Below, in pieces: positions 1 to 61,452 of a stretch of 61,452 nucleotides of DNA. The stretch covers positions 1-61,452 of the IMG/VR virus record IMGVR_UViG_3300045996_001309, one strand, 5' to 3'. Both the position numbers and the translations under genes were made by a program. The DNA comes from a virus (lineage: Duplodnaviria > Caudoviricetes). Numbering within the stretch: the first letter of the stretch is position 1; every line of letters begins with the position of its first letter. The notes under the pieces were generated by a model. It did no database searches. It was not told where the DNA came from and saw only the letters and a list, made by a program, of their open reading frames with translations.

Positions 1-155
1 GTGACCCCGTAATGAGCCACGGATAGTAGGGATCGTGCGACCGATGCCCCCCGGCGTTAGGGCCATTACCACCTGATAGATACACCGCTCCTGATGAATT
101 GTTGACGTTGGTCCCCACCCCGCCAGGAGGTGCCAGCATATCGTGTGTCAGACCT
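1..155. repeat. Terminal direct repeat, left copy (circular genome overlap)
   Basis: Bases 1-155 match 61298-61452 except at positions 23 (a/g) and 29 (g/a). Confidence 0.97.
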
Positions 156-2044
156 GTCAAGCTGATGCTCATAGTCGGGAATGGCGCACCGAGCGTAGCA
201 TACGACGCCCCGGCACCATCTGGGCCGTTGTTCAATGCCGGGATGCGACCAGTGCTCTCATTGAGTAATCCGATCCACGCCCAATGCATCTTTCCGAGCC
301 CAGCGGCGCGGGCTTGATTCCAACTGTTTTCGTCTTGTCGCAGCCAAGCGGTAGTTGCATAAGTGGGCAACGGTCCCTGTTGCGCCGTTGTCCCGGCGTT
401 TCCGATAATGTTTCCATTTCCAATCGCTGCGCCGGGACGGTAGAGATCGGTATCGCCACCAGCGCCGCCGCCTCCGCTTACGGTAAAGGCATCAGCAGTG
501 ATGTCCAGATCATATGGCGGAATCAGCCCGGCCGCTTGCCAATAAGTACGCTCGGCTGTGGTCAACTGTGACCGCAATTCGGGGCGGGTCACTGTCCAAT
601 TTGGATTGGCTGCGTCATCTGCCGCAGAATACCAGCCCTGACGATAAGCCTGACATATTCTTCGCGTCACCGTGAGCGTGCCTGATCCGGTCGCGGTTAT
701 GTCGGCTTGCGGGTCAAACCCGGTCGCTTGCACACCTGTCGCTCCGTTAATGTCAGGCCAGAAGCGGTAAGCCGATCCGGTAATTGGCCTGATCCAATAA
801 GGCTTGTTTGCGATCAGCCCAGTCGGCAACGTTCCGGAAGACGACACCGACACGCATTCCCCTTCCGTGAAGGGCGTAGACCCCAGATCCACCGTGTCGT
901 TTGCGATGCTGATGTTGGTCCCGTTTTGGGTTACGTTGACCGGGGCGCCCCAATTACGAACTGTAGAGCCGCCGTCCTTCAGCGTCGCGAAATACGAAGT
1001 CGCATCCAGCCCGACTACATTGAGCCAGGGCTGCATTATAAATGGCATATAAGAAATGCCGTAGACGCTCCCCGAATCGGTCGGGTCTGTGTAGACATCG
1101 ACGTACCAGCGATTCCACAGATGCGCCGTGTCTTCGCCGGCAACCCGCGTGATCGTGGCTCCACCTGAATGCGCCGCAGCCGTCGAGCCACCCGCACCGC
1201 GCGTCAGAAGGTTCAGCGTCGTGCCGTTCGTTACGGATACGAGCACATACTCGCTGTCGATCTTGACCATCTCGGTGCCGCTCGCAGCAAACGCCGCCGT
1301 TGAGCCGACTGTCACGTTGCCTGTCGTGCCGCTGGTCAGCGCTCCGGTTACTGTCGTGGTCGATGGCGTGTTATCGATTGCCGCTCCGTGAACCACAAGC
1401 CCGCGACGAACCGGCCCTGTAGCGACTACCTGGACGATGCCGTCAGCGATCAGCGTATTGAGCGAGGCGGTGAACGAGCCGCTCCCGAGAACGCCGTCCT
1501 CGTAGTGGCAGATGCCATCATTCGGCACTGTCGTGTACGTATAAGCGCACGGCCGCACGTCCGTGTATTCGATCTCGAAATCGTGCGATCCAGTGATATC
1601 CGCCGTCGTGCGGTTGTCGGTTCCTGGCGTGTATGCGCTCGATCGGCGATACCATTTTACCTGCTCAGTGCCGCCGGCAGAGATCGATGGCATGAACCTT
1701 GAGACGGAAGCGTGCCGGCACGAGCCGTCGTCCCATGTCGATACATCGTCAAGCTGGAATGCCCGCTCGGTGCCGTCCGCGTCTTTCGGAACCGGGTGAT
1801 TGGCTGTCAGGCAATCCGGCACCTCGCCGCGCTTCCAGACCATGCCGAATGTGTGCGGCACGATACCGCTGGCTGATCCAGAATCGTTTGTGATGGTTGT
1901 GGTTGCACCAGCCAACAGGACATCGCCGCCGCCGCCGCTATGCCCGCCGCGCTGGAACGGCGGTTTTGTGGATGCCGGGACAGCAGCGAGCATCGCTACG
2001 CAAGTCAAGCCGGTAAGCAGCGCGCGACGAGTGATCTTATTCAC
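1..2044 (-). CDS. 5' part of a ~1062 aa exported polysaccharide lyase-like fibre-tip enzyme (continues across the junction to 60153)
   Basis: Not in the ORF track. I read the frame by hand: GTG at 2044, no stop down to base 1, and in frame with the 60153..61436 ORF. Starts MNKITRRALLTGLTCVAMLAAVPAST-KPPFQRGGHSGGGG. PHTFGMVWKRGEVP...TWDDGSCRHASVS resembles the N-terminal domain of PcRGLX/YetA-like lyases. Confidence 0.8.
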   Translation of the reverse strand, partial: MNKITRRALLTGLTCVAMLAAVPASTKPPFQRGGHSGGGGDVLLAGATTTITNDSGSASGIVPHTFGMVWKRGEVPDCLTANHPVPKDADGTERAFQLDDVSTWDDGSCRHASVSRFMPSISAGGTEQVKWYRRSSAYTPGTDNRTTADITGSHDFEIEYTDVRPCAYTYTTVPNDGICHYEDGVLGSGSFTASLNTLIADGIVQVVATGPVRRGLVVHGAAIDNTPSTTTVTGALTSGTTGNVTVGSTAAFAASGTEMVKIDSEYVLVSVTNGTTLNLLTRGAGGSTAAAHSGGATITRVAGEDTAHLWNRWYVDVYTDPTDSGSVYGISYMPFIMQPWLNVVGLDATSYFATLKDGGSTVRNWGAPVNVTQNGTNISIANDTVDLGSTPFTEGECVSVSSSGTLPTGLIANKPYWIRPITGSAYRFWPDINGATGVQATGFDPQADITATGSGTLTVTRRICQAYRQGWYSAADDAANPNWTVTRPELRSQLTTAERTYWQAAGLIPPYDLDITADAFTVSGGGGAGGDTDLYRPGAAIGNGNIIGNAGTTAQQGPLPTYATTAWLRQDENSWNQARAAGLGKMHWAWIGLLNESTGRIPALNNGPDGAGASYATLGAPFPTMSISLTGLTHDMLAPPGGVGTNVNNSSGAVYLSGGNGPNAGGHRSHDPYYPWLITGS

Positions 2045-4262
2045 AAACAACACTCGTGTCTCCCGTTGCGTTAATGATGACCCCGGTGATGTATGGTATT
2101 CCATCGAGGAACAGCACGGTTTTATTCGTCAGAGAACCACCATCAGGGGTCACGTCGCACGAAGTTGGAACCAAACCGCCCTGCATCCGGCGGAACGCGA
2201 TATCCGTCGTCATCGTCGATTGCGCGCCGGCATTGGGGCCGGTTGGCTTTGTGATGTACTGCCGGATCGTCGCGCCTGAAAGATGCGCCTTGCCCGTCGT
2301 GTTGAGTCGGCCGCGAGCATTAATATCAACCGTATCGCCAGAGACGCTGGCGACGTTAATGATCTCAGCGTCAGCGGTTCCTTCGTCGATAACGAAATAA
2401 AAATTCACCGAACTGGCAAATGTCACTGTAGAAAACGCGGCGCCGCTCGCGACGGTGAAGGTTCCTGTTGTGCTTTCGTCTATGCCGGAAGTGAGCGTCG
2501 TCGTCGGGGAAGTTGGCGACAGCCCCATCCAAGCATTACCAACCGTGAATTCGAAAGCGCTTGCCGTGTCTGCTGTTATGGTCCAGGTGAACCCGGCATT
2601 GACGCAGCCCTGTGGATCGCCATCATAGATGTTCGCCGAGTCGCGTGTTGCGGTTCCGGGGTCGTCATCGATCGAGCTGTTTGAGAAAGCTGGATAGGCA
2701 AGATCGAGCTGGAACTGCGACTTGCTGTAAGCGACGCCGACCATCGCCCCCGATCCGTCCCGATCGATCGGACCCATAGTCGATGGGTTATCGTGATTTG
2801 CCATAGACCAACAAAAAGCGTGGCCGCGCCGCGCGTCCTGAAAAGCGTCTTTTGCCGTGATCTGCGATTGCCAATTCGAGTGTTGGTCGTCTTTGCCGAT
2901 GGCCCATATCGAGACAGGGAGATCGGTGCCTGGATCGGATGCAATAAAGGTCGGCAAGTCGGCATAGCCGCCAGTGCCGCCGAATGTCGTGCCGTCGTCC
3001 ATCAGAACGCTAGATGCCGTCGTGCCAAGGGTGGATGGAGCTGCCGCGACCGTCGCCTTGAACGGCATCGTCGCCGCCCAGGTAAGCCCCGCCCAACCAG
3101 CGCTGTTGCGCAGATCCATCCGCCATATTGGATATGTCCACCACCCGGCGGACACCCGCACGACGCCCGGATCAAATGTGCGGATACTGTCTATCGCGGC
3201 CCACGCACCCATTGATTGACCGACATGGTGAACTTGATTGGCATCCAGGCCGTAGTGATCGATTGTCCAGGCCAGCAGCCGCTCGTTGCGTTTTGCGGTC
3301 CCGCGATACAATCTGTTCGCCGAGCCGACTAATGCATTAGGTGTCATACCTAACCCCTGGTGGAACGTCTCGATCGTGCCGTCCGCATCCAACGGGTCGT
3401 ACACGCTGTCTCTGATGCGAATAACCAGCGGGCCGCTCAGGCTTAAGAAGGTGCCGGTTCCACCAACACCGTCTTCAGTCACGCCGAACATCGACTTCGT
3501 GCCGTCCTGCCAGCCCTCGGCGGGTATGCCAAAGCTCTCCCAAATATCGCCACGGGTGCAACTCACGGTCCCAGCACAACTACCGGGAGATGTGGATGCG
3601 TGCGCGACCCAGATAAGCGGCTTGCCTGCGGGGCTTGTTACTCTGCCGGCCGCCTCTGCTTGATCCGCCGACGCGACAGCCAGGATCGGTTGTGGTGTCG
3701 CGACGCTCTCGGAGATCGGGCCGGCTGAACCGATGTAGCTCAGGCTGCCGTCACTCGTATCGGTCGAGACAACCGCGTAATAGGCATTTGCGGTGCCGAG
3801 CGCGGTATAGACTTGCATCCCGGTAAAGGCATCGAGCATTGCGCCGGCATCGGTCAATTTCGACCGGGGTCGCGTGCCGTTCTGCCGATAGGTCTGGAGG
3901 TAGGGATTTTCTGTGCTGGCGGCCGGATCGCCGCCGGCAAGCTGTGCCGAGTTGTTTGGGATATAACTCGCGATCAGCGTTGCGCTGGTGTAGTTGCCCG
4001 ACGTGATCGGAGATGTCGAGCGGTAGACACGGTAGCGTGTACTGGCGCCTCCTGCGCCATCCGTTCCGACATCATCCCATGTGACAATGGTCTGCCCGTC
4101 CTGGTACTGAGCACACAGCGTCGGGACAGAGGGATCGCACGCTTGTGCCGACCCGCTGCCGCCGCCGCTATGTCCACCGCGCTGGAACGGTGGTTTCGCA
4201 TGGGCGACAGCAACGGCGACGCCGATAACCGCCGCTGTCGCAAGGAATCGTTTCATCGCCAT
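2037..4262 (-). CDS. Exported alpha/beta-hydrolase (esterase-like) fibre-tip protein
   Basis: Sec-type signal ending AVAHA. GQSMG nucleophile elbow, with candidate Asp (GKDD) and His (ANHD). Late RGRLNTTGKAHLSGATI module. Confidence 0.75.
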   Translation of the reverse strand: MAMKRFLATAAVIGVAVAVAHAKPPFQRGGHSGGGSGSAQACDPSVPTLCAQYQDGQTIVTWDDVGTDGAGGASTRYRVYRSTSPITSGNYTSATLIASYIPNNSAQLAGGDPAASTENPYLQTYRQNGTRPRSKLTDAGAMLDAFTGMQVYTALGTANAYYAVVSTDTSDGSLSYIGSAGPISESVATPQPILAVASADQAEAAGRVTSPAGKPLIWVAHASTSPGSCAGTVSCTRGDIWESFGIPAEGWQDGTKSMFGVTEDGVGGTGTFLSLSGPLVIRIRDSVYDPLDADGTIETFHQGLGMTPNALVGSANRLYRGTAKRNERLLAWTIDHYGLDANQVHHVGQSMGAWAAIDSIRTFDPGVVRVSAGWWTYPIWRMDLRNSAGWAGLTWAATMPFKATVAAAPSTLGTTASSVLMDDGTTFGGTGGYADLPTFIASDPGTDLPVSIWAIGKDDQHSNWQSQITAKDAFQDARRGHAFCWSMANHDNPSTMGPIDRDGSGAMVGVAYSKSQFQLDLAYPAFSNSSIDDDPGTATRDSANIYDGDPQGCVNAGFTWTITADTASAFEFTVGNAWMGLSPTSPTTTLTSGIDESTTGTFTVASGAAFSTVTFASSVNFYFVIDEGTADAEIINVASVSGDTVDINARGRLNTTGKAHLSGATIRQYITKPTGPNAGAQSTMTTDIAFRRMQGGLVPTSCDVTPDGGSLTNKTVLFLDGIPYITGVIINATGDTSVVCE

Positions 4263-4269
4263 TCCGGCA

Positions 4270-5541
4270 TCACTTGTTAGCTAGGTAGCTTATTGCGGGA
4301 GCGGATGTCGTAGCCGGGTTGGTGCTGTCTGGATCATCGGCCGTCTGGACCCTATCGTTGTCGTTTACGGCAACTGACATCGCGCATTCTACCTCGGTTG
4401 CGTCTTCATCTAGCTGACACGTAGCTACCTGAACACCGTTGACTCTTGTGCGGTAGATACGATGCTTGCCTGATGCGGCTGCGCCGGGCGCTTGCTGGAT
4501 CTTTATCCGTATTTTTGTCAGTGTCATCGCGCCAACGATGGTCTCGGCGTCAGCCGGCGTTGCGCTACCTGCCAATCCCCCACCCGTCAACGGATAATAA
4601 GTAATCGCTGTTGATGAGTTAACAGTGCCTAGGTTATCTTTCATAAAGATGAAAGATCCCGTTGTCGTTGGGCGGAAACGTGCCCCAAAAGTCGCCGTCG
4701 CGGATGCCGGCACGTTTACATCGTGTGGATTTGCTTCAAATTGTATGTCATCGCCGGCCACAACTGTAAACGAGTTGACCAGATCAGAATTGTCTGTTGC
4801 GGCTCCCGTTATTGTCGTTGTCAAGGCAGTTGTTGCGGCCCCCTTATCTACCGTGTAGGCGTAGCTTGCCGACCCGCCGGGCGCGTTCGACTTGACGTAG
4901 AACTTGTCTATTGTTCCGCCATCCGGAAGCGCGTTGATCCGGCGGTTCGCTGGCGTGTTAACGGTCGCGTTCGAGAATGGGGTAACGGCTTGCGTCACTG
5001 TAGTCGAGTATGTCACACCTTGCGCCGGAATAATCGTGTCTCCCGCTGTCGTTGGAACAAATGTTAGGGCAATGGTCATTAACGAATTAGTTGGTCCGCT
5101 AACCGGCTTGGTTATCAGAGTCCCGCGCTGTCCGGCGGTTATGGCAAGACTCAGCCCCTCAGCCTCGCAACCATTGGCGGCGTTGGTTATTTGACACGTA
5201 ACCGCCGTGTCTACCCCGTTGATGCGCAAGACAATATCCCAGGTATTACCAGCGCCGGGGAGGGTCATAGCGTATGCGCGAATAGCCGTGATCTGCCCCG
5301 CCACGGGAAAAATCATGGACTCAAACTCGGTGCCGGAGGCGGTCGCCGAATATCCCACTGGCAAGAACCTATCAGCCGCTCCGGACACTAGCGATGAGCT
5401 GGTGGTGACAAGCTCCTGCCCGCCGGTTACTGCCGGCGCGGCGAATCGATAGGAATTGATGAGCACATTGGCGGACGCCTGTCCCGCAAGCGCACAAGCC
5501 AGCGCGAAGGCAACCGCAAGGCTGGCGGTTCTCAACAACAT
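4270..5541 (-). CDS. Exported three-domain fibre adaptor/branching protein
   Basis: Signal peptide ending GQASA, mature start NVLINSYRF, then three diverged ~125 aa beta-rich repeats. Confidence 0.65.
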   Translation of the reverse strand: MLLRTASLAVAFALACALAGQASANVLINSYRFAAPAVTGGQELVTTSSSLVSGAADRFLPVGYSATASGTEFESMIFPVAGQITAIRAYAMTLPGAGNTWDIVLRINGVDTAVTCQITNAANGCEAEGLSLAITAGQRGTLITKPVSGPTNSLMTIALTFVPTTAGDTIIPAQGVTYSTTVTQAVTPFSNATVNTPANRRINALPDGGTIDKFYVKSNAPGGSASYAYTVDKGAATTALTTTITGAATDNSDLVNSFTVVAGDDIQFEANPHDVNVPASATATFGARFRPTTTGSFIFMKDNLGTVNSSTAITYYPLTGGGLAGSATPADAETIVGAMTLTKIRIKIQQAPGAAASGKHRIYRTRVNGVQVATCQLDEDATEVECAMSVAVNDNDRVQTADDPDSTNPATTSAPAISYLANK

Positions 5542-5554
5542 TTCTGCCCTCCTA

Positions 5555-7237
5555 TTATGCGCAAGTTCCGATTATCAGAACTTTCAGCCCCCGTGCGCCT
5601 GTACCAGCCGCGTCGATGTCCATCGTGATTTCGGCATCGTCCGCTATGGCGCTGTCGGAAATGACGGCAGGAGTCGCTGCCGTCGTGCTGGTCTTTTCAC
5701 TGGCGTCAATGCTGAGCTTTGTGGAAATTATCGATGATCCCGCCTCGTTGATATCGACAGTCACGAGGCCAGAGCTGCTGATTGTCGCGAGGCTTGAGCG
5801 CACTGCGGTAACGGTTAGGGCACACGGCGAGCGAAAAGTTACCTTTGCCGTTCCCGTTGTTAGATTTGTCGTTTCGTCCGACAGCGCGACCTGGATGCGC
5901 TCGATCGCCGGGTCGAGGTTCGAGGCAACTGCGGCACGAAAGTTAGAGCCGTCTCCCGATACGAACGCTTTCTTCCCCTTGGACAACCGTAGGGTCGCAG
6001 CGAGATCGATCGTCTCGGCACCGTTTGGATCGATCGTGCAGCTAAGGGCGTCGCACTCGATGTAGACGCCAAAGCCGTTGCCAAGCGTCGCGGCAGCCGT
6101 CAGAGGTATTGTCACCGCGCCAGCATTGGTTAGGCGAACGGTTTCATTCGCGTCGCCGGCAACGATCGTGCGGCTCGTGGTGGAGTCCGTGTTTACAGTC
6201 TCCGAAAGAGACAGCGTGCCAGAGGTCATCGCAAGACCGCTGCCGAGCGTTACCTCGTTAAAGGCACCGGCATTGTCATAAATTATGCTGCCGTCCGTGA
6301 CGCCAGAAAGATCGGCACCGCTGGGCGTTGCCCACGTCCCGTCGCCTCGCCAGAACGTGCTGCTAGACGCGCTCGTGCCGCTGTTTAGGTTGGCAACCGG
6401 GAGGTTGCCTGTTACGCCGGTTGAAAGGGGCAACCCGGTTGCGTTGGTTAGTACGCCGCTTGCAGGAGTACCGAGAGCCGGCGTCACGAGTGTGGGCGAA
6501 GTGCCGAAGACAAGTGCGCCTGTCCCCGTTTCCCCGGTGACGGCCGCCGCCAAGTTTGCCGTCGATGGCGTCCCCAGGAATGTCCCCACGCCAGTGCCAA
6601 GGCCCGAAACGCCTGTCGTTATCGGAAGACCTGTGGCATTGGTCAGCACCAGTGCAGACGGTGTTCCCAGGTCTGGGGTCGTCAATGTTGGGCTAGTGCC
6701 GAAAACCAGCGCTCCCGATCCCGTCTCTCCAGTGACGGCGGACGCCAAATTCACGCTAGACGGGGTGCCAAGCCATGTGTCAACCGCCGTGCCCAAGCCG
6801 GTCAGCCCCGCGATCGGGAGACCTGTGGCATTGGTCAATGTTAGTGCGGACGGTGTTCCTAGAGCCGGTGTAACCAGCGTCGGCGAAGTCCCAAACACCA
6901 ATGCCCCAGAGCCGGTTTCATTGGTCACGGCTGCCGCGACGTTCGCACTCGTCGGAGTCGCGAGCATTGTGGCGATGCCGGTGGCCGGCGTGATTGCGCC
7001 AAAATTACCGCCGCCCGCATTAGTCTGGAGATCGTTGGTACTGCCGGCAGGCGTACCGCCGCCCCCGCCTGCTCCACAAGCCGACCCCGTACCGGAGACC
7101 GCGCCCGTGGTATCAACCTGCAAGCACTGCGTCGATCCAGTGATGTAGTCGAGAATAAGATCGGCCTCAGCTCTCGGCGAGAAGGCAAGCGTCGTCAGCG
7201 CCAGCGCAACCGCGCTCGCGTAATTAAATGCTCTCAT
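5555..7237 (-). CDS. Exported fibre protein with three ~61 aa repeats and C-terminal adaptor domains
   Basis: Likely start is ATG 7237 ([25 protein letters not shown]) after a [23 protein letters not shown] repeats and a C-terminal [19 protein letters not shown]...GLKVLIIG domain, both typical of phage fibres. Confidence 0.8.
6400..6985 (-). repeat. Three tandem ~185 bp coding repeats in the fibre gene
   Basis: Three copies of TP(S/T)xxNxAxAVTxETG(S/T)[31 protein letters not shown]. Confidence 0.9.
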
Positions 7238-7238
7238 T

Positions 7239-7457
7239 TTAATCTCCGATGACGACGTTGCCGACTGCGGACACCCGCACCGTTCCGGTGGCTGAAATGA
7301 CAATGTTTCCGATAGAGGGAGGCGGTGGGGGTGGATTGCCTGTGCCGCCGCCTTTGCCCCGCGATTCACTGGCGCCGAAGCTAAAACCGAAGCCTTGCGC
7401 AAGCGCTGGGCCGGTGAGCAGAGACAGCACGAAGATAATCGCGAGAGGAATTTTCAT
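7239..7457 (-). CDS. Small exported head-spike anchor/linker peptide
   Basis: Signal ending GPALA, then QGFGFSFG, a Gly linker, a Pro6 run and a short beta tail. Lies directly after the spike-base gene. Confidence 0.65.
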
Positions 7458-7461
7458 TGCG

Positions 7462-7821
7462 TTATCTCAAGGCGGTTACGTGCGTACACGTTGTGCCCGT
7501 AGCGAGTAGCCGCTTTATCGAATAAGGATAGGACAAGCCGGGCTGCACGTTAGGGAGCGTGACCGCGCCGGTAGTCAACGAGTCCGCCGAGAAAACCACC
7601 GCGATATTGCACGCCGCCGCGTCGCCAATGTGCAGCCCGCGCGTCGCGGTGATCGTGGTCGAATCCCCCGGTGTCAGCAGCGTGGCTGATCGCCCCTGGT
7701 TAAGAGTTGCCTGACCACTCGGCGCCGGCTGCGCCAGAGCAGGAACGACGGCAAGCGCCGCGCACAAAAAAACCGCCAGAAAGGCGGCCTCGCGAGCTAC
7801 GCGAGCTGTACGATTAAGCAT
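7462..7821 (-). CDS. Head spike base protein (RcGTA Rcc01079-like) with an added signal peptide
   Basis: TPGDS..TRGLHIG...VTLPNVQPG..PYSIKRLLATGTT matches my recollection of the spike-base family. Hydrophobic N-terminus ends VPALA. Confidence 0.7.
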   Translation of the reverse strand: MLNRTARVAREAAFLAVFLCAALAVVPALAQPAPSGQATLNQGRSATLLTPGDSTTITATRGLHIGDAAACNIAVVFSADSLTTGAVTLPNVQPGLSYPYSIKRLLATGTTCTHVTALR

Positions 7822-7888
7822 GGTGGTGTCCTTGTTGCTGCGAGCGCAAAACCCAACTTAGTCAGGAGTTATTTGGATTCGGATAGCC

Positions 7889-8185
7889 GTGACAAACGAC
7901 GCTCCCAAGCCGGCCCCGCTTGAGATCACCATCAGGTTCGATCCGCAGCGTGTGCGGGCAATGCTGCGAAACCTTCGATCCTTAGCGCTCACGGTCGCGG
8001 CCGCTGGTGGCGCTGTTATCTACGCGCTGCGTCTGCCGCTACTATTCTTGGCGACACTCGCTTTCGCGGCCGTCTTGGCAGGCGTAACAGGCTCAGGAAG
8101 ATCCCTCGGCTTATTCGCTGCCGTGTGGCTGATCTACGGTGTATTTTGGCTTAAAGCTAGGTACTCGCCGCTGATCCGCGACTAG
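7889..8185 (+). CDS. Small membrane protein (moron, opposite strand)
   Basis: Three hydrophobic stretches. Lone plus-strand gene in the virion operon. Confidence 0.6.
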   Translation: MTNDAPKPAPLEITIRFDPQRVRAMLRNLRSLALTVAAAGGAVIYALRLPLLFLATLAFAAVLAGVTGSGRSLGLFAAVWLIYGVFWLKARYSPLIRD

Positions 8186-11100
8186 CGCGTGCCGACTGAC
8201 CGTTGAACCCCTTCCTCAGCGGCGTCGAACAGGTGCCGAAAACCAATCGTGTTTTGTAAAGGCAGTATGCGTCGAGCGGCGTTTATATCACCTTCGGTAG
8301 GATCACCCGTTGCCGCGCCACGAACAGCGCGACCAGCATCCTCGATTAACCCGCCCGTGGGGCCAGTGACAGCGCCGAGCACGCCGCGACTCGAATAGCG
8401 CGATGTCGGCGCTTCTCCGATAAAGCGCTGCAACCCGACTGCGCCGCCAGTAGCTTTTTCCATCGTATTGTGCGCGTCGAACAGCCATCCGGTAAGGCCC
8501 GAGCGATCGACGCCCTCGCGCAGCCATTGCGCCATCCCGTCCGCCGTCGTCGGGTCGGGCAGATCCTTCTTATTTGGATTGTCGTTGAGCTGGTGCTTGA
8601 CGTAATACGTCATCATCCCGAGCGCTGTCATCAACAGCACACCGTTTAGCGTCGCCATGTCGCGACGCTGTAACCCACTCAGCAGCACTCGCTGCGTCGA
8701 TGACATCGCAAAACCCTTGAACTGCCCAAGCAGCCTGCCGGTATTGCCCCAGGCGCCGGACATGATGAGCGGGCGCTCCATACCCGGCGTGACGATGATC
8801 TCGTCCACCTCTTTGGCAAGCGCCCCACGAAACGCATCTACTGCCGCTTGGTCGTCCCATGCTGCTGTATTTGCCCACCAAACGCCGCCATCGGTTTTCT
8901 CGCCGTGCGCCTTAAACTGAGCCGTGATGCGCTCGGCCTCGTCTTGTCCGATTCCCAGGCGAGCAAGCCGGGTTGTCTCGGCCTTTGAGACGCCGCTGCC
9001 GGCAGCCAGTTTCTCAACCGCTTGCAATGTGCGGGTCTGCGAAACGACACCAGCAAACTGCTTCATGGCGCTATTCCACGGCGCCATTAGGGTGGCTAAC
9101 CCGAACTTACGCGACATGCCTTGTAGACCGCGCTCGTATTTCGACCAGCGCCCGTAATCATCGAGCATGTCGGCCATCGCCATTGCCCGCGTGTCGAGCA
9201 CCATGTCAAGCGCGGTGCCGGCGAGCTGCGTCTCCTTTCCTGCTAAACGAAACTTCTTAAAGTTGCTTAGCATCGGCGCGAGCCCGTCGCGCGCAACTCG
9301 CGAGATGCCGTGAACCATGACGGCACGGCCAACATCGGAAAACGCCGAGATCGTCATGCCGCCAAGCAGACGCAGATAATTCAAATCACGAATTACGTGG
9401 TACGCGCGGTTAGCCAAGCCGTTTGGATTGTCGGGCAGACCATAGGTGCCACGGAGACGATCACGCACAGCGGCAATGTCGCGAATGTCGGCGCGCATCT
9501 GGGCATCGAGCTTCTTTAACTCAGCCTCACTCTTGCCTTGACGCAGTATTTCGTAATCAGAAAGGATCTTCTTGATCTGATCTTCCATATCAACCCGGCC
9601 GAACTTCTCGGTCAGGGTCACGTCGGAGGCCATCGTGCGGTTATAGAGACGCGCGATCACGCGCACGTCGCTCTCAAGAATGTCCTCGATCATCTCGTCG
9701 GGGATTTTGAACGCGCGATGCGCTAGCGGACCACGAGGCGGCGGTCCATCACTCGGGCGCCCGCGAGGCGATGGCGTCTCGACATCGTAGGGTAGTCGGC
9801 CGATCGGCGTGCTAAGGATGCGATCGATAATCTGCTTCGCGATATCATTAAGGTCTTCTTCTTCCTGGCGAGTGTTCGCTCTCGCAATTGCCCGAGCCGC
9901 CTTCGACACCGGCTTGTCGGCCTCCTTTAGTCGGCCCTTACCCGGTTCACGAGTCGCTTCTTTCTCCGCACGGCGCTTCAGAGCGCTCTTGGCCTTCATG
10001 CTGGTGTTGCCTTCCCAGCTCGAAACAAGATCCTCGATTTCGGCGCGGATCGCCTCCAGCCGGGCCTGATCCTTATCAAGCCGCCCACCGATCTCGTCTA
10101 TAATACCCTCAGTGCCGCTTGCCTGATCGGATAGCGTATTGATACGCCCGCGAATGCGGCTTTCAAACACGGCGCCGCCACGAGCAGCCCCGCCCTTGCG
10201 GCGCATCTCCTCTTTGAGATCGCCGCGTAGGCGCCGAAGCTCGCGACGGTATGGCCGGATAAGTTTCCCGATTTCAGTCCGAGCTTGCACTAATCCGGCG
10301 CGTTCCTCGGGGGAGAGGCCGCTCCCTTCGCGAGCAAGCCGCTGCACGGCCTTTACGAAATCATCGCCGCCGGCAATAACGTCTACCAGAGTTTCCCCGT
10401 CGCGCAGGCCCGCCAGGGCGTCTTCCGCGACCGCTCGCTGCTGTGGTGTAAACCGAGCCTCGATATTCCTAATACTCGCGCGAATCTGGTCTATCGGTTG
10501 CGTCATCGCAGCTGAACGCTTGAACGCAAAGGCGTTCAGCCGAGAGACTTCTTCGCGCCGGATCTCCTGTTCACGCAACTTACGCGAGCGCAATTCTATT
10601 TTCGCTTCCCGCTTACGCACCCTGCCGGAAAGCTCCTTCTGCTCCGTGATTAGGTCAGAGACCTTGCCTCGGATCGTGTCTTTCTTCGCCTGCTCGTCGG
10701 CCAGCCATCCCGCAAATCTTTGGGTAATCTCAGGACGCTTTGCGATGATCCTCTCGTTATTGTAGACCCGCATAAAATACGACAGGGCAGTATCGGTCGA
10801 CACGTCCTCATCAAGGAGCCCGGCCTTGATCGCCCGCTCTTTCCACGGATCGAACACCCGATCACGCATCAGCTTAGCTGCTTGCGCAACCTCGGGAACT
10901 TCATGTTGATCCTCGCGACGCATCGCGCGACCGACTTGTTCAGCAAACTCGTCATAGGACAGCTTGCCGGCACGATCGCGCACAAGATCACCGACAGCGA
11001 GCCGGGTCACGCTGCCAATGCCTCGATCCCCGCCGGTACGGTAGCGCACAAACAGATCGTCGAGTCCGCCCAACGCCTCCGCGAGCGGAGCACTCGCCTG

Positions 11101-12834
11101 CCGAAGGTCAGTCTCGACGGCGCGCGGCGATGGTATTCCTTCCTCGTTCTTTCGCAGCCCGACTGGCAGCTCGGCAAGCTCCTGTATCAGGTGGCGCGAT
11201 TCCAATGATGGCGAGAACATCGGCCGCAAGTTTGGTGCGGTCTGCGCGAGCGCCCGTCCCATCCCGAGCGCACTTTGCAGGGTTTCCTGCTCAAGGGTTG
11301 TGTCACGAGCCGCCGCCGCGCCGGCCGATCCGCCACGAGCGGAAATGCCTGTTTCTAGCGCCTGTCGGCGAGCAATATCGTCCAGAGCTTGTAGCGATTC
11401 CGGTCCAAGCGTTATGTCAGGTGTCATGCTTTGCGCCGGTACGGGAGATGGGTTACGTTGAACATCTTCCCCGTTCTTCTTTAAGACCTCAATGCGCGCC
11501 TCGTCAAAAATGACGTAATTACGTGTACCCGATTTAGCGGCGCGAGATTCTTCATCAAAAAATCGCAAACCGTGCAATCCGGCACGAGCCAAGGCTTCTG
11601 ACGCTTCCTGAAACCCCCCGCGCCCTCCCCGATTAAGTCCTCGGCGCAACGCCCAATAAACATCTTCTCCCGTGGAATTAGGATCGAGAGCGCGCTCTCG
11701 GCTCCACGCTCTCCCGAAAGAATCACGAAATCCCCATTTGGGGATGGAATCCACGGCTTTGGCAACAGCCGCCTGTACTGCGGGTGATTGCTGCCCTAAA
11801 GGTAATTCCAAATCCATAATATCCGCAACGTGCAGATTCACCTCATATAAAGAGCCACCATCTCTATAGGTAGATGCAACATCGGGTGATTCTGCAAAGT
11901 ACATACCATAACCGTATGTTTGATTCCCTTCTCCAGTGCCAATCAGAGCTTTGCGGAATTTGGTCACATCGTGACGCGATCCGTGATACGCGGTTATCGG
12001 AGCCGCCACCCGTTCCTGCGGCTCGGGAAAATCTCCCCGATTAAGGTACGATCGCAGAACCCCCCCTGATGGTGCAGCGCTTGGTTGCGTAACGGAAGCA
12101 TCCTCGTCCACGTAGCCGCGTTCAATCGCGCCAAGCTCGCGCCCATAGTCTTCACTCTCACGCATCACGCGGCTGGAAAATTCTTCCAACCCACGCGCCA
12201 CGCCCTGCGCCACAGGACGGCTCAGTGCCCCGATAGCGCCACCTAGTGCGCCGCCGATGACGGTCGATGCAGCCACGTTTACCGCGCTCTCGCTCCACGG
12301 GCGCGTTACTTGTGTCGCCTGAAGTCCGGCTTCCTGCGCAGCGGTGCCGACGGCCGACGCAGCTCCGATCCGTGCGGCGCCTGCCAACGCTCGACCAGTG
12401 CGCGTCACGGCCATGAATTGCCCGCCAACAGGAATTACCGTCGTCGGGTCTAGTAATGTTGCCGCGCCAGAAGCAAGCAATCCCATGACGCCGCCATTGG
12501 CCTGTATGTCAGCGCGGCGACGCTCAGCGTCGATGCGAGCCTTCGTGGCAAGGACATCATCCTCGCTGTTGTCTCCAAGGAAGGCGCGCGCGTGATCTTC
12601 GTATCCGCGAATTCTCTCGCCATCCTGCCCAAACGGGTCAAAGCTCGGATCGAACGGCGCGCGGGCAGGCTGCGTCAGCGCTTCTGCCGCTGAGCCGACC
12701 ACGTTATTGCGTAGCATTTCCGTGCCGAACAGCGTCGAGAACGGAGCTGCCGGGGCGCTGGTGGCAAGAGGCTCGGCTAGTTGCGGGACGAGACCAGACA
12801 CCGGAACCTGATCATCGTCGGCCAGGATCGGCAT
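8182..12834 (-). CDS. Large internal virion (ejection) protein, T7 gp16-like position, with an ART-like insert
   Basis: 1550 aa helical protein, last of the ejection trio. GQFKGFAM-type C-terminal region. YHGS...GEGNQTYGYGMYFAE insert. Confidence 0.8.
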   Translation of the reverse strand: MPILADDDQVPVSGLVPQLAEPLATSAPAAPFSTLFGTEMLRNNVVGSAAEALTQPARAPFDPSFDPFGQDGERIRGYEDHARAFLGDNSEDDVLATKARIDAERRRADIQANGGVMGLLASGAATLLDPTTVIPVGGQFMAVTRTGRALAGAARIGAASAVGTAAQEAGLQATQVTRPWSESAVNVAASTVIGGALGGAIGALSRPVAQGVARGLEEFSSRVMRESEDYGRELGAIERGYVDEDASVTQPSAAPSGGVLRSYLNRGDFPEPQERVAAPITAYHGSRHDVTKFRKALIGTGEGNQTYGYGMYFAESPDVASTYRDGGSLYEVNLHVADIMDLELPLGQQSPAVQAAVAKAVDSIPKWGFRDSFGRAWSRERALDPNSTGEDVYWALRRGLNRGGRGGFQEASEALARAGLHGLRFFDEESRAAKSGTRNYVIFDEARIEVLKKNGEDVQRNPSPVPAQSMTPDITLGPESLQALDDIARRQALETGISARGGSAGAAAARDTTLEQETLQSALGMGRALAQTAPNLRPMFSPSLESRHLIQELAELPVGLRKNEEGIPSPRAVETDLRQASAPLAEALGGLDDLFVRYRTGGDRGIGSVTRLAVGDLVRDRAGKLSYDEFAEQVGRAMRREDQHEVPEVAQAAKLMRDRVFDPWKERAIKAGLLDEDVSTDTALSYFMRVYNNERIIAKRPEITQRFAGWLADEQAKKDTIRGKVSDLITEQKELSGRVRKREAKIELRSRKLREQEIRREEVSRLNAFAFKRSAAMTQPIDQIRASIRNIEARFTPQQRAVAEDALAGLRDGETLVDVIAGGDDFVKAVQRLAREGSGLSPEERAGLVQARTEIGKLIRPYRRELRRLRGDLKEEMRRKGGAARGGAVFESRIRGRINTLSDQASGTEGIIDEIGGRLDKDQARLEAIRAEIEDLVSSWEGNTSMKAKSALKRRAEKEATREPGKGRLKEADKPVSKAARAIARANTRQEEEDLNDIAKQIIDRILSTPIGRLPYDVETPSPRGRPSDGPPPRGPLAHRAFKIPDEMIEDILESDVRVIARLYNRTMASDVTLTEKFGRVDMEDQIKKILSDYEILRQGKSEAELKKLDAQMRADIRDIAAVRDRLRGTYGLPDNPNGLANRAYHVIRDLNYLRLLGGMTISAFSDVGRAVMVHGISRVARDGLAPMLSNFKKFRLAGKETQLAGTALDMVLDTRAMAMADMLDDYGRWSKYERGLQGMSRKFGLATLMAPWNSAMKQFAGVVSQTRTLQAVEKLAAGSGVSKAETTRLARLGIGQDEAERITAQFKAHGEKTDGGVWWANTAAWDDQAAVDAFRGALAKEVDEIIVTPGMERPLIMSGAWGNTGRLLGQFKGFAMSSTQRVLLSGLQRRDMATLNGVLLMTALGMMTYYVKHQLNDNPNKKDLPDPTTADGMAQWLREGVDRSGLTGWLFDAHNTMEKATGGAVGLQRFIGEAPTSRYSSRGVLGAVTGPTGGLIEDAGRAVRGAATGDPTEGDINAARRILPLQNTIGFRHLFDAAEEGVQRSVGTR

Positions 12835-15587
12835 CAGCGCGCCATCTCATCGCTCTGGATCAGCGGGCTTTGAGTGGGAGGAATCTCGCCCCGCCGCAAT
12901 GCGCGCATCTCATCAAGCGTGCGCCGCCGCCCTTCCTGCCGACGCTTGTATTCCGCACTCGCTTCCCAGCTTGGTGCCCAGCGAAATTGACGATCCCAAC
13001 TACCTTGTTGGTTTTTCAAGTACACTTCATATGCTGGGCGGCCATCTGGGGCTGGCTTGTCGCTCGGCGCTAAAAGCAGGCGATCCGGAGTAACGGGTTC
13101 AGCCGTCATCGCGTTTGCCGTGAGTTCACCGATAAGCTGCTCGTTCATCCAGTCAGCATTCTCATCTTCGGAAAGTGCCGGAACGCCGTAGAATTTCTCG
13201 GGAGAGAATTTAGAATAGCGCGCACCCTCGCCGCCGACCCGCGTGCGTCCCCAGACGCGGCTGATCGTGTCCATCGCCCGGCTGCGCGCAGCATCCAAAT
13301 CGCCGGTTGCGATATACTCGCTCTTCGCCAACTCTCCGAACTCAGCCATCATCACTGGATCAACACTCGGGTCATGCCCCCATGTGTCTTTTTTGTCTTC
13401 AAGCCAACGGCGATCACTGCGCTCGCGGATTGTGCTGTCTTTGCCGCGCTCGTCGTCATAAGCCGCCTCGCGAGCCGCGCTCGTCGTTTTATCGACCTTT
13501 AGGCTCTCGACTGCGCGCTGCACCGCGATTTCTGGAGGCATGCCTTTGCGGTTGTTCGACAAGATTAACTCGCCGAAACGCATATCCTTTTCATCGCCGA
13601 TTTCACCGACAAGCTGCGGATTGGCGACACGCAGTTGCTCGATCGCATTCGCTGCCATCAGCGCCTGTTCCGGCCGACCGGAATGCAACCCGCCCCGGAT
13701 CATCTTTTGCAGCCCGTCCGGCACCAACCCATATCGAGCCGAGTATGCGATGGCGTTGGGGATCGCTTCTTCCGGCTTCCACGACGCCGATTCCTGGGCG
13801 TAATGCAGGTTAAGACCGAGCCGATCCTCCTTTGATTTCGGGTCCAGAGCCGGCCCGCCCGCGCCAGCCGAAGCGGCACGGTGCATCAGGCGGGAGACCT
13901 TAATCCGCTCCTCTTCCAGCTTAGCTTCGGCCTTGGCGCGTTGCTCCTGTATCCTGTCGAGCGTCATAATTCCCTGACGCTCCGCTTCTGGCGAGATATC
14001 TCCGACCCTACGTCGCTCTCTGATTTCCGCTTCCGTTATCTCCTCTCGGCTCGCCCGCAGGAGGATCTCGTTATTCGCCTCCGATTGCTCAAACTCAAAC
14101 TGGCGCTTGCTTTTCTCGACCCGACCAATGGCGATATTCTTGATTTCTTCCGGAGCATCCGACGCTTGAATGCGATCGATCTGCCCCTTCCAATCGGGGC
14201 GAGCTGGGGCTTCAGAAAGAGCCCCCTCGTCCAGCGGTATCGGCGCTCCGCTTGCGGGAGCTGCGTCAATCTCTGCGGATAGCGCGGCGTCTGTTGTTTC
14301 GTCAATGCGAGACGCAACTTGCGTAGGCCGCCCTCCCCCCATTTTTCGAGCGGTCGATTGCCGCAATCCGCCAGCAGTCATCCGCGCAAGTTGCGGGTTA
14401 GCGTCGATCACGTTCTCTGAAAAGAGATCGCGCACTGGCGTATCCGGGGCCGCCCTTAACACCTTTTCGGCACCAGCCGGTCCTAAGAAATGCGCCAGAT
14501 AGATTGCACCAGAATCTGTTGGGAGACCTTTCTCAGCCAGAAAGGATTTATTTTTTTCGGCATAAGCTGCCGTCATCCGGCGAGACAGGACGGGATTGTT
14601 TCGTAACGCCAACAATTCCGCGTCAGATTTCCCTGAAGCTACCTCGGGGGCTTCACCCTTGACCATTGACAGCCAAGTGGAATCTATAAATTGCCCCAAT
14701 CCGGTGGCAGACGAACGAGGGTTTTTGGCATCGGCACGGCCAGCGCTCTCAATCCCGATAATCCGATCAACTAAATCGCCACCGCCCTGGGTCCGCTCGT
14801 ACAAGCTGCGCCCAAGCTCCTGGTTAAGCTCTGGCCTGATGCCAGAACGTAGTCGGTTGAGCGTCGTCGGATCAAGGACGGGTGCAACTTCGTTGAGGAA
14901 TTTGTCAGCTTCGGCTACACGGTTATTCGAACTCAGCCACGCGAACCGCTCGACCGCAATCTTCTCTTGAGACTTCCTGATGAGCGCATCGGTCTTGGTC
15001 TTGCCGTGGATTGGCTCCAGATTGGCAAGAAGCTGCCCGAGAGATTCGCCTGCCGCACGCTGATGCCCCGGATCGTCCGCGCGAGCGGCGAGCTGAATAA
15101 GATCATCCGCTTTTTGCAGTACGCCCGCTTCCCAACGATCTTGCCAAATCCCAAGCTGCTTGGTATCAGCTAGGGCTTGCGCCCGAGATGCGCGTTCTTG
15201 CGTTCGAGCGGCCCATAAGGTTCGCGCTTCCGGATCAGTGATCCCGGCCCCGGCGCGGCTGACAAACTCCGGTATTTGCTGCGTGAGCGCCGTCAGTTTT
15301 TCTGGGTCGGTTTCGTTCTTTGCGGCAGCTTCCCAACGAATGAAATTGCCGGTGGCGTCAGCATCGGCGAGCGCCATCTCGATTCGGCTCCGCTTCAGCT
15401 TCTCGCGCTCTGCCTCTCGATTCTGATCCGCTGCTATAGCAAACCCTGTCGCGCCGAGCCGTTGCGTCTCGCGCCCAGCATCGACCAGCGCCGCCGCAGC
15501 GGGGTCACTCGTCGGATACTGCGGCAACGGTGTCGTGCTGCGCGGGTCGTTAAACCCGAGATCGGCGAACGTCGGGATGCGCGCCAT
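12834..15587 (-). CDS. Internal virion protein with a lytic transglycosylase-like domain
   Basis: IIGIESAG..AKNPRSSATGLGQFIDSTW and YLAHFLGPAGA motifs, plus synteny. Confidence 0.8.
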   Translation of the reverse strand: MARIPTFADLGFNDPRSTTPLPQYPTSDPAAAALVDAGRETQRLGATGFAIAADQNREAEREKLKRSRIEMALADADATGNFIRWEAAAKNETDPEKLTALTQQIPEFVSRAGAGITDPEARTLWAARTQERASRAQALADTKQLGIWQDRWEAGVLQKADDLIQLAARADDPGHQRAAGESLGQLLANLEPIHGKTKTDALIRKSQEKIAVERFAWLSSNNRVAEADKFLNEVAPVLDPTTLNRLRSGIRPELNQELGRSLYERTQGGGDLVDRIIGIESAGRADAKNPRSSATGLGQFIDSTWLSMVKGEAPEVASGKSDAELLALRNNPVLSRRMTAAYAEKNKSFLAEKGLPTDSGAIYLAHFLGPAGAEKVLRAAPDTPVRDLFSENVIDANPQLARMTAGGLRQSTARKMGGGRPTQVASRIDETTDAALSAEIDAAPASGAPIPLDEGALSEAPARPDWKGQIDRIQASDAPEEIKNIAIGRVEKSKRQFEFEQSEANNEILLRASREEITEAEIRERRRVGDISPEAERQGIMTLDRIQEQRAKAEAKLEEERIKVSRLMHRAASAGAGGPALDPKSKEDRLGLNLHYAQESASWKPEEAIPNAIAYSARYGLVPDGLQKMIRGGLHSGRPEQALMAANAIEQLRVANPQLVGEIGDEKDMRFGELILSNNRKGMPPEIAVQRAVESLKVDKTTSAAREAAYDDERGKDSTIRERSDRRWLEDKKDTWGHDPSVDPVMMAEFGELAKSEYIATGDLDAARSRAMDTISRVWGRTRVGGEGARYSKFSPEKFYGVPALSEDENADWMNEQLIGELTANAMTAEPVTPDRLLLAPSDKPAPDGRPAYEVYLKNQQGSWDRQFRWAPSWEASAEYKRRQEGRRRTLDEMRALRRGEIPPTQSPLIQSDEMAR

Positions 15588-16229
15588 CTAATACAGGATA
15601 TCCAAGAGGCCCAAGCCGCGATTACGGCGACGGGAGCGATACGGGTCGATCAACCCGGTGGGTGTAGCGGGCGTCTGATCCGCCTCAGCAAGATCGCTAA
15701 ACGAGCCCGCCGTGTCGGACCCACCCATCGAACTAACGCCTCTCGCCAAGCTGCTGGCGCCTGAGAACAGTCCGGACATCGTTTGTATCGGTCGCGCTGC
15801 ATCGATTCGATCGGCCTTGAACAGCTCCAGGTCAGCCTGTTGATTCGACGCCCTCGATCGCGACATCCCCTCGTATAGCGCCGATAGCGCGTTGTAATCG
15901 CCCTGACCCGCAATACCGGCTTCTATGTTAAGCTGCGTCGGGCTGGCAACAGCCGTACCGCTCGCTGCCCCCAGGCTACGTGCGCGCGACTGAACGAGAT
16001 CGGCTTTCCGCGATTCCGTGGCCGCCGCGCGCTGCCCGATTGCCGCATCTTCATTTGCCTTCTGCTTCAGCGCGATAGCGTTATTCCTAGCAACCGCCTC
16101 CTGATAATCGGCCTGCTGCTGTTGGCCGCGCATCGACATAATTGTGCCGCCGATCGACGCAATGACACCGAGCGCCGGGATATGGCACATGCCAGGAGGC
16201 TCGTATTCGAGCCAGCGATCGGGGATCAT
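15588..16229 (-). CDS. Small internal virion protein (T7 gp14-like position)
   Basis: Hydrophobic N-terminal segment, Ala/Gln-rich helix and GAASG motif. ATG 16229 overlaps the upstream stop codon. Confidence 0.7.
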   Translation of the reverse strand: MIPDRWLEYEPPGMCHIPALGVIASIGGTIMSMRGQQQQADYQEAVARNNAIALKQKANEDAAIGQRAAATESRKADLVQSRARSLGAASGTAVASPTQLNIEAGIAGQGDYNALSALYEGMSRSRASNQQADLELFKADRIDAARPIQTMSGLFSGASSLARGVSSMGGSDTAGSFSDLAEADQTPATPTGLIDPYRSRRRNRGLGLLDILY

Positions 16230-16606
16230 AAAAAAGAACATCGGTACACCGGACCCAGCTCGCTTTTCATCGTCTCATCCGGAACAAATCCAAGACGCTC
16301 AAGAAGTTTGACTGATCCCGATATGGAGAGATCGCAGATCACGTACAGCGCCGGCTCATTTTCTTCGCGCAACAGCTTCAGCATTTCGAGAGATCGGCGA
16401 TATACGGTTGCAGCCGGCATCTGCTCGAAAGCGTCATACCAAGCCCATGCCCGCCCCCACTGATCCCATGTCACCTGGGCGATAGCGACCACCGCTCGAT
16501 TGCGCTCGGCGACGTACCCAACAGGATCGGCGATACACCATGCCGGCGGTAAGCGGAGACCAGCGGCATCTACGTCATCAGATGTGACGCAGCGAACCCG
16601 CAGCAT
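16226..16606 (-). CDS. GNAT-like virion assembly protein (T7 gp13-like position)
   Basis: SVKLLERLGF motif, located between the nozzle and ejection genes. Confidence 0.65.
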   Translation of the reverse strand: MLRVRCVTSDDVDAAGLRLPPAWCIADPVGYVAERNRAVVAIAQVTWDQWGRAWAWYDAFEQMPAATVYRRSLEMLKLLREENEPALYVICDLSISGSVKLLERLGFVPDETMKSELGPVYRCSFL

Positions 16607-19342
16607 CTATTCTTCTCTCTGAGACCGTGGTGGCGGCTGCCCCGGATCATTGCTCTCCATGTGCAGAACCAGACCCATGATCGTTGCGACATATGGAGAA
16701 GTGATCTCGATGCAAACCCGCGCGTCGCTGTCCCAACTGCCATTAAAAGCGCCCGGAACAGCATCATAAGCAGCGAGCATTTGCGGCGTCGTCAGTGCCT
16801 TTCCTCGATAAGTCGCGGGCAGGCCCGTAAGGTTCTCAAACTGCCGTCCGATCCGCAGCCCCCGCCATGTCAGATCGGCGGCCACGAGGCCGACGCGAGA
16901 AACGCGCTTCTGCCGGGTCAATGCGGTGCCGCTCTCTTCCCCATAGGCCAGTTTCGTTGTCTTGATCCGCCCGACATATGGCAGGCCGGCAACATAGCTC
17001 GTGGTCGGCGCCGGGAGAGGGCCTTGCCCGGTCCCGTCTAGCGTAATGACGGCAGATATCGGCTCGCCATTGCTCCATACCGCAACCTGTTTGTTCGCGA
17101 GATGGGGGAGCGACATGACTGTTGCGGCCACTCCACTATACGCAACATGCGAGTCAACCGTCTTGGAGACGGCACCACCGCGCGCTTCCGAGAGCTTCGC
17201 TAGTTTTTCGATAAAGCGCTTTGTTGTACCATTTATGATACGAGCTACCACGAAATAGACGCTATCTTCCGCCGCCCGAGCCAAGGTGGCGACCCTCTCA
17301 AAAGCGCCGTCAGTCGTCACCAGCGATAAAGATTCAAGCTCCTCTTTCTCGCTGTAAGTCAGCAGGCCCGCCGTGCCGTCAGTGAGTACTGACCAGTGGT
17401 GTGCGTTATCCGGCTTACGCGATACCGCCATATCGGCAATTCCGGCGGCGTACATCTCGGGCTTCAGACGATCCGCCGGGGCGCTGTCATAATCGATGCT
17501 GCCCGATGTCAGGGTGAGTTTGTGTAGCCTGTTGTCGGCGCCGGCATAGAGGCAGGCGCTTTGCACGCGCACCGCACGGACGGTTTTGGCGGCGCCATCA
17601 TCCGAGCACATGCGCGCGGTAAAGGCTGTGGGCGTCAGAGGCTCATCAAAAGCGTTGGACCGTATCGATATAATCTGCGATGCGGTGCCCGCCACGAGCC
17701 GCTGCATCGACATAGCCCAGCGAATAACGTCGGCGTTGCCTGTCGTTATTGTCCGATTGATGGAGCCGGCATCGCCCTCTAGAGTGTCGTCAAAAGATGC
17801 GTAAGCGTCTGAGGCTGAAAGCTGTGACTTGAGCTTCGGAAACCAGCTAAGACGGCCATCGTGGAGAGCCACTGCCGTGGGCCAGCCGCGATAGTCAGAC
17901 CATTCGCCCTCAGCCCAATCGCTTGTTGCCTCTGTGCCGCCAAGCTGCTGCAGCACATCCGCGCCAATCGACGTGCTGCTGGAAACCGCCGTAACCCGGA
18001 CAACCCCATTTTGGGCACTGCCGACATAAGTTAGCTGCGTCAGCGCAGAACCAGCAGCGTATGCTGTAGCGATCAGGCGGTAATAGATAATCTGATTGTC
18101 TAGGCCGTCGTCGTAGCTTTCGGAAGCTGATGTAGTGTAGGTCTTGACGGTGGCCCAATTCCCCGGCTCGGCAAGGGAGCGCTGCAATTCGATTGTGCCG
18201 CTCCACGACCCGTCTGCGATGATATCGATCGCAAAAGACCGCTGCGTTGCCGTCCCAGGCGCAGTTGAAGTCGCGTCGTGCCGGGTCAAGCCGGTGACGC
18301 GAATCTCGCCAGTTGCGTCATTCAGCGCAGCCAGTGTAGCGATCTTCAATTGCGAGCTGTGCGTCAGCCGGAACAAAGCTCCGACGTGCCCAGTGCGGAA
18401 TACCGGGCGACTAGCGGTTATCACTACGCTGCCGGTCGTGCCGGAAGCCGTTAGAGTCGTGCTCCCGATGTTGCCGAGCCGAAACGGTCCATCCTCTGTT
18501 TGATAGAGCCCGATGCCCCAGGACCGAGAATCGCTTGACCTACGCTCGATGCGACGCTGCTGAAACCCCTCACACGCAACGAAAATCACATCGCCCGAGC
18601 TGTCGTACCTGATAGCATCGAAATGCGCCTTGGTCGTGTACGGAACGGTGATCGTGACCAACCCAGCGGGCTCAACCACGATCGTATCGACGAATGCTTT
18701 GATGGTCTTGCTGTTAGACAGCCTGACCCAGAAATCGCCGGCCGGTGTAATCGCGAGGCTGTAATTGCCGGGAGCTAGCGTAACATCGAGATAGGTGTTA
18801 TCGCCAAGCGCCGTACCGATTTGTAGGTTGACATCGTTGCGTGCGACGATGATCCGAATGCCGTGCTCGACACCGGGATTGGCTACGACAACCTGCTGGT
18901 CAACCTGCGCAAAATTCGTGCCAGTGCCGGTCAGCCCGAGATACCCTCCGGTTTCCCAGGACGATACCGCGCCAACCTCATCCGAGTCTGTCCATCCCGC
19001 GAGATCAATGTCGAACCCGCCATTGTTTATGGTGGCGGTTACGGTCGGGCGCGCTATGAATACGTCATTGACCAGCACGAACATATTGCCGCCCGCCGTC
19101 ATCACGAGCAGAGCCGATTCAGTCTCGGAGTAATTGAACTCGCCTAGCCACGCTTCCAGATCACCAGGGACGCCGGCTATGTACTGAGTGCCGGGGCGGA
19201 ATTGCGTCGGGCCAAGAACGTGCGGAATGAAGTTCGTGTGCGTTTCGCTGGCAATCTTCAGCTTTGCCAGATCAATGCGAGCAAGCGCGTGACGGCTTAC
19301 CTCGCCGGGATTTAAAGAAAAAAGTCCAGCGTCAGTTGTCAT
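16607..19342 (-). CDS. Tail nozzle (tail tubular protein B)
   Basis: SLNPGEVS...RPGT N-terminus, GWPTAVALHDGRL, and VAGLPY...KRVSRV C-terminus. Confidence 0.88.
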   Translation of the reverse strand: MTTDAGLFSLNPGEVSRHALARIDLAKLKIASETHTNFIPHVLGPTQFRPGTQYIAGVPGDLEAWLGEFNYSETESALLVMTAGGNMFVLVNDVFIARPTVTATINNGGFDIDLAGWTDSDEVGAVSSWETGGYLGLTGTGTNFAQVDQQVVVANPGVEHGIRIIVARNDVNLQIGTALGDNTYLDVTLAPGNYSLAITPAGDFWVRLSNSKTIKAFVDTIVVEPAGLVTITVPYTTKAHFDAIRYDSSGDVIFVACEGFQQRRIERRSSDSRSWGIGLYQTEDGPFRLGNIGSTTLTASGTTGSVVITASRPVFRTGHVGALFRLTHSSQLKIATLAALNDATGEIRVTGLTRHDATSTAPGTATQRSFAIDIIADGSWSGTIELQRSLAEPGNWATVKTYTTSASESYDDGLDNQIIYYRLIATAYAAGSALTQLTYVGSAQNGVVRVTAVSSSTSIGADVLQQLGGTEATSDWAEGEWSDYRGWPTAVALHDGRLSWFPKLKSQLSASDAYASFDDTLEGDAGSINRTITTGNADVIRWAMSMQRLVAGTASQIISIRSNAFDEPLTPTAFTARMCSDDGAAKTVRAVRVQSACLYAGADNRLHKLTLTSGSIDYDSAPADRLKPEMYAAGIADMAVSRKPDNAHHWSVLTDGTAGLLTYSEKEELESLSLVTTDGAFERVATLARAAEDSVYFVVARIINGTTKRFIEKLAKLSEARGGAVSKTVDSHVAYSGVAATVMSLPHLANKQVAVWSNGEPISAVITLDGTGQGPLPAPTTSYVAGLPYVGRIKTTKLAYGEESGTALTRQKRVSRVGLVAADLTWRGLRIGRQFENLTGLPATYRGKALTTPQMLAAYDAVPGAFNGSWDSDARVCIEITSPYVATIMGLVLHMESNDPGQPPPRSQREE

Positions 19343-19344
19343 CG

Positions 19345-22335
19345 TTAAGGATCAATAACCGGCGGTCCGCTGATTGCGGTCGGCACATAATCTGAGTATT
19401 CGGTTGACCATGACCGTCCGCCACGAGCGGCGACAAAGCGGCTGCCGCGTCGCACAACACGGTCGCGCGCATCGTCAAGCTGCTCGGCCTCGCTACTCGC
19501 ATCCTTGTACATAGCGAGCTTTGCGGCAGCGAGATGTGCCATCGCCGGGTTGTTGCGCACTTCCTCGTATTGCAAGCGAGCGAGCACCGCGTCGCGGAAA
19601 TGTGCGGTCCACTTTGTCGAATCCAGCCCAAGACGCGAAACGTAGCGCACCGTGACCGGAGTGATATCAGCGTGGTAGGCGCCGCCAATATCGGCAAAGG
19701 GAATATCCGATCGCCTGACGTAAGGAGCTGCGCCGTGCTCGTAATAGACGCGCACCGTGCGAATAAGATCACTCGGCCAAATGTGGCGGTAAGCAAAGCT
19801 GTACTCAGAAACGCCGGTAGACAGCTCTGCCGGTAGCGGATCGCTAGTCTCTGTCAGCGTCGCAACACGTAGCGCAAACCGCCAGCGGCCTCCTTCCAGT
19901 TCACGCTGAACCGTCGTCCGATAGGAGCCGTCTAGTTGAAAGCGCAGCCAGTCGTCATCGGGGCGGCTCCACAAGCGCAGTGCTTCTCCAAAGAGAAGAT
20001 CGAACTCGCCGTGCTTGAGCTGACGCTCCTCCGGTCTCGACGACTGCAATTGCAAGAATGCGAGTACTGCGTCATCGACGTTCTGCGGCCACAGCGCCGT
20101 ATTAAGCGCCTCCGTCGAGACATAACGCGCCACGAATGTCTCGGCGTCCGTGCTCCAATCAGCCGATGTTTCACGGATATTTATTGGACATTCCTGCCCA
20201 TCCCAGGGGATGAACAGCGCGTGCGACTTGAACCAGTCGTCCGGCAGAGGATAGCGATATGGGTATCCATAGGCGGGGTCTGAGGGAAGCTGATCGACCA
20301 GCGACGAATACTGCCGCTCAGCTAATGCCCACCACCAATTACCTCGCGCCATGACGGCGGGTACATGACGGCGGAATGCGCCGCTAAGTTGGTGCTCAAG
20401 CCACGGGTCAGGAGGGTCGGCATAACCCTGGAGCGCGCCATTAAGCGTAATGGCGGCAGCAGTCACCGCCGCTTCCATTGTTTCGGCCGGCGCTGTCGCG
20501 AGAACGCAACCGGCGTAAACGGCCTGCATGTACGCGGCAGGCCACAAGCGCGCATCCATGCCGAGAGTGTCCGACATGAAATCTGCATAAAACGGCAAGT
20601 GCGATACATACCACTTGCCGCCCTGCTCCAGAATATCGATCGGGCGGCGCTCGCCTGAGTCAGTTAGCGTGTACAGCGCGCGGGTACGGGTCCACTCACT
20701 CGGAACCTCAACAGAGCGCGTGTACCCGGCAACATCGGTCACAACATCGGCGTCGCCCTCGACATGCGCCACACCGAGCCGCATCGCAAATCGCCAAAAT
20801 GCACGCTCGTGCATTTCCCTGGAGACGCGCGCAAATACACCACTTTGCTGGTACGGTAGCCACGCATCAAGCGGCTCTCCATGCATCGCAAGCGCGGCGT
20901 CTCGTGCCGCGCGATATATGGTTAGCGCATGCGCCTTAGCTTCACCGGGAACCGCCGTGCGCCACAGCAGCCACGCCCGCAAAGCGTCAACAAACGAATC
21001 AGGCCAATTCTCAGGGTTCATCCCAGAGATAGACGACGTATAACGCAGCATAACCGGCTCGGTCGATGCCGCGTTGACATAAAAATTCCCGGCCTCCTCC
21101 CTAACATCGACAGGCGCCCGGTTGCGCACCGGGTCATTCCCAACTTGGTATAGGGCTAGGGTGGAGAGGAAGTCGGCCGGTTTTTCAAATCCCGTATTGT
21201 AGCCAGACGGCGGCGTGGCAGCGACAGTAAGGGGAACGGTAAGCGCCGCAAATCGCCAAGCACCATCAGATAGAACCTCGCGATTACCGCTTAAAAAATC
21301 CCCGCTAAGCTGGAACGGAAGCCAGAAATCATCGGGATCGGCAAGCAGGCTCTTTGCCAGCAAAACAGCCTGATACCATCCAGGCACACCTTCCTTGTTA
21401 TCGCCTTCGGCCGGCATCTGCGGCCGGCCAGCCTCAAGGTACGCCAGCATCGCTGTACGGAACGGCTCATCCCAACTTACGCTGCGCGATCCCTGTGTCG
21501 AGATATAGCGCGCTCTGAAGCTAGTCCTGTCAGTTGACCACTGGTTGCCGTGCTCTTGAATATGAAAAGGAAGGTCTCGCTCGTCAGTCGATACGATGAA
21601 CAGCTTATGAGTACGGAGCCAATCGTCTGGCTTCTCAAATGAGAATAGCAACTCGGGAGACGGCGTTCCGGCCTGCACCGAAATCGACAAGGTTCGCATG
21701 GCGAACCGCCAGAAAGCGTGGCGCAGCAAATCAAGCGCGCCTCGTTCCATCTCGCCATTGCGCTGATATGGCAACCAGCGATCTTCCGGCTCGGCGTCAA
21801 GCTCCCTTGCTCTCTCCAGATATTGACTGAAAAGCTGCGACATGCGACCAGCCGCATTCGGCTCGCCAGTGACGCGCTCAGCTATCAAGAAAGCGAGATA
21901 CGCCGCGACGGCCTGCGCAAAGCTCTCGGGCCAAGGATGACTGACCTGTTCAGGATCAGTGAAAGCCGAACTAATGTATCGCCAATAGATCGTGCCGGTA
22001 TCGTTTAACGATAAGCTCGTACCGTGTTCGCGCAAATCGATCGGGTGCTCACGGCCATCAGAGCCGCCCACCGTAAAGATCGCGTGCGTGCGCAGCCAAT
22101 CAGCCGGGCGGCTGAAAGTGCGGGTAAACCCGGGAATCAGTGTCCCGCCAATGGAGGGCGATACTGTCTTTAGCGCGAAACGCCACGGTGCTTGGCGAAG
22201 CACAAATTCCGTTGCTTCGGGATATGCGTCATCTAAGTGATAGCGCGTCTCTACGTCATCGGTAATAAGCGTAAAGCGGCTGTCCGCAAGGAGTCTGGCC
22301 GCATCTCCGTACAATCGTAGTTTTGTTGCGGCCAT
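19345..22335 (-). CDS. Head-tail adaptor (tail tubular protein A) made of six tandem domains
   Basis: Six copies of a WRFA...P.DWLR...Y.S...WP..F..A unit, located directly upstream of the nozzle. Confidence 0.85.
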   Translation of the reverse strand: MAATKLRLYGDAARLLADSRFTLITDDVETRYHLDDAYPEATEFVLRQAPWRFALKTVSPSIGGTLIPGFTRTFSRPADWLRTHAIFTVGGSDGREHPIDLREHGTSLSLNDTGTIYWRYISSAFTDPEQVSHPWPESFAQAVAAYLAFLIAERVTGEPNAAGRMSQLFSQYLERARELDAEPEDRWLPYQRNGEMERGALDLLRHAFWRFAMRTLSISVQAGTPSPELLFSFEKPDDWLRTHKLFIVSTDERDLPFHIQEHGNQWSTDRTSFRARYISTQGSRSVSWDEPFRTAMLAYLEAGRPQMPAEGDNKEGVPGWYQAVLLAKSLLADPDDFWLPFQLSGDFLSGNREVLSDGAWRFAALTVPLTVAATPPSGYNTGFEKPADFLSTLALYQVGNDPVRNRAPVDVREEAGNFYVNAASTEPVMLRYTSSISGMNPENWPDSFVDALRAWLLWRTAVPGEAKAHALTIYRAARDAALAMHGEPLDAWLPYQQSGVFARVSREMHERAFWRFAMRLGVAHVEGDADVVTDVAGYTRSVEVPSEWTRTRALYTLTDSGERRPIDILEQGGKWYVSHLPFYADFMSDTLGMDARLWPAAYMQAVYAGCVLATAPAETMEAAVTAAAITLNGALQGYADPPDPWLEHQLSGAFRRHVPAVMARGNWWWALAERQYSSLVDQLPSDPAYGYPYRYPLPDDWFKSHALFIPWDGQECPINIRETSADWSTDAETFVARYVSTEALNTALWPQNVDDAVLAFLQLQSSRPEERQLKHGEFDLLFGEALRLWSRPDDDWLRFQLDGSYRTTVQRELEGGRWRFALRVATLTETSDPLPAELSTGVSEYSFAYRHIWPSDLIRTVRVYYEHGAAPYVRRSDIPFADIGGAYHADITPVTVRYVSRLGLDSTKWTAHFRDAVLARLQYEEVRNNPAMAHLAAAKLAMYKDASSEAEQLDDARDRVVRRGSRFVAARGGRSWSTEYSDYVPTAISGPPVIDP

Positions 22336-22342
22336 CTAACCC

Positions 22343-22780
22343 CTACCTCCGTGCCTCAAATTCGGCAGCTTTCTTCGTAGCAGCCGCCCGGTCAGGCAGG
22401 CCCCGCGCCAGCTCGTCCTTGCCGCGCATGACGAACCAATTGCGAACGCTGTCGTGATCGACAATGATCTTGCCGTCTTTTGACGTAGATGATCCGCCCA
22501 TGTTCAGGCTTCGCGGCTTGCCGCGCTGCACAACTTCTGCCCAAGCCCCGTAGGGGTCGAGCGCGACGACGCGCAGATCAGCATCGATCGTGTAGTCGTC
22601 ATTTGAGACTTCGATGATCGTCCCAACCTTGAGCACCGGGACAACGTGCGTCCAGTATTCGGGATCGGATAACAAATCATCGAGAGACACGCCGAGCGGG
22701 AGCTTGTGCTCACGGAAATCGCGCGCAAACTCTCCATACGCCAAATGTGTAGGACGGAAATTCGAGGGGATCTTGGACAT
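22343..22780 (-). CDS. Hypothetical virion-module protein
   Basis: ORF between the capsid and adaptor genes. Confidence 0.65.
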   Translation of the reverse strand: MSKIPSNFRPTHLAYGEFARDFREHKLPLGVSLDDLLSDPEYWTHVVPVLKVGTIIEVSNDDYTIDADLRVVALDPYGAWAEVVQRGKPRSLNMGGSSTSKDGKIIVDHDSVRNWFVMRGKDELARGLPDRAAATKKAAEFEARR

Positions 22781-22800
22781 AAAAGCCTTCTGCTAAAGGG

Positions 22801-22826
22801 AAAAAAGGCGACCCCGAAGGGTCGCC
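22801..22826 (-). terminator. Rho-independent terminator after the capsid genes
   Basis: Minus strand GGCGACCC-TTCG-GGGTCGCC followed by T6. Confidence 0.9.
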
Positions 22827-22836
22827 AAAATGTGCG

Positions 22837-23118
22837 TTAGTCCGAGTTGGTAACGGCCACTGCCGTGCCATCGCTCAGATCGCCCGCTCCGGTTGTAGCG
22901 TTCACGGTACGAACGACACACCACTGCGCAGTCGGAGTCGCCGTATCGACCACAAACACGAGGTCCATGACCTTCATGCCCATGTCCTTGGCATTTGAAA
23001 TGTACCCTGCGGTGTTCACGTCAGCGATGGCATCGGCTGATTTGTACGTCCACCACCGATGATCACCCATTAGAGATGGGCCAGCCATCAGGAACAGATT
23101 GTCCTTATCATAAGCCAT
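22837..23118 (-). CDS. Small capsid-associated (decoration-like) protein
   Basis: Follows the MCP gene before the terminator, with a strong GAGGAG RBS. Confidence 0.6.
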   Translation of the reverse strand: MAYDKDNLFLMAGPSLMGDHRWWTYKSADAIADVNTAGYISNAKDMGMKVMDLVFVVDTATPTAQWCVVRTVNATTGAGDLSDGTAVAVTNSD

Positions 23119-23140
23119 TGCTCATTCTCCTCTCAATGGC

Positions 23141-23995
23141 CTACGCAGACAGGCCGGTGTCGTCGAACTGGAACTTGATGATCCCGGCATTCTGCAATTT
23201 CACGCTGCCGTGATAAATCGTCGTCCGACGAAAGGTGTAGTCATCCTCCTTGTTGTAGTCCAAGAAGGGCTGTACCCCGTCCGTGGACACGGCGTAGCCG
23301 ACCGCTTCCTTGTGATAGATGAAATTGGTCGAGGATGACGTTCCGGCGCCGGGCAGATCGGGATGAACAATCCACTCGAAACCCATGAACATCGTCCGCA
23401 TTGTCGGGCTTGGAACACCCTTATCGACCTTCTTGCTGCCGGTATAATCCACGCTGGTAAACTGCGGAACGTTCAACACCATGTAGTTGTAAACAGCCGG
23501 GGTAACGACAGCAAAGAGATTGCCGGTTGTGTACAGACCAACCTTGGCATTGTACAGCATGGTCGAGGCGCGAGCGATGGCCGTCATGACCTCCTGCGGA
23601 ACAACAGTTCCGAGTGTCACTGTGCCGGTTTCGAGCGCGTCGATGATGATCTCATCCTGCTTGCGGTGAATAACCGCGAGCGATTGATACCTCATCATTT
23701 CGAGCTGCTTATCGCTCGCCTGTGCTCGAAAGATGTTGAAGTTGGTCATAATCACCTTGTCGTGATCTTCACGAAAGGTGAGCGTGACCGTGCTCTGAAC
23801 GTTGTCACCGGGCGGGATCAAGCCGCGAGGACCGCGCGTTACCGCGGTGCGACCTCCGGAACCGGAGACGAGAAAGATCGTGCTGCCGCCGCGATCTTGT
23901 GAATCGGTGCGAACAGTCGGCGGCAAGGTTGCTTGTTCAACCTCATACGCCTTGATAAAGTCTTGTTTATAGATGGCTTCTTGAACGGCACTCAT
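23141..23995 (-). CDS. Major capsid protein
   Basis: Follows the scaffold gene. RKQDEIIIDAL, FMGFEWIVHP and YHKEAVGYA motifs. Confidence 0.85.
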   Translation of the reverse strand: MSAVQEAIYKQDFIKAYEVEQATLPPTVRTDSQDRGGSTIFLVSGSGGRTAVTRGPRGLIPPGDNVQSTVTLTFREDHDKVIMTNFNIFRAQASDKQLEMMRYQSLAVIHRKQDEIIIDALETGTVTLGTVVPQEVMTAIARASTMLYNAKVGLYTTGNLFAVVTPAVYNYMVLNVPQFTSVDYTGSKKVDKGVPSPTMRTMFMGFEWIVHPDLPGAGTSSSTNFIYHKEAVGYAVSTDGVQPFLDYNKEDDYTFRRTTIYHGSVKLQNAGIIKFQFDDTGLSA

Positions 23996-24174
23996 TTGCC
24001 CGTGTCTCCATGATTGGAGGTTGCACAGGCCATCAACTCCGGGTGGCTATCTCGCTTTGCGCAGGGTGGCGGCACGAATGCCGGGCTGCGACGCCGCTTA
24101 ATAGGGCTTCGTTTCAGGCGGTTGGTTGTGGATGCCGGGGCTGCGGATGCAGGGTAGCCGGCTGGGTAGAAACT

Positions 24175-25125
24175 TTAAGCAGCTCGGCTACGCCGGCCGC
24201 CGCCTTCGTCGCGCTTCAATCGAGCTTCGATCAGGCGCTCGTATTCCTTGTTTTCCGCTGCGGTGCGGGCGCCATACTTGCCGGCAAGCTCATCGATACG
24301 GTCATCAATCCCCTTGCCTCCAAGGCCGGGTTCGCCGCCGATCAGCGCTTCGGGATCGGCCATATCGAGAATGTCTTGCATCAATTCCTGAAGCACGCCC
24401 TTGTCGTGCGCGAACGCCTTAACAGCTTGCGATAGCGATGGGCGAACCTCCATCCAATCTGCCAGAAGACGGGCGTTGCGGCTGTAGTCGCCGCCCCATT
24501 CCTTCTGATATTCAGCGTCGTTGCGTGCAATCGCGCGTTGCCGCGCGGTCTGTTCTTCCTGGCGTGTGCGAATTAGCTCTTGCTGGTATCCCTCAAAAGC
24601 TTCCTTCATGTACTTCGCTGGAATGTTCCGCTCGTGCGCGAACGCCGCCATATTCTTTGCAATCGAGTTTTCTATCTCACCCGCATTCGCTTCCGGAGCG
24701 AACTTGAGATCGTACCCATCCGGCGTCTCAGGAACACCAACCGCCTTGCGGTATTCAGCCCTTTGCTCGTCCGTAGCATTTTCAGCCAGGGTCGGCGGCC
24801 CCTTGTGCGCGCCACGGCGGATTACCTGCTCCTGAGCCAGGAGCTTCTGCCAGACGGCACGCGGCGACGTGAACCGAGCCGCGAGCTTCAGCGAGGCTTC
24901 GTCACCCCCCGTCAGGTCTTCGCGCCACTTCTCTCCCCACGGGGCGTAATCATCGCCGCCCTGATCCGCAGCTTCTCCACCGATAACAGCGGCGAGTTGA
25001 CCGCCGGCCTCGCCGGCATCTTGAGACGGGTTATCAGCGCCGACTTCCGGCGATTGGGCAGAGGTAACGACAGCAGAATCTCGTTCGCTGGCGGCGCTTG
25101 CCGCAGCGGTGGAAGCGTCACTCAT
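24175..25125 (-). CDS. Capsid scaffolding protein
   Basis: Acidic N-terminus, GVPETPDGY and KEWGGDY motifs, upstream of the MCP. Confidence 0.8.
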   Translation of the reverse strand: MSDASTAAASAASERDSAVVTSAQSPEVGADNPSQDAGEAGGQLAAVIGGEAADQGGDDYAPWGEKWREDLTGGDEASLKLAARFTSPRAVWQKLLAQEQVIRRGAHKGPPTLAENATDEQRAEYRKAVGVPETPDGYDLKFAPEANAGEIENSIAKNMAAFAHERNIPAKYMKEAFEGYQQELIRTRQEEQTARQRAIARNDAEYQKEWGGDYSRNARLLADWMEVRPSLSQAVKAFAHDKGVLQELMQDILDMADPEALIGGEPGLGGKGIDDRIDELAGKYGARTAAENKEYERLIEARLKRDEGGGRRSRAA

Positions 25126-25134
25126 ATTTTTGCC

Positions 25135-25425
25135 TTATGCCGCGTGAATGCTTTTTGCGCTTAACCGATCATATTCGGCGTAGATTTTATCTTGTAGCCG
25201 CCGCATGACAGCCGGGGCCAAGGTAAAAGCAACCGTCCAGTCCACTGCGCGGATTTCTGTCTGATCCATATCTGGATTAAAACAGACAACGTACAATTTG
25301 GGAGAAGCCCTGAAATGCCCCATCTGTTTGTTCATTTCAGACTTATTAACAACTGCGACAAACGGCACTTCAGACACGACATAACATTGGCCGCCCGTGA
25401 AGGGGCCAATCATGGCTTCTTCCAT
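25135..25425 (-). CDS. Hypothetical protein
   Basis: ORF fills the gap between genes and has lower GC. Confidence 0.55.
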   Translation of the reverse strand: MEEAMIGPFTGGQCYVVSEVPFVAVVNKSEMNKQMGHFRASPKLYVVCFNPDMDQTEIRAVDWTVAFTLAPAVMRRLQDKIYAEYDRLSAKSIHAA

Positions 25426-25433
25426 TGTGCTCT

Positions 25434-25748
25434 CTAGGTTGTTGAACGCCTTTGGCGTACTCGCTCAGCGGTAGATATCCGACGTTCGATAGGAGACGGA
25501 CCCTCCGGTATCGGCGAGCGCACGATGTCTTGAATCTGTTGACCTACGTAGTGCCGACCGTTCCACCAATTCGCCGTAGCCACATCCGCCGGCTGACATG
25601 CCGACAAGCGGTTGATTCCGCAAAGCTGCTCAATTATGAATGAGCACGCCATCTTGTGCGCCTCGTCCGCGAATAGCGCCTTCAGCGCGTGTCGCATAAC
25701 ATCGGAGCACTCGACACGGGCAAGGGCTTCAGTTTCTCGAAGGGTCAT
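25434..25748 (-). CDS. Bbp19-like small protein
   Basis: Directly follows the portal gene. NGRHYVGQQI resembles the EGRR.VG..I motif. Confidence 0.6.
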   Translation of the reverse strand: MTLRETEALARVECSDVMRHALKALFADEAHKMACSFIIEQLCGINRLSACQPADVATANWWNGRHYVGQQIQDIVRSPIPEGPSPIERRISTAERVRQRRSTT

Positions 25749-27451
25749 TACGCGGGGCCGTAGACCATGCTGCCGTCAGCAGCCTCGCCCGCGCCTACAT
25801 CGGTAAGCGTGGCGGCGGCCTCGGCGCCTGTCTTGGCTACGTCGGCGATCTGACCGGCGACGCCGAGCTGTTGCAGGAATTGCTGAGCTTGATCGCTTTC
25901 TTCGACAGACGCAGCCGTGGTCTGGTCATCATTCAACCAATCAGCAGGCGCGCGAATGCCGCGCGTCACGCTGTCGATCATGTTGATGAAATTGATCCGC
26001 TTCGGTGCATTCTGGTCAAACTGCGCCGCACCCGCTATGAGCGGCATGATCTGCGCCGCTTGGTTCACGCGATTAAGATCGATCGCGTCGCGAAGCGGGT
26101 TTTGGAAATCAAATACCCGCTCGCTCTCCATCAATTCTTCCGGTATCGGGACGCCACGGAATATCCCCATGTCAATCGCCACCCAGAACACCTCTTCCAG
26201 CAGCATGCTCAACCCAGCCTGCCACGGTGAGAATAAGGGCAAATTCTCTCTGATCCACTGCTCGACAAGCACGCTCGTTTCGTAAGCGGTCTTCGACTGT
26301 TGCGGGAGGCGGATCTTTGAAAGATACCAGTTATCCTTCATCGCAATTGTCGCGCGCATTATCAGGTCGAAGCCGATCGGGACGTTGCGATTATTTGGCA
26401 GCAATGGCTCGATCGCTGGCCCAAGGCGCTCGTCATAATCCCTGTCAACCCAGGTGATTCCGCCGGCAGACAAATCGATATCGCTCTTAACGGCGCCATC
26501 GACAGCCTTTAGCGGGCCGTCCAACGACTTTTCGCCAGCCTCCAGCAGCACTCGCGCCATGATCTGCATGCCGCGCGCATCGGCAATAGCCGTCATCGCT
26601 GCCGGCGAGTACCCATATTGCGACCCCGGTATCGTCATCCAGCGATCAACGACGTAACGAAAGCGCTCGCTCGCCCCTTCGCGCAACAACTTGCTGTGAT
26701 CGCTGTCATAATAAATCGAGGCCCACGGAGCTTGCCTGCGCTTTTGCCCACGCGGCTTTTGGTAGTAATCGTACTCAGAGGCCGGCATCATGACGTGGCA
26801 GAGATTGAACTCCTTGTCTGGGTCACTCTCCAGCGCTTCCTTGATGCCATCGGCCAGCTCGGCCTTTGGGAATTTCTGCTTGATGTGCCGCGCCGCCATG
26901 CGGAGCTTGCGGAACATCACGTCCGGCTTAATGCCGGTAATGTCCATGTAAAATGCGCAGTCGCGCGGGTGCCAGCACCGCATCACCGGAACCCGGTCGC
27001 CGTAGCGATCTATCTCGGACTCCGGGGAGATAATGTGATATCCGAAATTGACGTGATCACCGTCGCCTTCCTTGGTCGCGCGCTGGAACCCGTTCCTGAA
27101 ATCTCCCAGGAAATTGAGCCAGCGCTTATTGATGGCGTCCAAGGAACGAGCAATGTGCGGTTGCTCGTTCAGCTCCTCGTCCTGCGTCTGGACGCGGTTC
27201 CACTCCTGCCCATCGGGGCGCAACATCGATGAGCGCGCATCAGCGAGATCGCGAGCACAGCGCAAGGGCTCGCTGTCGAAGAGGTCCAGCGCGAACTCTT
27301 CGCCAAGCGTGCGCTCACCCATGAAGTCGGCGCGAACCGGGTAGAAGTTGAGAGCAAGCTCCTGGTGGAGGGAGTCAAGTCCACTCTTCGCGCTGAACGC
27401 CCTCTCCTCGCGCTTCTTCAGCTCGCGCGCGTTGTCGTCAGAGCTAGACAT
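25748..27451 (-). CDS. Portal (head-to-tail connector)
   Basis: 567 aa with RW...GSQYGYSPA and KTAYE motifs of T7 gp8/BPP-1-like portals. Confidence 0.92.
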   Translation of the reverse strand: MSSSDDNARELKKREERAFSAKSGLDSLHQELALNFYPVRADFMGERTLGEEFALDLFDSEPLRCARDLADARSSMLRPDGQEWNRVQTQDEELNEQPHIARSLDAINKRWLNFLGDFRNGFQRATKEGDGDHVNFGYHIISPESEIDRYGDRVPVMRCWHPRDCAFYMDITGIKPDVMFRKLRMAARHIKQKFPKAELADGIKEALESDPDKEFNLCHVMMPASEYDYYQKPRGQKRRQAPWASIYYDSDHSKLLREGASERFRYVVDRWMTIPGSQYGYSPAAMTAIADARGMQIMARVLLEAGEKSLDGPLKAVDGAVKSDIDLSAGGITWVDRDYDERLGPAIEPLLPNNRNVPIGFDLIMRATIAMKDNWYLSKIRLPQQSKTAYETSVLVEQWIRENLPLFSPWQAGLSMLLEEVFWVAIDMGIFRGVPIPEELMESERVFDFQNPLRDAIDLNRVNQAAQIMPLIAGAAQFDQNAPKRINFINMIDSVTRGIRAPADWLNDDQTTAASVEESDQAQQFLQQLGVAGQIADVAKTGAEAAATLTDVGAGEAADGSMVYGPA

Positions 27452-27499
27452 TGCGGCTCTCGTATGACGGCCCCGCGCGCGCGGTACGCATTGCGTACC

Positions 27500-27973
27500 C
27501 TAGCCGCGAAAATCGCGAGTGATGATCATTGACCTTTCGAGCTTCATCTCGGAGACCTTGACCTTGCTCTCGTCACGCCAGTCGTCACCCTGGTCAACAA
27601 AGACCCGATGCCGCGCGACACGCTCGCTCGGCGCCGCAACAAGAACGCGGTTCGCCACGTTGCTATACATGAACGGCGCATCGTCCGCGTTCATCGGCTC
27701 GACGATCCACAGCTTCATGTTCGCTGCGCTAGCACCTTCGGCTTCCTTGTTGATGGCCTCTTGCTCTTTGGTAAGCTCATCCGCCTTCTTGCGCGCTTCG
27801 GCGAAAAACTTCTTGTTGTCAGCATCACGCTGCTCGGCGGCGGTCATCTTTTGGGGCTCGGCCGCACGGTCCGACGCATCCGACGCTCGCGCTCTCGGCG
27901 GTGCCGCCATCGGCCGATTTTCAATCGACGAGGCCGCAGATGCGGCTGCTTCGTTCCTATCATCGCTACGCAT
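27500..27973 (-). CDS. Hypothetical protein
   Basis: ORF with AGGAG RBS and a low-complexity N-terminus. Confidence 0.6.
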   Translation of the reverse strand: MRSDDRNEAAASAASSIENRPMAAPPRARASDASDRAAEPQKMTAAEQRDADNKKFFAEARKKADELTKEQEAINKEAEGASAANMKLWIVEPMNADDAPFMYSNVANRVLVAAPSERVARHRVFVDQGDDWRDESKVKVSEMKLERSMIITRDFRG

Positions 27974-27997
27974 CGTTGTTGCTCCTATCGAAATTGG

Positions 27998-28246
27998 TTA
28001 ACGGACGCCGAGACGGTCGCCGGAATACCCGGTGTCGTCAGTCAAGATGGTCGATAACGAGCCGCCGCCGCCGCCAATCTGTTGCGCCATGCGACGACGC
28101 TTGCTCATGATGGTCGAAAGATCATCCGCTGCCGGCGGCATCGGCAAGGGGGGCGCTGGGGGCGGGGGCGCCGCTGACTTCCCGCCGCCGCCGAAAGCCG
28201 CAACGGGCGGCCAGGGATCGGGTGGCGCGTAAAGATGGCGGAACAT
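27998..28246 (-). CDS. Small Pro/Gly-rich virion protein (T7 gp7.3-like position)
   Basis: MFRHLY...FGGGGKS, poly-Pro, and STILT...LG C-terminus, upstream of the portal. Confidence 0.65.
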   Translation of the reverse strand: MFRHLYAPPDPWPPVAAFGGGGKSAAPPPPAPPLPMPPAADDLSTIMSKRRRMAQQIGGGGGSLSTILTDDTGYSGDRLGVR

Positions 28247-28253
28247 TGTTCGC

Positions 28254-28646
28254 CTACGCCCCGTAGCTCGCTGCCGCCAGCGTTGCCACACGCACGGGGC
28301 GCCCGCCGATAACTACAAATACGTAGAAAGCGGTATTCGCGGTATCGGTGATCTCCAGTACATACGTGCCTGCGCTTCCAGCCTGCACGCGCAAATGCTT
28401 TTTTGCCGTGACCGTTTCGAGATCCTGCCCGGCCCCGTTATTCACGACGGTTCCAGATGCGGATGTGGCAGTCAGTCCGTCGCCCGTAGCCGAATCGCTA
28501 AGGAATACATCGAATATCGCGCCGCCGATCGGCGAGCCATTCGGGTTTCGAGCCGTGATCGTCACGGTTGTGACATCCGCCGCACCGGCAGCGACTACCG
28601 CGCTGGCGCTAGTCATACGTTTGAAATAATCCAGATCAACAGCCAT
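28254..28646 (-). CDS. Hypothetical beta-rich (Ig-like/decoration) protein
   Basis: AGGAG RBS and Ala/Thr/Gly-rich beta pattern. Confidence 0.55.
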   Translation of the reverse strand: MAVDLDYFKRMTSASAVVAAGAADVTTVTITARNPNGSPIGGAIFDVFLSDSATGDGLTATSASGTVVNNGAGQDLETVTAKKHLRVQAGSAGTYVLEITDTANTAFYVFVVIGGRPVRVATLAAASYGA

Positions 28647-28701
28647 GAAAGTCTCCTTTGAGCGGTTATCAGCGGTAAACTAGGAACGCGCTAAGCCTTA
28701 C

Positions 28702-30225
28702 TTATTTGCGCCATTGCGCAGCGTGGCGCATATACCGCTTAACGCCGCTATACCCGACATTCGCGCGGGCCTGCCTCGTCGCGTTGGAAACCGCAATCTC
28801 AGGCGCCCTTATGAACTCCAAGCCGCGCCCTATCAGCGAGCACACATCAACCACGTCATCATGCAGCCCAGCCGGGAAACGCAAAAGCTGCCCAAGCACG
28901 TCCGCTTTCCACGGCGCGAGATACGGCACGTACACCTTGCCACTTGCAGCCATCGCCTGAAACGGGCGACACCGTGTCGCCTTGTCATGCATGCTCGCCA
29001 GCCATTCCAGACGGCACCATGCATGGCGCTGTTCCATGCGGTTACGTAATGACGCTTCGATCGCTAGCTGAATAACGCCTTTTTCGCCAAACCAACATGC
29101 CGGCTTGTACTGGTTAATCAAGTTACACTGCGCATCGATCCATTCGTCTGGCGTCGTTTGCCCCCGCCACCAATCAACGATATGGATATTCGATTGATGA
29201 TCTATCCCGAATATACCGTGCTCGGTCCAATCACCCTTGCCTTCGCTCACCGCGTAATCGCTTGCGCCGTAATAGGTTAGCGTGCCAGAGCGGTCCTCTG
29301 GACCTAGAACATTGAACCAGTCTCTCTTGAAATAATCACCGTCCTCGCCGGTTGGCTCGCCTTGGTACAGCGCATTCCAAACGCGAGTATCACGCTTTGC
29401 GTCCTCGACCATTTCGGCCGTGAACCAATCAGGCCACAGGCGTTCGCCGGGCTTGCGGCCCAAAGGATCGTCAGGGCCGGCTTCCATCTTTAGGTGGAGG
29501 ACGGTCCATTTCGGACCTTCGTAAAGCAGGATTCGACCAGCTAAGTCATCTTCGTGCCAGCGGGTTGTGACAAACGCCTGCTTCGAGCCGGGCTTCAGCC
29601 GGGTAAGAAAGTCGTTCAGCCACCATTCCCAGGCGCGCTCGCGCATGCGGTCGCTATCGGCATCTTCTCTTGACTTGACTGGATCATCGATAATCCCGAC
29701 ATCGGCCCGCCGGCCGGATACCGCGCCCCCGATACCGACCGCAAAGTATTCGCCGCCTTTCTCAGTAATCCAGTGATCGGCGGCCTTGCTATCTGCTTGC
29801 AGGCCAACGCCAAACACTGCGCGGTGCTCGGCCGACCCATAGATGTTGCGAACGCGGCGACCGAATAACTCTGCCAGATCATGCGTATGACTTGCAGCGA
29901 TGATGTTCTGCTCTGGATGCCTACCCATGTACCATGCCGGGAACAGCACGGAGACGTTCGTAGACTTGGCGCTTCCGGGCGGCATGATCACCATCAAGCG
30001 CTCGATGTCGCCACGCTCGACTGCTTCCAGATGCTCGATAAGCAGGTGATGGTGCGCGGCTGGCTGTATGCCGATGTCTAGGAAATTGACGTACAGCGCC
30101 ATGCGCGCTTGCGCCGCTTGCTTGTGAAAGGCGAGTAATTCGGCTGGCGAAAAGCCACGGAGCAACGCAGCAAAGGCCGCCGGATCGGTGTCAGGCGGAA
30201 GGCTGGCTAAGGCTTGATCTAGCAT
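28702..30225 (-). CDS. terL: Terminase large subunit
   Basis: MPPGSAKS Walker A, IIDDP Walker B, TRWHEDDLAG, and FPAGLHDDVVD nuclease motif. Confidence 0.96.
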   Translation of the reverse strand: MLDQALASLPPDTDPAAFAALLRGFSPAELLAFHKQAAQARMALYVNFLDIGIQPAAHHHLLIEHLEAVERGDIERLMVIMPPGSAKSTNVSVLFPAWYMGRHPEQNIIAASHTHDLAELFGRRVRNIYGSAEHRAVFGVGLQADSKAADHWITEKGGEYFAVGIGGAVSGRRADVGIIDDPVKSREDADSDRMRERAWEWWLNDFLTRLKPGSKQAFVTTRWHEDDLAGRILLYEGPKWTVLHLKMEAGPDDPLGRKPGERLWPDWFTAEMVEDAKRDTRVWNALYQGEPTGEDGDYFKRDWFNVLGPEDRSGTLTYYGASDYAVSEGKGDWTEHGIFGIDHQSNIHIVDWWRGQTTPDEWIDAQCNLINQYKPACWFGEKGVIQLAIEASLRNRMEQRHAWCRLEWLASMHDKATRCRPFQAMAASGKVYVPYLAPWKADVLGQLLRFPAGLHDDVVDVCSLIGRGLEFIRAPEIAVSNATRQARANVGYSGVKRYMRHAAQWRK

Positions 30226-30432
30226 CTACAGAATATCCGGATCGCACTGGTCCAGCGCATTCCAGCTAGGAACTAGAGCAATCCGCTGCTTGAATGCTCG
30301 GGCGAATTTGCGCGCGACGCGACAGGACACAGAGCAGCAACGGAACTGCTTGAAATGCACTCGGCTAACGCCTCTCGGCCGATCGAACAGTTTACCGCAT
30401 TGCATGCAATGCTTTTGATCGCATGCCTTCAT
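30226..30432 (-). CDS. Small Zn-finger protein
   Basis: CMQCG...CCSVSC. Confidence 0.55.
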   Translation of the reverse strand: MKACDQKHCMQCGKLFDRPRGVSRVHFKQFRCCSVSCRVARKFARAFKQRIALVPSWNALDQCDPDIL

Positions 30433-30731
30433 GGTGCCGGCATGGGTTCCTGGGCAGGCTCTGCTGGCGCCGGGTCTGGCTCTGGCGCCGGGTCTACTGG
30501 CGCCGGGTCTGATGCCGGGTCTGGCTCATCTTCCGGAAGACGAGCCCATAATTCGGCCGACTGCCGCTCGTATTCTGCACGACGCAACAGAAGCTCGGCG
30601 GCAGTCTGTAAATGCACCGCATCACAGGACAACAGCGCCTTGGCGACTGCCTTCAGGATTCTATCGTCCTGCTCGGTCGGAACTCGATCGACGAGCGGCG
30701 GCAGCTTGTCGGGATTATTCGATTGCGCCAT
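30429..30731 (-). CDS. Hypothetical protein with a Pro/Asp-rich tail
   Basis: GGAGG RBS and DPAP repeats. Confidence 0.55.
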   Translation of the reverse strand: MAQSNNPDKLPPLVDRVPTEQDDRILKAVAKALLSCDAVHLQTAAELLLRRAEYERQSAELWARLPEDEPDPASDPAPVDPAPEPDPAPAEPAQEPMPAP

Positions 30732-30742
30732 TAGCCTCCCTC

Positions 30743-30861
30743 TGTCGCACTAGACCCTGCCCCACTGTCGCTGTCGCAGCATGCCCGAAAACTGTCGCAC
30801 ACGAATCTGATCTAAGCCTATGCGACACAATGCGCCAAACGTCCTAGAATCTATTGCGACA
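30743..30861. repeat. Cluster of TGTCGCA heptamers in direct and inverted orientation
   Basis: TGTCGCA at 30743, 30772 and 30793. TGCGACA at 30821 and 30855. One variant at 30766. Confidence 0.7.
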
Positions 30862-30862
30862 C

Positions 30863-31384
30863 TCAGGATTGCTCGGCGTCATCGTCGATATCGCTGGCGC
30901 CGTCGATGCTGTGTTCTATACGTGCGGGCGCGCGCGAGGGACGCGAGCCGGGTGCGGCAACCATCAACATGATCGCTTGCGCAATCCTGTCAGGATTAGC
31001 CGCGCGCTCGGGAATGAGGGCTGCGCCGTTCGCGCCAGTCATTTCCAAACGATCGCCAAACTTGCGCGGATACAATTTTGAAGCCAGCCATTTGCGATTG
31101 TCCGCCGCCAGCTTTGCCGCTTGTACTGTCGCGGTATCTGTCGCGTCGCGCACACTATCAGAAATATCAATTATATCGTCAGCGTAATATTCTACCTGCA
31201 TTTCTCTCGCACGCGCGTAGCGAGCGCCAAACCCGTTAATGTCCTCAACAGCCCATCGCTTAACGGTCGCAGTGCTGGGCATTTCTCGATCGAGACAAAT
31301 CTTATTCAAAGTCTCGCCCAACGCCAGACGCAAGCATACCTTTGTGGCGATATCATCTGAATAATCAAACGCGCGCGAGCCCAT
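30863..31384 (-). CDS. terS: Terminase small subunit (Sf6 gp1-like)
   Basis: GETLNKIC..MPS..TV.RW, YARARE and RKWLASKLYPRKFGD motifs. Confidence 0.92.
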   Translation of the reverse strand: MGSRAFDYSDDIATKVCLRLALGETLNKICLDREMPSTATVKRWAVEDINGFGARYARAREMQVEYYADDIIDISDSVRDATDTATVQAAKLAADNRKWLASKLYPRKFGDRLEMTGANGAALIPERAANPDRIAQAIMLMVAAPGSRPSRAPARIEHSIDGASDIDDDAEQS

Positions 31385-31472
31385 AAAACCTCATCACCAT
31401 CATTACGCGCGTCAAGCAGCGCAATCACCCACAACCAAAGCGTCGCGCTCGCGCGCGTCACTAATAGTCTCT

Positions 31473-32675
31473 TTAACCAAGACTCAATTCATAAAATGAA
31501 TCAGAAGACCCATCTGTTGGTAATGTTACTGGCGTCGTGACATTAAAACAGGTAAAGCTGCCACGATTGCCATACGTCCCAATATCCTCATATACACCAA
31601 ACTGGACATCTTGCATTATGTTGTTGTACATTCTGTTGTGGTGCGGAGTATAATCAACGCCCGCAGAAGTTGTAGGCATTAACCGAATACACTTCTGTGA
31701 TTGATATCCATCCCATTCGCTAAACCGGAATATATTATTATTTATAACCCCGCCTACACCATGCACCTCAACTGCATTGACCGGTCCAGCAACAGTTATA
31801 TCGCCCCAGTCTTCAACAATGTTATGGGCAAAAATAAACGACTCTGGAAACATCTGTGCGGCACGGGTTGCTGTTCGCTTAAAGTAATTCCCGGTGACGA
31901 TCATCTCATGTGCTGGAGTATTAAAGGCTTCCAGCCCAACGTCGGGAGTGATACCGAGATTAGCAATACCGCCGCGACAATCAACAATATGATTACCCTG
32001 GTATGAAACCCGTCGCTCGTTGCGCTTGTGCGTACCAGCAAACCGGCAGCGATAAAATCGTGAATTGGTTACGCTGACATCACCATATGCGTCTAGGGTA
32101 AGGGTTCCCTGCGGGACGTCATCTGTCCCGATAGGTCCGTTTCCATAGATCGCTGTGTCAGGCTGGCCTATGAACAGGCAATCGTCGATTGCCCCATGCG
32201 TACAGCCGCCGTAGTCAATGCCAGCGTCGCCCATCTCGTCACGCCAATCATCGGCGGCAATAAACTCGCAACCTCGCACGGTAAAACGCCGTAAATAGCG
32301 AAGAATGAGTGCCGAGCCTGATCCTTCGTTTGCGATATAGGTACGCAGAGAATTGTCAATCGTCAGGTTTATCAGCGTGACGGCCGCATCCGATCCGACC
32401 ACGCCGTCAAACCGCACAACCGGAGACGCAGAACCTCCCTCACCCTTGATGATCGCACCGGGTGCCGTGTGTAACGTAAGCTGCCGGTCAAGCTCCAGCG
32501 TCACATAACGATCAATTAAATATACCCCCGGCGGCGCCCAGCCCGGGATCTGCAGCGAGGTGCATTCCTCGATCCAATCTTGCACCGCCGTAGTGTCATC
32601 GGTTGTGCCGTCACCTTTCGCACCATGCCGACGAATATCAATTCGTGTGGCCGGGTGTGTTCCTAATATCAACAT
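31473..32675 (-). CDS. Right-handed beta-helix (pectate lyase-like/tailspike) protein
   Basis: GAKGDGTTDDTTAVQ...PPGVY start followed by beta-helix repeats. Confidence 0.85.
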   Translation of the reverse strand: MLILGTHPATRIDIRRHGAKGDGTTDDTTAVQDWIEECTSLQIPGWAPPGVYLIDRYVTLELDRQLTLHTAPGAIIKGEGGSASPVVRFDGVVGSDAAVTLINLTIDNSLRTYIANEGSGSALILRYLRRFTVRGCEFIAADDWRDEMGDAGIDYGGCTHGAIDDCLFIGQPDTAIYGNGPIGTDDVPQGTLTLDAYGDVSVTNSRFYRCRFAGTHKRNERRVSYQGNHIVDCRGGIANLGITPDVGLEAFNTPAHEMIVTGNYFKRTATRAAQMFPESFIFAHNIVEDWGDITVAGPVNAVEVHGVGGVINNNIFRFSEWDGYQSQKCIRLMPTTSAGVDYTPHHNRMYNNIMQDVQFGVYEDIGTYGNRGSFTCFNVTTPVTLPTDGSSDSFYELSLG

Positions 32676-32686
32676 AAATGATATCC

Positions 32687-33688
32687 TTACGGCACTTCTG
32701 CTGCGGCTGTCCAGTGTACACGCATAACATTACCAACTGCTGTTGATGCATGTCCTGTAGTTTGTATCGCAAATCCTGACGCAGTAACTCCAATAGCCTG
32801 CGTTAATGTACAATTGCCCGCCGCTGTTGAGTCACGTACCTGTGAATTTAATGCAGACGGATTGTAGAATGTAATATTCGGCGCCATATACATCGGTTGC
32901 GGAAACCGAATATAAGGGGATATCATAACATTGGCACCAGCAACCGTTGCTGGGAAAATATATTCCCCCGTGGTTTCCCCAACATTTTGGGCCGGCGACA
33001 TTCCAGCAAATGTCTTGTTATAATATCGACTGCAATATTGGTATTCGTCAGCAAGCGAACGCCGCTTATAATCTGGCGTACCATAACAAACACAGATTTG
33101 CACATTAGCTATATCAATCGTCATCGTGTTTATAGATGTCAAACCAGATGACAATCGAATCTTCAATGTAATAAAATCATTGTTATCAGAACCAAGCGTT
33201 TTACCAGAGACCGATGGCAGGGTATAAAGAAACGTAAAGGACTGCCAATCGCTTGTCAGCGTTGGTGTATACACGGTTGTCGTGACAAAATCAGATGGAG
33301 TTCCACCCGTGCCAAATACTTGCTGAAGCCAAAGGCGAGGATCTCCGGTCCCGGAGCTACGCCTCAGCCATAAATTTAGGGAAACAGGCACCTCGGAAAG
33401 AGTAGAAACACCTTCCCAGCGTTGTTCAACATCAATTGAACCAAGCTCCTCGGCAACGCCGACGGCTTCACATCGCAGAAAGTATTTAGGGTTTCCGGGG
33501 ACCTCAGTTTGACCTAATGTAAAAGACTGGCGTGACATCGTTAGCGTCGATGTACCGATAGTCGTATTCCGCCAACGATCTGCCGTTGTAAAACCAACTA
33601 CCGACGATGCCAAAAACCCACGTTGCCATAAGTCAAATTGACCATTATGTATTAAGTTGCCATTACCCGGAATGCCGCTGCTCATCAA
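32687..33688 (-). CDS. Fibre-associated carbohydrate-binding protein
   Basis: NLIHNGQFDLWQRG...ADRW and EYQYCSRYY motifs common in phage fibre proteins. Confidence 0.75.
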   Translation of the reverse strand: MMSSGIPGNGNLIHNGQFDLWQRGFLASSVVGFTTADRWRNTTIGTSTLTMSRQSFTLGQTEVPGNPKYFLRCEAVGVAEELGSIDVEQRWEGVSTLSEVPVSLNLWLRRSSGTGDPRLWLQQVFGTGGTPSDFVTTTVYTPTLTSDWQSFTFLYTLPSVSGKTLGSDNNDFITLKIRLSSGLTSINTMTIDIANVQICVCYGTPDYKRRSLADEYQYCSRYYNKTFAGMSPAQNVGETTGEYIFPATVAGANVMISPYIRFPQPMYMAPNITFYNPSALNSQVRDSTAAGNCTLTQAIGVTASGFAIQTTGHASTAVGNVMRVHWTAAAEVP

Positions 33689-33698
33689 ATTACCCTAT

Positions 33699-34370
33699 TT
33701 AATTCACAATCCATTCGCCAGTGACGGATCGGGCAATCCATTCTCCCCCGACACGGGCATGTAAGCAAACAGACGAATGTGGTGAATCTGATTCAATACT
33801 AGAACCGGAGGTTCCTGTTCCTGTTCCCAAAGCAATCGTGTTTCCTACAGGAGCTGTTAGCTTTAACAGGAAAGTTTCAACCACAGTGTAACAACGTGTC
33901 GGAGCTATTGGGCTGGCCCCCGGCAATGTAATTTCAGTTGTGGTTGTTGCTCCCGCATTATCGAAATCTAAAATTTGACCGGAATAGTTAAGATCAATAG
34001 GTGTTCCATTGATCATAAGACTAAATGTCGTCGCGGCTCCACCGTAACCATTCAATGAAATAACGGCCGCACCATCTTCATACCCGATGCACAAGGAATT
34101 ATAAGGGCCGGTAGTGACAGCATCATTGACACAAAATCCGAGACCAGACGAGGTTACGGAAAATGGATTTAAGCCACGCCCAAAGGCATCACCGGCAATA
34201 CCGCCGGCCGCGCCATAACGGCCCTGAGTAATCGCCTTAAGGGCGTCGCCGGGGACAAGAACACCATCTTGAAAGGCTGGAGTCCGTTGGGCAAATGCTG
34301 AAGGCGATAATGCAGGGAGGCTGCCAATCAACAGAACCAGCCCAGCAATAAATCTTATTGCCGCATTCAA
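33699..34370 (-). CDS. Exported fibre adaptor-like protein
   Basis: Signal ending SAFA, 4 Cys, and a C-terminal EITLP...W...GEW adaptor-like domain. Confidence 0.6.
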   Translation of the reverse strand: MNAAIRFIAGLVLLIGSLPALSPSAFAQRTPAFQDGVLVPGDALKAITQGRYGAAGGIAGDAFGRGLNPFSVTSSGLGFCVNDAVTTGPYNSLCIGYEDGAAVISLNGYGGAATTFSLMINGTPIDLNYSGQILDFDNAGATTTTEITLPGASPIAPTRCYTVVETFLLKLTAPVGNTIALGTGTGTSGSSIESDSPHSSVCLHARVGGEWIARSVTGEWIVN

Positions 34371-34746
34371 TCGGGTCTCCTTAAATCACATCAATTTTCT
34401 TGATTTTTAATACGAACCGTTATCCTGCGTTCTGTCACTGCTCAGAATGGCAATTGCCCAACGAAGAGCATCCCGCTCGCGCTCATCATACGCATAATCC
34501 CACCCTACCGATTCCTTGGCCGCGATCCTGGCCGCCAGATAGCTCGCGCGCTCGCGTAGCGTATCTAGCTTGTCCGCCGCGTTAGGCACTGAGCACCACC
34601 CAAGCCAGTAGAACGCCTGCTGCTACGGGCGCAGCGAGAGAGGCTGCGATGATCACTAAGTCGCGAAGCGCGGGAAACGGCGGCATCGGCAAATCCCACC
34701 ACACAATGCGCTCCTAAAAAAAATCACGGGTCCGCAAATTAGGGCA

Positions 34747-34775
34747 TTGACAGCCCCGTAAGCATGTCCTATATT
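34747..34775 (+). promoter_or_regulatory. sigma70-type promoter P1
   Basis: TTGACA-N17-TATATT with an upstream A-tract. Confidence 0.8.
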
Positions 34776-34832
34776 CCGGTCATCGCAAGGGCAATCAAGC
34801 CCAGCGAGGCAAGGGCAGGAGGCCCGACAAAG

Positions 34833-35471
34833 ATGAAGATCAAGACAGCTCGCCAAATCGCAGGATCAATCGGATATCCCAGCAAAATGCCAGGAACCTC
34901 GTACGGCATACCGGCGCAAGCGTGCAAGACTGGCTCGAAGCTAGCCGCGATCGAGGGTAGCACTTGCTCCAGCTGCTACGCGCTGAAAGGCAATTACATC
35001 TACCCGTCAGTCAAAACCGCGCAAGCAGCCCGCCTTGCTGGCATTGAGCACGATCAATGGATCGAAGCGATGGTTACGCTCCTCAGCAACGCTCATAGCA
35101 AAGGCGATTTGCCGCCGTTCCACCGTTGGCACGATAGCGGCGATCTACAATCCCGCGATCACCTTGCGAAAATCTGCGCCGTCGCTCGCGCAACTCCGTG
35201 GCTGCAGCACTGGCTTCCGACGCGCGAAGCCAAGATCATCAAAGATTTCGTCCGCGACGGCGGCAGCATTCCAGCCAATCTGACGATCCGTGTCAGCGCA
35301 ACCATGATTGATGGCCCCGCCCCGAAATCCTGGCCGCAGACCAGCACGGTTCATAGCGCGACAACGCCAGCCGGCAACGTATGCCCGGCCCCGATGCAGG
35401 GTAACAAGTGTGGCGACTGCCGTGCATGCTGGGATAGCAGCGTCGCCAACGTATCCTACCACGTACATTGA
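34833..35471 (+). CDS. GP88-like protein (radical-SAM-related Fe-S protein)
   Basis: SKMP, C..G...C..CYA, RWHDSGD, HWLPTRE and C..C..CRACW motifs. GGAGG RBS. Confidence 0.85.
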   Translation: MKIKTARQIAGSIGYPSKMPGTSYGIPAQACKTGSKLAAIEGSTCSSCYALKGNYIYPSVKTAQAARLAGIEHDQWIEAMVTLLSNAHSKGDLPPFHRWHDSGDLQSRDHLAKICAVARATPWLQHWLPTREAKIIKDFVRDGGSIPANLTIRVSATMIDGPAPKSWPQTSTVHSATTPAGNVCPAPMQGNKCGDCRACWDSSVANVSYHVH

Positions 35472-35479
35472 TCACAACG

Positions 35480-35511
35480 GCGCGGCGGCAACGCCGCGCC
35501 TACAGGAGCAC
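35480..35511 (+). repeat. Hairpin+RBS element, copy 1
   Basis: GCGCGGCG-GCAA-CGCCGCGC followed by CTACAGGAGCAC. Confidence 0.8.
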
Positions 35512-35516
35512 GAATT

Positions 35517-35762
35517 ATGACGATAGCACGCGATGATGACGGCACGTTCTCAGCCTATGCATGGCCTGGGGGATACCCGATTTTCCATGTCACTGTCGAT
35601 TGTGACGAGCTATGCGCGAAATGCGCAAATGAGCATGGCCACACTAACGAGCCGAAAGACGATTGGCAGATAATAGGATCAGATATCAACTGGGAGGACG
35701 AAAACCTTTTATGCGTTCACTGCGGCGAACGTATCAAAAGCGCCTATGGCGATAACGAATAG
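35517..35762 (+). CDS. Small Zn-binding hypothetical protein
   Basis: AYAWPGGYP, CAKC and CVHCG..I.SAYG motifs. Confidence 0.75.
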   Translation: MTIARDDDGTFSAYAWPGGYPIFHVTVDCDELCAKCANEHGHTNEPKDDWQIIGSDINWEDENLLCVHCGERIKSAYGDNE

Positions 35763-35785
35763 GCGCGATCTATCCACAGCACCCA

Positions 35786-35817
35786 GCGCGGCAGCAATGC
35801 CGCGCATATAGGAGCAC
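35786..35817 (+). repeat. Hairpin+RBS element, copy 2
   Basis: 28 of 32 bases identical to copy 1. Confidence 0.8.
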
Positions 35818-35823
35818 TCTAAC

Positions 35824-36039
35824 ATGACGCCAGAAACTCTACGCCGGGTAGGCGAGGCTCTTTACGGCGAACGCTGGCAAACGGCGCTTGCCTCGGATCT
35901 CGGCGTTGCTGATCGCACGATGCGACGCTGGCTCTCTGGCGCCAGCCCAGTCCCGGCCGGGATCAGCGACGAGTTGAGGCAAGCGGCCGAGAAGCGCTTG
36001 GAAAACCTACAGAAAATCGTCAAGGATCTACGCCATTAA
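35824..36039 (+). CDS. HTH transcriptional regulator
   Basis: WQTALASDLGVADRTMRRW. Confidence 0.85.
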   Translation: MTPETLRRVGEALYGERWQTALASDLGVADRTMRRWLSGASPVPAGISDELRQAAEKRLENLQKIVKDLRH

Positions 36040-36049
36040 AAAAAATGCA

Positions 36050-36097
36050 TGCACGGTGCATTTTCTCATTGACACCACGCTGCACCGTGCGTACATT
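36050..36097 (+). promoter_or_regulatory. sigma70-type promoter P2 with a TGCAC(G/C)GTGC(A/G) operator pair
   Basis: TTGACA(36069)-N17-TACATT. Near-palindromes at 36050-36060 and 36081-36091. Confidence 0.78.
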
Positions 36098-36263
36098 TCT
36101 CATCACAAGACGGGCTTCCCCAGCCCAGCCAACATAGGCAGAACGCGGGGCGCGGACACAGAAGAACCCGCGACATCGCCCAAACGAAACGGGCGGAACC
36201 GGCCTAGCCGGGGGAGATTGTCCGTCGGTAAAAGTCCGACGCTTGAAGAGCAGGAGCGAAACA

Positions 36264-36467
36264 ATGCAAACGAAAACAGCGGACAGCATCCGCCGGTTGA
36301 TGGATCTTGAATACGCCAGAACGAAATCGCTGCACTCCATCGTAGTGGAGAGTCAGACAGACGATGGTGAATGGATAGAAAGCCTTCACTCAAACGAGAG
36401 ATCCGCAGCGGACTTTGAAAGACGCATGCAAAAGAAAGAAGTCCCGACACGGAGAAAGGCCGCCTAG
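36264..36467 (+). CDS. Hypothetical early protein
   Basis: AGGAG RBS. Confidence 0.6.
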   Translation: MQTKTADSIRRLMDLEYARTKSLHSIVVESQTDDGEWIESLHSNERSAADFERRMQKKEVPTRRKAA

Positions 36468-36505
36468 CGCGGCCTTCCCTACACACTCAGGGAGGAGAGA
36501 GACAG

Positions 36506-36715
36506 ATGAACAAGACCCTCAGAGTGCATGTCCCTGGCATCTACCGTGTGACCTTGAGCGGCGACCGTTTCGGTCAAATCAAGCGGGACGGACGCGAGTG
36601 GATTGCAGAGGTGCGCGACACAAACACCGGCACGCTTATGCGATTCGCCGGGCTGTGGAAGACCCGGAAAGACGCTTTCGAGGAATTGGTTACGATCAAC
36701 CCTCTGGACTTGTAA
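36506..36715 (+). CDS. Hypothetical early protein
   Basis: GGAGG RBS. Confidence 0.65.
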   Translation: MNKTLRVHVPGIYRVTLSGDRFGQIKRDGREWIAEVRDTNTGTLMRFAGLWKTRKDAFEELVTINPLDL

Positions 36716-36738
36716 TCACCCCAGAAACAGGAGCCGAA

Positions 36739-37002
36739 ATGCCCAAACTCACCAAGACCGAGCAAAAGATCCTCAACCACATGCTCGCGAGATATGGCCG
36801 CTACAGCGCCACCAGAAGCCTGGGTAACGGCCCAAAAGGGGGGTGGCGCAAGAGCGGACAGCGCGAGTTCTATGCCTGCATGAACCTCGTCAAAAAGGGG
36901 CTGGCGATACAGATCGGAGATCTCTACCGCCATACGATCTACGCCCACGGCTGGGGAGAGCACTGCACCGAGATCAGCATCAAACTGCCTGAGACTAACT
37001 AA
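36739..37002 (+). CDS. Hypothetical early protein
   Basis: AGGAG RBS. Confidence 0.65.
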   Translation: MPKLTKTEQKILNHMLARYGRYSATRSLGNGPKGGWRKSGQREFYACMNLVKKGLAIQIGDLYRHTIYAHGWGEHCTEISIKLPETN

Positions 37003-37304
37003 TGACGAAAACAGCAGCCAAACTGAGAACTCAGAAGATAACAAGCAGCGATTACGAAGCTCTAATCATACAAGCTCGCGAATTCGTACCGCCGACAATC
37101 CGCGTTGATATGTACCGCCACGAAAGCGTCACCGATTGGACGTTCTGGCCCTTTGATGAAAAAGAGCAAATCGGTTGCGCGGTACGAGAAACTCGGCATT
37201 CAATGCCGTGGCGCGGTACACGCATGAATCGCGACATGCCGTATGCAGAACAGCGCTTTATCTCAATGGATAAAGCGCTGCAATTCGCAGCATCACGCAA
37301 ATAA
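37002..37304 (+). CDS. Hypothetical early protein
   Basis: TAATG stop/start coupling. Confidence 0.6.
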   Translation: MTKTAAKLRTQKITSSDYEALIIQAREFVPPTIRVDMYRHESVTDWTFWPFDEKEQIGCAVRETRHSMPWRGTRMNRDMPYAEQRFISMDKALQFAASRK

Positions 37305-37317
37305 AGGAGAAGCCGAA

Positions 37318-37608
37318 ATGAAAAAACCCGTCAATATTACAGTGGGCGACCGGGTCGCCTGTTCAGCCTCATGGTTGAGGAGGATAGGAAATATTGGAGA
37401 ACTCCCATTCCTTCGTGGCACGGTGCTCCAGATAATCCCATTCGGCGATAACTCACTTTGCTGCATCGAGTGGGACAACTACCCGCCGCACCCTATTCGC
37501 GACGATGACGACACGCACGACGCCGAGCATCCTGGCCTATACCGCGTGCTCGATGCTAACCTGACGCTCATGAATCGCATCGCGATAGATGCGGAGCTAG
37601 CGTCATGA
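37318..37608 (+). CDS. Hypothetical protein (SH3/KOW-like)
   Basis: AAGGAG RBS and a VGDRV...GTV...IEWD pattern. Confidence 0.6.
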   Translation: MKKPVNITVGDRVACSASWLRRIGNIGELPFLRGTVLQIIPFGDNSLCCIEWDNYPPHPIRDDDDTHDAEHPGLYRVLDANLTLMNRIAIDAELAS

Positions 37609-37844
37609 CCTCCTCCCAACTACGCGCCGCGCTCGACCATCTCGGCGTGTCACAACGATGGCTCGCGTCCCGCTTGGGACGCGCGGCCACCACAATCCAA
37701 CGGCAGTGCAAGGGAGAGTGGCCCATCACCGCTGACGTATCGTTCGCGATAGAGCTGCTCAAGCGGCTATCGCCGGATCAGCTCGCCGCCGTGGTTGATG
37801 ACCCGGTGGCACGGAACGCCTCAAAGGGGCGGCCGGCGGCCTAA
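37605..37844 (+). CDS. HTH transcriptional regulator
   Basis: LGVSQRWLASRLGRAATTIQR. Confidence 0.8.
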   Translation: MTSSQLRAALDHLGVSQRWLASRLGRAATTIQRQCKGEWPITADVSFAIELLKRLSPDQLAAVVDDPVARNASKGRPAA

Positions 37845-37898
37845 TCCAAACGCAAATAACGCACCGTAGCATAATCGGAACATATCTCTGACAGACTG

Positions 37899-38483
37899 TC
37901 AAGCACCTTTTTTCGGCCCGCGTGCAAAATGCGCGACAAGCACTTCCAGCGTGGCGCGCAGCACGCCGGCCGCCTCGTGATCATTGATGCGCCGGCCGCT
38001 CCACCGTAGATTCCGCGCCCAGGTCGATATCGCCATTTCGCCCCCGATGACCGACTCGGCGCACGACGCGAGCAGCGAGCCACGCTTGCTGCCCAACATG
38101 ACAAGGATCGCGTTCACCTGCCGCTTGGCGATCTCGCACCCAGGCTGCCAGCGTACAGCACCCGGTATCCGCTCATCGAACGAGGCAGCCCGCAGCGGGT
38201 CCAGAAACGCGATCCGGTACAGCCGGCGAAATTCATTGCCCGCATCAAGTTCCGCTTCGCTGATCGTCCCGTGACGCGCTAACCGCTCCAATGGCAGCTC
38301 CCCCCGCCACGGCACGCTAATAGCGCCGCGACTATCCTTGGTCTGCTCGGTGTCGCGTGTCACCCGGCCGTGCTGCTCGCGCTCTCGCGGCGGCCCCTCT
38401 ACGCTCGCCTCGCGGCGCTCGCGCTCGATGAGCGTGGCGAGCGGGCCAAACTCGGCAGCAACGCGCTGGCGTTTGCGGTTCAT
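37899..38483 (-). CDS. Putative late-gene activator/antiterminator (DUF6456-like)
   Basis: PLERLARHGTIS..E.DAG..F and a LRATLEVLVAHF C-terminus. Last gene of the replication operon. Confidence 0.65.
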   Translation of the reverse strand: MNRKRQRVAAEFGPLATLIERERREASVEGPPREREQHGRVTRDTEQTKDSRGAISVPWRGELPLERLARHGTISEAELDAGNEFRRLYRIAFLDPLRAASFDERIPGAVRWQPGCEIAKRQVNAILVMLGSKRGSLLASCAESVIGGEMAISTWARNLRWSGRRINDHEAAGVLRATLEVLVAHFARGPKKGA

Positions 38484-38890
38484 TTTGCGGAAATCGCCGC
38501 TAGCGGTGTAGCATCGGGGGTTTTATCGCCTTCAGGGAGTTTATGGGGCTGGACATCGTCGCCACCCCCTTCACCCCCTGTTTTGCCCCCTACGCCACGG
38601 AACTCTGACCACTTCCGTTTCCCAATCGGAGCCGCAGCTCCTTCAGCAATGGTCAATTGCGCCATTTGTGCTAGCGATCGATAGGTTATGCAACCTGCGA
38701 TACCCGCCGTATAAACCTGTACCGGCTGATCTGGTGCGCCGACCGAAATCAAATCACGCGCAAGCTCGAATGGAGCCCCGCTCCGTGACCGTGCGGAGCA
38801 CGTCGCCCCGTTCACGATTGTCTCGGCAATCCACGCTGAACCGCGACCGGTCCGGCTATCGGGATCAATCCGCTGATGAAACACGAGCAC
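38480..38890 (-). CDS. Hypothetical protein
   Basis: ORF coupled to its neighbour. Confidence 0.5.
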   Translation of the reverse strand: MLVFHQRIDPDSRTGRGSAWIAETIVNGATCSARSRSGAPFELARDLISVGAPDQPVQVYTAGIAGCITYRSLAQMAQLTIAEGAAAPIGKRKWSEFRGVGGKTGGEGGGDDVQPHKLPEGDKTPDATPLAAISAK

Positions 38891-39257
38891 TAGGCTTCTC
38901 CATTGATTGCTGCACGATTACCGCCACCAGATCACCGGCACACAGGCCACAAATCGCAGCACCACCGATCCGCCGACACTTCCGCCCCGGCCACAGGTGC
39001 AGCCTGTATGCCAGCTCTGGGCATTGCGCCGCAGCCGCGCGCAGCCTGTCGCGCTCGGCAATAGCCCTGGCACAGCCCGTCACCGCATATCTCCCAAGGA
39101 AATATTCGCGTAACCCCGGCCAACCCATTTGTTGCCATCCATCAGATTGTAGATTGCCGCGTTGTTAGCTTTCGGTATAAAAACAACGCTTTGCATTCGC
39201 GCATCCTCAACCGCCTCCGACGAGTAACCATACGGTTCAGAGTGCAAGTATCTCGAA

Positions 39258-39629
39258 TTACGCGCCATCATCGTCCGCCTGTTCAGCCGGCTCGCCCGCC
39301 TCAAGCAGCCCAAGCTCGATAAACGCAGCCCGCACCATACAGCAGCCAGCCCACGCGTAGTCGCGCTCGCGACACCCAGCGGCATTGGAGCATTTTACAA
39401 TCCCTGGCGCTGCCGCGAGGACACGACCCCTCCAGTCCAGCAACTCTTGTACTTCTTGTTTAGTAGCGCGAGCATCAAGTTCAACGTGAAGCCGTTCAAC
39501 TTCCGCAGCAAGCAACCGGGCCGCCGACAGCGCCAACGCCTCGTCCATCGACGCACTCTCCCGGTCAGCCGGCCGCGCCGCGACCCACGCCAGCGCGTCG
39601 GCGATTCCCCGACTCATCGCGGCAACCAC
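39258..39629 (-). CDS. Hypothetical protein
   Basis: ORF in the operon direction. Confidence 0.5.
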   Translation of the reverse strand: MVAAMSRGIADALAWVAARPADRESASMDEALALSAARLLAAEVERLHVELDARATKQEVQELLDWRGRVLAAAPGIVKCSNAAGCRERDYAWAGCCMVRAAFIELGLLEAGEPAEQADDDGA

Positions 39630-39640
39630 GTCGAGATTTC

Positions 39641-40115
39641 CGAGACGCCCGAGACGCGATTCGATGGCGCGAAAAACTCTTTTCTATATAGAGCCCTTTT
39701 TATACCCCCCCTCCTTTCCTCTCCCCCTCTCTCTTTTATATATTTTCTACTTTTATAAGAAAGATAGCGTCTCATTGCGTCTCACTCCTATCAAGCAATT
39801 GATTTCGTTCGATATTCATGATCGGAACATCGAGGCTCAAACCCGTCTCAACAGCGTCTCGTTCACCCCTTGATCGCGTCTCAAGTGACCTCCACGACCT
39901 CATCCGGCGAAGATCGACCCGTCCTGACGGACCCTTCCCGAACCATCCGAAATTCTCATCGCGTCTCACTTTCGACCCCTGATCGCGGCTTTTGAGCCGC
40001 GATGGCCGGTTTTTGAGCCGCGATACAATCTCCGATATTCTCATTTTTTCTCTCCTGAGACGCGATCGTTTTGGGCCTTTTTGAGACGCGATGAGACGCG
40101 ATGAGACGCGTCTCA
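39641..40115. repeat. Iteron-like array (TGAGACGCGAT) with an AT-rich tract; candidate replication origin
   Basis: About 14 exact or near copies in both orientations, including a tandem triplet at 40082-40115. AT/pyrimidine-rich tract at ~39672-39765. Confidence 0.78.
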
Positions 40116-42491
40116 ATGCACCCACCACGGTTCTTTTCGCTCCTCGTCACGCTGCAACGGGGCGTCATTCAGGTCCACTCCGCGAGGCTTCGCCTGCGTT
40201 ACTGGCTTAATCCGTATCCCCTCATACATTCTTTTTTGAGCACCATTATCATCCCTTGGCCTCGTTAAATGAAGCCCTGGCATAACCGCCCGCAGGTTCC
40301 TCCCGAATATCTGTTTCGTCCCCGGCTTGTCCCTTCCCTGCTCCTCACACCACCAACACCATACCTTGTAAACATCATCTATTGATGCCGTATACCCATT
40401 TCCTAATTCACATCGATCACGCAAGAAAGAGCTGATGGGGCTCCCCAAATCAGCAAAGTCCTGTGATATCTCATTAGCCGATTCAGGCTGAACAAAGTAC
40501 CCGCGCTTATATAGCCTCTTAAGACCCTCGACTCCCCAATTCAGGATACCGGGAAGCTCTTGCAACAATCTCCCCGTCAACTCATTATCTTCGCGCCCAA
40601 GGAACGACTGTTGCAACACCAGAATAACAAACCGGCTGGCGAGCGCACCGCTTGCATCCGCGATACCGGGTAGCTCGTTAGACAAGATCACAAGGCGAAC
40701 TTGAAGCGTCCCGGTCCACGCCTCGCGGTACTTACGCGGTATCGTCAGCATGTCCTCGCCGGTTATCGACAGGACGCGCTCGGCGATAGCTACCTGATCC
40801 ACCCGTCCGGAGAGGCGCGCGTCCGGAATGACGGCGAGGCGTTTTCCGAGCAGCGGCGCGAGGCCGAATTCCTTTTCTAGGCTCGACAGCACGGGAGAGA
40901 CCGCATTCGCGCGCCCGATCAGTTGCGTCAGAACGCGGGCGATCGTGCCCTTGCCCGAGCGGGGCGGCCCGATTAGCAGAAACGCTTTCTGAAACCGGGT
41001 ATCGCCCGTCAGCATCAGACCAAAAATCTCTTGCAGCGTCTCGATCGACGCCGGGTCCGATCCCCACAGTTCATCTAAGAACCGCAGCCACTCCACCGGC
41101 TCGGGCGCAGACGCATCAAACCCGAACTCAAGCGCATTGAGTGTGAAGAGAAGCGGCGAGTGCGGCAGCAGCCGCAGCGTCGGGAGATGCAGCAAGCCGT
41201 TCGTGCAGGCGATCAGCTCCTCCACCGGAACACCCGAGCCACCACCGTCAAGCCAGCATGGAGCGGCCGTAGTGTCGCCGAGATGCGCCACGGCGCGCAG
41301 TGCATCAAGCACGTTGCCAACAAGCTGGCGATCCGGCTTGACCGGGGTTGCCTTTCCTCTATCGTCAAGCTCAGTGCATAGGTCCAGGTAAGCGTAGAGC
41401 TGCGCCCGCAGCGTATCGTCGCTTATCTCGCGATAAGCCGACCCGGACCACGCAAAGAACATCTCGCGGTGATGGCGCAGGGTCATCGCGCACCCGCTCG
41501 TGTAATTGCGGGCAATGAACAACCGCGCGATAAGGTAGGGTGCCTCGGTATCAACGGCATCGCCGACCGGGGCCTCCACGCTCGGCGCCTCCGCAACCAG
41601 CGCTTCCGCAACCAGCGCTTCAAGCGCTTCCCGCGTACCGCCAGCCGCAAACCAATCCGCCACGTCTTCCTTGGGGCCGAGACCGGGCAGCGGCAGCACT
41701 TGGACACGAGCAGCGCCGGCAAGGGAGCGCGCGACGAGCGCGGCGTGATCGATGCCGGGTTTGTCGTTATCGGGCAGGATGATGACGGTGCGGCCGGCAA
41801 AGTGATCCCGAAACTCGGCGGGCCACTTGCCCGCGCCGCCGGGGTTGCACGTTGCGATGAACCCGAGCGCGCGGAGCGCCTCGACGCACTTCTCGCCCTC
41901 CGCGACGAACACTGTGGCGTCGTCAGACGCCAACAGCTCGGGTAGCCGGTACGGCACGAGCCGCACGCCATCCATGCAGCCCTTGTGCTCAAGCCAGCCG
42001 CCGTTACCGTCCGCCTTGCTCTGGGTGAACGTCTTGCGCGGCGCCCACCTGGTTACGCGGTAAAGCGGTGCGCCTTGCTCGTCCTGGTAATCCCAGGTGG
42101 CGACCCTGCGCTGTGGCTCGGTCGGCTTCTCGCGCCCCAGCTCGATCCCGAGCGTGTCGCGCAGCCAGTCGGTCGCGGCGGCAGCCGCCATCCCGCCCTC
42201 GATGGCGAGCATTTGCATCAGCCCGCCGCCAACCTTGCGCTCGAAATTGTAGTAGGCGCCCGCCTTTGCCCCGGCGATCTGCACCGACACGCTGCCGTTA
42301 GCGCCCCAGCGCAGCTCGTCGACGCTCGATAGCGTCGGGTTTTCCATTCCGAGCAGCGCTCGCGCAATCTCGACGGCGCGCCCGTTGAGTGAGCGCAGTG
42401 CCGCCTCCGAGACCCGCCCCTTGCGAGGCGTTTGCGCTACGGCTTGCGCCTCGTGCTGCTCCGGAGCGTCGTTGAGGTCAATCATCGGCAC
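40113..42491 (-). CDS. Primase-helicase (TOPRIM + D5/P4-family SF3 helicase)
   Basis: VFVAEGEK and PDND.PG TOPRIM motifs, GPPRSGKGT Walker A, and a C-terminal winged helix. Confidence 0.92.
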   Translation of the reverse strand: MPMIDLNDAPEQHEAQAVAQTPRKGRVSEAALRSLNGRAVEIARALLGMENPTLSSVDELRWGANGSVSVQIAGAKAGAYYNFERKVGGGLMQMLAIEGGMAAAAATDWLRDTLGIELGREKPTEPQRRVATWDYQDEQGAPLYRVTRWAPRKTFTQSKADGNGGWLEHKGCMDGVRLVPYRLPELLASDDATVFVAEGEKCVEALRALGFIATCNPGGAGKWPAEFRDHFAGRTVIILPDNDKPGIDHAALVARSLAGAARVQVLPLPGLGPKEDVADWFAAGGTREALEALVAEALVAEAPSVEAPVGDAVDTEAPYLIARLFIARNYTSGCAMTLRHHREMFFAWSGSAYREISDDTLRAQLYAYLDLCTELDDRGKATPVKPDRQLVGNVLDALRAVAHLGDTTAAPCWLDGGGSGVPVEELIACTNGLLHLPTLRLLPHSPLLFTLNALEFGFDASAPEPVEWLRFLDELWGSDPASIETLQEIFGLMLTGDTRFQKAFLLIGPPRSGKGTIARVLTQLIGRANAVSPVLSSLEKEFGLAPLLGKRLAVIPDARLSGRVDQVAIAERVLSITGEDMLTIPRKYREAWTGTLQVRLVILSNELPGIADASGALASRFVILVLQQSFLGREDNELTGRLLQELPGILNWGVEGLKRLYKRGYFVQPESANEISQDFADLGSPISSFLRDRCELGNGYTASIDDVYKVWCWWCEEQGRDKPGTKQIFGRNLRAVMPGLHLTRPRDDNGAQKRMYEGIRIKPVTQAKPRGVDLNDAPLQRDEERKEPWWVH

Positions 42492-43248
42492 CGCCGGCGT
42501 GGCACGTCTCGGCGTAGTCGCAAAAGCGACACCGCCAGAAATCAGGCGTCTCGCTGATACGCGGCGGCAGCGGCCCGTTGTCGGAACTCAGGACCGCAAC
42601 GGCGCGATCCGAGACGCGTTGCGCCTCAGCAAGATCAAACGGAACGACGTTCCACCACAATTCCTCAGTATCTGCGTTCTCCGCTCCAAACAGGCAGTGC
42701 GCAAAGTCTAAATAACCCATATAAAGATTTATCTGCGAATAGTACGTAGGCTTGCTCTCCTTGAGTCCCTTCTTTCGCAGGTCATTCCACGACTTATTGT
42801 TCAGGCACTTCAATTCCAACAGAAGCGGATACGGCAATGGTCGCGGACCCGCCGTCACGGCACCGTCGATATGCCCGGCTATACGCCCCCCGGCTTGGCT
42901 GAACCCGATCTGCCCGCCGTCCTTGCCACGATCCACGACGGTAAAGCCGGCGCGGCGCAGCCAGCGCACGAGCCTCTCCTCTGCGGCGTGACCGCGCGCC
43001 CAGATACGGCGCATGCGCCCCTCTGGGGGCTTAGCGGCGGCGCCGCGATACTGATAGACGATGCGACGCAAGCACGGCTCGCCGAGCATCGATGCGCCGA
43101 GATAGGTGCGCGCCGGGCGGCCCGCTTCTTCAGCGGCCAACCCTTCGTCGATCAGAGCGTTGATCTCGCCTGATATGTCAGTGGCGCCACCCGCTGTAAA
43201 AGACGGCCCCACGAGGGGGCCGCTTCCTGAGTTCAGATCGATCGCCAT
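42478..43248 (-). CDS. Cas4-like PD-(D/E)XK exonuclease
   Basis: YLGAS..G.PC.R, GHIDG, LELK, Q...YM and CRFCDY...C motifs. Confidence 0.88.
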   Translation of the reverse strand: MAIDLNSGSGPLVGPSFTAGGATDISGEINALIDEGLAAEEAGRPARTYLGASMLGEPCLRRIVYQYRGAAAKPPEGRMRRIWARGHAAEERLVRWLRRAGFTVVDRGKDGGQIGFSQAGGRIAGHIDGAVTAGPRPLPYPLLLELKCLNNKSWNDLRKKGLKESKPTYYSQINLYMGYLDFAHCLFGAENADTEELWWNVVPFDLAEAQRVSDRAVAVLSSDNGPLPPRISETPDFWRCRFCDYAETCHAGGADD

Positions 43249-43610
43249 CAGAACGGTATCCCGTCCGACTTGGTTTGTTCTTGCATGCTGTCGCGACAGC
43301 CGTTCCAGATAGCCTCGATAACACCGTCCATTTCCGCTGGAGTGGCGTCGTTAAACGCATCGGCTCTGCCGATCTTGACAAGCTGCTCATAGAGGCGCAC
43401 ACGCGCGGCCTTGATCGCCTTGCGCTCCATCTGGGTCAGATTTTCAGTCATGCAATCCTGTCCTCCCCAGTCGTCAAGCAAGACGGCCAGGGCATCGTTG
43501 CAGGGATACGAGCAAGCCCGGCGTGTGTGCCGCCCGGGCGCGGAGTCAAAGACTCTCGCCTCACGGCCACACACCGGGCAGGGCCATGCTCTGCGGGGCC
43601 TATATCGCAT
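43248..43610 (-). CDS. Hypothetical protein (DUF6511-like)
   Basis: CPVC...CS..C and an IPF C-terminus. Confidence 0.6.
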   Translation of the reverse strand: MRYRPRRAWPCPVCGREARVFDSAPGRHTRRACSYPCNDALAVLLDDWGGQDCMTENLTQMERKAIKAARVRLYEQLVKIGRADAFNDATPAEMDGVIEAIWNGCRDSMQEQTKSDGIPF

Positions 43611-43660
43611 CGAGCATGCCCCGTGCGGGGGTTGCTAGGGTCTAGGAAACCCTGGCAACC

Positions 43661-44329
43661 CTACCCTTGCGCCCAAAGTGGACGCGTTCCGGCCGCTGGC
43701 GCAGAGGCGGGTTGAGCCGCCCCGTTACCCCACGCCGGACGGCTCTGCTGTGGAGCAGCAGTCGATCGCGCAGCAACCGGACCACTCGGCCGAGCCTCCA
43801 CTTCCTGGCCCGCCATAAGCGGTTGCCACTCCGGTTCGTTTGGCACGACGACGTGCGCTATCCGGTTCTTGTCGGGATATGTGCCGGTTCCCTTTTCGAT
43901 GCCGATCCGGGCCGCAAACTCGATGCCGTCGAGATCCGAAAGGCCGCGCAGCTTTCGCTTCGCCTTGGTCTCTTCGCTCATGTCTTTCGGGTCAAGCCCG
44001 AGTGCGCTATCGACCATCGCGCGAAACATCGCCTTACTGATATTCCCCGACTTAGAGTTCCCCTTTTCGTCAACCTGCCCACCCGCCACGCTGGTGTTCT
44101 GGAATACGTGCCTCCGAGCGTATGGGCCGCTCAGCACTACGAAATCCCACTGGAGCATAACGACATCGGAAGTCGCGCTCTGCCGGTACAGCCCGGCGTC
44201 AACAGGGTCGGCGTCAACAAGATTGTGGCCGCCCGGCTTCAGCGCAGCCTTCACTTTAACAAACGTCCCGTCTGGGATCAAGGCTCCCACGTCACGCTGT
44301 TCCGATACGTCGTTCAGATCGATAGTCAT
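43661..44329 (-). CDS. Single-stranded DNA-binding protein (Sak4-associated)
   Basis: LIPDGT...V.SGPYARR...DKNRI fold with a flexible tail ending P.W. Confidence 0.75.
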   Translation of the reverse strand: MTIDLNDVSEQRDVGALIPDGTFVKVKAALKPGGHNLVDADPVDAGLYRQSATSDVVMLQWDFVVLSGPYARRHVFQNTSVAGGQVDEKGNSKSGNISKAMFRAMVDSALGLDPKDMSEETKAKRKLRGLSDLDGIEFAARIGIEKGTGTYPDKNRIAHVVVPNEPEWQPLMAGQEVEARPSGPVAARSTAAPQQSRPAWGNGAAQPASAPAAGTRPLWAQG

Positions 44330-44343
44330 AGCACAATTCTCCT

Positions 44344-45213
44344 TTATGCGCTCTGTGGTAGTGATGTTGTGAGCCGCTCGGCCACTGATCGAGATGGCCG
44401 ATTGATCTTTTCAATCAGTCTCCCGAGATGCGGCTCCTCGATCATTTCGAGATTGCCGGACCTATCCTTAGCAGGCAGCCCCCACGAGTTTGGAGAGCGG
44501 CAAACAAGCGCGCGATGCTCCCCCTTCCCCGGCGCGTGTTGCCAGCCGGCATCCCCAAGGTCAAACATGGACATCGAAACTACTTGATCCACGACAAAGG
44601 GCAGCTCTGCCCCTGTCTTTGCCCCTTCTGTTTGCGGCTCCCATGTCTCGCGTCCGAAATCGTCGGTCTTACGATCGAGACCGCCGACAAAGATCGCGTT
44701 CTTGCCCGGAGCGTGCTGAATATGCTTCAACAGCCGGATCATCTCGCGACCCATCAGCCCATACGCGCCGCGTATATCGGGCTTGCCGCTGCGTTCGCTG
44801 AAGGCGGCCGGTTGCCTTTCCGCCCACGCCATGCAAAGCCGCGTTAAATCGGAAATCGAGTCCACGAACACAGTTCGATATCGCGTCACATCGATTGCGG
44901 CGCCGTACTGCCCAGCCACATAGCCATAATGCTGCTCCGAATAGGTATCCTCGGGTGTCCGTGACGGATCGGGTCCGCCGACTAGGCAAGCGATATCGAC
45001 AGCATCGAGCCATGACCGGATCGGGATACTAGCTCCGCGCCACCCTTGAACCGACTTCATGCCGGCCTCCAGGTCCAGGCAAAGCGTGTCGTCCGCCGGC
45101 AACGTGTGCAGCAACGACGTTTTCCCAACACCAGCTAGACCGAAGATCGCCATGGTGACCTTATTAGCGGCTTCACTGAGGCGCTCATCAGCGGTTATCA
45201 ACTTGAGGGCCAT
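44344..45213 (-). CDS. Sak4-like AAA ATPase/recombinase
   Basis: GLAGVGKTS, LDLEAG, FVDSIS and AKDRSG motifs. Confidence 0.88.
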   Translation of the reverse strand: MALKLITADERLSEAANKVTMAIFGLAGVGKTSLLHTLPADDTLCLDLEAGMKSVQGWRGASIPIRSWLDAVDIACLVGGPDPSRTPEDTYSEQHYGYVAGQYGAAIDVTRYRTVFVDSISDLTRLCMAWAERQPAAFSERSGKPDIRGAYGLMGREMIRLLKHIQHAPGKNAIFVGGLDRKTDDFGRETWEPQTEGAKTGAELPFVVDQVVSMSMFDLGDAGWQHAPGKGEHRALVCRSPNSWGLPAKDRSGNLEMIEEPHLGRLIEKINRPSRSVAERLTTSLPQSA

Positions 45214-45352
45214 AGCGGCACCTCCACAGGAACAATCATCTCACTCTCCGTTTGCGCTTCTCGCATTTTGCGCTAAAGAGTAACCAGGGCCGGCGCACCG
45301 GAGAGAGAAAACCGTTGACAGTCTTACGAGCTGCCACGACCCTGGCCTGTAT

Positions 45353-46228
45353 CTACAAATTCAAATTTACACCGGAATCATTGCGCCACTCCCACGCGGG
45401 GGCTTTGATCTTAGTTTTTCTATAAGCCTGCCACCCGGACTGACAAAACTTGTACCACGCGTCTCTGGCAGAAGGGGCGGCTATGATAATATTGGACGAT
45501 AGCATGGGAAGCCAATATTCTCCATATACAGGAATCTCAACGCCAGAGCGTCTGTCCGCTTTTCCTGGTCTTCCAACCACTACTGTCTTCCCAATACCCG
45601 ATGCATATCCCATTTCCCATAATGTCCCGGCCGGCACTGTATCGATATCTGGGAGCCAAGAAAAAATGATATCAGATTTTCTAATAGCGGCCTTACAGGC
45701 GTCAATAAGATTATCAAAATTACAGCACGCGCAGGCAATGCCCTCACCATGAGATGCTAATCCGTGCGCGTTTGCAGACGTGTCAACTCGCCACGGTCCC
45801 GTAACGTCAAATCCATATATTAAGCCGCGCTTAACGCGCACAAAATCATAAGTCGAATCAGTGAATCTTTTACTCCAGTCTTTCACTTCCGCGTCAGCGT
45901 GATCTTGGATCAAGCTGTCTCTCCAAGGAAGCGTGAACGTGCCGGCAAGATAAACCCCAACGCCGTCAGTAAGCGGGTCAACATTGCTCTTTGCGCTTAG
46001 AAACGCGTGGCACGGATCGCAGATCGCCATTAAATCGTCTAATGGTTCATGCCCCACGTTAGCGTAAGTCACATGATGAACTGCGTCCATTTTGTTAGAC
46101 CAGCAGCGTTCGCACCATCCCTTTGAGCGCTCTCGTATGGCTTCACGCCGCATAGCCCACTCTCGGGACGCGAGATATCTCTGGTAATCAGTCCGAGCCA
46201 TAGGGTTCCTTATTCTATAGCGGTTCAC
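45353..46228 (-). CDS. HNH nuclease fused to a nucleoside 2-deoxyribosyltransferase-like domain
   Basis: CERC..VHHVTY...ICDPCH, then VYLAG...SDII...GTLWEMGYA. Confidence 0.75.
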   Translation of the reverse strand: MNRYRIRNPMARTDYQRYLASREWAMRREAIRERSKGWCERCWSNKMDAVHHVTYANVGHEPLDDLMAICDPCHAFLSAKSNVDPLTDGVGVYLAGTFTLPWRDSLIQDHADAEVKDWSKRFTDSTYDFVRVKRGLIYGFDVTGPWRVDTSANAHGLASHGEGIACACCNFDNLIDACKAAIRKSDIIFSWLPDIDTVPAGTLWEMGYASGIGKTVVVGRPGKADRRSGVEIPVYGEYWLPMLSSNIIIAAPSARDAWYKFCQSGWQAYRKTKIKAPAWEWRNDSGVNLNL

Positions 46229-46434
46229 GGTGTTCCCGTTTCCCTCCGCACCGCCGGCAAATACACTCCTAGATCAGACCGCACTCCGTAGATCGTGCTC
46301 TTTGCGAGCACGACCGCCGCCTCGACACGGCATTGGACGACGCGTCCACGGCTTAGCCAATAACTCTCAATCCGCTTTGCCAGCTCTCTGTTACCGCGCT
46401 CGGTAAGATTGTTGTAGTACGAGCTTTCAAGCAT
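46225..46434 (-). CDS. Hypothetical protein
   Basis: IESYW..RG...YGVRSDL. Confidence 0.6.
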   Translation of the reverse strand: MLESSYYNNLTERGNRELAKRIESYWLSRGRVVQCRVEAAVVLAKSTIYGVRSDLGVYLPAVRRETGTP

Positions 46435-46436
46435 TG

Positions 46437-46808
46437 TTAAATACCTATTGCTTTCTTACATATTTGGAACACATTCGGCGGCTCACCCGGCAAAGAATCA
46501 TCAATCGGCGCAAGCCCAGCCTTCGTGCGGATCGCCACCTCGCGCTCGCCGCACACTTCCAGCGCCGCATACCGAATGCCGATCGGCGCATCGCGCAGCC
46601 ATTTGCGGCACTCGGCCTCTACGTATCGGACCATGCGCTCGCCGTGCTCCACGCTGGTGAAGTGGTTCAGCGTCGCGATGAAGTCGTGAACACGATCTCC
46701 GTATACCGGGTCGGCGCACAGCTTTTGGCGATCAGCGCGTTTCTGCTTCTTGTAGCTGGCAAGGAGCTGCTGGTTCTCCTTGAGTGCGTCGTCTAGTGTT
46801 GGCATCAC
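46437..46808 (-). CDS. Hypothetical protein
   Basis: R.KAGLAPIDDSLPGEP motif. Confidence 0.6.
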   Translation of the reverse strand: MMPTLDDALKENQQLLASYKKQKRADRQKLCADPVYGDRVHDFIATLNHFTSVEHGERMVRYVEAECRKWLRDAPIGIRYAALEVCGEREVAIRTKAGLAPIDDSLPGEPPNVFQICKKAIGI

Positions 46809-46999
46809 GCAATTCTCCGATTACGGACGCGCGGCAGATCACGTTCGACCATCCGCTCGATCATGGCGCGCCGTATTGGACTCCAGCCGAGTGTGCTGTG
46901 CAGTTCGATAGCTATCGCCTCCATGCGCTTGCGCAGCTCAGGCTGTCCGCGCCAGTAGTCGAGCGTGGCGTCGATGTCGGCGAGATCGTCGGCGGTCAT
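46805..46999 (-). CDS. Hypothetical protein
   Basis: GGAGG RBS, starting MTADD. Confidence 0.5.
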   Translation of the reverse strand: MTADDLADIDATLDYWRGQPELRKRMEAIAIELHSTLGWSPIRRAMIERMVERDLPRVRNRRIA

Positions 47000-47193
47000 C
47001 ACCGCCTCCACATCACCAAACCGCCGCCGCTGAACCCCAGCAGCACGTCGATCACCACGAGCAGCGCAATCACAACGAACACCACCTGAATGATCGTCGG
47101 GAACGGGTGCGGCAATGGCAGGAGCGTTAACACCCACCACAGCACGCCTAGGATCAGGAAGATAATGATGAGGCTGATAAGCAGGCTGATCAT
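46999..47193 (-). CDS. Small two-TM membrane protein (Thivi_2564-like)
   Basis: MISLLISLIIIFLILGVLWW...PLPHPF..I. Confidence 0.7.
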   Translation of the reverse strand: MISLLISLIIIFLILGVLWWVLTLLPLPHPFPTIIQVVFVVIALLVVIDVLLGFSGGGLVMWRR

Positions 47194-47350
47194 GGCGCAT
47201 CCCCTCGCTCGCGCGGTCGAAACATCGGCGGCAGCTTCTTGCCCGCGCGCAATTCCTCGCGACACAGCGCGATGTACTCGTAGTAGACATTATGTGAATC
47301 TAGTTCGTCCCAATTATCTGGAATTGGCACATTTGCATGACTTGATGTCG

Positions 47351-48112
47351 TCATAGAAGTATCCCCTGCCCAGTGACGGGGTGGAAACGGCGATGTTGTT
47401 TGCGAGCGTTACAAGAGCGACACGCAGCAACGATGTTATCGATTGCGTGCGCCCCGCCACCAGCAAGAGGTATAACGTGGTCGAGCGTTGGCTTATTAGT
47501 TTTCGACCAGGGTTTTTTGCACCAATGACAACACGGAGAATTGGCAAAAAGGAACTTTGTCTCCGATAACGTCAGCTCATTGCGTGGCGCTGAGTTTTTT
47601 CGAGCGCGGTAACGCCTAACACACGCTCTCCCCATCTCTGGGTGTGCTTTAGCATATTCCCTTACGTACTCTATCACTTTCATAGAATTTTGCTTATAGT
47701 ATAACTTGGATACAGCAATTAGCTCTTCTCTATTTAATAAATAATATTCTTTGCTATAAGCACGTATTTTCTCTGGATTTGCTTCCCGATAGGTACGTTG
47801 ATAAGCTAGCAAGTTATCTTTATTATCCTCGTAATATAGTTTTTGCTGACCCCTCACCACGGCACGGTTAGCTAGGTAATATTCCTTTCTCCTAGCACTT
47901 ATTTTCTCACGGTTAGCATTGCGATATTCTTTTTCCTGAGCAAGTATTTTTTCTCGATTTGACTCGTAACGTGCTTTTTCTACTGCGCGTTTTTTGTCTC
48001 TATTGGCAGCATAATATGCTTTGTCTCTGGCACGTTTTGTCTGCTTCCGCAGATCATCCCGCGCGCTCCAATCGTCGCGTAGCGGCACAGTGGCATCGCG
48101 ATGCTCGGTCAT
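47351..48112 (-). CDS. HNH endonuclease with helical Y..NRE repeats
   Basis: CHWC...TLDHVIPLAGGGAH..NIVAACRSCN. Low GC. Confidence 0.9.
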   Translation of the reverse strand: MTEHRDATVPLRDDWSARDDLRKQTKRARDKAYYAANRDKKRAVEKARYESNREKILAQEKEYRNANREKISARRKEYYLANRAVVRGQQKLYYEDNKDNLLAYQRTYREANPEKIRAYSKEYYLLNREELIAVSKLYYKQNSMKVIEYVREYAKAHPEMGRACVRRYRARKNSAPRNELTLSETKFLFANSPCCHWCKKPWSKTNKPTLDHVIPLAGGGAHAIDNIVAACRSCNARKQHRRFHPVTGQGILL

Positions 48113-48381
48113 TGTACATTCGCCTTCTGCGCATCCAGCTCGCCAAGCCGGGCATAGCCGCCGATATCTCGAAAATGATCCGGCGAGCCGCCGCAGCCGG
48201 CGGCAACAATGCGGCCGATCTTTCCGGCGATATGGTCTAGCGCCTCGCGCTGCGTGAAGGACAACTCAGCCCATTCTGAACTTTCGCGCATCGCGTAGCG
48301 GATCACTTGCGCCACACGCGCATTGACCCTGAAATCGCCATGTGTCTTCTGGCGCTCGGCTATTAGATCGTCGGGTGTCAT
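48109..48381 (-). CDS. DUF6378-like protein
   Basis: ERQKTHGDF...KIGRI...DHFRDIGGYA. Confidence 0.75.
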   Translation of the reverse strand: MTPDDLIAERQKTHGDFRVNARVAQVIRYAMRESSEWAELSFTQREALDHIAGKIGRIVAAGCGGSPDHFRDIGGYARLGELDAQKANVQ

Positions 48382-48884
48382 TCAGCACCTTCGTTGGAAG
48401 CGGCGGCGAGCGCCTTCAGCGCCCCGCGCCGTATCGCCTGGGTTGACGGCGACTCGTCAGAAACTTTTTTGATCGGCACATGATGCCGGCTTAGCACGGC
48501 AAGAAACTCATCGAGCGTTTCGACAATCTCGACATAGCCACCGGCTAGTCTCAGTCGCTCATGGACCGCAAGCTGTCGGCGCTCATGCTCTGTATAATTG
48601 CCGGTGCGTGCTTTCCTGGCCTTCCAGCCGAGCGGCTTGATTTCGAGGTAAATAGGGGTTCCGTAGGCGAGGACATGCCAATCGGTCATGCCGCCAAGGA
48701 CGCCCATGTTCGCTCCTTTTATCCGAGCTGCGGCGCTCGCCTGCTCGTTTCTCACATGAATCGGCACGACACCTTTGCCGAATCCGAACTTGTGCTCGTA
48801 GTCGGCGATCTGCCGATGTATCTGGGTTTCGGTCGGTGCCGGAGCTTTGCGCGTCCTAGCCTTCCGCGTCCTCGCTACCACCAT
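48378..48884 (-). CDS. VRR-NUC-like nuclease (resolvase candidate)
   Basis: TETQIH, HVRNE, GV..GMTD and YLEIK motifs. Confidence 0.75.
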   Translation of the reverse strand: MVVARTRKARTRKAPAPTETQIHRQIADYEHKFGFGKGVVPIHVRNEQASAAARIKGANMGVLGGMTDWHVLAYGTPIYLEIKPLGWKARKARTGNYTEHERRQLAVHERLRLAGGYVEIVETLDEFLAVLSRHHVPIKKVSDESPSTQAIRRGALKALAAASNEGAE

Positions 48885-49420
48885 CCGGCAACCCGCGTCT
48901 CAACGTGAGTAGCCGGCCTGAACACGCGCCCCAGATTGTCACCGGGGTCGATGTCATAATCTGCGTAGGACGCACCGTTGAGCGTAAACTTCGGGCCCGC
49001 CTTACGCGCGGCCCGTTTTTGGGCCAGTGCTGCACTGGCCTTCTCTATCGACGAGCTTGCGCGCTTGCGTGCGCAAGCTTCGGAACAGCAGCGGCGTTGC
49101 CACCAACTGTTTCTTGGCTCCCCCTCTCGTTGCGGTACTAGCCCTCCGCAACTCGTGCAGGGCTCGTGCTCTCGCGCCTTGCTCTCGGCGTTCCGGGTAT
49201 TGCAGGACGCGATATATCGACCCAAACATTCCTTGGAGCAGCACTTACGCCGTAGCCAATAGTAGGCCCCCTCACCGGGGTTCCTGGGTACAGGATTGGG
49301 GCATCCCGTGTTAGCGCAGGGCGGGTGCGTGACCTGCTCGCGCTCGCGATTGATGCCTGTCAGGCTCTCAATGGCGCGCGATATATTCGGATTGTAGAGC
49401 GGGCTGCCAGCGGCGCTCAT
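48875..49420 (-). CDS. Double Zn-finger protein
   Basis: Two C..C...R.GE...W..R.CCS..C units. Confidence 0.6.
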   Translation of the reverse strand: MSAAGSPLYNPNISRAIESLTGINREREQVTHPPCANTGCPNPVPRNPGEGAYYWLRRKCCSKECLGRYIASCNTRNAESKAREHEPCTSCGGLVPQREGEPRNSWWQRRCCSEACARKRASSSIEKASAALAQKRAARKAGPKFTLNGASYADYDIDPGDNLGRVFRPATHVETRVAGWW

Positions 49421-49590
49421 CTCTCGGCCCCCACCATAATCAGCGCGTGCAGCCTGTCGTGACACGGCCTGGAGCAGGTTTTCCGATCCTGCCACCGAGA
49501 TGGTTTTTCGTTATCCCGCTTGACGACCGGAGCATCGCAGACAGGGCATAAGGGGTGCTCGGGTGAAGGCGCCTGTGGCGCGGCAATCAT
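49417..49590 (-). CDS. Small Zn-finger protein
   Basis: CPVC...R.NE...W..RKTCS..C. Confidence 0.55.
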   Translation of the reverse strand: MIAAPQAPSPEHPLCPVCDAPVVKRDNEKPSRWQDRKTCSRPCHDRLHALIMVGAER

Positions 49591-49866
49591 GTCAGCCACA
49601 GCACCACACTCACGATGCCGGCCCATATCACCGCCGACAGAGCGATGCCTGCTGCAAGGCCGCTAACGACTAAGTGCGTCTCATACGCATTACCGATCAT
49701 CATGCGACGTGCTCCACCGGGGTAGGTTGCTTTGCGTTTTCGGCGGCCAGGGCGGCGCCCATGACTTCCGCCATCGTCCTGTGCTCGCGGAAAGCCCAAC
49801 TTTCACCCGGCGGCACGTCGCGAGCGGCTTGCGGGTGCGTCTGCGTGAGCTGCGCTGGCTGGGCGG

Positions 49867-50106
49867 TCATGAGCCTTGCTCAGCCAGATATTGCAGCGCT
49901 TGTTCTCGCATCTCCTCCCAGTCGTCTGAGAGATGCGCGGATGGCGGCCAGTACGCCGCAGCATGGATCGGGCAGCCGCTCGTTTCGACACGCCCGCCGT
50001 CATCGGACGGTCGGCACACGCAGCTAAGCTGCCGCCTAGTCTCCTCGCGAAGCTCGGCTAGCCGGCGGCTGATGGTTTCGGCGTCATCGGCAGCTCTCGT
50101 GCTCAT
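49867..50106 (-). CDS. Hypothetical protein
   Basis: RAADD.ETI.RRL.EL and C.C...CPIH. Confidence 0.5.
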   Translation of the reverse strand: MSTRAADDAETISRRLAELREETRRQLSCVCRPSDDGGRVETSGCPIHAAAYWPPSAHLSDDWEEMREQALQYLAEQGS

Positions 50107-50179
50107 GCGTCACACTTTGTACGGTTTCGTACCAACTGGAAAAGATGGACGTTTTTAGATTTTAGGTATTGATACAACC

Positions 50180-50194
50180 GACGCTTTTCGCGTA
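50180..50194. promoter_or_regulatory. Operator-like site downstream of cro
   Basis: GACGC-TTTTC-GCGTA. Confidence 0.6.
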
Positions 50195-50225
50195 TGCTCT
50201 CGGTCATGGTCCCACTCATTATTTT

Positions 50226-50465
50226 TCAGACCGCCGTGGCGGCACGCCTGACGCAATGCGGCACGCCGTCGAGGGTCTCGATAAATTCCCGGTGCTCCAG
50301 CGGCGGCGTAAGGTTTTGCCCTGCGCGGAAAATCTCAGCGAGTCTGCGCCCCGGCACGGTCCCGCGAGACCGCCAGCCGCCGACCACACTTGGCGTGATT
50401 GCGAGCGGCCGAGCCAGAGCGGCGATGCCGCCAAATCGACCGATGAGGTACTCTGCTTGCGTCAT
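50226..50465 (-). CDS. cro: Cro-like regulator
   Basis: FGGIAALAR.L....SVVGGW..RG.VP, divergent from cI. Confidence 0.85.
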   Translation of the reverse strand: MTQAEYLIGRFGGIAALARPLAITPSVVGGWRSRGTVPGRRLAEIFRAGQNLTPPLEHREFIETLDGVPHCVRRAATAV

Positions 50466-50471
50466 GCGCGT

Positions 50472-50501
50472 AATCTATACGCAAAACGCGTAGGCAGTCA
50501 A
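50472..50501 (-). promoter_or_regulatory. PR-like promoter with operator TACGC-N5-GCGTA in the spacer
   Basis: TTGACT-N18-TAGATT on the minus strand. Operator at 50478-50492. Confidence 0.75.
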
Positions 50502-50502
50502 C

Positions 50503-51255
50503 GTGGAAAACGTCTATTTTTTGGAGAATTTTACAGCCAACGACAGAATTTCAGAAGGCGGGCTTGATTTGAGCGCTGGTGAGCGGCTGCGCGAGATGGT
50601 GCGCCGCGCTGGATTGACTTATGAGGATTTTGCGCACGCTATAGGCAGGCGCGGCGGGTCGAGTGTGCAGCGCTACATGGCCCCGGAGCGCAACAGCATC
50701 CCTATAGAGATGGTCGAGAGAATCGCATCGGCTTTGGTCGGCCGGGGGCGGCCTGCCATAACTCGCGAGGAGGTATTCGCACTAACTAATTTGCAAATCT
50801 ACATATCCGGTAGGGCAAAAATGCCGGAAAGTCCAGAAATCGAAGTTGCTGGACAGCGTAGATCCATTTACTCTGAACGTGATTTGCCGGTTTGCGGGCA
50901 GCCTTCGGGGCGAGGCGATGAGTACGTGTTTACAGAAGCGCTTTCCTTGGTCCCCAGGCCAGCCGATCTCGTGAGTGTTCGCGACGCCTACGCTGTCTAT
51001 TGCCACGCCGACACAATGGCGCCGCGCTATCGCCCTGGCGAACTCCTTTATATAGACCCGGTTCGCCCGGTCGCGCCCGGCGACGACGTGATCGTGCAGC
51101 TTGCGGACGGCACCGGATTCGTCCGCGAGCTTGTCCGCCAGACAGCGCGTACGGTGGTCTGCCGGCAGCACAATCCGCCGCAGGAGCACACCTACCCGAT
51201 CACGCGTGTGCGCTCGGTACACCTTATAATAATGGCAACCCGCGTCCGCGTCTAA
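50503..51255 (+). CDS. cI: CI-like repressor (XRE HTH + S24 peptidase)
   Basis: N-terminal HTH and a YAVY..ADTMAPRYRPGELLYIDP S24-like domain. Confidence 0.9.
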   Translation: MENVYFLENFTANDRISEGGLDLSAGERLREMVRRAGLTYEDFAHAIGRRGGSSVQRYMAPERNSIPIEMVERIASALVGRGRPAITREEVFALTNLQIYISGRAKMPESPEIEVAGQRRSIYSERDLPVCGQPSGRGDEYVFTEALSLVPRPADLVSVRDAYAVYCHADTMAPRYRPGELLYIDPVRPVAPGDDVIVQLADGTGFVRELVRQTARTVVCRQHNPPQEHTYPITRVRSVHLIIMATRVRV

Positions 51256-51261
51256 GCGCGT

Positions 51262-51323
51262 AGGGAAAAACGCGTATGCCATACGCATTTCGCGTTGACG
51301 CGGAAAGCGTAGGCGCGTAGTCT
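51262..51323 (+). promoter_or_regulatory. PL-like promoter with tandem operators
   Basis: TTGACG(51295)-N17-TAGTCT. Operators at 51282-51296 and 51297-51311, plus a half site ending at 51276. Confidence 0.78.
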
Positions 51324-51359
51324 CGCCCCGTAGCCAAGCTCATTGGCAGGGAGAGAGAC

Positions 51360-51530
51360 ATGACCGACACCGCACCACCACCCACCCCGGCAACCGCGCT
51401 GGCTGACGCGCGGCGGGCGGTCGCCAACATCCGAGCCGCACTGCTTTGCGGCCAAAACAGAGTCATCGGCGAGCAGATCAACCGCGTTGATGCGGCGCTG
51501 ACCGCGCTGGAGCGGGAGCGGGGATTATGA
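51360..51530 (+). CDS. Hypothetical protein (first gene of the PL operon)
   Basis: GGGAG RBS, MTDTAPPP..., 56 aa. Not in the ORF track. Confidence 0.55.
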   Translation: MTDTAPPPTPATALADARRAVANIRAALLCGQNRVIGEQINRVDAALTALERERGL

Positions 51531-51753
51531 GCGCGTTACGCAAGGTGACGTGGCTCTGCGCGGTGATATCGCCGATGCTGACGACGGATATCGTTACACC
51601 GTATCGATACGCCCCCGTAATGGGTGTCACGAATAGCACCGCTGGTCGGTTTGCGTTCGCTGCGCCTCCTGATTGCTGCTCGCCAGCGCCACCGCAGCCC
51701 GGCACCGAGGCGCCGCCGGAAAAGCCTGCTCCCGATCCCGTGAAGGTGCCGCA

Positions 51754-52401
51754 ATGACCGAGAAGATTAACGCCTTTTGGTTCGCTTCCAGCGACAGGCT
51801 CCCGCATGGTGACAGCCGCGAAATTGCCATCGGCAAAAGACACTCATTGCGCGGCGAGATAATAATATGTGAGCACGCGCTCCATGCCTCGCGTGATCCG
51901 TTTGATGCGCTTTCCTATTCGTCTGGGCCGTACCTGTACAAGGTACGGTGTTGGGGTGATGTTGTAGAACAAATCGACAAGCTCGGTGCGCGGAATCGTG
52001 AATATGTAGCGATGATGGACGCAACGAATATGCTTTTGCAGTTTGCACGAGAGCAAGCATTATCAGTTGTCCATCTCTGGGATGCACCAGAAATAGTAAA
52101 AGCATACTTGGAAACAGGCAACGAAGATATTAAGGAAGCCGCCATGGGCGCCGCCGTGGGCGCCACCAGGGAAACGCCCACGGAAGCGTCCACGGCAGCA
52201 TCCACGGCAGCGGCCTGGGCGGCTTCCAGGGCAACATCCGTGACAGCGGCCTGGGAAGCATGCTGGGCAGCATCCAAGGCAACGGCCTGGGCAGCATCTA
52301 GGGCAATGGTCTGGGAAACGGCCTGGGAAACGGCCAGGGAAACGGCCAGAAATAAATTTAACGAGCTAACAGCGGCGCTGTTTACGAAGACGCCGCAATG
52401 A
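51754..52401 (+). CDS. Hypothetical protein with AAW(A/E)A repeats
   Basis: ICEHALHAS..P.DAL.Y N-terminal domain followed by Ala/Trp repeats. Confidence 0.7.
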   Translation: MTEKINAFWFASSDRLPHGDSREIAIGKRHSLRGEIIICEHALHASRDPFDALSYSSGPYLYKVRCWGDVVEQIDKLGARNREYVAMMDATNMLLQFAREQALSVVHLWDAPEIVKAYLETGNEDIKEAAMGAAVGATRETPTEASTAASTAAAWAASRATSVTAAWEACWAASKATAWAASRAMVWETAWETARETARNKFNELTAALFTKTPQ

Positions 52402-52601
52402 CCGTTCCCGATTTCCTCGTCTTAGCTTACTCCGCGCAGCTAATCGAGCGCGGTATGGCTGGTGTCGCTGGTCTCCTTGAAGGTGCAACTCACTGCCACC
52501 TGCCCACCAGCCAGCGCGGCGCACTCGCTGATGCGCGGGCGCAGGCGATCGTGCAGCGGGACAGGATCAATTTGTTAATTGTCGAATTGGGAGGTGAGTG
52601 A
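52398..52601 (+). CDS. Hypothetical protein
   Basis: ATGA coupling. Confidence 0.5.
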   Translation: MTVPDFLVLAYSAQLIERGMAGVAGLLEGATHCHLPTSQRGALADARAQAIVQRDRINLLIVELGGE

Positions 52602-52788
52602 TGGCTCCTACCAACACTGCCGCTCTTCCCGATGACGAAAGCGAACTCTGTGCTCTGCGTGACTGGCACCTAAAACAACTCGAAGCGATCGAGGCTGCGT
52701 TAGACGAGATCGAGGCCGCCTCCTCGTTCGCCGAGAGGCGGGAATTATGGCGAGATTATCATCAATCGGTTTTGTAGGGAGGTGATGC

Positions 52789-53115
52789 ATGCCCCGCTAC
52801 TTCATGCGGATCACGACTGATGGCGTCGAGATATACGACTCGGCAACTGGGGATGCTAATGACGCCGAAATTGCCGTTGGCCCCAATGGAAAGCTGGAGC
52901 GCATGTCATGGGACAGGGCAAACCAGATTGTGTATGAAATGAACCGCGCAGAACATGAGAAGAACAACTTCTCGTTCCTCAGCCCCGCGCCGCCAACCCC
53001 ATGCCCGGATTGCGTGCGATATCGCGCTGCGCTGAACGCGGTTCTCTGCGAGCCGGATGCCGGACGCGTCCGGTTTATTATTAATGACGCGCTGGATGCG
53101 CCAGGAGGTGGGTAA
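52789..53115 (+). CDS. Hypothetical protein
   Basis: GGAGGT RBS. Confidence 0.6.
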   Translation: MPRYFMRITTDGVEIYDSATGDANDAEIAVGPNGKLERMSWDRANQIVYEMNRAEHEKNNFSFLSPAPPTPCPDCVRYRAALNAVLCEPDAGRVRFIINDALDAPGGG

Positions 53116-53315
53116 TGGATGAAAAGAACATCCAAATAGGCGCGGCTATCATTGAGCGCATCGGTTGGGAAAAAGACATGCGAGAAGATGCGGCGCCAGA
53201 TACGCCGGAAAGGTTTACCGCAACTCTCATTTTTCCGAACGGTCCACCTGATCTGCCGTTTTCAATTATCTTTGACGCAATCCCGGTTCGCCTAGTCCCG
53301 GTTGGCGAGCCATGA
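53115..53315 (+). CDS. Hypothetical protein
   Basis: GGAGGT RBS and TAATG coupling. Confidence 0.55.
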   Translation: MDEKNIQIGAAIIERIGWEKDMREDAAPDTPERFTATLIFPNGPPDLPFSIIFDAIPVRLVPVGEP

Positions 53316-53471
53316 CCCCGATCGATCCCGCGCTGACGATTTGCGTAGCTCACGAACGCAGGCGCCATGCCCCGCTCCCGCCGATCCGTGATCTCGCTGA
53401 CGATGCGCTCGCGATCGTGCGCGCGGAGGAATCGCGGCGGGCGTCAAACGCCTCGCCACAGGAGATCAGCG

Positions 53472-53939
53472 ATGCCGTTTGACAGAGACGCGGAGCGGCT
53501 GGCGCAGATACAGCGTGTACACTCTCACCGCGTGGCCCATCCCCGCGAAGATGAGCCTGAGCTGTTTTTCCTGCTGAGGAAAATCGCCGATCGCGACACC
53601 GCACTGCGCGAGGCGCAATCGGAGAGCCGCAAGCTGCGCGACTTGCTGCAAAGTGCGGCTGACGAGCGGGATAAATGGTTTTATTTGGCGCAGCATCGCA
53701 AGGATGAACTAATAGACATTCGCGCCCGCTTGCGCAAGGAGGAAAAGCAAATGACAACATTCGGATTGGTTGATCGCACTTACGCGAGAGGCAAGGCGGA
53801 AGGCGCCGCCGCCGAGCGCGCCGCGATCGTGGCGTGGTTGCGGTATCAGGCCGAGACAGCCGATGGCTGGATACCAGACCTTGTGCGCGCAGCCGATGCC
53901 ATAGAGAACGGCGAGCACCATAAACCCGAGCCGGCTTAG
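53472..53939 (+). CDS. Hypothetical coiled-coil protein
   Basis: AGGAG RBS and an ERAAIVAWLR...ADAIENGEH tail. Confidence 0.6.
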   Translation: MPFDRDAERLAQIQRVHSHRVAHPREDEPELFFLLRKIADRDTALREAQSESRKLRDLLQSAADERDKWFYLAQHRKDELIDIRARLRKEEKQMTTFGLVDRTYARGKAEGAAAERAAIVAWLRYQAETADGWIPDLVRAADAIENGEHHKPEPA

Positions 53940-54074
53940 CGGAAGGATGGCGGCTAAGCCCTTGATGCGACTAACGCACGGGTAGAACGTATCGTGAATT
54001 GTTTTACGTGAAATCGTACAGCGTGGAACGTGTAAATTGTCCTCGCGCCGGCTGATCCAGCCGCGGCTCCCTGA

Positions 54075-54332
54075 ATGGAGACAAACATGACAGAAGACGA
54101 GTTCAACGCCGCGACGCTGCGTGTCGCCCGCGACTTCATCGATCTCTACGCCGCGTACTGCAAGAGCTACCCGAAACAGCTCGTGTTGTCAGCGATAGCT
54201 GGAGCGATTGCCTCACTCGCCGTTGCGCATGGATTCTCGCAGGAAAGCGTGGTCGCAGCGATCAACCACTGCTTTCGGGAGATCGCAGATCCGCCAGAAG
54301 CCCAGGAGGCACCAAACAGCCGGGCGCATTAG
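54075..54332 (+). CDS. Hypothetical protein
   Basis: ORF with a GGAG RBS before the second ATG. Confidence 0.55.
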   Translation: METNMTEDEFNAATLRVARDFIDLYAAYCKSYPKQLVLSAIAGAIASLAVAHGFSQESVVAAINHCFREIADPPEAQEAPNSRAH

Positions 54333-54535
54333 GTTGCTAGATACCGCTGGACCGATGACCACGACATCCGTGCGTCCTGGGCAAGCAACCGTTGGTCAAG
54401 CGCTTGCGCGCGCTCTCACCGTCGCGTCGGCAATTTTGACTACCAAGCTGTTAATATGGTTCGTATTTTACGAGCCTCCCCAACCGTGGTGGTTTGATGG
54501 GGTAGCCGGCGCTTTTATAGGCGGATACGTCTGCG

Positions 54536-55135
54536 CTAGGTGGCCGTTGCAGGCCCCCAATAGCCCGGCTCGTCCGGCTTCGGACCCCAGAAACTGATCC
54601 AGAATCGCCCACCGCTCCGCTCCCAGGCTGCGAGCCGAGCGCGCCATTGTGAGGAGTCGTCATGAAATATGTAATTTTTGTCCTCATGGCGAACGCTGGA
54701 GCCAGTCTGGTGATTCTTGTCGTGATTTTTATTTGGGCATACTACGAAATTACCAGAAATCTGGTAGGCATGATTGCGGGATATTTTATCCTGCTTGCAG
54801 TGATCTGCTTGCTTTGTTCCATCCTGTGGAACACCGGATCTCGCGGATGAAACACGCCCTGGCCAGCGCGGAACATAGGCTTCCGCAAGCTGATAGCGGT
54901 ATCGGCCGACGCCTTTACGACCCCGGTGAAACACGCCGAGATCGGCCATCGATTTCAGATAACGGCACACTGTCGCCAGCGACATGCGGGCGTCGTCTGC
55001 GAGCTGGCGCATCGACGGCCAGCACCGCCCGTCACGGTCGGCGTAGCGCGCGAGGCACATCAGGAGCCAGCGGTGTTGCGGCGTGGGAAGATCGCGGTAG
55101 GCCGCGTGCGGGACGGCGACGGTGGCGAATGGCAT
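54536..55135 (-). CDS. HTH replication initiator-like protein
   Basis: LARYAD..G.CWPSMRQLA..A.MS..TV.RYL winged HTH and a W...WGPKPDEPG C-terminus. Confidence 0.75.
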   Translation of the reverse strand: MPFATVAVPHAAYRDLPTPQHRWLLMCLARYADRDGRCWPSMRQLADDARMSLATVCRYLKSMADLGVFHRGRKGVGRYRYQLAEAYVPRWPGRVSSARSGVPQDGTKQADHCKQDKISRNHAYQISGNFVVCPNKNHDKNHQTGSSVRHEDKNYIFHDDSSQWRARLAAWERSGGRFWISFWGPKPDEPGYWGPATAT

Positions 55136-55185
55136 GCTCTATCCTTACGGGTAGGCAAAACCGTCCCTGTGGCAAGAAAAGGGGC

Positions 55186-55295
55186 TTGCGATCAGCGGCG
55201 ATGTGTGGGAAGCTCTTTTTCGCCAGAAATCGAGCTTCTTTTCAGCAGCCGATACAGCCCGTCCCTCTCGCCAGAGGGGCGGGTTTGCTGTTTCT
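55186..55295 (+). ncRNA. Candidate counter-transcribed antisense RNA (promoter to terminator) upstream of the rep-like gene
   Basis: TTGCGA-N17-GAAGCT, then a hairpin GCCCGTCCCTCT-CGCC-AGAGGGGCGGGT with a T-rich tail. Confidence 0.45.
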
Positions 55296-55391
55296 GGGTC
55301 TCTCTCTCGGCAGTCTCCCGAGATTGCGCGCGGGATTGCGCGCAGCGCGCATGGTCGCGCAAAAATGCTCTCAGGGCAAGGTAGGTGAGCG

Positions 55392-55742
55392 ATGACAACC
55401 AACATTCGCCGTATCGACAGCTTACCGCGCGCCGTCTACACAGGGACGGACGAGCCGATCAAGATTAAAGATCCGATCTATCCTCGCACTAACGAAATTC
55501 GCAGAGGGTCACGCCTAAAATTCTATGGGCATTCTGTTGAGAACCCTCAACTGTGGACAGTCGAGGACATCATAAGCATCTCAAAAGACGAGCGCGGCGA
55601 ATGGCTGAAGCATTCAGTGACCCCGGCGAGAACGCTACGAGATATTGTGGTGCTTCGTTGTGATAAACCGTGGAAGCGAACCTCTCTGACGCTCAAGTGG
55701 ATTGTTACGTCGGCCGCATGGAGATTGGATGTCAAGTCATGA
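55392..55742 (+). CDS. Hypothetical protein
   Basis: AGGTGA RBS. Confidence 0.6.
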   Translation: MTTNIRRIDSLPRAVYTGTDEPIKIKDPIYPRTNEIRRGSRLKFYGHSVENPQLWTVEDIISISKDERGEWLKHSVTPARTLRDIVVLRCDKPWKRTSLTLKWIVTSAAWRLDVKS

Positions 55743-55927
55743 CCAACAACAAGATCATCGAGGCTGTGGCACGGGCGCTCTGTACCGCTAATGGAATGGC
55801 CGTGGAGGCGCCTGTTAGTGAGGGGCCTCTAAGCGGACAGCCGCAATGGCGGCTATTCGAGGATGAGGCGCGCGCTGCGATCGAGGCTTACGAGGCGGAG
55901 ATCGTCGCCGCCCTGACGCGCGGCTAA
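55739..55927 (+). CDS. Hypothetical protein
   Basis: IEAVARALC...W..F..EARAAI motif. Confidence 0.6.
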   Translation: MTNNKIIEAVARALCTANGMAVEAPVSEGPLSGQPQWRLFEDEARAAIEAYEAEIVAALTRG

Positions 55928-56112
55928 TCCTTTCCGCCCAGCTCCGACTTGATTTCCGCCTCAGAATGAGTCGTGAAATACCATAGCGCCACGGCGGCTG
56001 GTCCCGTAAGCGTGCTGGCGATGATCAATATCATCAGCCACATGCCTTCGCGGCTGATGCGTCTGCGGTGCCCTGGCTCGATAGGGTTGTCGTCCTCCAG
56101 CCGATCGTTCAC
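55924..56112 (-). CDS. Small single-TM protein
   Basis: Hydrophobic segment, coupled to the upstream gene. Confidence 0.45.
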   Translation of the reverse strand: MNDRLEDDNPIEPGHRRRISREGMWLMILIIASTLTGPAAVALWYFTTHSEAEIKSELGGKD

Positions 56113-56321
56113 AGCGCTAGGTCCACCAGCACCCGCAACACGCGCTTCGCCAGTTCGACATTCCGTGCCGTCGCGACCGGATCAGCGCACAAATTCGGCA
56201 ACCGCGCCTTGACGCGCTCTATCGCGCAGGCTGCCACGACGCGCTCCTCTGTGGTGCTGGTAGTGACTGTCGAGCAGCCGGCGAGCGCTAGGGCGGCGAC
56301 GGCAATAAGCGTGCGCGTCAC
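56109..56321 (-). CDS. Lipoprotein (o-spanin candidate)
   Basis: LAGC lipobox, in the lysis region. Confidence 0.6.
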   Translation of the reverse strand: MTRTLIAVAALALAGCSTVTTSTTEERVVAACAIERVKARLPNLCADPVATARNVELAKRVLRVLVDLAL

Positions 56322-56626
56322 GGTTTGTCCTCTCTCTCTGGATTGTTGATCGCGATAGCGACGGGCTGCTCCTGGTTGCCGTTGCCGGGCTTAGTCGCGG
56401 CTGCGGCAAGCGCGGCATCTTTGCCCTGTGACCCGGAGCTGCTCCCCGTCCAGAAATTAACGGTGGTGGTCGCGTTCGCGATCACCGCCCCGACTACCAG
56501 AAGCAGGATGCTCGTGTCACGCAGGAAGAAAGCGACAATCACGGTCCCGGCGAATATGAGCTGGGACAGTACGGACACGCCGATCTGCCCATAGACCGAG
56601 ATATTTTTTTGGTCCATTCCAATCAA
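56318..56626 (-). CDS. Holin-like two-TM membrane protein
   Basis: Two TM segments followed by VNFWTGSSSGSQGKD. Confidence 0.7.
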   Translation of the reverse strand: MIGMDQKNISVYGQIGVSVLSQLIFAGTVIVAFFLRDTSILLLVVGAVIANATTTVNFWTGSSSGSQGKDAALAAAATKPGNGNQEQPVAIAINNPEREDKP

Positions 56627-56931
56627 CTCTTCAGCTCGTCCGGCACCTTGCCGCCGTTTTCGGCGAGCTTGCGCATGACCTCCTTGTGCAGCCAGACGTT
56701 CATCTCCGCTGAATCCCGCACGCTGCCGGTGTAGCCAAGCTCACGCGCCAGCTCGCGGCGAGCGTTGAAGCTGCTGTCGAGATCGAGCAGCTTCATCAGA
56801 TCGACGATCGAGCCGCGCCAATATAGCTTTTCGCTGCGGTTGAACGCCTTGGCATCGAGATCGGCGGCGACATCGAAGGCACTCGGCGGATCGCCGAAAA
56901 TCTTATCGAGGATCAGCTTTAGGATGCTCAT
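56623..56931 (-). CDS. DUF3597 family protein
   Basis: WRGSIVDLMKLLDLDSS..AR.ELA.ELGY...SAEMNVWLHK.VM.KLAENGGKVP. Confidence 0.85.
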   Translation of the reverse strand: MSILKLILDKIFGDPPSAFDVAADLDAKAFNRSEKLYWRGSIVDLMKLLDLDSSFNARRELARELGYTGSVRDSAEMNVWLHKEVMRKLAENGGKVPDELKS

Positions 56932-56950
56932 GATTGTCTCCGTTTTAGGG

Positions 56951-56978
56951 TTGCACGGTATAAAAACAATGATATATT
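56951..56978 (+). promoter_or_regulatory. Moron promoter
   Basis: TTGCAC-N16-TATATT in AT-rich intergenic DNA. Confidence 0.55.
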
Positions 56979-57008
56979 GTCAGTGTCATCAACACTAGGA
57001 ACGACAGA

Positions 57009-57467
57009 ATGTCGGAACAGTATCAGGGTGAGGATTTTGCTTCGTATATCGAAGGCCAGCGCACCGAGCTAAGGGAGGCGCGGAGAAGTGCTGTGATGGC
57101 TCGTAAGCAGATGATTGCGGAGATGGACGCCGAGATCGCAAGACTCGATAGCGAGTTCGCCGCGATCGACGCCTACGAGCGTATTAAGAGCGGCAAGATG
57201 GCACCGCAGCACACACAGCGTCGAGATGGTCGCGTACCACACGGCAGCCGGCGCGTAGCGATCATGCGGGTTCTCGGCAACGCGCCGGACGGCATGACGC
57301 GAGCAGAATTGCTTGAAGCGCTTGGCGTCATGGGGGATAAGCGCGTAGAGAACATCGTCTCTAACGCGATGGACGGTCTCAAGAAACGCGGGATACTCTA
57401 CCGCAGCGAAGACGGCCGATGGTACTCGACGCAGGTTCAGCAAGACGAGCGCCAGGAGGCGGAATAG
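57009..57467 (+). CDS. Coiled-coil + winged-helix DNA-binding protein (moron)
   Basis: N-terminal coiled coil, basic linker and a GMTRAELLEAL...VSNAM..LKKRG....GRW winged HTH. Confidence 0.75.
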   Translation: MSEQYQGEDFASYIEGQRTELREARRSAVMARKQMIAEMDAEIARLDSEFAAIDAYERIKSGKMAPQHTQRRDGRVPHGSRRVAIMRVLGNAPDGMTRAELLEALGVMGDKRVENIVSNAMDGLKKRGILYRSEDGRWYSTQVQQDERQEAE

Positions 57468-57689
57468 GGTATAGTGAGGTTGCTGTGGCGGCGCGTGGTT
57501 CGCTCGATCGAGCGTTGATGCTGAGAAGCGGAGACGGGTGTGATCCGGGGCGACGGTACAGACACACCAGCGACTAAGCCCATCGAGCCCCGCAGCACTG
57601 AGCGAGGAGAGAGTTCTGGAGCATCAGCCGTCGTGATGCTCGCGGCCAAAGCTTAGCTCTCATAAAGATCACGGCACCCTCGCGCAGAG

Positions 57690-57715
57690 CAGCCGCCTCC
57701 GGGCGGCTGTTTCTG
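57690..57715 (+). terminator. Rho-independent terminator
   Basis: CAGCCGCC-TCCG-GGCGGCTG followed by TTTCT. Confidence 0.75.
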
Positions 57716-57717
57716 TC

Positions 57718-58386
57718 TCAGGTCGGATATTCCTTGCGATAGGCAAGCCACGTCGCACGCGAGCGCGGACCCCAATCGCCGTCTGCCGGCCCGGTATCAA
57801 AACCAAATGCCGTCAGCTCTCGCTGCGCTTTCTTCGCGGCTCGCGCTAGGCTGGCGAGGGCTTTCACCAGTTTTTCAGGTGGCGGTGATTGCGGCTCTGC
57901 TGGCAGCGCGCTCAGATACAGTGCGCGCTCTTCTTCTCGGCGCCGCACTAGCCCCTTGATGACTTTGCCGCCAGCCCTGTTCCAGGAACGGAAGGCATCG
58001 GCGGCGCTCGCGTAATCGCCAGCCTTGTGATGTCGAGCGACGCTGGAATTTCGGAACCCGTTCCCTTCGTTTTTCGGCGTGTCAGGATTGTCGAACTTAC
58101 CGCCGCCGATATTCCAGGCCAGCGATACCATCGCATCAAACTGCGCCTGCGTGACCGGAGCGTGACCGATTGCTTCCATCACCGCCGGCTCGAACTCGTT
58201 TGCCAATCGAGTGACTAAACGTTCTTCGGCTTCCTGTTTAGTGATTTCCATCCCAGAGTGAACATTCTTTGTATCGCCGTATCCGATTGTCCAGACTGGC
58301 GGGTTGGCAATCTGGTCAAGATAAGCCGTTAGCTCACACCCTTCGTTGCGGCGGATCATATTGAGTCCGATAGAGCTTGTTTTCAT
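57718..58386 (-). CDS. Endolysin (GH24 lysozyme + C-terminal PG-binding domain)
   Basis: EGCELTAYLD...WTIGYG, QAQFDAMVSLAWNIG, GLVRRREEE and ADGDWGPRS motifs. Confidence 0.95.
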   Translation of the reverse strand: MKTSSIGLNMIRRNEGCELTAYLDQIANPPVWTIGYGDTKNVHSGMEITKQEAEERLVTRLANEFEPAVMEAIGHAPVTQAQFDAMVSLAWNIGGGKFDNPDTPKNEGNGFRNSSVARHHKAGDYASAADAFRSWNRAGGKVIKGLVRRREEERALYLSALPAEPQSPPPEKLVKALASLARAAKKAQRELTAFGFDTGPADGDWGPRSRATWLAYRKEYPT

Positions 58387-58469
58387 GTTTGTCTCTTGCT
58401 AAAATTCGAGACGGTTGTCTGGAGCCAACCCGACTGTCTCTGACCAACTTCGCCCCGGAGTAAGCGACG

Positions 58470-59102
58470 ATGGATACTCGTAAACCACGTCAAAAAGTTA
58501 TTATCGGCCAGAGATACGGTCGATGGACAATAATTTCTCGCGCGGAATCAGTTTTACGGTCAGATGGATACAAGAAGCCGTATTGGCTTTGTGAATGCGG
58601 ATGTGGAGTCCGGAGAATAGTTTCCGAAGAGAGTTTCCGTTATGGGAGATCAAGTAGTTGTGGTTGCCTTCATCGAGAGTCGGTAACAAAACACGGTCAA
58701 AGTAACTCTTATCTTTATAAGAGCTGGTTCTGCATGAAACAACGATGCTGTAATCCAAGATCAGATCAGTACAAAGACTACGGCGGAAGGGGAATAAAGA
58801 TATGCGATGCCTGGATAGCAAGTTTCCAGGCATTTGCTGACGACATGGGGCCACGCCCAAGGGGCCACACTTTAGACAGGATGGATGTTAATGGAGATTA
58901 TAATAAAGAGAATTGCCGATGGGCTACGCCGCGAATGCAATCTGGGAATACTCGAACAAACAGATGGTTAGAATGGAGGGGGCAGAAAATGATACTCCAA
59001 GACGCCGCACGAATCTCAGGAATAGGGAAGGGGACTATAAGGCAGCGCTTATCATTGGGGTGGTCGGTTGAGGACGCTCTGGAGACGCCGGTAATGAGGT
59101 GA
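58470..59102 (+). CDS. HNH homing endonuclease-like protein
   Basis: WLCECGCG, SCGC, YGGRGIKIC..W and TLDRMDVNGDY..ENCRWAT. Low GC, opposite strand. Confidence 0.9.
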   Translation: MDTRKPRQKVIIGQRYGRWTIISRAESVLRSDGYKKPYWLCECGCGVRRIVSEESFRYGRSSSCGCLHRESVTKHGQSNSYLYKSWFCMKQRCCNPRSDQYKDYGGRGIKICDAWIASFQAFADDMGPRPRGHTLDRMDVNGDYNKENCRWATPRMQSGNTRTNRWLEWRGQKMILQDAARISGIGKGTIRQRLSLGWSVEDALETPVMR

Positions 59103-59106
59103 TATT

Positions 59107-59289
59107 TTAGTGTCTTCTAGTTATTTTTATCCCAATAGGATATTGCACCGTCCGATACACCTCCCCGGTGTAGGTCATTTCACGGACTGACACAGAGCCG
59201 GTCTCGATGTCGGCGGCTTGCGCGCCCCTGATTTCGCTATAATCGGTGAGATCGACCACCATGTGCGCGGCATCTATTGGCTGCATCAC
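59107..59289 (-). CDS. Hypothetical protein
   Basis: Coupled to the response regulator gene, with a GGAG RBS. Confidence 0.5.
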   Translation of the reverse strand: MMQPIDAAHMVVDLTDYSEIRGAQAADIETGSVSVREMTYTGEVYRTVQYPIGIKITRRH

Positions 59290-59678
59290 GGCGCCACTCC
59301 CCGCTGTATTGGGCCATGCAAATCTTGGATTGGAGACCGCGCGTGCCGCGCAATGACATCTCTCAGATCACGCGGCAGAAACGGCTTTTTAAGGACGGCG
59401 ACGAACAGATTATCATCGGCGGTGAGACGGCTTCCCGTCATCCCGACGAGAGGAGTATGACAAAACGGCTCGGGTAGCAATTTGACGCGACTCGCGAGAG
59501 TATTTCCGTCTATACCAGTGAGCCTGATGTCTATCAACGCCATTGCGTAGTACACGCTTCTCATTTTGTACAGGGCGGTCAATCCATCGATCGAGTAATC
59601 TGCATAATACCCCTCATCACGAACAGCCTCCACTAGCCATTCAACGATTTCAGGCATGTCATCGACAATGAGGATCAT
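59286..59678 (-). CDS. Single-domain response regulator (CheY-like receiver)
   Basis: ILIVDD, ALIDIRL..IDG, MTG and KPF motifs. Confidence 0.9.
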   Translation of the reverse strand: MILIVDDMPEIVEWLVEAVRDEGYYADYSIDGLTALYKMRSVYYAMALIDIRLTGIDGNTLASRVKLLPEPFCHTPLVGMTGSRLTADDNLFVAVLKKPFLPRDLRDVIARHARSPIQDLHGPIQRGVAP

Positions 59679-60043
59679 TCGCTGCCGTGCCTCGATCGCA
59701 TTGTGCGCCAGATTTCGGCAATCGTTTCTTGAAACTCCCGGCGCCGTGGATATTCTGACATTTGCGCCGCTATCGCACGGACATCATCAGAGCATTCCTT
59801 TCGTCCCTCGCGCATCTCCTGACGGCTTTCTCTAAGCTCCTGTCGCGTATCTGAGACTTGCCGCTCTATATTTGATAGCTTAGAGCCGATATAGTCATCT
59901 CTAGCTACGAATTTTTCGTCTATCGCGCGACGGCGTTCATTCGCATTATACACAAACCACGCCACTATAAACGGCACGGAGGCTGTCATTATAAGCTGGA
60001 TAAGGCGCAGGAAATCCCAACTCTCAACCATTTGTGTCGGCAT
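59675..60043 (-). CDS. Single-TM coiled-coil protein (lysis-associated candidate)
   Basis: N-terminal TM segment followed by a coiled coil. Confidence 0.65.
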   Translation of the reverse strand: MPTQMVESWDFLRLIQLIMTASVPFIVAWFVYNANERRRAIDEKFVARDDYIGSKLSNIERQVSDTRQELRESRQEMREGRKECSDDVRAIAAQMSEYPRRREFQETIAEIWRTMRSRHGSE

Positions 60044-60096
60044 CAGACTACCGTGGCGTGTGGCGGCGGAACTAACCTATTTTCGATGTTAGCCAT
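60043..60096 (-). CDS. 17-aa leader ORF (MANIENRLVPPPHATVV)
   Basis: GGAG RBS. Its TGA overlaps the next ATG (TGATG). Confidence 0.4.
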   Translation of the reverse strand: MANIENRLVPPPHATVV

Positions 60097-60152
60097 CGCT
60101 CGTCTCCATGTGATCGGGCGGTGGTAGGTCCGGCCGGTCCACTGCTACTACG

Positions 60153-61452
60153 CTACTCGATCGTCGGGTGGTCGCAGTCGATGCCCCACTTCGATTTCGC
60201 CGAAAACGAGGCCGCCGTAAGCCCGGTGCGGGCATTCACCTCGGTGATCGGGGCGTCCAGATCACCGCGCGCAGCAAGTGCGCGAGCCCAGCACATAATC
60301 ATTCGGTCCTGGGTAATATACGTATCTTCCACCGCCCCGCCCGCGACATACCCGCTCGCAGGATTGGCTTGAGGCCGCATGACCCAAGCGTTCCCCGCCG
60401 ATGCGGTCGCCACCGGGATCACTGCCCCGCCCGGCGTGCAGGCCAGCCCCGAAATGTTTAATCCGCTAGGACTGCGAATATAAAACCATCGCGAACCACC
60501 ACACGCATTCCCAGCGTCATCAGGCTTAAACTCGGGAGGCCCGCTGTACGTTGTCCCTGGCATAGCTGTTATAAACACCGGCGATGATATCATGATCGGG
60601 TCATTGTCGCTCATGTTCATATCAGTCCACATGGAACTGAAGGTGGCGGCAGCGCTGCCGCCTCCAGTAAATGCCAGCGTCCGGCTTCCACCAAACCCGC
60701 CAATCCCAACATCATTAAAAGATGTCGCAAAAGCTGTCTGCCACGCTCCGTTCCATGTGGTTTGAATCAACGCGGCTGAGTAAGGGTTCGCGAAGTTACT
60801 GTGATACTCTATTGCGCAGTAGAAGGGGCTTATCCATGACCCACCATAGCAACCAGTCTGCCAATTTGTCGTCCTGGTAACAAGATCATCAAATCTAGCA
60901 TCGCGGGTCATACCCTTGCCCCACAGCCACGCGACAGTTCCCCATCGTGTCGTCAGACCATCGGCGCCTTGAGAGTTCAGGTCCATCGATCCAATCGTAT
61001 CCTGCCCTGCCGATTGGATCGCTTGCACGTCTTCCCAGAAATCCAAGTTCTCCATCAGGTAGTCTTCAATCAATCCCTTCTCAGGGTTTGCCGAGCTACC
61101 CATAACAGACGCACTTATAACGCCCTTTAGAGCGCCGGGTGTACGCGCATCCGATCCGAAGATATACGTGGCATAATAAATCCTCCCGGTCCCGCCGATC
61201 TGCTTTATCCGACCCGAAGTGAAGCCGTTATCAGGGTATGCGGTATAGGCAACAACTGTAGTGTTGGCGTCTATATACAGTCCGTCGAGATAAGCTCGTG
61301 ACCCCGTAATGAGCCACGGGTAGTAAGGATCGTGCGACCGATGCCCCCCGGCGTTAGGGCCATTACCACCTGATAGATACACCGCTCCTGATGAATTGTT
61401 GACGTTGGTCCCCACCCCGCCAGGAGGTGCCAGCATATCGTGTGTCAGACCT
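60153..61452 (-). CDS. 3' part of the junction-spanning lyase-like protein starting at 2044
   Basis: In frame across the terminal repeat. H.SHDPYYPWLITGSRAYLDGL resembles the helical catalytic region of this lyase-like family. Confidence 0.8.
   Translation of the reverse strand, partial: GLTHDMLAPPGGVGTNVNNSSGAVYLSGGNGPNAGGHRSHDPYYPWLITGSRAYLDGLYIDANTTVVAYTAYPDNGFTSGRIKQIGGTGRIYYATYIFGSDARTPGALKGVISASVMGSSANPEKGLIEDYLMENLDFWEDVQAIQSAGQDTIGSMDLNSQGADGLTTRWGTVAWLWGKGMTRDARFDDLVTRTTNWQTGCYGGSWISPFYCAIEYHSNFANPYSAALIQTTWNGAWQTAFATSFNDVGIGGFGGSRTLAFTGGGSAAATFSSMWTDMNMSDNDPIMISSPVFITAMPGTTYSGPPEFKPDDAGNACGGSRWFYIRSPSGLNISGLACTPGGAVIPVATASAGNAWVMRPQANPASGYVAGGAVEDTYITQDRMIMCWARALAARGDLDAPITEVNARTGLTAASFSAKSKWGIDCDHPTIE
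61298..61452. repeat. Terminal direct repeat, right copy
   Basis: Matches 1-155 with two mismatches. Confidence 0.97.

What the first reader, a model, noticed from the sequence alone, without database searches (positions are those of the whole stretch)
1..7821. Six consecutive head-spike/fibre genes all encode export signal peptides: a virion appendage that appears to be built outside the cytoplasm
Seen in sequence: each product has a basic-hydrophobic N-terminus ending in an A-x-A/T site (VPALA|Q, GPALA|Q, RAEA|D, GQASA|N, AVAHA|K, VPAST|K). Mature cysteines are even in number and mostly closely paired: 2 in the spike base, 6 in the fibre, 4 in the adaptor. Established: tailed-phage virion proteins normally assemble in the cytoplasm without signal peptides, and RcGTA Rcc01079/Rcc01080 form head spikes that bind capsule. 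Inference: this phage exports a spike base, anchor, fibre, branch adaptor and two enzymes to the periplasm, where they fold with disulfides. They would then dock on capsids only at or after inner-membrane lysis. An alternative is that lysogens display or release them as a phage-derived extracellular apparatus.
Basis: partly seen in the sequence, partly recalled or inferred. Interest (0 to 1): 0.92.

Follow-up and report, generated by a model that had tools for sequence, protein, structure and literature searches.

The report
Phage spike and fibre genes carrying export signals
A soil phage carries six neighbouring spike, fibre and enzyme genes that all start with bacterial export signals, so these parts are probably made outside the cytoplasm, which is not how tailed-phage parts are known to be made.

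Summary
The window is a whole about 61.3 kb temperate podophage with a T7-like structural module. Its ends overlap by 155 bases. Six tightly packed minus-strand genes lie between the gp16-like internal virion gene and the lysis genes. All six start with signal peptides: five Sec-type and one twin-arginine (Tat) type. Gene 6 runs over the record's end and is about 1065 aa.

Export is well supported by comparison.
- The signals recur in homologues: 16 of 18 (g1), 11 of 17 (g4), 22-24 of 28 (g5) and 3 of 3 Tat motifs (g6-like).
- Signal-less g4 homologues begin where g4's predicted mature end begins.
- In three domain families a conserved cysteine pair occurs almost only in signal-bearing members: 91 with both and 63 with neither, against 11 mixed, of 165 spike-base relatives.

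g1 belongs to the RcGTA Rcc01079 spike-base family at threshold. g3 is a phage fibre and g5 an esterase-like hydrolase.

Whether the exported parts end up on virions could not be tested. I give about 0.45 to docking at lysis and about 0.33 to an envelope-acting, non-virion role. Seven literature searches found no description of this.

The parts
7462..7821 (-). g1: spike-base homologue, 119 aa. Sec-type signal (cleavage ALA|Q after residue 30). Mature 89 aa with Cys pair C71/C112.
   Evidence: ORF. NCBIfam NF048002 28.1 bits vs cut-off 28. Profile hits 8cjz_h and 6tb9 Rcc01079. phrog_12296 E 6e-6. Signal and Cys pair in 16 of 18 homologues.
7239..7457 (-). g2: 72-aa product. Sec-type signal (ALA|Q after residue 20). 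Mature 52 aa begins with alternating Gly/Phe, then poly-Pro, then a beta-strand-like tail. No Cys.
   Evidence: ORF, features. No family hit in Pfam, PHROGs, NCBIfam or PADLOC. The role as an anchor is only an analogy to the RcGTA fibre N-terminus.
5555..7237 (-). g3: fibre, 560 aa. Sec-type signal (AEA|D after residue 25). About 48-residue shaft repeats and a C-terminal domain. Six mature Cys.
   Evidence: ATG with GGAG 10 nt upstream. tblastn to phage fibre or virion proteins. Same repeats in a signal-less 715-aa podovirus fibre. C-terminal domain aligned with 6 signal-less phage homologues that lack both Cys.
4270..5541 (-). g4: 423 aa. Sec-type signal (ASA|N after residue 24). Three tandem beta-rich repeats of about 130 aa. 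Four mature Cys in two close pairs.
   Evidence: Family A2. Repeats seen as multiple self-offset BLAST matches in viral-contig proteins. Weak profile hits to a 'Fiber protein' and a xylanase module, E 0.02-0.03. Cys16 not conserved, so not a lipoprotein.
2037..4262 (-). g5: 741 aa. Sec-type signal (AHA|K after residue 22). N-terminal KPPFQRGG motif, Gly linker, Cys loop, FN3-like domain and an alpha/beta-hydrolase (esterase-like) domain with GQSMG. Eight mature Cys.
   Evidence: Family A5/A7. Near-invariant H345, S350, G352 and H490. Atlas esterase leads: score 0.87, TM 0.62-0.63. No Pfam hit.
2..2053 (-). g6, N-terminal 684 aa. Tat-type signal (ITRRALLTG ... AST|K). The same KPPFQRGG motif as g5.
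   Evidence: Start candidates and GGGAG. Tat motif conserved in 3 of 3 g6-like proteins. PF19501 PcRGLX_1st 16.6 bits, below cut-off 22.1.
60153..61451 (-). g6, C-terminal part. It continues over the record's end overlap. The full product is about 1065 aa with 12 mature Cys.
   Evidence: 51-residue protein overlap between the two pieces. Joined in memory for counting. No family hit.
1..155 (.). End overlap: 1-155 equals 61298-61452 except for 2 mismatches. The record closes on itself, so g1-g6 are internal to the phage genome.
   Evidence: CheckV 100% complete, IMG/VR class 'linear'. One contig of run X2 runs over position 1.
7889..8185 (+). Antisense 98-aa ORF with hydrophobic segments, in the 360-nt gap between gp16-like and g1. 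Possible moron. It may mark a separate transcription unit for g1-g6.
   Evidence: ORF. No family hit. Promoter and terminator scans at shuffle level.
8182..12834 (-). gp16-like internal virion protein (1550 aa), immediately upstream of the module.
   Evidence: phrog_342 E 2.1e-110, phrog_16310 E 3e-145. ART-PolyVal 32.1 bits vs 31.2.
57718..60043 (-). Genes downstream of g6: a 122-aa membrane protein (60043-59675), a receiver-domain protein (59678-59286) and a GH24 endolysin (58386-57718). This sets the module in the fibre slot before lysis genes.
33699..34370 (-). Seventh signal-bearing gene (223 aa, four mature Cys). It heads a second fibre/tailspike cluster (33688-32687 fibre tip, 32675-31473 beta-helix tailspike) whose other two genes have no signal.

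Best explanation
The six genes are a phage operon for a receptor-binding and polysaccharide-modifying module that is made outside the cytoplasm.

SHOWN BY COMPARISON. g1-g5 carry Sec-type signal peptides and g6 a Tat-type one. These signals are conserved and evolving features of each protein family. They arose as N-terminal add-ons to proteins that also exist without them. They go together with conserved cysteine pairs.

INFERRED.
1. The proteins cross the inner membrane: five unfolded through Sec, and g6 folded through Tat.
2. Signal peptidase I frees new N-termini. These are a Gly/Phe-alternating end on g2 and a shared KPPFQRGG peptide on a glycine tether on g5 and g6.
3. Periplasmic oxidation forms the disulfides.
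4. The parts then associate: spike base, small peptide, fibre, three-domain beta protein, esterase and lyase-like protein.
5. When the holin and endolysin break the envelope, the finished complexes meet DNA-filled virions. They dock as accessory spikes, on capsid pentons by analogy with RcGTA.
6. Before lysis the enzymes may already trim nascent surface polysaccharide.

The module moves as a cassette between unrelated podophage backbones.
For: PLACEMENT. The record is a complete phage that closes on itself. The six genes sit between the gp16-like gene and the lysis genes, on the same strand as the structural module, with gaps of 1-13 nt or overlaps.

VIRION-TYPE HOMOLOGY.
- g1 is in the spike-base family.
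- g3's repeats and C-terminal domain occur in phage fibre or virion proteins.
- The g4 domain occurs in proteins of 11 viral contigs.

EXPORT.
- Signals in 16 of 18 g1 homologues.
- Signals in 11 of 17 g4 homologues.
- Signals in 22 of 28 g5 homologues, plus 2 behind a longer predicted start.
- The K[IL]TRR[AG]LL Tat motif in 3 of 3 g6-like proteins.
- Signal sequences vary while the mature domains are conserved.
- Signal-less g4 homologues P0022 and P0028 begin at the residues that align with g4's predicted mature end.

CYSTEINE PAIRS.
- Spike-base relatives: of 165, a hydrophobic N-extension with the Cys pair in 91, neither in 63, extension only in 10, pair only in 1.
- g4 family: pair in 8 of 11 signal-bearing members and 0 of 6 others.
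- g3 C-terminal domain: both Cys in g3 and in 0 of 6 signal-less phage homologues.
- Mature Cys counts are all even.
- The capsid, scaffold, gp15-like and gp16-like proteins have none.

CASSETTE.
- A different podophage backbone (G001) has four signal-bearing genes after its ejection proteins: a tailspike-like gene, a g3-like fibre, a g5-like gene and a Tat g6-like gene.
- A third element (L024) has a g5-like gene, a 283-aa ORF and then a g6-like gene.

PRECEDENT FOR THE ARCHITECTURE. In RcGTA a base pentamer holds one fibre by its alternating hydrophobic/Gly N-terminus (passages of PMC7296036).
Against: - No datum places any of the six proteins on a virion.
- No cultured phage in 50,697 GenBank records has a detectable g1, g4 or g5 homologue, so no proteomics exists.
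- The phage has other candidate receptor-binding proteins without signals: 33688-32687, 32675-31473 and an 800-aa extension on tubular protein A. The module may therefore be dispensable.
- Those two signal-less proteins are also Cys-rich (8 and 5), so cysteine content alone does not mark export.
- A 360-nt gap with an antisense ORF separates g1 from gp16.
- G001 has no g4 or g1 homologue, yet it keeps the KPxFxRGG peptide. Its docking partner, if any, is therefore not g4 or g1.
- The g1 match to the family profile omits positions 1-14, which is the arm that binds the capsid in RcGTA.
- The co-occurrence counts are not corrected for shared ancestry, and my signal rule is crude.
- Docking after dilution at lysis has no precedent that I could find.
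Confidence: 0.45

Rival explanations
1. The proteins are exported but never become part of the virion. They act on the infected cell's own envelope. The esterase and lyase-like enzymes, held by lectin-like or fibre parts, remove or alter the surface polysaccharide receptor from the periplasmic side or after release. This blocks superinfection, stops progeny from sticking to debris and loosens capsule or biofilm for escape. It would be a receptor-destroying function.
For: - Export is as well supported as in the main reading.
- The KPxFxRGG peptide is conserved across elements with unrelated virion backbones and without g1 or g4. That fits a host-side partner better than a virion partner.
- The phage has signal-less fibre and tailspike candidates for infection itself.
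- Free or loosely bound polysaccharide-degrading tailspikes are known for RcGTA (passages).
Against: - A spike-base homologue and a long shafted fibre are hard to explain for a soluble enzyme job.
- In G001 the tailspike slot itself is filled by signal-bearing proteins. That record is only 77% complete.
- No defence-family hit for any of the nine proteins scanned.
Confidence: 0.33
2. The module is a moron-type unit expressed by lysogens. The exported spike, fibre and enzymes form a phage-derived surface or released apparatus, such as an adhesin or matrix remodeller, that benefits the host. This is independent of virion production.
For: - The phage is temperate: CI-like repressor with HTH_31 plus Peptidase_S24.
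- An antisense ORF and a 360-nt gap precede g1.
- g4 and g5 homologues lie on 130-218 kb contigs, including an alphaproteobacterial MAG where they are on different contigs.
- Phage-encoded envelope and displayed proteins are described for other phages (passages).
Against: - Same strand and tight packing with the late structural genes and the lysis genes.
- No promoter or terminator signal above shuffle level.
- Conserved position after ejection or internal virion proteins in two backbones.
Confidence: 0.12
3. The hydrophobic N-termini are not cleaved export signals. They are docking or anchoring segments, like the hydrophobic N-terminus of the RcGTA head fibre that plugs into the base pentamer. 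The appendage assembles in the cytoplasm as usual.
For: - RcGTA Rcc01080 residues 2-10 are a hydrophobic/Gly peptide bound in pockets of the base.
- No signal-peptide predictor or experiment was available.
Against: - The segments have basic n-regions, 15-19 uncharged residues and A-x-A ends.
- Their sequences drift freely while their character is kept.
- One is a conserved twin-arginine signal.
- Signal-less homologues start at the predicted mature ends.
- Cys pairs track the segments in three families.
- The base protein itself carries one. A base protein has no pentamer to plug into.
Confidence: 0.05
4. The six genes are not phage genes. They are host DNA at a prophage edge or an assembly chimera.
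For: IMG/VR classes the record as linear. Homologues occur on long bacterial contigs.
Against: - The ends overlap by 155 bases and g6 reads through the junction in frame.
- GC content is even across the record.
- Near-identical contigs from another soil run bridge 6877-7491 and 7973-8314.
- The same gene set lies inside two other phage-like elements.
Confidence: 0.03

Closest known systems
RcGTA head spike (Rcc01079 base pentamer plus Rcc01080 fibre) of Rhodobacter capsulatus
   Same: g1 falls in the same NCBIfam family at threshold and matches the solved base protein by profile. The gene order is base first, then fibre-type genes. The role there is capsule binding (passages read).
   Different: Rcc01079-type members are 77-95 aa, with no signal and no Cys pair. 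g1 has a 30-residue signal, a Cys pair and a different N-terminal arm (profile positions 1-14 unmatched). Here four more exported genes follow, two of them enzyme-like.
Tail-fibre slot of T7-like podophages (gp17 after gp16) and multi-protein, branched receptor-binding sets of other podophages (recalled, not from a call)
   Same: Position directly after the gp14-16-like internal virion genes and before the lysis genes. There are several receptor-binding or enzyme proteins, and g5 and g6 share an N-terminal peptide.
   Different: No T7-tail-fibre N-terminal domain or any Pfam tail-fibre family in the six. All six carry export signals.
Filamentous phage (Ff) coat and adsorption proteins, exported by Sec with disulfides before assembly (recalled, not from a call)
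   Same: These are virion proteins that carry cleavable signals and fold in the periplasm. They are the only familiar case of phage receptor-binding proteins made this way.
   Different: Those phages assemble by extrusion at the membrane without lysis. This one is a tailed, lytic-release phage with a cytoplasmic capsid pathway: terminase, portal and scaffold.
Signal-bearing morons and lysis proteins in late operons: lambda lom and bor, T5 Llp (recalled); spanins and SAR endolysins (passages of PMC3556154)
   Same: Phage late-region genes whose products use host export and act at the envelope.
   Different: Those are single small membrane or lipoproteins with no virion homology. Here it is a six-gene block of spike, fibre and enzyme homologues.
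Free or loosely attached phage and GTA depolymerases, e.g. RcGTA TspA (bioRxiv 10.64898/2026.07.19.739414, passages)
   Same: A polysaccharide-acting enzyme that works both on and off the particle.
   Different: TspA is made in the cytoplasm. That paper's text has no mention of a signal peptide or secretion (0 occurrences).

Membership tests
Spike base protein, RCAP_Rcc01079 family (NCBIfam NF048002) | Score at or above the curated cut-off of the family model | tested here: met
   28.1 bits vs cut-off 28, E 1.8e-6. 27.8 bits alone and 28.4 with frame neighbours in the genome search. This is borderline.
Spike base protein, RCAP_Rcc01079 family (NCBIfam NF048002) | Whole domain matched, including the N-terminal arm that binds the capsid in RcGTA | tested here: not met
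   Only profile positions 15-84 of 85 are matched. The arm's role is taken from PMC7296036 passages.
Spike base protein, RCAP_Rcc01079 family (NCBIfam NF048002) | Jellyroll fold forming a pentamer on capsid pentons | not testable with these tools
Five copies are not accepted by complex prediction.
Spike base protein, RCAP_Rcc01079 family (NCBIfam NF048002) | Partner fibre with an alternating hydrophobic/Gly N-terminus encoded next to it | tested here: inconclusive
   The g2 mature end alternates Gly and Phe over about 8 residues, but with only three large hydrophobics. Binding was not tested.
Sec-type signal peptide cleaved by signal peptidase I | Basic n-region, uncharged hydrophobic h-region of 7-20 residues, small residues at -3 and -1 | tested here: met
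   g1-g5: net +1 to +2, h-region 15-19 residues, A at -3 and -1. This used my own rule, not SignalP.
Sec-type signal peptide cleaved by signal peptidase I | Actual translocation and cleavage | not testable with these tools
   Indirect support only: signal-less homologues start at the mature end, and Cys-pair co-occurrence.
Twin-arginine (Tat) signal peptide | S/T-R-R-x-F-L-K-like motif before a mildly hydrophobic stretch (motif recalled) | tested here: met
   g6 has ITRRALLTG followed by 18 uncharged residues. K[IL]TRR[AG]LL is present in 3 of 3 g6-like proteins.
Bacterial lipoprotein (lipobox) - considered for g4 | Conserved Cys at +1 of a lipobox | tested here: not met
   g4 Cys16 is replaced by A, L or F in all 10 other signal-bearing homologues.
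Alpha/beta-hydrolase esterase - g5 | Conserved G-x-S-x-G nucleophile elbow with conserved acid and His | tested here: met
   S350, G352 and H490 are invariant and H345 near-invariant in 13 sequences. D435 and D459 are invariant.
Alpha/beta-hydrolase esterase - g5 | Match to a curated family model or a solved esterase | tested here: not met
   No Pfam or NCBIfam hit. PDB profile hit to esterase 3doh only at E 0.78. Atlas leads are below the 0.9 bar.
PcRGLX-like rhamnogalacturonan lyase - g6 | Pfam PF19501 at or above its gathering score | tested here: not met
   16.6 bits vs 22.1. The PDB search gave only WD40-repeat matches over residues 218-337.
T7 gp17-type tail fibre | N-terminal tail-attachment domain | tested here: not met
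   No Pfam family in g1-g5 at E up to 0.1. PHROG fibre hits are only weak, for g1 and g6.
Known anti-phage defence or exclusion systems (PADLOC) | Any model match | tested here: not met
   0 families for the 9 proteins scanned at E up to 0.01.

The most novel reading that the evidence does not exclude
Some tailed phages build part of the virion outside the cytoplasm. A large, unrecognised clade of spike-base proteins, together with fibres, lectin-like proteins and enzymes, would be exported by Sec or Tat and locked by disulfides in the periplasm. They would be added to DNA-filled particles only when lysis merges the compartments. This would be a two-compartment assembly line for Caudoviricetes, and it would be portable between podophage backbones as a cassette.
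Probability: 0.4. Interest if true: 0.92.

Novelty: new variant of a known kind. Interest (0 to 1): 0.78.

Why it matters
Tailed-phage particles are taken to assemble wholly in the cytoplasm. This matters for three reasons.

1. Spike, fibre and depolymerase homologues systematically carry Sec or Tat signals here, and they gain disulfide pairs when they do. So either a step of virion assembly happens in the periplasm or at lysis, or phages export virion-derived parts to rework the host surface. Either reading would be new biology.

2. The feature is not a one-off. At least 91 of the 165 spike-base relatives examined belong to the signal-plus-cysteine form. The module also occurs on different phage backbones.

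3. It gives clear bench tests: PhoA fusions, dsbA and tat hosts, and virion N-terminomics. It may also yield disulfide-stabilised receptor-binding proteins and polysaccharide esterases or lyases from soil phages.

Tried and rejected
TOOLS NOT AVAILABLE

Complex prediction
- The pair g4 (25-423) with the g5 N-terminal part (23-150) gave no verdict: score 0.00, controls not run. I take nothing from it.

RNA AND READS
- No RNA holder was listed for 2000-9000, so nothing can be said on expression.
- Laid contigs were short, with many uncovered bins.

CONTEXT SEARCHES
- g1-family patterns found one weak hit in genome contigs (a Parcubacteria MAG, not followed up), none in viral contigs and none in metagenome contigs.
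- tblastn of g1, P0068, g4 and g5 against GenBank phages, and of g5 against plasmids, found nothing.

OTHER NEGATIVE RESULTS
- Promoter and terminator scans were at shuffle level.
- hhalign of the g1 family against the g4 family showed no relation.
- The Atlas search for g6 gave no usable lead.
- g4 as a lipoprotein was rejected.
- A g2-g3 frameshift fusion was considered because g3's frame is open 55 codons upstream. I dropped it because it would bury g3's signal.

LITERATURE
- Searches found no paper describing Sec- or Tat-exported spike or fibre proteins of tailed phages in the held library.
- Supplements were closed and might hold signal-peptide tables.
- Passages only were read of PMC5026251, PMC7296036, PMC10589892, PMC3556154 and two bioRxiv preprints.
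- PMC10386132 had no occurrence of my terms.
- All other papers were seen as search listings only.

Full report
WHAT THE WINDOW IS

The held genome is this one 61,452-base record. Its first 155 bases repeat at its end with 2 mismatches, and the last gene of the finding reads through that junction in frame. IMG/VR lists it as a virus record, CheckV 100% complete, class 'linear'.

On the minus strand lies a T7-like podophage structural module:
- small terminase 31384-30863
- large terminase 30225-28702
- portal 27451-25748
- capsid 23995-23141
- tubular A 22335-19345 (996 aa)
- tubular B 19342-16607
- gp14-, gp15- and gp16-like internal virion proteins 16241-8182

A CI-like repressor (HTH_31 plus Peptidase_S24) at 50503-51255 marks it as temperate. 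Known phages are only distant relatives: tubular B has under 30% identity to pelagiphage and other podophage proteins. Three soil-metagenome runs from three studies hold at least half of the sampled words of 2000-9000. Near-identical short contigs from one of them bridge 6877-7491 and 7973-8314.

THE OBSERVATION

Six genes follow gp16 on the same strand, after a 360-nt gap that holds an antisense 98-aa ORF. They are g1 7821-7462, g2 7457-7239, g3 7237-5555, g4 5541-4270, g5 4262-2037 and g6 from about 2050 across the record end to 60153. Spacings are 4, 1, 13 and 7 nt, and then an overlap.

Downstream come a small membrane protein, a receiver-domain protein and a GH24 endolysin. The block therefore sits where T7-like phages keep the tail-fibre gene.

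At the chosen starts every product has a basic n-region and 15-19 uncharged hydrophobic residues. g1-g5 have A at -3 and -1. g6 has a twin-arginine motif and most likely starts at TTG 2050 or a neighbouring GTG behind GGGAG.

Shine-Dalgarno-like motifs precede the signal-including starts of g1, g3, g4 and g6. No in-frame start lies just after the hydrophobic stretch in g1, g2, g3 or g5.

A crude rule flagged 12 of 90 greedy ORFs genome-wide. The clear cases outside the block reduce to one, 34370-33699. SignalP was not available, so the calls rest on my own rule and on comparison.

ARE THE SIGNALS REAL?

Four lines of comparison say yes.

1. The signals are conserved as a character while their sequence drifts.
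   - 16 of 18 g1 homologues have one.
   - 11 of 17 g4 homologues have one.
   - 22 of 28 g5 homologues have the hydrophobic stretch within the first 9 residues, and 2 more have it behind a longer predicted start. Of the other 4, two begin inside the mature domain and two are unclear.

2. They are add-ons. Two signal-less g4 homologues begin with residues that align to g4's predicted mature end. The signal-less fibre of a Manatee Spring podovirus has the same shaft repeats behind an ordinary fibre N-terminus.

3. One of them is Tat-type. The motif K[IL]TRR[AG]LL is kept in all three g6-like proteins found, and each is followed at the predicted cleavage site by [KR]P[PL]F.R[GA]G. A docking peptide has no reason to mimic a twin-arginine signal.

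4. Cysteine pairs track the signals in three unrelated domain families.
   - A profile search with the g1 family over 1.84 billion representatives gave 2769 hits at E up to 0.001. I analysed the best 150 together with the 18 first hits, which made 165 distinct proteins. Of these, 91 had a hydrophobic N-extension and both Cys, 63 had neither (two of these are multi-repeat proteins outside the family), 10 had the extension only and 1 had the pair only.
   - In the g4 family the first pair is present in 8 of 11 signal-bearing and 0 of 6 other members.
   - In the g3 C-terminal domain both Cys are present in g3 and in 0 of 6 signal-less phage homologues.
   - Mature Cys counts are 2, 0, 6, 4, 8 and 12, and 4 for the seventh gene.
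   - The capsid, scaffold, gp15-like and gp16-like proteins have none.

Caveats. The counts are not corrected for shared ancestry. The 'extension' criterion is hydrophobicity only. Two signal-less fibre or tailspike candidates of this phage have 5 and 8 Cys.

WHAT THE PROTEINS ARE

- g1 reaches the curated cut-off of NCBIfam 'spike base protein, RCAP_Rcc01079 family' (28.1 vs 28 bits; profile positions 15-84 of 85). Its family profile hits PDB 8cjz chain h 'Spike Base Protein' (E 4.6e-6) and RcGTA Rcc01079 (E 1.7e-3). As a single sequence it hits 8cjz only at E 0.49.
- In RcGTA a pentamer of this protein sits on capsid pentons by its N-termini. It holds one fibre through the fibre's alternating hydrophobic/Gly residues 2-10.
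- g2 matures to 52 residues that begin with alternating Gly and Phe, followed by a proline run. It has no family.
- g3 is a fibre. Residues 96-356 and 416-560 match phage fibre or virion proteins, including a 'virion structural protein' of a Rhodobacteraceae phage.
- g4 has three tandem beta-rich repeats. The same domain occurs, often multiplied, in proteins of 11 viral contigs. Profile hits to a 'Fiber protein' and a xylanase module are weak (E 0.02-0.03). The 'branch adaptor' label is untested.
- g5 has an FN3-like part and an alpha/beta-hydrolase part with a conserved G-x-S-x-G, acid and His. Its Atlas leads are esterase-like. It has no curated family hit.
- g6 has only a sub-threshold PcRGLX N-terminal match.
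- None of the nine proteins scanned matches a defence model.

THE MODULE TRAVELS

An IMG/VR contig of 42 kb (G001, 77% complete) has a different backbone: large terminase, a 711-aa portal, capsid, and ejection proteins with a transglycosylase. Straight after the ejection proteins it has four signal-bearing genes. These are a 622-aa tailspike-like protein, a g3-like fibre whose signal ends in the same RAEA, a g5 homologue (53% identical) and a Tat-signal g6-like protein.

A metagenome contig (L024) has a g5-like gene, a 283-aa ORF and a Tat g6-like gene, followed by a membrane/coiled-coil protein.

By my crude rule, several other viral contigs with g4-domain genes show runs of large signal-like ORFs. 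L014 has four (705, 1073, 517 and 866 aa). I did not check these for host flanks.

No homologue of g1, g4 or g5 was found in 50,697 GenBank phage records or, for g5, in PLSDB plasmids. No cultured example is therefore at hand.

HOW IT MOST LIKELY WORKS

Shown: conserved Sec and Tat signals on spike, fibre and enzyme homologues in a late-operon position, with matching disulfide signatures.

Inferred: export, cleavage, oxidation and association in the periplasm. What happens next is open.

- Docking on released virions at lysis: about 0.45. The base and fibre homology, the fibre-slot position in two backbones and the tethered N-terminal peptides all point to a particle appendage. Late addition of spikes and decoration proteins to finished particles is a known property of tailed phages (recalled).
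- An envelope-acting, receptor-destroying role without virion attachment: about 0.33. The phage has other, signal-less fibre candidates. The shared KPxFxRGG peptide is also kept in elements that lack g1 and g4 and have unrelated virions.
- Expression by lysogens: about 0.12.
- Non-export: about 0.05.
- Non-phage origin: about 0.03.

COMPARISON AND NOVELTY

The closest known system is the RcGTA head spike. g1 is a borderline member of its base family but differs in its signal, its Cys pair and its N-terminal arm. The block occupies the T7 fibre slot without any T7-fibre domain.

Exported virion proteins are familiar only from filamentous phages (recalled). Exported late-region products of tailed phages are familiar only as morons, spanins and SAR endolysins (passages, otherwise recalled).

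Seven searches of the held library found no description of Sec- or Tat-exported spike or fibre proteins in tailed phages. Supplements were closed.

I rate it a new variant of a known kind. If extracytoplasmic virion assembly is shown, it would be categorically new.

LIMITS

No signal-peptide predictor, structure prediction or usable complex prediction was available. There were no expression data. Genomic context is known for only three elements.

Noticed in passing
window 8182-12834 (-): The gp16-like internal virion protein (1550 aa) carries an ART-PolyVal ADP-ribosyltransferase domain near residues 279-352 (32.1 bits vs cut-off 31.2). It could be an ejected host-modifying enzyme.
   Followed up: no
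window 19345-22335 (-): Tubular protein A is 996 aa. Only the first ~184 residues give the best match to the tubular-A family. The long remainder may be a fused fibre or spike.
   Followed up: no
window 59286-59678 (-): A response-regulator receiver-domain protein (PF00072, 35.4 bits) sits between a small membrane protein and the endolysin, inside the presumed lysis region.
   Followed up: no
window 7889-8185 (+): An antisense 98-aa ORF with hydrophobic segments lies in the gap between gp16-like and g1 and overlaps the gp16 stop. It has no family hit in four libraries and is a possible moron.
   Followed up: partly
window 31473-34370 (-): A second receptor-binding cluster lies upstream of the small terminase. 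It holds a signal-bearing 223-aa protein with four mature Cys, a fibre-tip protein (phrog_4492, E 4e-45) and a pectate-lyase-like beta-helix tailspike. The last two have no signal but 5 and 8 Cys.
   Followed up: partly
window 50503-51255 (+): A CI/LexA-like repressor (HTH_31 plus Peptidase_S24) is present. No integrase turned up among the ORFs I scanned, but the scan was not exhaustive.
   Followed up: no
L001 5332-7479 (+) (MW202701.1): The deposited annotation calls a 'ribonuclease E' gene on the opposite strand of what is clearly a 715-aa fibre gene with the same shaft repeats as g3.
   Followed up: partly
L015 6016-7884 (= G001 30723-32591): A 622-aa tailspike-like protein with a pectate-lyase-type motif has a clear Sec-type signal. 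It sits in the tailspike slot right after the ejection proteins of a different podophage.
   Followed up: partly
L014 2739-13237; L005 13819-17138; L006 7211-9950; L010 8201-10255: Other viral contigs of varied GC (0.40-0.56) show runs of large ORFs with signal-like N-termini next to g4-domain genes. In L010 this lies between a T7-like portal and tubular B. The habit may therefore be widespread, but host flanks were not excluded.
   Followed up: partly
P0186, P0187, P0198, P0149, P0164 (spike-base relatives): Ten family members have a hydrophobic N-extension but not the Cys pair. One (P0187) has an RR motif that looks Tat-like.
   Followed up: no

Follow-up and report, generated by a model that had tools for sequence, protein, structure and literature searches.

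The window, i.e., the whole 61,452-nt stretch of DNA analysed here, is the complete 61-kb genome of an uncultured T7-like podovirus, and a 155-bp terminal repeat was found in the record. The tail-fibre slot contains six consecutive genes, each with a signal peptide at its start as read from the translations. The features of this cassette are listed below; loci compared with the window carry L numbers.

7462..7821, minus strand: 119-aa signal-peptide protein, first gene of the cassette, with a match to phrog_12296 'tail fiber protein' (E 6e-6)
7239..7457, minus strand: 72-aa signal-peptide protein, Gly-rich with poly-Pro
5555..7237, minus strand: 560-aa signal-peptide fibre with ~38-aa repeats and an N-terminal Cys loop; best candidate partner of the tag
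4270..5541, minus strand: 423-aa signal-peptide protein of a virus-specific family; L011 is the sole tagged locus with a homologue
4197..4262, minus strand: predicted Sec-type signal peptide of the esterase-like protein, MAMKRFLATAAVIGVAVAVAHA, followed by the K of the tag; AxA precedes the tag, as read from the sequence
4158..4196, minus strand: tag copy 1, KPPFQRGGHSGGG, residues 23-35 of the 741-aa esterase-like protein (ORF 2037..4262)
2037..4157, minus strand: mature esterase-like protein with a Gly-rich linker, Cys loop, alpha/beta-hydrolase core, and C-terminal Cys pair
1967..2044, minus strand: predicted twin-arginine-type signal peptide of the second protein, ..NKITRRALLTGL..AVPAST, the sequence ..NKITRRALLTGLTCVAMLAAVPAST being followed by the K of the tag
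1928..1966, minus strand: tag copy 2, KPPFQRGGHSGGG, in the second protein (ORF running from 2104 to 2)
2..1927, minus strand: first part of the mature second protein, with a weak PcRGLX_1st match, continuing across the terminal repeat
60153..61297, minus strand: C-terminal part of the second protein, beyond the 155-bp terminal repeat

Sec signal peptides were recognised by a basic n-region, a hydrophobic h-region, and small residues at -3 and -1, and these features were predicted from the translations of the esterase-like protein, the fibre, and the 423-, 72-, and 119-aa proteins. Tat signal peptides were recognised by a twin-arginine motif, S/T-R-R-x-F/L-L, before the h-region. Export signals were also predicted for the cassette genes of related loci whose N-termini were read. 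Five or six genomic contexts were compared; in both the window and L004, the cassette comes after the internal virion proteins, and in L012 it lies between the portal and the prohead protease. The cassettes are mosaic and partly decayed, L106 having a remnant of an esterase and L012 one of an 888-aa family, and no homologue of the 72-aa protein was found in related loci.

The same 13-aa peptide is encoded at the predicted mature N-terminus of two proteins (4196-4158 and 1966-1928), as a sequence-only reading of this DNA had stated, and the predicted signal peptides preceding it are dissimilar, one being of the Sec type and the other of the Tat type. A degenerate 27-base back-translation of KPPFQRGGH matched exactly two sites in the window, namely the two tag copies, and two or more matches were obtained in none of 100 dinucleotide-preserving shuffles. 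The two 39-base copies are identical at 36 of 39 bases, and the codons flanking them are unrelated on both sides. All three differences (CCA/CCG, GGT/GGC, and GGA/GGG) are synonymous, with no non-synonymous change over the 13 codons, in agreement with the same reading; the probability of this outcome is 0.015 because just 24.8% of the possible single changes in the tag stretch are synonymous. Two proteins of L004 carry RPLFLRAGHP with three synonymous and no non-synonymous differences, and the tags RMQFPALRGGTP and RVQFPALRGGTP of L011 differ by three synonymous changes and one non-synonymous change. When the window, L004, and L011 were pooled, 9 of 10 differences were synonymous (binomial P 9e-5), which bears out the suggestion that selection acts on the peptide rather than on the DNA.

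The near identity of the two copies amid unrelated flanks would also be expected if the tag were mainly a DNA-level homology patch for enzyme-module swaps or gene conversion, with a peptide that has no role. Module exchange is known to occur at the conserved 5' ends of tailspike genes, and the mosaic, partly decayed state of the cassettes points in the same direction. However, this explanation is highly improbable in view of the synonymous bias within genomes, the persistence of the peptide motif between genomes while the codons differ widely, and the fixed position of the motif at +1 of the cleavage site. Recombination may have a role beside the function of the peptide, but it cannot be the whole story.

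The esterase-like protein contains a Cys loop (C42 and C50), a C-terminal Cys pair (C702 and C740), and GQSMG with S350; four cysteines, as well as G348, S350, and G352 of GQSMG, are invariant in 13 of 13 esterase sequences. Its structure model has a mean pLDDT of 68.8, and the values of 25-44 for residues 1-37 are those expected for a signal peptide, linear motif, and linker. The Foldseek search with this model returned S9 peptidases, esterase D, and carboxylesterases (probability 1.0, E down to 8e-7). By its G-x-S-x-G nucleophile elbow and modelled fold, the protein is a predicted serine esterase of the alpha/beta-hydrolase type. The two tagged proteins had been described as unrelated enzymes; they are different proteins but not wholly unrelated, since one stretch of ~85 aa is common to both (35% identity, E 7e-5).

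The second protein had been regarded as cut at base 2, but its ORF runs on through the terminal repeat into 61297-60153, giving a joined frame of 1064 open codons (~1064 aa). Its start codon candidates are GTG 2044, which overlaps the esterase stop, TTG 2050, GTG 2053, and ATG 2104. The sole basis of the earlier label 'lyase-like' was a Pfam match to PcRGLX_1st below the cut-off (E 0.0066-0.0069, 16.6-16.7 bits against 22.1), found in one of six family members, and identification as a PcRGLX-like polysaccharide lyase on this one match was rejected. A PDB sequence search with the second protein gave no match, and its structure model (pLDDT 36.5) was unusable. The homologue P0029 carries the tag RPFPMRFGG behind a Sec-type leader in place of the Tat type.

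Conservation of the tag was examined in 28 esterase homologues, of which 26 (41-53% identity) had N-termini. The sequence-only reading had made its proposal depend on conservation of the motif in homologues; a strict 8-mer motif, [KRQN][PLQ]xFx[RKQLS][GA]G at predicted residue +1, was present in 14 of the 26, and variants were recognised by eye in five more (P0008, P0016, P0023, P0026, and P0027). Three homologues lacked the tag (P0011, P0013, and P0025) and four were ambiguous. P0019 has the identical KPPFQRGG despite an overall identity of just 43-44%, and the junction of signal peptide and tag was the same in 16 homologues inspected by eye. The tag and linker were found in none of 15 distant cellular homologues (26-31% identity; L006-L010 and L013-L022), in which the signal peptide leads straight into the first beta domain. 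When 10 cassette proteins were aligned, all had the tag beginning immediately past the predicted cleavage site; the tag residues F, R, and one G never vary, and -1 is A in 9 of the 10.

The tag is portable, being carried by at least four protein families, and related cassettes add three further families. The 888-aa family carries it in L004, L005, L011, and L106, and the PhoD-like proteins of L011 and L106 carry it as well. The third tagged family, represented by L011 8574-9965, is a predicted PhoD-like phosphatase with both PhoD (PF09423, E 1e-12, 48.3 bits against a cut-off of 27) and PhoD_N (PF16655, E 3.3e-7, 31.2 bits against 30) above the Pfam cut-off, and it also matched phrog_13624 'hydrolase' (E 7.8e-63). 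All members of the 888-aa family retain the twin-arginine motif, as do both PhoD-like proteins, and a TRRxLL motif is retained in the L004, L005, L011, and L106 homologues; the Tat motifs are ITRRALL in the window, LTRRGLL in L004, LTRRALL in L005, LSRRRFL and ITRRRVL in L011, and MTRRRFL and LTRRTLL in L106. Judging from these comparisons, the tag is an add-on to the enzymes and not a relic of duplication, because it is conserved in homologues, absent from cellular homologues, found on further families, and alike within genomes.

In the window, L004, and L011, the tag pairs match exactly or almost exactly within each genome and are unlike between genomes. Such identity is not universal: the two tags of L005 are unlike each other (QLVFKRGGGP and RPPFARGGKG), L106 has RMSIPALRGGVP and RPPFARGSSP, and two tag types are present in L011. 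A rival reading is a role in processing or control, in which the tag would be, for instance, a protease or maturation site, a short pro-segment that holds the enzymes inactive up to their release, or a means of tuning export. The far N-terminal place beside a flexible linker suits a removable segment, and a specific need is suggested because basic residues directly after a Sec cleavage site are unusual. Such a role is nevertheless very unlikely: unrelated enzyme folds would not have one inhibitory mechanism in common, no protease gene is common to the cassette loci, the cellular homologues are exported without the tag, and likeness within and unlikeness between genomes fit a co-evolving binding partner better.

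In all four loci examined for it (the window, L004, L011, and L012), the tagged genes have a fibre of the 5555-7237 family directly upstream, and no other exported protein common to these loci was found. A Cys pair occurs near the N-terminus of the fibres. Both this fibre and the 4270-5541 product had been named for co-folding with the peptide; the former stands as the best candidate, most likely the partner from its gene neighbourhood, whereas the latter was rejected as a universal partner because its family is present in just two of the four loci whose upstream side is visible. No family was assigned by Pfam or PHROGs to the 560-aa fibre or the 423-aa protein, and these searches detected neither a T4gp10-like domain nor any other known docking domain in the two proteins.

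On the favoured reading, the tag would be a modular N-terminal docking (anchor) peptide of 10-13 residues, by which the enzymes of one phage would bind a shared partner. We give this reading an even chance. Selection at the peptide level, the +1 position, portability, and within-genome likeness are the properties expected of such a peptide; the earlier idea of a plug-in docking peptide is thus partly supported, with the 4270-5541 product set aside as a universal partner. Each tagged protein would be made with a Sec or Tat signal peptide, and signal peptidase would cut after AxA, so that the tag becomes the free N-terminus, with a flexible Gly/Ala-rich linker between it and the enzyme. Different enzymes of one phage would attach to one common partner because they have the same or a very similar tag. 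The enzymes loaded would be the alpha/beta-hydrolase esterase, two large families, and the PhoD-like phosphodiesterase, the likeliest partner would be the signal-peptide-bearing fibre encoded directly upstream, and the outcome would be an exported complex of fibre and enzymes working on host surface polysaccharide. Here, we infer export, cleavage, binding, the partner, and the place of the complex (virion or free in the envelope) from sequence; attachment to one fixed virion site is awkward because the cassette occupies different phage backbones.

Searches of bacterial genomes with the tag profile bear on a further alternative. In a 5.4-Mb bacterial genome with three cassettes, five matches (E<=1.4e-5) were obtained, all in cassette loci; the next match had an E of 0.1, and the three best borderline matches had no signal peptide. 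Among 401 genomes of the same class, just one had a match at E<=0.001, in a cassette locus, and in a local profile search of 12,330 ORF segments (103 loci and the window), which served as a specificity control, the 10 training sequences and L106 alone matched, the next best match having an E of 0.52. A general host sorting signal is therefore unlikely, since all matches at E<=0.001 fall in cassette loci. The tag could instead address the enzymes to a component of the host envelope, retaining them on, or passing them through, the outer membrane or cell wall, so that free exported glycan-modifying enzymes remodel the host surface. Short disordered N-terminal epitopes, e.g., TonB/TolB boxes or the N-terminal secretion segment of curli CsgA, offer likenesses. 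The Tat motif and conserved cysteines suggest that the proteins are truly exported, the cassette seems independent of any one virion design because it is found in different phage backbones, and tag differences between genomes could track different hosts. There is also a precedent in WceF of Pantoea stewartii, a chromosomal, Tat-exported enzyme with a phage-tailspike fold that, in the excerpted account, is encoded in an exopolysaccharide gene cluster and trims exopolysaccharide outside the cytoplasm (PMC7949094). However, the tag is on no cellular protein of the candidate host genome or of 400 sampled genomes of its class, so that a host pathway recognising it would have no substrates of its own. 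Moreover, a narrow channel for unfolded chains is unusable by folded Tat substrates, and the constant adjoining of a signal-peptide fibre is left unexplained. Addressing to the host envelope is thus unlikely.

Returning to the docking peptide, a broader version, which we consider somewhat unlikely, is that, in this phage lineage, the fibre and exchangeable enzymes form a whole host-recognition module that is exported by Sec or Tat, oxidised, and joined in the periplasm through N-terminal peptides exposed only by signal-peptidase cleavage. The complex may load onto virions at lysis, when holin lesions mix the compartments, or may act freely on the envelope as a depolymerase complex resembling a cellulosome. 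The unrelated viral contigs L029, L033, L092, and L093 also contain runs of fibre genes with signal peptides, a hint that receptor-binding proteins could be made in this way more widely than has been recognised. Assembly of tailed-phage particles is generally placed in the cytoplasm; export signals on all six genes of the slot and on the related cassette genes that were read, together with the conserved cysteine pairs of the esterase and fibre, would point to exported multi-enzyme complexes against host surface sugars or to maturation of some receptor-binding proteins outside the cytoplasm. Docking peptides are handles for re-targeting phages through swaps of receptor-binding enzymes; a peptide of 10-13 residues, if it served at least four enzyme families, would make a new and compact handle.

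The cohesin-dockerin system, to which the sequence-only reading had likened the tag, agrees only as a concept, in that secreted enzymes of different families would be held on an exported scaffold through a small portable module. However, a dockerin is a folded calcium-binding domain of ~70 residues, usually C-terminal, whereas the module here comprises 10-13 residues at the N-terminus and is a linear motif; Pfam detected neither dockerin nor cohesin domains in the cassette proteins, and the docking peptides of podoviruses are the nearer precedent. The ~38-aa repeat family of the fibre has at least 500 matching stretches in IMG/VR. Some ordinary tail fibres with this repeat also have the same C-terminal domain, e.g., a 234-aa protein of Sphingomonas phage Carli, but most start with classical tail-attachment N-termini without a signal peptide, and the tag was present in 0 of 80 repeat-family fibre loci examined in IMG/VR. 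WceF is a tailspike-related glycan-modifying enzyme that has a Tat signal peptide and acts outside the cytoplasm, although neither a shared N-terminal tag nor a partner fibre is described for it in the excerpted account (PMC7949094).

According to excerpts of two reports on K1-5 and KP32, docking of secondary receptor-binding proteins relies on N-terminal peptides 7, 11, or 29 residues long: the 7- and 11-residue peptides belong to the adaptor gp37 system of K1-5/K1E/SP6, and the 29-residue 'conserved peptide' to RBP2 of KP32/KP34 (PMC6872550, PMC13352976). As far as these excerpts extend, docking in K1-5/K1E/SP6, KP32/KP34, and G7C (gp63.1-gp66) has in common with the cassette a short conserved N-terminal peptide apart from the catalytic part, found here on four protein families and in 14 plus 5 of 26 homologues, and genes in the tail-fibre slot of a T7-like genome. 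Exchangeable polysaccharide-degrading enzymes on a shared fibre or adaptor, with a group-specific peptide, would be a further likeness. The same peptide is on two enzymes within three genomes here, whereas K1-5 has two different peptides. Pfam and PHROGs detected no T4gp10-like branching domain here. Unlike in these podoviruses, the candidate partner also has a signal peptide, and the tag lies behind a predicted cleavable Sec or Tat signal peptide, so that it would be exposed only after export. A docking peptide behind export signals would be unusual and new relative to the K1-5/KP32 type.

The 13-residue peptide KPPFQRGGHSGGG (the tag) is encoded at 4196-4158 and 1966-1928 on the minus strand, in an esterase-like protein (the esterase) and in a second protein, respectively. 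It stands directly behind the leader MAMKRFLATAAVIGVAVAVAHA in the esterase and directly behind a leader ending in NKITRRALLTGLTCVAMLAAVPAST in the second protein, which confirms the sequence-only reading of an identical tag behind dissimilar leaders on two proteins. A degenerate DNA pattern matched just these two sites in the window, and two matches were obtained in 0 of 100 shuffles. Chance or low complexity as the origin of the pair was ruled out by the shuffles and a profile control; the shared tag is genuine, well outside anything that chance would produce.

The two DNA copies in the window differ at 3 positions, all synonymous, and the codons on either flank are unrelated. Matching tag pairs in three genomes comprised 9 synonymous and 1 non-synonymous differences over 35 codons; with ~28% of random changes expected to be synonymous, the binomial test gave P 9e-5 for the three genomes pooled and P=0.015 for the window alone. 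The proposed selection on the peptide was upheld by this excess. Since the silent sites have drifted while the peptide was held, the identity of the tags reflects more than fresh gene conversion. Between genomes, the tags are unlike at several residues. Such likeness within and unlikeness between genomes would be expected if each tag co-evolved with a partner specific to its genome.

The window (61,452 bp) is an entire IMG/VR virus record, whose first 155 bases recur at its end (1-155 and 61298-61452, 99% identity), indicating a complete genome. Because this terminal direct repeat sits inside the gene for the second protein, gene callers given a linear record divide that gene in two. The minus strand shows a T7-like podovirus gene order, in which the tail-fibre slot, 3' of the internal virion proteins, is filled by six genes, all six with signal-peptide-like N-termini as read from the translations (the cassette).

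Genes of the window (coordinates, strand where noted, product)
28702-30225, minus, large terminase
25748-27451, minus, portal
23141-23995, minus, major head protein
19345-22335, minus, tail tubular A (gp11-like) homologue, 996 aa, only the first ~184 residues matching phrog_394
16607-19342, minus, tail tubular B homologue
15588-16241, minus, internal virion protein
12834-15587, minus, internal virion protein with transglycosylase
8182-12834, minus, internal virion protein with ART-PolyVal domain (gp16-like)
7462-7821, minus, 119-aa signal-peptide protein
7239-7457, minus, 72-aa signal-peptide protein
5555-7237, minus, 560-aa repeat fibre with signal peptide
4270-5541, minus, 423-aa signal-peptide protein
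2037-4262, minus, 741-aa esterase-like protein with signal peptide
from near 2044 off the left end and on into 61297-60153, minus, second tagged protein, 1064 codons across the repeat
50503-51255, HTH and S24-peptidase repressor
57718-58386, phage lysozyme

The closest matches of the tail tubular B homologue among cultured phages were at 23-28% identity, and by this comparison the phage appears to be without a close cultured relative. The gp16-like C-terminus, used as bait in IMG/VR, retrieved no relatives. The other ~800 residues of the tail tubular A homologue, unassigned to any family, could be a built-in fibre. Adjoining the terminase gene, a three-gene cluster of low GC (0.49-0.54; 31473-34370, minus) encodes proteins of 400, 333 and 223 aa. 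The 400-aa protein is tailspike-like, with a pectate-lyase fold and no N-terminal anchor domain, and the 223-aa protein has a signal peptide; the cluster may represent another receptor-binding set, acquired recently. The gp16-like gene and the cassette are separated by a 98-aa ORF (7889-8185) that stands alone on the opposite (plus) strand; its product has hydrophobic segments, and no family match was found for it. Downstream of the second tagged protein, the next gene encodes a 122-aa protein containing a hydrophobic segment (59675-60043), and the one after it a response-regulator receiver domain (59286-59678, minus; PF00072, E 1.3e-8, score 35.4 bits, cut-off 30.2). In four loci (window 57009-57467, plus; L004 15200-15664; L005 about 7180-7488; L011 17205-17687), a protein of ~150 aa is conserved at 35-48% identity on the opposite strand, close to either the cassette or the lysis region; it showed neither a signal peptide nor a family assignment.

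The first tagged protein is an alpha/beta-hydrolase. All 13 close homologues retain GQSMG unchanged, and Foldseek placed the structural model, of moderate confidence (pLDDT 68.8), at probability 1.0 with S9 peptidases, esterase D and carboxylesterases; Pfam and PHROGs gave it no name. The label "lyase-like" for the second protein was not sustained, as it goes back to one sub-threshold Pfam match present in 1 of 6 relatives. The model of this protein was unusable (pLDDT 36.5), and the Atlas held no usable match. WD40-repeat matches in the PDB (best E 2.6e-8) were rejected as a family assignment because they span only residues ~216-335, overlapping a stretch of ~85 aa common to both tagged proteins (35% identity, E 7e-5). 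The description of the two enzymes as unrelated therefore fails for this stretch, which in the second protein gave weak hits to PHROGs of phage tail fibres (E 0.001-0.003). PDB sequence searches with the esterase, P0029 (the sole database homologue of the second protein) and the 888-aa family of related cassettes returned nothing significant, and tblastn of both tagged proteins against 50,697 phage records gave no match.

The esterase homologue set comprised 28 sequences including the query, the other 27 at 37-53% identity; two were cut at the N-terminus and 26 were scored. The strict motif [KRQN][PLQ]xFx[RKQLS][GA]G lies right behind an AxA-type site in 14 of the 26 and visible variants occur in 5, so the motif is kept among homologues rather than absent or unconserved. 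In 3 of the 26 the signal peptide runs straight into the Cys loop and the tag is absent, and the status of 4 was ambiguous. P0019, a homologue with 43-44% overall identity to the esterase, yet carries the same KPPFQRGG. Alignment of ten cassette N-termini showed F, R and one G (F26, R28 and G30 of the esterase) to be invariant, with A at -1 in nine. In the 15 distant cellular homologues (Planctomycetes, Myxococcota and others; 26-31% identity; the weak partial match L023 left out), the tag and Gly linker are absent throughout and the signal peptide leads directly into the first beta domain, which marks the tag as an add-on of the phage-borne clade.

Related cassettes were found on L004 (a viral contig), L005 (a metagenome contig) and L011, L012 and L106 (contigs that all belong to one Alphaproteobacteria MAG), and their predicted mature N-termini show that the tag is portable between protein families.

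Tags in related cassettes
L004: esterase, RPLFLRAGHP; 888-aa Tat protein, RPLFLRAGHP
L005: esterase, QLVFKRGGGP; 888-aa family, RPPFARGGKG
L011: esterase, RPPFLRGGTP; PhoD-like phosphodiesterase, RMQFPALRGGTP; 891-aa protein, RVQFPALRGGTP
L106: esterase, broken remnant only; PhoD-like protein, RMSIPALRGGVP; 888-aa family, RPPFARGSSP

Identity within a genome is not universal, as the pairs of L005 and L106 differ. P0029 carries RPFPMRFGG behind a Sec-type leader. The three cassette copies of the MAG (G001) are in differing states: the L011 copy is complete and encodes three tagged enzymes, and a putative TnpB-like gene, judged from N-terminal sequence alone, lies upstream of its fibre; a 69-aa remnant is all of the 888-aa family in L012; and the esterase of L106 is fragmented.

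A general host signal is probably not what the tag represents. All 5 matches of the tag profile at E<=1.4e-5 in the 5.4-Mb MAG fell in cassette loci; after these the E value rose to 0.1, and a signal peptide was missing from each of the three best borderline matches. The cassette MAG was also the only one of 401 sampled genomes of its class to give a match at E<=0.001, and among 12,330 ORF segments of all fetched loci the profile matched the ten training sequences and L106 only. In 1.84 billion representative proteins, a scale at which the 34-position profile is weak, 5 matches at E<=0.001 were obtained: two cassette proteins (P0032, P0034), two unrelated repeat proteins (P0031, P0033) and P0035. 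The proposed pattern search for KPPFQRGG-type motifs was successful among the esterase homologues (14 of 26), and the exact degenerate DNA pattern for KPPFQRGGH had 0 matches in IMG/VR. A word-based search with esterase residues 1-40 recovered the query alone at E<=10.

The cassette proteins appear to be exported, judging from four features. The twin-arginine motif is kept in every member of the 888-aa family and in both PhoD-like proteins seen, PhoD being a classical Tat substrate; C42, C50, C702 and C740 are invariant in 13 of 13 esterases; the fibres have a Cys pair near the mature N-terminus; and the leaders are unrelated in sequence to one another, as is usual for signal peptides. Consecutive fibre-module genes with signal-peptide-like N-termini were also seen in unrelated viral contigs that share nothing but the fibre repeat (L029 5904-12256, with six such genes; L033 5016-11347; L093 8283-15531; L092 7162-11296). 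In L092, two of the signal-peptide proteins resemble each other at the mature N-terminus, with 46% identity across 195 alignment columns that include the signal peptides. Exported fibre modules may form a wider, undescribed class.

Of the upstream products, one is a candidate for the proposed adaptor that would load the enzymes. The repeat fibre is the sole exported protein common to the loci; in all four with a visible upstream side (window, L004, L011 and L012), its gene is directly upstream of the tagged ones. The 423-aa protein, a member of a virus-specific family, has a homologue among the loci in L011 only, and its family as bait retrieved no relatives in IMG/VR. The 119-aa and 72-aa proteins had no homologues in related loci; a third tag on the 72-aa protein, whose mature end is vaguely similar, was unsupported by the tag profile. 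Viral contigs abound in the fibre repeat, with at least 500 stretches that match it; 80 loci were fetched. Most fibres of the 80 loci start with ordinary tail-attachment N-termini, signal-peptide-like starts occur in 7, and the tag is absent from all 80. The fibre C-terminal domain (residues 446-560) occurs without a signal peptide in cultured phages, for example in a 234-aa protein of Sphingomonas phage Carli. Co-folding of the esterase tag segment (residues 23-55) with the mature forms of the fibre and of the 423-aa protein gave a score of 0.00 and a mark of 0.32, which is evidence neither way.

In two podovirus-like genomes (window and L004), the cassette sits in the tail-fibre slot, which counts for a virion location. 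The placement of the fibre and esterase between the portal and prohead-protease genes in L012, together with the other candidate fibres of the window (the long tail tubular A homologue and the 31473-34370 cluster with its tailspike-like protein), counts against a fixed virion site. A free exported role of the cassette enzymes is plausible by the example of WceF, described in passages of PMC7949094 as a bacterial Tat-exported enzyme of tailspike fold that trims exopolysaccharide. Of the readings of the tag itself, that of a plug-in docking peptide has the best support and about an even chance of being correct; conservation, portability and silent-site drift speak for it, and the adaptor is a candidate by gene neighbourhood.

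The closest known system is formed by the N-terminal docking peptides of secondary receptor-binding proteins. According to passages of PMC6872550 and PMC13352976, those of phage K1-5 dock on the adaptor gp37 by N-terminal peptides of 7 and 11 residues, and a 29-residue N-terminal peptide of KP32 RBP2 docks on the T4gp10-like branching domain of RBP1; deletion of the latter peptide stops incorporation, and its fusion to a foreign enzyme loads that enzyme. Searches of the open-access literature yielded no account of phage fibres or spikes with a docking tag that follows a signal peptide, and no papers with the tag motif letters. The tag resembles the K1-5 and KP32 peptides in conservation and portability. 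In contrast to those systems, a branching domain was not detected here by Pfam or PHROGs, one tag sequence serves two or three enzymes, the tag sits behind export signals, and the partner candidate is itself predicted to be exported; the main interest lies in these export signals on a whole receptor-binding module.

Follow-up and report, generated by a model that had tools for sequence, protein, structure and literature searches.

A putatively exported capsid-spike module with a separate plug micro-protein in an uncultured T7-like podovirus

Tailed-phage virions assemble in the cytoplasm. In the phage genome examined here, two adjacent small genes encode a protein resembling the base of a capsid spike and a micro-protein whose predicted mature N-terminus resembles the peptide that plugs such a base, and both products begin with what appear to be export signals. 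The locus therefore raises the question of why the parts of a capsid spike would be sent across the inner membrane, and whether they would ever return to the particle. We addressed this question by computational analysis of the window, meaning the whole stretch of 61,452 nt, and of related loci in other phages.

The 155 nt at the start of the record overlap the 155 nt at its end with 2 mismatches, which closes the sequence into a circle of ~61.3 kb. The window is thus a complete circular podovirus genome, and the gene cluster under study is therefore phage-encoded. The phage is an uncultured, temperate, T7-like podovirus from soil. Its late operon lies on the minus strand and is T7-like, beginning with the small terminase, large terminase, portal and major capsid protein genes and continuing with tail tubular proteins A and B and the gp14-, gp15- (transglycosylase) and gp16-like internal virion proteins. 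Elsewhere the genome encodes a CI-type repressor, a primase-helicase and a lysis region comprising lysozyme, a holin-like protein, and a lipoprotein and membrane protein of the spanin type. Directly 3' of the gp16-like gene are six consecutive minus-strand genes, the products of which all have signal-like N-termini (Table 1). Their order is 119, 72, 560, 423, 741 and ~1083 aa, the last wrapping around the record end, and after circular closure the cluster adjoins the lysis region. The genes are tightly packed: the 72-aa gene starts 4 nt past the stop of the 119-aa gene, and the ATG of the 560-aa fibre gene, at 7237, lies 1 nt beyond the stop codon of the 72-aa gene. No tRNA genes were found in the window, and promoter and terminator signals around the genes did not exceed shuffled expectation.

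Table 1. Positions of the cluster genes and their predicted parts in the window, with the basis for each assignment.
Feature	Position	Strand	Basis
Record IMGVR_UViG_3300045996_001309	1..61,452		IMG/VR rating, 100% complete
Spike-base gene, 119 aa	7462..7821	-	ORF; phrog_12296; PDB profile matches; AF2 with Foldseek/VIA-align
Base signal, residues 1-30 (predicted)	7732-7821	-	Sec-type by rule of thumb
Base jellyroll and N-terminal arm, residues 31-119 (modelled)	7465-7731	-	AF2 model; VIA-align
72-aa micro-protein gene	7239..7457	-	ORF
Micro-protein signal peptide, residues 1-20, predicted cleavage ALA/Q	7398..7457	-	Sequence; hydrophobic run before motif in 24/29 loci
Plug ('star') motif QGFGFSFG, residues 21-28, predicted mature N-terminus	7374..7397	-	Sequence; loci of relatives
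Flexible linker, residues 29-47, Ser/Gly-rich with six consecutive prolines	7317..7373	-	Sequence
C-terminal tail, residues 48-72, three short hydrophobic beta-type repeats, proposed fibre dock	7242..7316	-	Complex fold; relatives
Fibre gene, 560 aa	5555..7237	-	ORF; tblastn to GenBank phage records
423-aa signal-bearing protein	4270..5541	-	ORF; 4 Cys in mature part; virus-dominated protein clusters
741-aa signal-bearing protein, alpha/beta-hydrolase (esterase)-like, GQSMG motif	2037..4262	-	ORF; atlas lead
~1083-aa wrap-around protein, N-terminal 701 aa	1..2104	-	ORF across circular junction
~1083-aa wrap-around protein, C-terminal part	60153..61452	-	ORF across circular junction

The identity of the 119-aa protein was assessed by profile and by fold. 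Searched against the PDB as a single sequence, it had its best match, at an E value of 0.49, in chain 8cjz_h, named 'Spike Base Protein'. A profile of 18 close relatives matched the same chain at E 4.6e-6 and 6tb9_E3 (Rcc01079, the head-spike base of the gene transfer agent RcGTA) at E 1.7e-3, and a profile of 107 family members reached E 7.4e-11 for 6tb9 and E 4.4e-10 for 8cjz. The protein also matched the phrog_12296 HMM (E 6e-6; residues 47-118 against profile positions 20-85 of 86), the label of which, 'tail fiber protein', is an annotation and not a proof of function. The AlphaFold2 model was confident (pLDDT 91.7), with a helix at residues 4-29 followed by six strands. Just two PDB entries were matched by Foldseek at E<=1e-3, the Carin1 phage capsid and the RcGTA capsid, with TM scores by target of 0.74-0.78. 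In VIA-align the model superimposed on 6tb9_A1 with Z 11.7 and rmsd 2.0 over 81 of 84 aligned residues and on 8cjz_h with Z 10.2 over 85 residues, and the next chain, an unrelated one, had Z 4.2. Model residues 31-119 fell on residues 1-84 of the Rcc01079 chain; the mature base therefore runs collinear with its homologue from residue 1 onwards, with the leader simply added in front. At the level of profile and modelled fold, the 119-aa product is a true homologue of Rcc01079. Fibronectin type III chains also scored in the profile searches and were rejected as local motif likeness, as their scores added up brief matches to a single strand-turn motif, none of which passed by itself, and no such chain ranked in the fold searches.

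The base family is large. We counted 2769 cluster representatives at E<=0.001, and BFVD gave 14 more matches at E<=1e-3, all of them small uncharacterised phage proteins. Relatives that lack a signal occur on at least 528 viral contigs, and hhalign links the subfamily with signals to the one without as homologues (probability 99.7). Three signal-bearing base proteins had no tblastn match in 50,697 GenBank phage records. Locus searches of genome contigs and metagenome contigs with a single base protein or with close alignments gave nothing, as did a first viral scan. The alignment of 18 close relatives offered no stretch suited to a pattern search, and a hand-made degenerate DNA pattern had 0 matches. 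The capsid protein of the window had no significant sequence match in the PDB, so nothing ties its capsid to those known to bear such spikes.

Two solved particles provide the frame for comparison. The RcGTA head spike consists of the base Rcc01079, a pentamer, and the head fibre Rcc01080 (PDB 6TB9/6TBA/6TSU/6TUI; Bardy et al. 2020, PMC7296036; PMC10218006). Passages of the first of these reports describe residues 2-10 of the head fibre as bound in the base pentamer in the form of a five-point star, and the N-terminal arm of the base as binding the capsid (PMC7296036); parts of both reports give a single fibre subunit per spike (PMC7296036; PMC10218006). The window resembles RcGTA in that the partner gene lies directly downstream of the homologous base gene, and the free N-terminus of the partner alternates between hydrophobic residues and glycine (IALGLGLGL in RcGTA, QGFGFSFG here). 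It differs in several respects. In RcGTA the plug is the first ten residues of the fibre, whereas here it belongs to a separate micro-protein of 52 mature residues; the peptide reading frame stops after codon 72 and the fibre has an ORF and a signal to itself, so that anchor and fibre are not continuous. Five Ile/Leu points in RcGTA contrast with three strong points (F, F, F) plus Ala and Gln here. Each part in the window has a putative Sec-type signal and the base has a conserved cysteine pair, and the host element is a temperate T7-like podovirus and not a gene transfer agent. The second particle is represented by PDB 8CJZ chain h ('Carin1 bacteriophage mature capsid'), the best PDB match of both the single sequence and the close profile. 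This structure shows that the base family sits on the capsids of true phages; its chain has no leader and lacks a cysteine pair at the aligned positions. Our search for literature on 8CJZ or Carin1 found no paper.

The mature micro-protein would comprise 52 aa: the motif QGFGFSFG, a Gly-rich stretch, six prolines, and a 25-aa tail of three short hydrophobic repeats. The hydrophobic points of its plug are F3, F5 and F7, followed by A9, with Q1 at the first point; the plugs of relatives mostly have four hydrophobic points after Q1. Modelled alone the peptide folded poorly (pLDDT 54, with residues 27-40 below 50), and a word-based homologue search with the 72-aa sequence retrieved only itself. 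Relatives of the peptide were therefore identified by their position beside a base gene and not by sequence. We collected 49 loci (L002-L050) around base relatives and retained 29 after removing duplicates, one partial locus, four without downstream DNA, and the spurious L003, which was a short motif within an unrelated protein.

The strict pattern combined a hydrophobic run with the motif [QHDI][GSD]-Phi-G-Phi-[GS]-Phi-G, the latter starting at most 4 residues behind the run. It was present beside the stop of the base gene in 24/29 loci, as compared with 3/2042 random 480-nt windows of the same loci, and the motif is thus beyond chance. A looser parse, for a signal plus an alternating Gly-hydrophobic N-terminus after the base gene, recognised 26/29 loci. 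The star was missing from the remaining three: in L013 and L038 a signal protein without a star comes next, and in L050 the base itself has no signal. The next gene in related loci usually begins 27 nt upstream of the end of the base gene. Two arrangements were found. In the split form the plug belongs to a micro-protein of 44-52 mature aa (13 loci, or 14 cases with the window); in the fused form, likewise found in 13 loci, a protein of 223-527 aa, where complete, has the star as its mature N-terminus, which is the RcGTA layout plus a leader. An ORF-based screen recovered 22/29 loci, including the doubtful L013, and missed five real ones that were found by frame-by-frame reading.

Signal-less phage homologues provided a further comparison. 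They share the base family, the plug-bearing next genes and the split form, but have neither the signal nor the cysteine pair, and their plug begins at Met1. The alternating hydrophobic N-terminus stood at Met1 of the next gene in 24/75 such loci, against 72/2584 random windows, and 10 of these 24 next genes were complete ORFs of <=90 aa. Since the star follows a signal here and stands at Met1 in these relatives, the plug is always at a free N-terminus; and since complete short ORFs occur among them, the split form is not confined to the exported clade. The peculiarity of that clade is a leader set exactly before the star. The original prediction, made from the letters of the window, had likened the 119-aa product to the RcGTA spike base, had compared QGFGFSFG with the N-terminus by which spike fibres enter the base, and had put the partner at about 52 aa. 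The profile and fold matches, including the Foldseek comparison it had proposed, confirmed the first point, conservation beside the base gene bore out the second, and the third proved typical of the split form.

Export was judged by a rule of thumb for Sec-type signals, namely a basic n-region, a hydrophobic core of 10-15 residues and small residues at -3/-1. Cleavage is predicted at ALA/Q after residue 30 of the base, ALA/Q after residue 20 of the peptide and AEA/D after residue 25 of the fibre, and at ASA/N in the 423-aa protein and AHA/K in the 741-aa protein. Five leaders of the cluster fit the rule; that of the ~1083-aa wrap-around protein is twin-arginine-like instead. The cysteines point in the same direction. 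All six cysteine-bearing proteins of the cluster have even cysteine counts in their mature parts (2, 6, 4, 8, 12, 4), often as close pairs, and cysteine content is 1.19% in mature signal proteins versus 0.43% in 10 signal-less structural proteins.

Two groups make up the base family itself: long members, which have a hydrophobic leader, and short members, which lack one. Among 164 representatives, the pair Cys71/Cys112 was present in 87 of the 96 members with a hydrophobic N-terminus and absent from 63 of the 68 without; four of the five leaderless exceptions have signals slightly below threshold and the fifth is truncated. A tree that places all Cys-pair members in a single clade was not rejected (p-AU 0.43), and phylogenetically independent contrasts of signal against Cys pair offered 1-3 supported pairs, too few for any power. 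The association of leader and Cys pair may accordingly have one evolutionary origin. The Cys-pair association, the even counts and the plug at a free N-terminus all suggest real export, and the signal peptides that had been proposed on both small products accord with the rule-based signals and with the Cys pairs of the base family. We consider it very probable, from these sequence features, that the base, plug peptide and fibre are exported through a cleavable Sec signal.

The alternative to export is that the hydrophobic N-termini are uncleaved or non-functional and that the spike assembles on the capsid in the cytoplasm, as in RcGTA. Cytoplasmic assembly is the sole route known for the solved homologues, as far as parts of the RcGTA report describe it (PMC7296036), and cleavage of the leaders is a prediction of the sequence rule. 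However, the plug needs an N-terminal position, and where relatives lack a signal it stands at Met1; here it lies behind a 20-aa hydrophobic leader, right after a small-x-small site, an arrangement seen in 24-26 of the 29 loci. An unprocessed leader would also leave unaccounted for a conserved cysteine pair that appears only with the leader, and the even cysteine numbers throughout the cluster. We regard retention in the cytoplasm as very improbable.

The 560-aa fibre opens with a signal spanning residues 1-25 and a 31-aa mini-domain that contains Cys38/Cys54; a Gly linker and repeats then lead to the C-terminal domain. Where split loci extend beyond the peptide, it is followed in most cases by a separate signal-bearing fibre-like protein. 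When the tails of the 14 split peptides were compared by eye, 11 had three short hydrophobic repeats and three (L005, L039 and L048) had a different, Cys-pair tail. The class of the peptide tail tracks that of the fibre N-terminus, with one class in L002 and L028 and another in L004, L040, L043 and L045. The relationship was predictive in L014, where a second-class peptide was expected from the fibre N-terminus; the ORF screen had missed it, and it was found by reading the frames. Linkage by descent could also yield such a match of classes.

Contact between tail and fibre was also modelled. When residues 26-110 of the fibre, in three copies, were folded with residues 40-72 of the peptide, the median ipSAE was 0.42 (runs 0.40, 0.42 and 0.62), against 0.02 for the best of 3 controls, and the tool rated the complex as 'weak support'. 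The partner pLDDT was at least 66, the runs agreed in at least 53% of contacts, and the pLDDT of the peptide tail rose to 66-74 with the fibre from about 45-55 alone. In calibration the mark was reached by 116/157 solved complexes and 2/215 mismatches, and values of <=0.60 took in 18 of the 157 solved complexes and both mismatches, figures to be read with the proviso that the fibre-peptide job differs from the calibration set. By the same calibration, most weak passes are wrong unless the guess had good odds from the start. We therefore take the modelled complex as a mild increment to the connector reading, with weak support. The original prediction had the peptide as a pure connector to a separate fibre and had proposed this fold as a check. 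The matched classes of tail and fibre, the L014 case and the downstream signal protein speak for that claim; from the fold it gained the weak pass, and as a pure connector the peptide is indirectly and weakly supported.

A peptide that merely capped the ring would look similar in part. On this view the peptide would close the ring and finish in a small knob, and the fibre and the other large proteins would attach elsewhere or act alone. The three Cys-pair tails fit such a cap, as do the 121-aa protein that follows the peptide in L005 and the 173-aa protein in L048, neither of them a long fibre (the L039 contig ends just past its peptide), and a complex fold that passed weakly. Against this, the class of the tail tracks that of the fibre across loci, with predictive value in L014, and the tail gains model confidence when the fibre is added. 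In the fused forms, moreover, the plug is continuous with a large protein, and its normal job is thus to carry a payload. We judge the cap improbable and retain the connector as the preferred reading. The split may let a trimeric fibre hang from a single-chain socket, each tail repeat taking one fibre subunit.

The remaining question was whether the exported parts would act on the virion. The module lies within structural operons of different phage types: it stands between the genes for the major capsid protein and the tail tube in L004, precedes those for internal virion proteins in L011 and L026, and follows the portal gene in L002 and the gp16-like gene in the window. The fibre had partial tblastn matches, in 20 GenBank phage records, and its C-terminal domain and modules are common to virion proteins of cultured phages. 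By sequence, the fibre, 423-aa and 741-aa proteins had no significant match in the PDB, and the cluster proteins had none in Pfam. An atlas search gave a lead, and a lead only, to an esterase-like 741-aa protein (feature score 0.87, structure TM about 0.6). The mature N-terminus of this protein, KPPFQRGGHSGGG, is a tag that is repeated in the ~1083-aa wrap-around protein.

These partners could belong to a different kind of device. Base, plug and fibre, together with the esterase-like and large proteins, may be exported and never enter the virion, forming instead a periplasmic or released apparatus that binds or cuts sugars. Such a device might strip or mask the surface polysaccharide of the host, which would keep progeny from being caught on debris or would exclude rival phages. 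It would explain why every part has an export signal while capsids are cytoplasmic, why the cluster includes an esterase-like protein and two proteins with a common N-terminal tag, and why it sits beside the lysis region in the circular genome. The setting of the genes is harder to reconcile with it. The module occurs amid virion genes in several phage types and not at operon ends, and its place in the late structural operon is contrary to lysogenic conversion. The N-terminal arm of the base is retained at full length and is collinear with that of Rcc01079, which binds the capsid according to part of the RcGTA report (PMC7296036), and a five-fold ring has no evident use away from a five-fold vertex. 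A role off the virion is a serious alternative that we nevertheless consider rather doubtful. The operon setting, the retained arm, the fibre modules shared with cultured-phage virions and the fit of a five-fold ring to a vertex together suggest a virion role, for which the head as the site of attachment is proposed by homology.

The preferred reading is that base, plug and fibre form an exported, disulfide-bonded, split version of the RcGTA/Carin1-type capsid-vertex spike, which may be loaded at lysis. It can be set out in four steps. In the first, the base, plug peptide and fibre would cross the inner membrane by Sec; folding, and the joining of paired cysteines into disulfides, would take place in the periplasm. 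In the second, five mature 89-aa base subunits would form a ring; signal peptidase would free the N-terminus of the peptide, one copy of which would lay its alternating Phe/Gly stretch in the hydrophobic pockets of the ring, in the manner of residues 2-10 of the RcGTA head fibre. The homology behind the second step was found by profile and fold, and the assembly itself is likely; export and ring assembly with the plug are, taken jointly, reasonably probable. In the third step, the Gly/Pro6 linker would lead to the three-beta-repeat tail, gripping the N-terminal mini-domains of the fibre, probably a trimer, so that one chain would adapt a five-fold socket to a three-fold fibre. This step is put forward tentatively. 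In the fourth, the finished spikes would meet the cytoplasm-built capsids only once holin lesions and lysis mix the compartments, and would attach to capsid vertices through the retained N-terminal arm of the base. Loading at lysis we hold to be slightly short of an even chance, and we rank it above the off-virion role. For the whole four-step chain we estimate a probability of roughly 0.45.

Joining a three-fold fibre to a five-fold socket has a classic precedent. In adenovirus a trimeric fibre is held on the penton base by N-terminal peptides across a 5:3 symmetry mismatch. There, three fibre tails fill three of five sites, whereas here one separate chain is proposed as the adaptor, and the two systems have no homology. 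In the adaptor reading, about five Gly-hydrophobic points would serve the pentameric socket and three beta repeats the trimeric fibre. A bolder extension, which we think unlikely as it stands, is that tailed phages of a large clade assemble their capsids in the cytoplasm but let their vertex spikes mature in the periplasm, adding the spikes to the heads only during the seconds in which holin lesions connect the two compartments, with the 52-aa micro-protein as the 5-to-3 symmetry adaptor. We are not aware of any tailed phage that has been found to draw virion parts from the periplasm. Our search of the literature for signal-bearing head spikes or fibres, or for periplasmic virion parts of tailed phages, found none, which does not prove their absence, and we found no description in print of an export-tagged spike with a plug peptide.

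The cytoplasm is regarded as the place where the parts of tailed-phage virions are produced and put together, yet here a capsid-spike homologue, its plug and a fibre bear predicted export signals, and the conserved signal and cysteines recur over dozens of uncultured soil phage contigs with different architectures. The genes of plug micro-proteins are easily overlooked by gene callers, as the five missed in our ORF screen illustrate. If the spikes reach the particle, the module would represent a two-compartment assembly route and a way for phages of Gram-negative hosts to display disulfide-stabilised surface proteins. Should they never reach it, phages would have converted a virion spike into a secreted device that targets sugars. 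In both cases the split plug peptide would be a small portable docking tag, which would explain fast-swapping fibres and enzymes on one socket.

Two proteins of the spike cluster, the 741-aa protein and the one whose gene wraps around the record ends, share a mature N-terminus of 13 residues, KPPFQRGGHSGGG. In both proteins this stretch stands directly after the signal, and it looks like a shared docking tag; the leader of the wrap-around protein is twin-arginine-like, not Sec. A candidate second docking tag, QVG[LM]PWPGPG, opens the mature part of the signal-bearing protein encoded after the fibre in three of the related loci fetched around relatives of the head-spike base (L004, L014 and L017). 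The 741-aa protein itself resembles an esterase of the alpha/beta-hydrolase kind, combined with an FN3-like part. A GQSMG nucleophile-elbow motif is present in it, and comparison with the Atlas gave a feature score of 0.87 and a structural TM of about 0.6, both of which serve as leads only.

Most split plug peptides, the separate micro-proteins that carry the plug motif, end in a three-repeat tail proposed to dock the fibre. In those of L005, L039 and L048 this tail is replaced by a Cys-pair tail. No long fibre follows the split plug peptide in L005 and L048, and the L039 contig stops directly after it. These three peptides may be caps instead of connectors.

Coordinates of features in the window and in related loci
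Feature	Locus	Coordinates	Strand	Remark
Wrap-around protein	window	1-2104	-	continues to 60153
741-aa signal protein	window	2037-4262	-	
98-aa ORF	window	7889-8185	+	two or three predicted membrane helices
gp16-like internal virion protein	window	8182-12834	-	1550 aa
Region upstream of small terminase gene	window	31473-34370	-	
Lysis region	window	55924-58386	-	
Membrane ORF, spanin-like	window	55924-56112	-	62 aa
Lipoprotein-like ORF	window	56109-56321	-	70 aa
Holin-like membrane protein	window	56318-56626	-	102 aa
Lysozyme	window	57718-58386	-	
DUF3597 protein	window	within 55924-58386	-	
Stand-alone response-regulator receiver domain gene	window	59286-59678	-	Pfam E 1.3e-8
Split plug peptide, Cys-pair tail	L005	5795-6013		
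Split plug peptide, Cys-pair tail	L039	1673-1873		
Split plug peptide, Cys-pair tail	L048	6303-6524		
Signal-bearing protein, QVG[LM]PWPGPG start	L004	11863-12873		
Signal-bearing protein, QVG[LM]PWPGPG start	L014	7881-8783		
Signal-bearing protein, QVG[LM]PWPGPG start	L017	5818-6753		

Flanked by the gp16-like gene and the base gene is a 98-aa ORF on the opposite strand, which overlaps the stop of the gp16-like gene by 4 nt and for which no family match was found. Residues 279-352 of the gp16-like protein form an ART-PolyVal ADP-ribosyltransferase-type domain (the Pfam E of 2.4e-7 is narrowly above the cut-off). The region upstream of the small terminase gene encodes another signal-bearing protein, of 223 aa with four Cys; next come a 333-aa protein and a 400-aa pectate-lyase-like beta-helix protein. 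The latter two lack a signal and are candidates for the ordinary tail receptor-binding proteins of the phage.

The record is listed as linear, but its ends (1-155 and 61298-61452) share a 155-nt overlap containing 2 mismatches, which makes the genome circular or terminally redundant. A single ORF of approximately 1083 aa, that of the wrap-around protein, is split by these ends. The receiver-domain gene is located inside the phage genome, with the spike cluster on one side and the lysis region on the other. The gene content of the lysis region, including its spanin-like ORFs, implies that the host of this phage has an outer membrane.

Follow-up and report, generated by a model that had tools for sequence, protein, structure and literature searches.

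Head-tail adaptors are regarded as single-domain proteins that form fixed 12-mer gaskets between the portal and the tail. Fusion of ring-forming domains is familiar from phage T5, where the fused tail-tube domains of pb6 form pseudo-symmetric rings. The adaptor of phage T7, gp11, is described in a passage of PMC6702177: the nozzle is suspended from the adaptor bottom, in the α1-α2 loop of gp11, the acidic E26, D35 and D39 bind the gp12 platform, and the C-terminal embracing helix encircles the portal stem.

The window analysed here is a whole virus record of 61,452 nucleotides, rated 100% complete by CheckV. The sole adaptor-like gene of the record is P0001, whose reading frame is open for 996 aa. 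The gene and its main partners are located as follows.

19345..22335, minus strand: tandem adaptor gene (P0001), 996 aa plus stop, six gp11-type units
22346..22350, minus strand: ribosome-binding site GGAGG, predicted from sequence, 10 nt 5' of the ATG at 22335
16607..19342, minus strand: gp12-type tail nozzle, 911 aa, immediately downstream (phrog_376, 5.8e-110; 8ck1_A Tail Nozzle, 3.5e-19)
23141..23995, minus strand: major capsid protein, 284 aa
25748..27451, minus strand: portal protein, 567 aa (phrog_332, 1.1e-57; the PHROG label is 'head-tail adaptor', T7 gp8 type)

The adaptor gene comes directly after the stop of the preceding gene, and the nozzle ATG lies 2 nt beyond its own stop. The locus follows a T7-like order of portal, scaffold, capsid, a 93-aa protein, a 145-aa protein, the six-unit adaptor, the nozzle and gp14/15/16-like proteins. 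The 145-aa upstream protein was considered as a hidden second adaptor and rejected: its AF2 model (pLDDT 73.6) did not have the adaptor fold, and its best structural match was the small LME-1 capsid chain 9eg4_H, at a Z of 6.8 that is below the reliable level. Candidates for large fibre or spike proteins were numerous in the window. A search of the 61-kb window for tRNA genes found none.

The initial annotation had described P0001 as six homologous units of about 160 aa, each marked by a tryptophan-rich motif, with five linkers between them. The units, motifs and linkers were all present where it had placed them. The stated size was too large for the internal units, which measured about 151-154 aa; the repeat itself stood. 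The W[RW][FW]A motif occurs at aa 51, 209, 360, 514, 667 and 818, in the order WRFAL, WRFAM, WRFAA, WRFAM, WWWAL and WRFAL, and the linker WL.[YFH]Q..G starts at aa 187, 338, 492, 645 and 796. These positions delimit the following units and end elements.

21778..22335, minus strand: U1 (aa 1-186), the sole unit with helix α1 (aa 5-20) and the α1-α2 loop
22258..22335, minus strand: U1 N-terminus (aa 1-26), helix α1 and acidic α1-α2 loop (..TDDVE..), missing in U2-U6
21325..21777, minus strand: U2 (aa 187-337), middle-type, starts WLPYQRNG
20863..21324, minus strand: U3 (aa 338-491), middle-type, starts WLPFQLSG
20404..20862, minus strand: U4 (aa 492-644), middle-type, starts WLPYQQSG
19951..20403, minus strand: U5 (aa 645-795), WWWAL variant, conserved penultimate type
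19348..19950, minus strand: U6 (aa 796-996), conserved last type, with the only C-terminal tail
19348..19464, minus strand: C-terminal tail (aa 958-996), pLDDT <50, aligns with the tails of single-unit adaptors

Pairwise identity among the six units was 24.3-34.7% in an in-register alignment of 146-152 columns. When an HMM was built on five units, the sixth scored 75.8-113.7 bits, whereas the best of 200 shuffles per unit scored no more than 7.6 bits, so the homology of the units is far beyond chance. Every unit is acidic, with net charges of -1 to -10. Compared with the internal units, U1 has an additional N-terminal helix and U6 an additional C-terminal tail. Tandem Repeats Finder returned 0 rows for a DNA-level repeat in the adaptor gene, and the duplications in the window's copy are therefore old.

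The repeats had also been assigned to the gp11-type adaptor domain, and fold comparison and some of the sequence profiles bore this out. PHROG 394 matched P0001 in 5 stretches (E 3.8e-64), and a profile built on the units matched 8ck1_E, 'Connector Protein', in the PDB sequences (E 0.0025); a passage of the corresponding paper names this chain Carin-1 gp46, an adaptor. A whole-protein phmmer search of the PDB sequences had reached 8ck1_E at an E of only 0.11, so that the unit profile was required. By tblastn, P0001 matched the 'tail tubular protein A' of two Pelagibacter phages (E 6e-4 and 8e-4). A Pfam-A scan of P0001 and the nozzle at E <= 0.1 returned no family, and the gp11 family PF17212 ('Tube') was not matched; in the nearest Atlas clusters, PF17212 labels a minority of 14-26% of members.

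The AF2 model of P0001 had a mean pLDDT of 87.5, and in Foldseek over 20 solved adaptors of podophages matched it with probability 1.00. Target TM was 0.67 for 8ck1_E and 9efk_AA and 0.46 for T7 gp11 (7box_N), each at probability 1.00. VIA-align gave Z 16.0 against 8ck1_E (rmsd 3.2, 183 aligned), Z 13.7 against 9efk_AA (LME-1) and Z 9.8 against T7 gp11. The direct structural matches fell on U1 and U6; U2-U5 are homologous to these two units and have the same secondary-structure pattern, which supports the fold for them as well. U1 was the unit best matched by PHROG 394, the PDB adaptors and the single-unit adaptors alike.

The unit fold resembles that of T7 gp11-type adaptors (Carin-1 gp46 8ck1_E, LME-1 9efk_AA, T7 7box_N/6r21 and KP32 TTPA 5mu4) in its helical bundle, inserted beta 'fiber dock' domain and C-terminal tail. 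P0001 and these adaptors also share PHROG 394, a gene position between capsid and nozzle, and the tail W and α2-start motifs. They differ in that the known adaptors matched have one domain in 181-259 aa, whereas P0001 has six in 996 aa, and in that the internal units of P0001 lack α1 and the tail. The virus almost certainly encodes its sole head-tail adaptor, of the T7 gp11 or 'tail tubular protein A' type, as one chain of about 110 kDa with six diverged domains.

We next compared P0001 with its relatives. At E <= 0.001, the unit profile retrieved 1493 representative proteins. Unit number was examined in 175 proteins, of which 153 had two or more units. The counts were 1 unit in 22 proteins, 2 in 33, 3 in 40, 4 in 40, 5 in 17, 6 in 12, 7 in 2, 8 in 6, and 9, 11 and 16 in one protein each. 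The multi-unit relatives come from uncultured viruses (P0002-P0098 and others), with further examples in UniProt/BFVD (A0A516M5L4, 1139 aa; A0A516L4P3, 583 aa; A0A6J5LSM0, 512 aa). They share the tandem architecture and end units of P0001, have 2 to 16 units and, where DNA was at hand, have the gene order of the window. They bear no functional name; where named, they are 'hypothetical' or 'uncharacterized'. These proteins represent a sizeable uncultured lineage whose adaptor has become a tandem array with a varying number of units.

In cultured phages, tblastn searches with P0001, P0105 (3 units) and P0066 (2 units) against 50,697 phage records revealed no multi-unit form at that sensitivity; the three queries matched 3, 3 and 1 records, each as a single unit covering 18-43% of the query. 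An alignment-based search for a prophage or host across 185,579 species genomes gave 77 pattern matches and no relative. In the literature, no tandem or fused phage adaptor appeared among the matches listed from open-access main texts.

The ends of the chain are kept while its middle varies. Among 39 relatives, the first unit was U1-type in 39 and the last two were U5- and U6-type in 36, and the number of middle units ranged from 0 to 8. As read from these sequences, the architecture is U1-(middle)n-U5-U6. Across six 6-unit proteins, mean pairwise identity was 48% for U1, 49% for U6, 41% for U5 and 36-42% for the middle units; U1 and U6 were thus the best conserved, and U5 lay among the middle units. 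The closest relatives were P0003, with 5 units, of which the last two are 85-89% identical to U5 and U6 of the window, and P0002, with at least 7. Middle units duplicate within lineages: u3 and u5 of P0007 are 94% identical, unit pairs of P0005 reach 77-78%, and in P0006 the u2/u4 and u3/u5 pairs are 62-64% identical.

The T7-like gene order was found again in 8 related viral loci carrying 3, 4, 5 or 8 units. The capsid gene lay upstream in 8 of 8 and the nozzle downstream in 7 of 8, the eighth contig ending inside the module. Complete partners at these loci were close in size to those of the window: the six nozzles measured 897-916 aa, and the two portals 562 and 566 aa, compared with 567 aa.

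P0001 was aligned with 16 single-unit adaptors using MAFFT. The W of the linker fell on the tail W that these adaptors conserve (..G.W[VA]..R), and L.[YF]Q..G fell on the start of α2 (R[YW].LD). Internal units start about 28 residues later than U1 and α1 is missing from them; the C-terminal tail is present once, after U6, where ..GSRFVAAR.. aligned against ..GxWVxxR.. of the single-unit adaptors. By this alignment, an internal junction is the tail tryptophan of one unit fused to the start of helix α2 of the next. By transfer from T7 gp11, the U1 loop is a putative nozzle contact and the U6 tail a putative portal contact.

The predicted arrangement of the units relative to each other was less consistent. 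The 10-residue pLDDT blocks at the five junctions averaged 90-95, and the pTM of the AF2 model was 0.53. The predicted model of a six-unit relative differed from that of P0001 by an rmsd of 71.6 Å over 1196 columns, and inter-unit geometry is thus predicted inconsistently. In VIA-align, single-unit adaptors superposed on U1 with their C-terminal part reaching U2; the superpositions ended at about 206 and about 300-332 in the AF2 model and at 312-332 in the Atlas's model, where the ranges give the first and last aligned residues only. From this reach, U2 would tentatively lie nearer the portal than U1. For crAss001 adaptors, two matches to U6 started inside U5 (model positions 716/718..956/960), as could happen if the last helix of one unit completed the next unit's bundle and the units packed laterally instead of axially. 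A complex prediction for side-by-side association of three U3-U4 copies (aa 338-644), made from a 6-row alignment and without controls, gave scores of 0.00 and 0.17 where the mark was 0.42, and it weighs neither for nor against any arrangement.

The initial annotation had offered two arrangements, a dodecameric ring closed by two six-unit chains or, alternatively, extra domains that stack into additional rings or extend as radial arms. We favour the alternative. Its first form, in which twelve parallel chains make n stacked rings and a neck of adjustable length, we put a little below an even chance. Twelve chains would assemble in parallel on the portal, with the U6 ring on the portal itself and the earlier units adding 12-fold rings beneath it, one per unit. 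Unit i would use its truncated tail to hold unit i+1 as a canonical adaptor holds the portal, and the hexameric nozzle would hang from the U1 ring. Such an assembly would make a segmented neck or tube, with its length fixed by the number of middle units. That number shifts readily through in-gene duplication, often in two-unit blocks. Tail length would then be genetically tunable, presumably fitted to the thickness of the host envelope.

The polarity of the chain, the conservation of its end units and the duplication of its middle units argue for stacked rings, as do the constant size of the partner proteins while unit number varies, the confidently modelled junctions and the tentative portal-facing position of U2. 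Several features of the models argue against them. Should U2 sit as far out as the embracing helix does in T7, beyond the portal stem, each ring might be wider than the one before, and such growth could not go on through 16 units. The lateral packing that the crAss001 matches may reflect, the low pTM and the inconsistent inter-unit geometry also count against axial stacking.

We give a slightly lower chance to the reading that the adaptor makes up the tail tube itself, with twelve n-domain chains piling up n dodecameric rings, from 1 to 16, between the portal and the nozzle. If this is true, a non-contractile tail would be made and tuned otherwise than by a tube protein and a tape measure, and these viruses would be intermediate between short-tailed and long-tailed phages. 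Under stacking, a single gene would set tail length through its repeat number, which simple duplication within the gene would alter, with a bearing on the origin of long tails from short ones and on the tuning of reach to the host envelope.

The second form of the alternative, peripheral arms or a collar, is in our estimate less probable, though well ahead of the remaining readings. Twelve chains would each place one unit in a canonical ring, either U1 with its complete four-helix bundle or U6 with its tail, and the other units would lie outside the channel. The twelve beaded arms could serve as a collar gripping the capsid, or as tiers of 'fiber dock' domains carrying different fibres or spikes, for which the window offers many large candidates. 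U1 is a complete canonical domain and the best match of the single-unit adaptors, PHROG 394 and the PDB adaptors, and a free arm would tolerate any unit number. [quoted passage not shown] The cultured Vibrio phages VP2 (Q6RCF4, 741 aa) and JSF9 (A0A2D0YMN7, 504 aa) show that adaptors with extra, presumably external, domains exist: each has one adaptor domain within a far longer 'Ig-like domain-containing' chain. Chain length is thus extended as in P0001, but only one adaptor unit was matched (168-173 columns), and the extra mass is, going by the names, Ig-like rather than further adaptor units.

Three observations weigh against arms. The putative nozzle-binding element is on the first unit of the chain and the putative portal-binding element on the last, so that a single ring unit would have to do both jobs with one element missing. 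Both end types are kept nearly everywhere while the middle number is free, the opposite of the usual receptor-binding tip; conservation of both ends suggests conserved phage partners at both. In T7, as a passage describes it, the groove beside the embracing helix is filled by the capsid wall, which would leave scant room for 150-aa domains. Whether rings stack or arms extend, the neck architecture would be one absent from the solved phages returned by the fold searches.

The two-chain ring, in which six units sit as ring neighbours and two chains fill twelve positions to give a two-fold ring of non-equivalent positions, is very improbable. Twelve is divisible by six, each unit position is conserved individually among 6-unit orthologues, as non-equivalent positions would be, and 147 of the 175 proteins have 1, 2, 3, 4 or 6 units. 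An excess of small numbers is, however, expected of any decreasing distribution. The survey of repeat numbers, in which divisors of 12 had been expected to mark ring fusion, gave 28 of 175 proteins with 5, 7, 8, 9, 11 or 16 units and no dip at five, a form commoner (17) than six (12); unit counts in relatives are in this sense arbitrary. The closest relatives themselves have 5 and at least 7 units, loci with 3, 4, 5 and 8 units keep the gene order and window-sized complete nozzles (six) and portals (two), and a 16-unit chain is too long for a 12-position ring. A lateral ring would also leave 10 of 12 positions without the U1-only loop and 10 of 12 without the U6-only tail. T5 pb6 offers a precedent, in that a ring-forming virion domain is tandemly duplicated within one chain there as in P0001. 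In the pb6 type the fused number is fixed and divides the ring order, whereas in the P0001 family it varies freely among close relatives, being neither constant nor always a divisor of 12, and the putative contacts are not on every domain.

A polyprotein cut at its W-L-x-[YFH]-Q linkers to release six adaptor monomers, for one ordinary ring or several, is scarcely credible, for although the linker is as strongly conserved as cleavage sites can be, its conservation is explained by homology to the tail W and α2 start of ordinary adaptors, the junctions are modelled as ordered, the U2-U5 products would lack α1, the nozzle loop and the tail and so not be equivalent to adaptor monomers, and no protease family was found among the 26 window ORFs scanned against PHROGs. 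The relatives of P0001 provide a natural series of 3, 4, 5, 6, 8 and more units with like partners, usable for electron microscopy.

The IMG/VR virus record that makes up the window is complete and in the linear class (61,452 bases; CheckV completeness 100%), and the gene under study is a single open reading frame within it:

19345..22335, minus strand: tandem adaptor open reading frame, 996 aa (P0001)

A GGAGG motif is located 10 nt ahead of the adaptor ATG. The gene starts 7 nt past the stop of a 145-aa ORF and ends 2 nt short of the ATG of a 911-aa ORF. The initial annotation had read the product as a six-domain concatemer, and its sequence signatures were found to be exact: W[RW][FW]A motifs at aa 51, 209, 360, 514, 667 and 818, and WL.[YFH]Q..G linkers at aa 187, 338, 492, 645 and 796. 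Cutting P0001 at the linker W gave six units (U1 to U6: aa 1-186, 187-337, 338-491, 492-644, 645-795 and 796-996), which are in register and show pairwise identities of 24.3-34.7%. In leave-one-out searches, an HMM of any five units recovered the sixth at 76-114 bits, and the best score among shuffled controls (200 per unit) was ≤7.6 bits; the six-unit repeat is far beyond chance. No tandem repeat is left at the DNA level in the adaptor gene, indicating that the duplications in this copy are old.

P0001 matched PHROG 394, a 'tail protein' profile of length 190, in five stretches (E 3.8e-64), and a profile of the six units matched the 'Connector Protein' of PDB 8ck1 (E 0.0025), a chain identified as the Carin-1 adaptor, gp46, in PMC13730344. 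A Pfam scan of P0001 returned no family at E ≤ 0.1. An AF2 model from a 40-row alignment (mean pLDDT 87.5, pTM 0.53) retrieved solved podophage adaptors in Foldseek at probability 1.00, with a target TM of 0.67 for the Carin-1 and LME-1 adaptors and further matches to those of SU10, A4, T7 (gp11), PhiM1, VP1, KP32 (TTPA), N4, DEV, Pa223 and GP4. VIA-align placed the Carin-1 adaptor 8ck1_E on the model at Z 16.0 (rmsd 3.2, 183 aligned), the LME-1 adaptor 9efk_AA at Z 13.7 and T7 gp11 at Z 9.8. The remainder of the 61,452-base record contains no second adaptor-like sequence.

The adaptor gene sits in a T7-like structural module, in the order terminase large subunit, portal, scaffold-position protein, major capsid protein, 93-aa ORF, 145-aa ORF and adaptor, followed by a gp12-type nozzle, a 126-aa ORF and gp14-like, gp15-like and gp16-like internal virion proteins. 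The nozzle is the 911-aa ORF (phrog_376, 5.8e-110; 8ck1_A 'Tail Nozzle', 3.5e-19). Other members of the module were:

22343-22780, minus strand: 145-aa ORF directly upstream of the adaptor (phrog_26742, unknown function)
22837-23118, minus strand: 93-aa ORF separating the 145-aa ORF from the capsid gene (phrog_18004, E 1.5e-24, unknown function)
within 8182-15587, minus strand: ejectosome-type gene in the gp15 position, 917 aa, with a transglycosylase domain (phrog_4067, 9e-26)
within 8182-15587, minus strand: ejectosome-type gene for a gp16-type internal virion protein, 1550 aa (phrog_342, 2.1e-110)

Motifs, unit homology, PHROG 394, adaptor folds, module position and the status of sole candidate together bear out the reading of P0001 as a concatemeric head-tail adaptor. 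The AF2 model of the 145-aa ORF (pLDDT 73.6) showed no adaptor likeness. Its best structural match, a weak one, was the small LME-1 capsid chain 9eg4_H (Z 6.8), and on this basis the ORF may encode a capsid decoration or cement protein.

To assess unit number, relatives were collected in two sets. A word-indexed search gave a close set of 39 relatives of 550-1725 aa, with units counted by a unit HMM. With the query included (40 proteins), three units were counted in 3 proteins, four in 18, five in 6, six in 6, seven in 1, eight in 4, nine in 1 and eleven in 1. For the wider set, 1.84 billion representatives were searched exhaustively with a profile, which yielded 1493 proteins at E ≤ 0.001, the best 150 of which ranged from single-unit adaptors of about 200 aa to a 2416-aa protein. 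This protein, P0041, is the longest relative retrieved and has 16 predicted adaptor units; its alpha1 region at the N-terminus is normal and its C-terminal tail is short. All 175 proteins, a set that is biased to many units because it was ranked by total score and in which a few members are possibly partial, comprised 22 with one unit, 33 with two, 40 with three, 40 with four, 17 with five, 12 with six, 2 with seven, 6 with eight and 1 each with nine, eleven and sixteen.

Eight related viral loci shared the order capsid gene, 93-aa ORF (8/8), 145-aa ORF (7/8) and adaptor, with 3, 3, 3, 4, 4, 4, 5 and 8 adaptor units. A nozzle 39-52% identical to that of the window followed in seven; the eighth contig stops earlier. 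The six complete nozzles were 897-916 aa long, and complete portals were 562 or 566 aa.

Every unit in the 39 relatives was typed against U1 to U6. The first unit was U1-type in all 39 and the final two were U5-type and U6-type in 36 (exceptions P0023, P0032 and P0040), with 0 to 8 units of U2/U3/U4 type between the end units. The family can thus be written U1-(middle)n-U5-U6, with n = 3 in the window. Judged by sequence, the end units are stable orthologues. The last two units of the five-unit P0003 were 85% and 89% identical to U5 and U6, and among the six 6-unit proteins mean pairwise identity was highest for U1 (48%) and U6 (49%), followed by 41% for U5 and 36-42% for U2-U4. P0002 has at least seven units and an N-terminus that looks truncated. 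Middle units have expanded within lineages, often as two-unit blocks (P0004, P0005, P0006, P0007 and P0023). Identities between copies (u3/u5 94% and u4/u6 64% in P0007; u2/u4 62% and u3/u5 64% in P0006; unit pairs at 77-78% in P0005) mark these duplications as recent, and the two-unit duplication period may reflect a two-unit structural period.

The two ends of the chain also differ in the AF2 model. U1 has two N-terminal helices (aa 5-20 and 27-48); internal units start with just a helix of about 17 residues, which corresponds to the later part of alpha2, and hence lack alpha1 and the alpha1-alpha2 loop. A tail follows U6 only (aa 958-996, pLDDT below 50). When U1 with its linker, and U6, were aligned with sixteen single-unit relatives, the linker W fell on the conserved W of their C-terminal tail (..G.W[VA]..R..; ..GSRFVAAR.. 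in U6), and L.[YF]Q..G fell on their conserved alpha2 start, R[YW].LD. Each junction therefore joins the opening stretch of a canonical tail to the alpha2 of the next unit. In T7, as described in PMC6702177, the gp12 nozzle is suspended from the bottom of gp11, the alpha1-alpha2 loop binds the gp12 platform through its acidic residues E26, D35 and D39, the C-terminal embracing helix encircles the portal stem, and the clip is held between the fiber dock, the embracing helix and the end of alpha4. By homology, we infer that the nozzle contact survives in U1 only and the portal contact after U6 only, at opposite ends of the chain.

Of the arrangements that employ the contacts at both ends and accommodate any number of middle units, axial stacking of the units as a segmented neck is the simplest; we propose it tentatively, as a reading that could well be correct. 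Twelve chains would run in parallel, with a U6 ring on the portal, a U1 ring on the nozzle and the middle units as additional 12-fold rings lining the channel. Each truncated tail would hold the next unit as the canonical adaptor holds the portal. Single-unit adaptors superposed on U1 had a C-terminal part extending into U2 in two models, by aligned ranges only (1..206-209 and 3..293-332 in our AF2 model; up to 312-332 in the Atlas model), which lends soft support to axial stacking. Predicted inter-unit geometry was inconsistent between models, as the model of a six-unit BFVD relative differed from that of P0001 by a global rmsd of 71.6 Å. Two crAss001 adaptor matches to U6 begin inside U5, suggesting that neighbouring units may share a helix.

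In the main rival reading, which we consider less likely, one unit per chain would form an ordinary ring and the others would lie outside it as arms, as a collar or as fibre docks in several tiers. Adaptors can bear extra mass: in the cultured vibriophages VP2 (BFVD hit Q6RCF4, 741 aa) and JSF9 (BFVD hit A0A2D0YMN7, 504 aa), a single adaptor domain is embedded in a long 'Ig-like domain-containing' protein, which is another route to an enlarged adaptor. The initial annotation had suggested that two chains might close the dodecameric ring. Unit numbers among relatives were arbitrary, with 28 of 175 not dividing twelve, five-unit forms commoner than six-unit forms, and loci with five and eight units; by the criterion which that annotation itself set, closure by two chains is unsupported, and fusion of units side by side in a twelve-position ring is very improbable. 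Cleavage of the chain into monomers is extremely unlikely.

Multi-unit relatives in public databases were exclusively unnamed proteins of uncultured viruses. A tblastn search of 50,697 phage records with P0001 found no multi-unit adaptor in deposited genomes and three single-unit matches, all through U1 only, two of them annotated 'tail tubular protein A' and from Pelagibacter phages. Queries with two relatives, the three-unit P0105 and the two-unit P0066, likewise matched single units only. No description of tandem phage adaptors was found among the main texts of openly accessible papers.

Candidate fibre or spike genes were seen in two parts of the window:

2-7402, minus strand: four large ORFs (615, 423, 741 and at least 701 aa) downstream of the gp16-like gene
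31473-32675: tail-fibre/spike-like gene (phrog_2234, 4.6e-08)
32687-33688: tail-fibre/spike-like gene (phrog_4492, 4.2e-45)

The four ORFs had no PHROG match at E ≤ 0.001 and are, by position, candidate fibres or spikes. The two fibre/spike-like genes stand apart from the main tail module in a low-GC region (30000-34400; 0.49-0.54 compared to about 0.58-0.61 elsewhere in the window), which may be a swapped receptor-binding cassette. Replication and recombination genes (40113-48112, minus strand) were unlike those of T7:

within 40113-48112, minus strand: primase (phrog_6088), Cas4-domain exonuclease (phrog_1990) and Sak4-like annealing protein (phrog_124)
45353-46228 and 47351-48112, minus strand: two HNH-endonuclease-like ORFs
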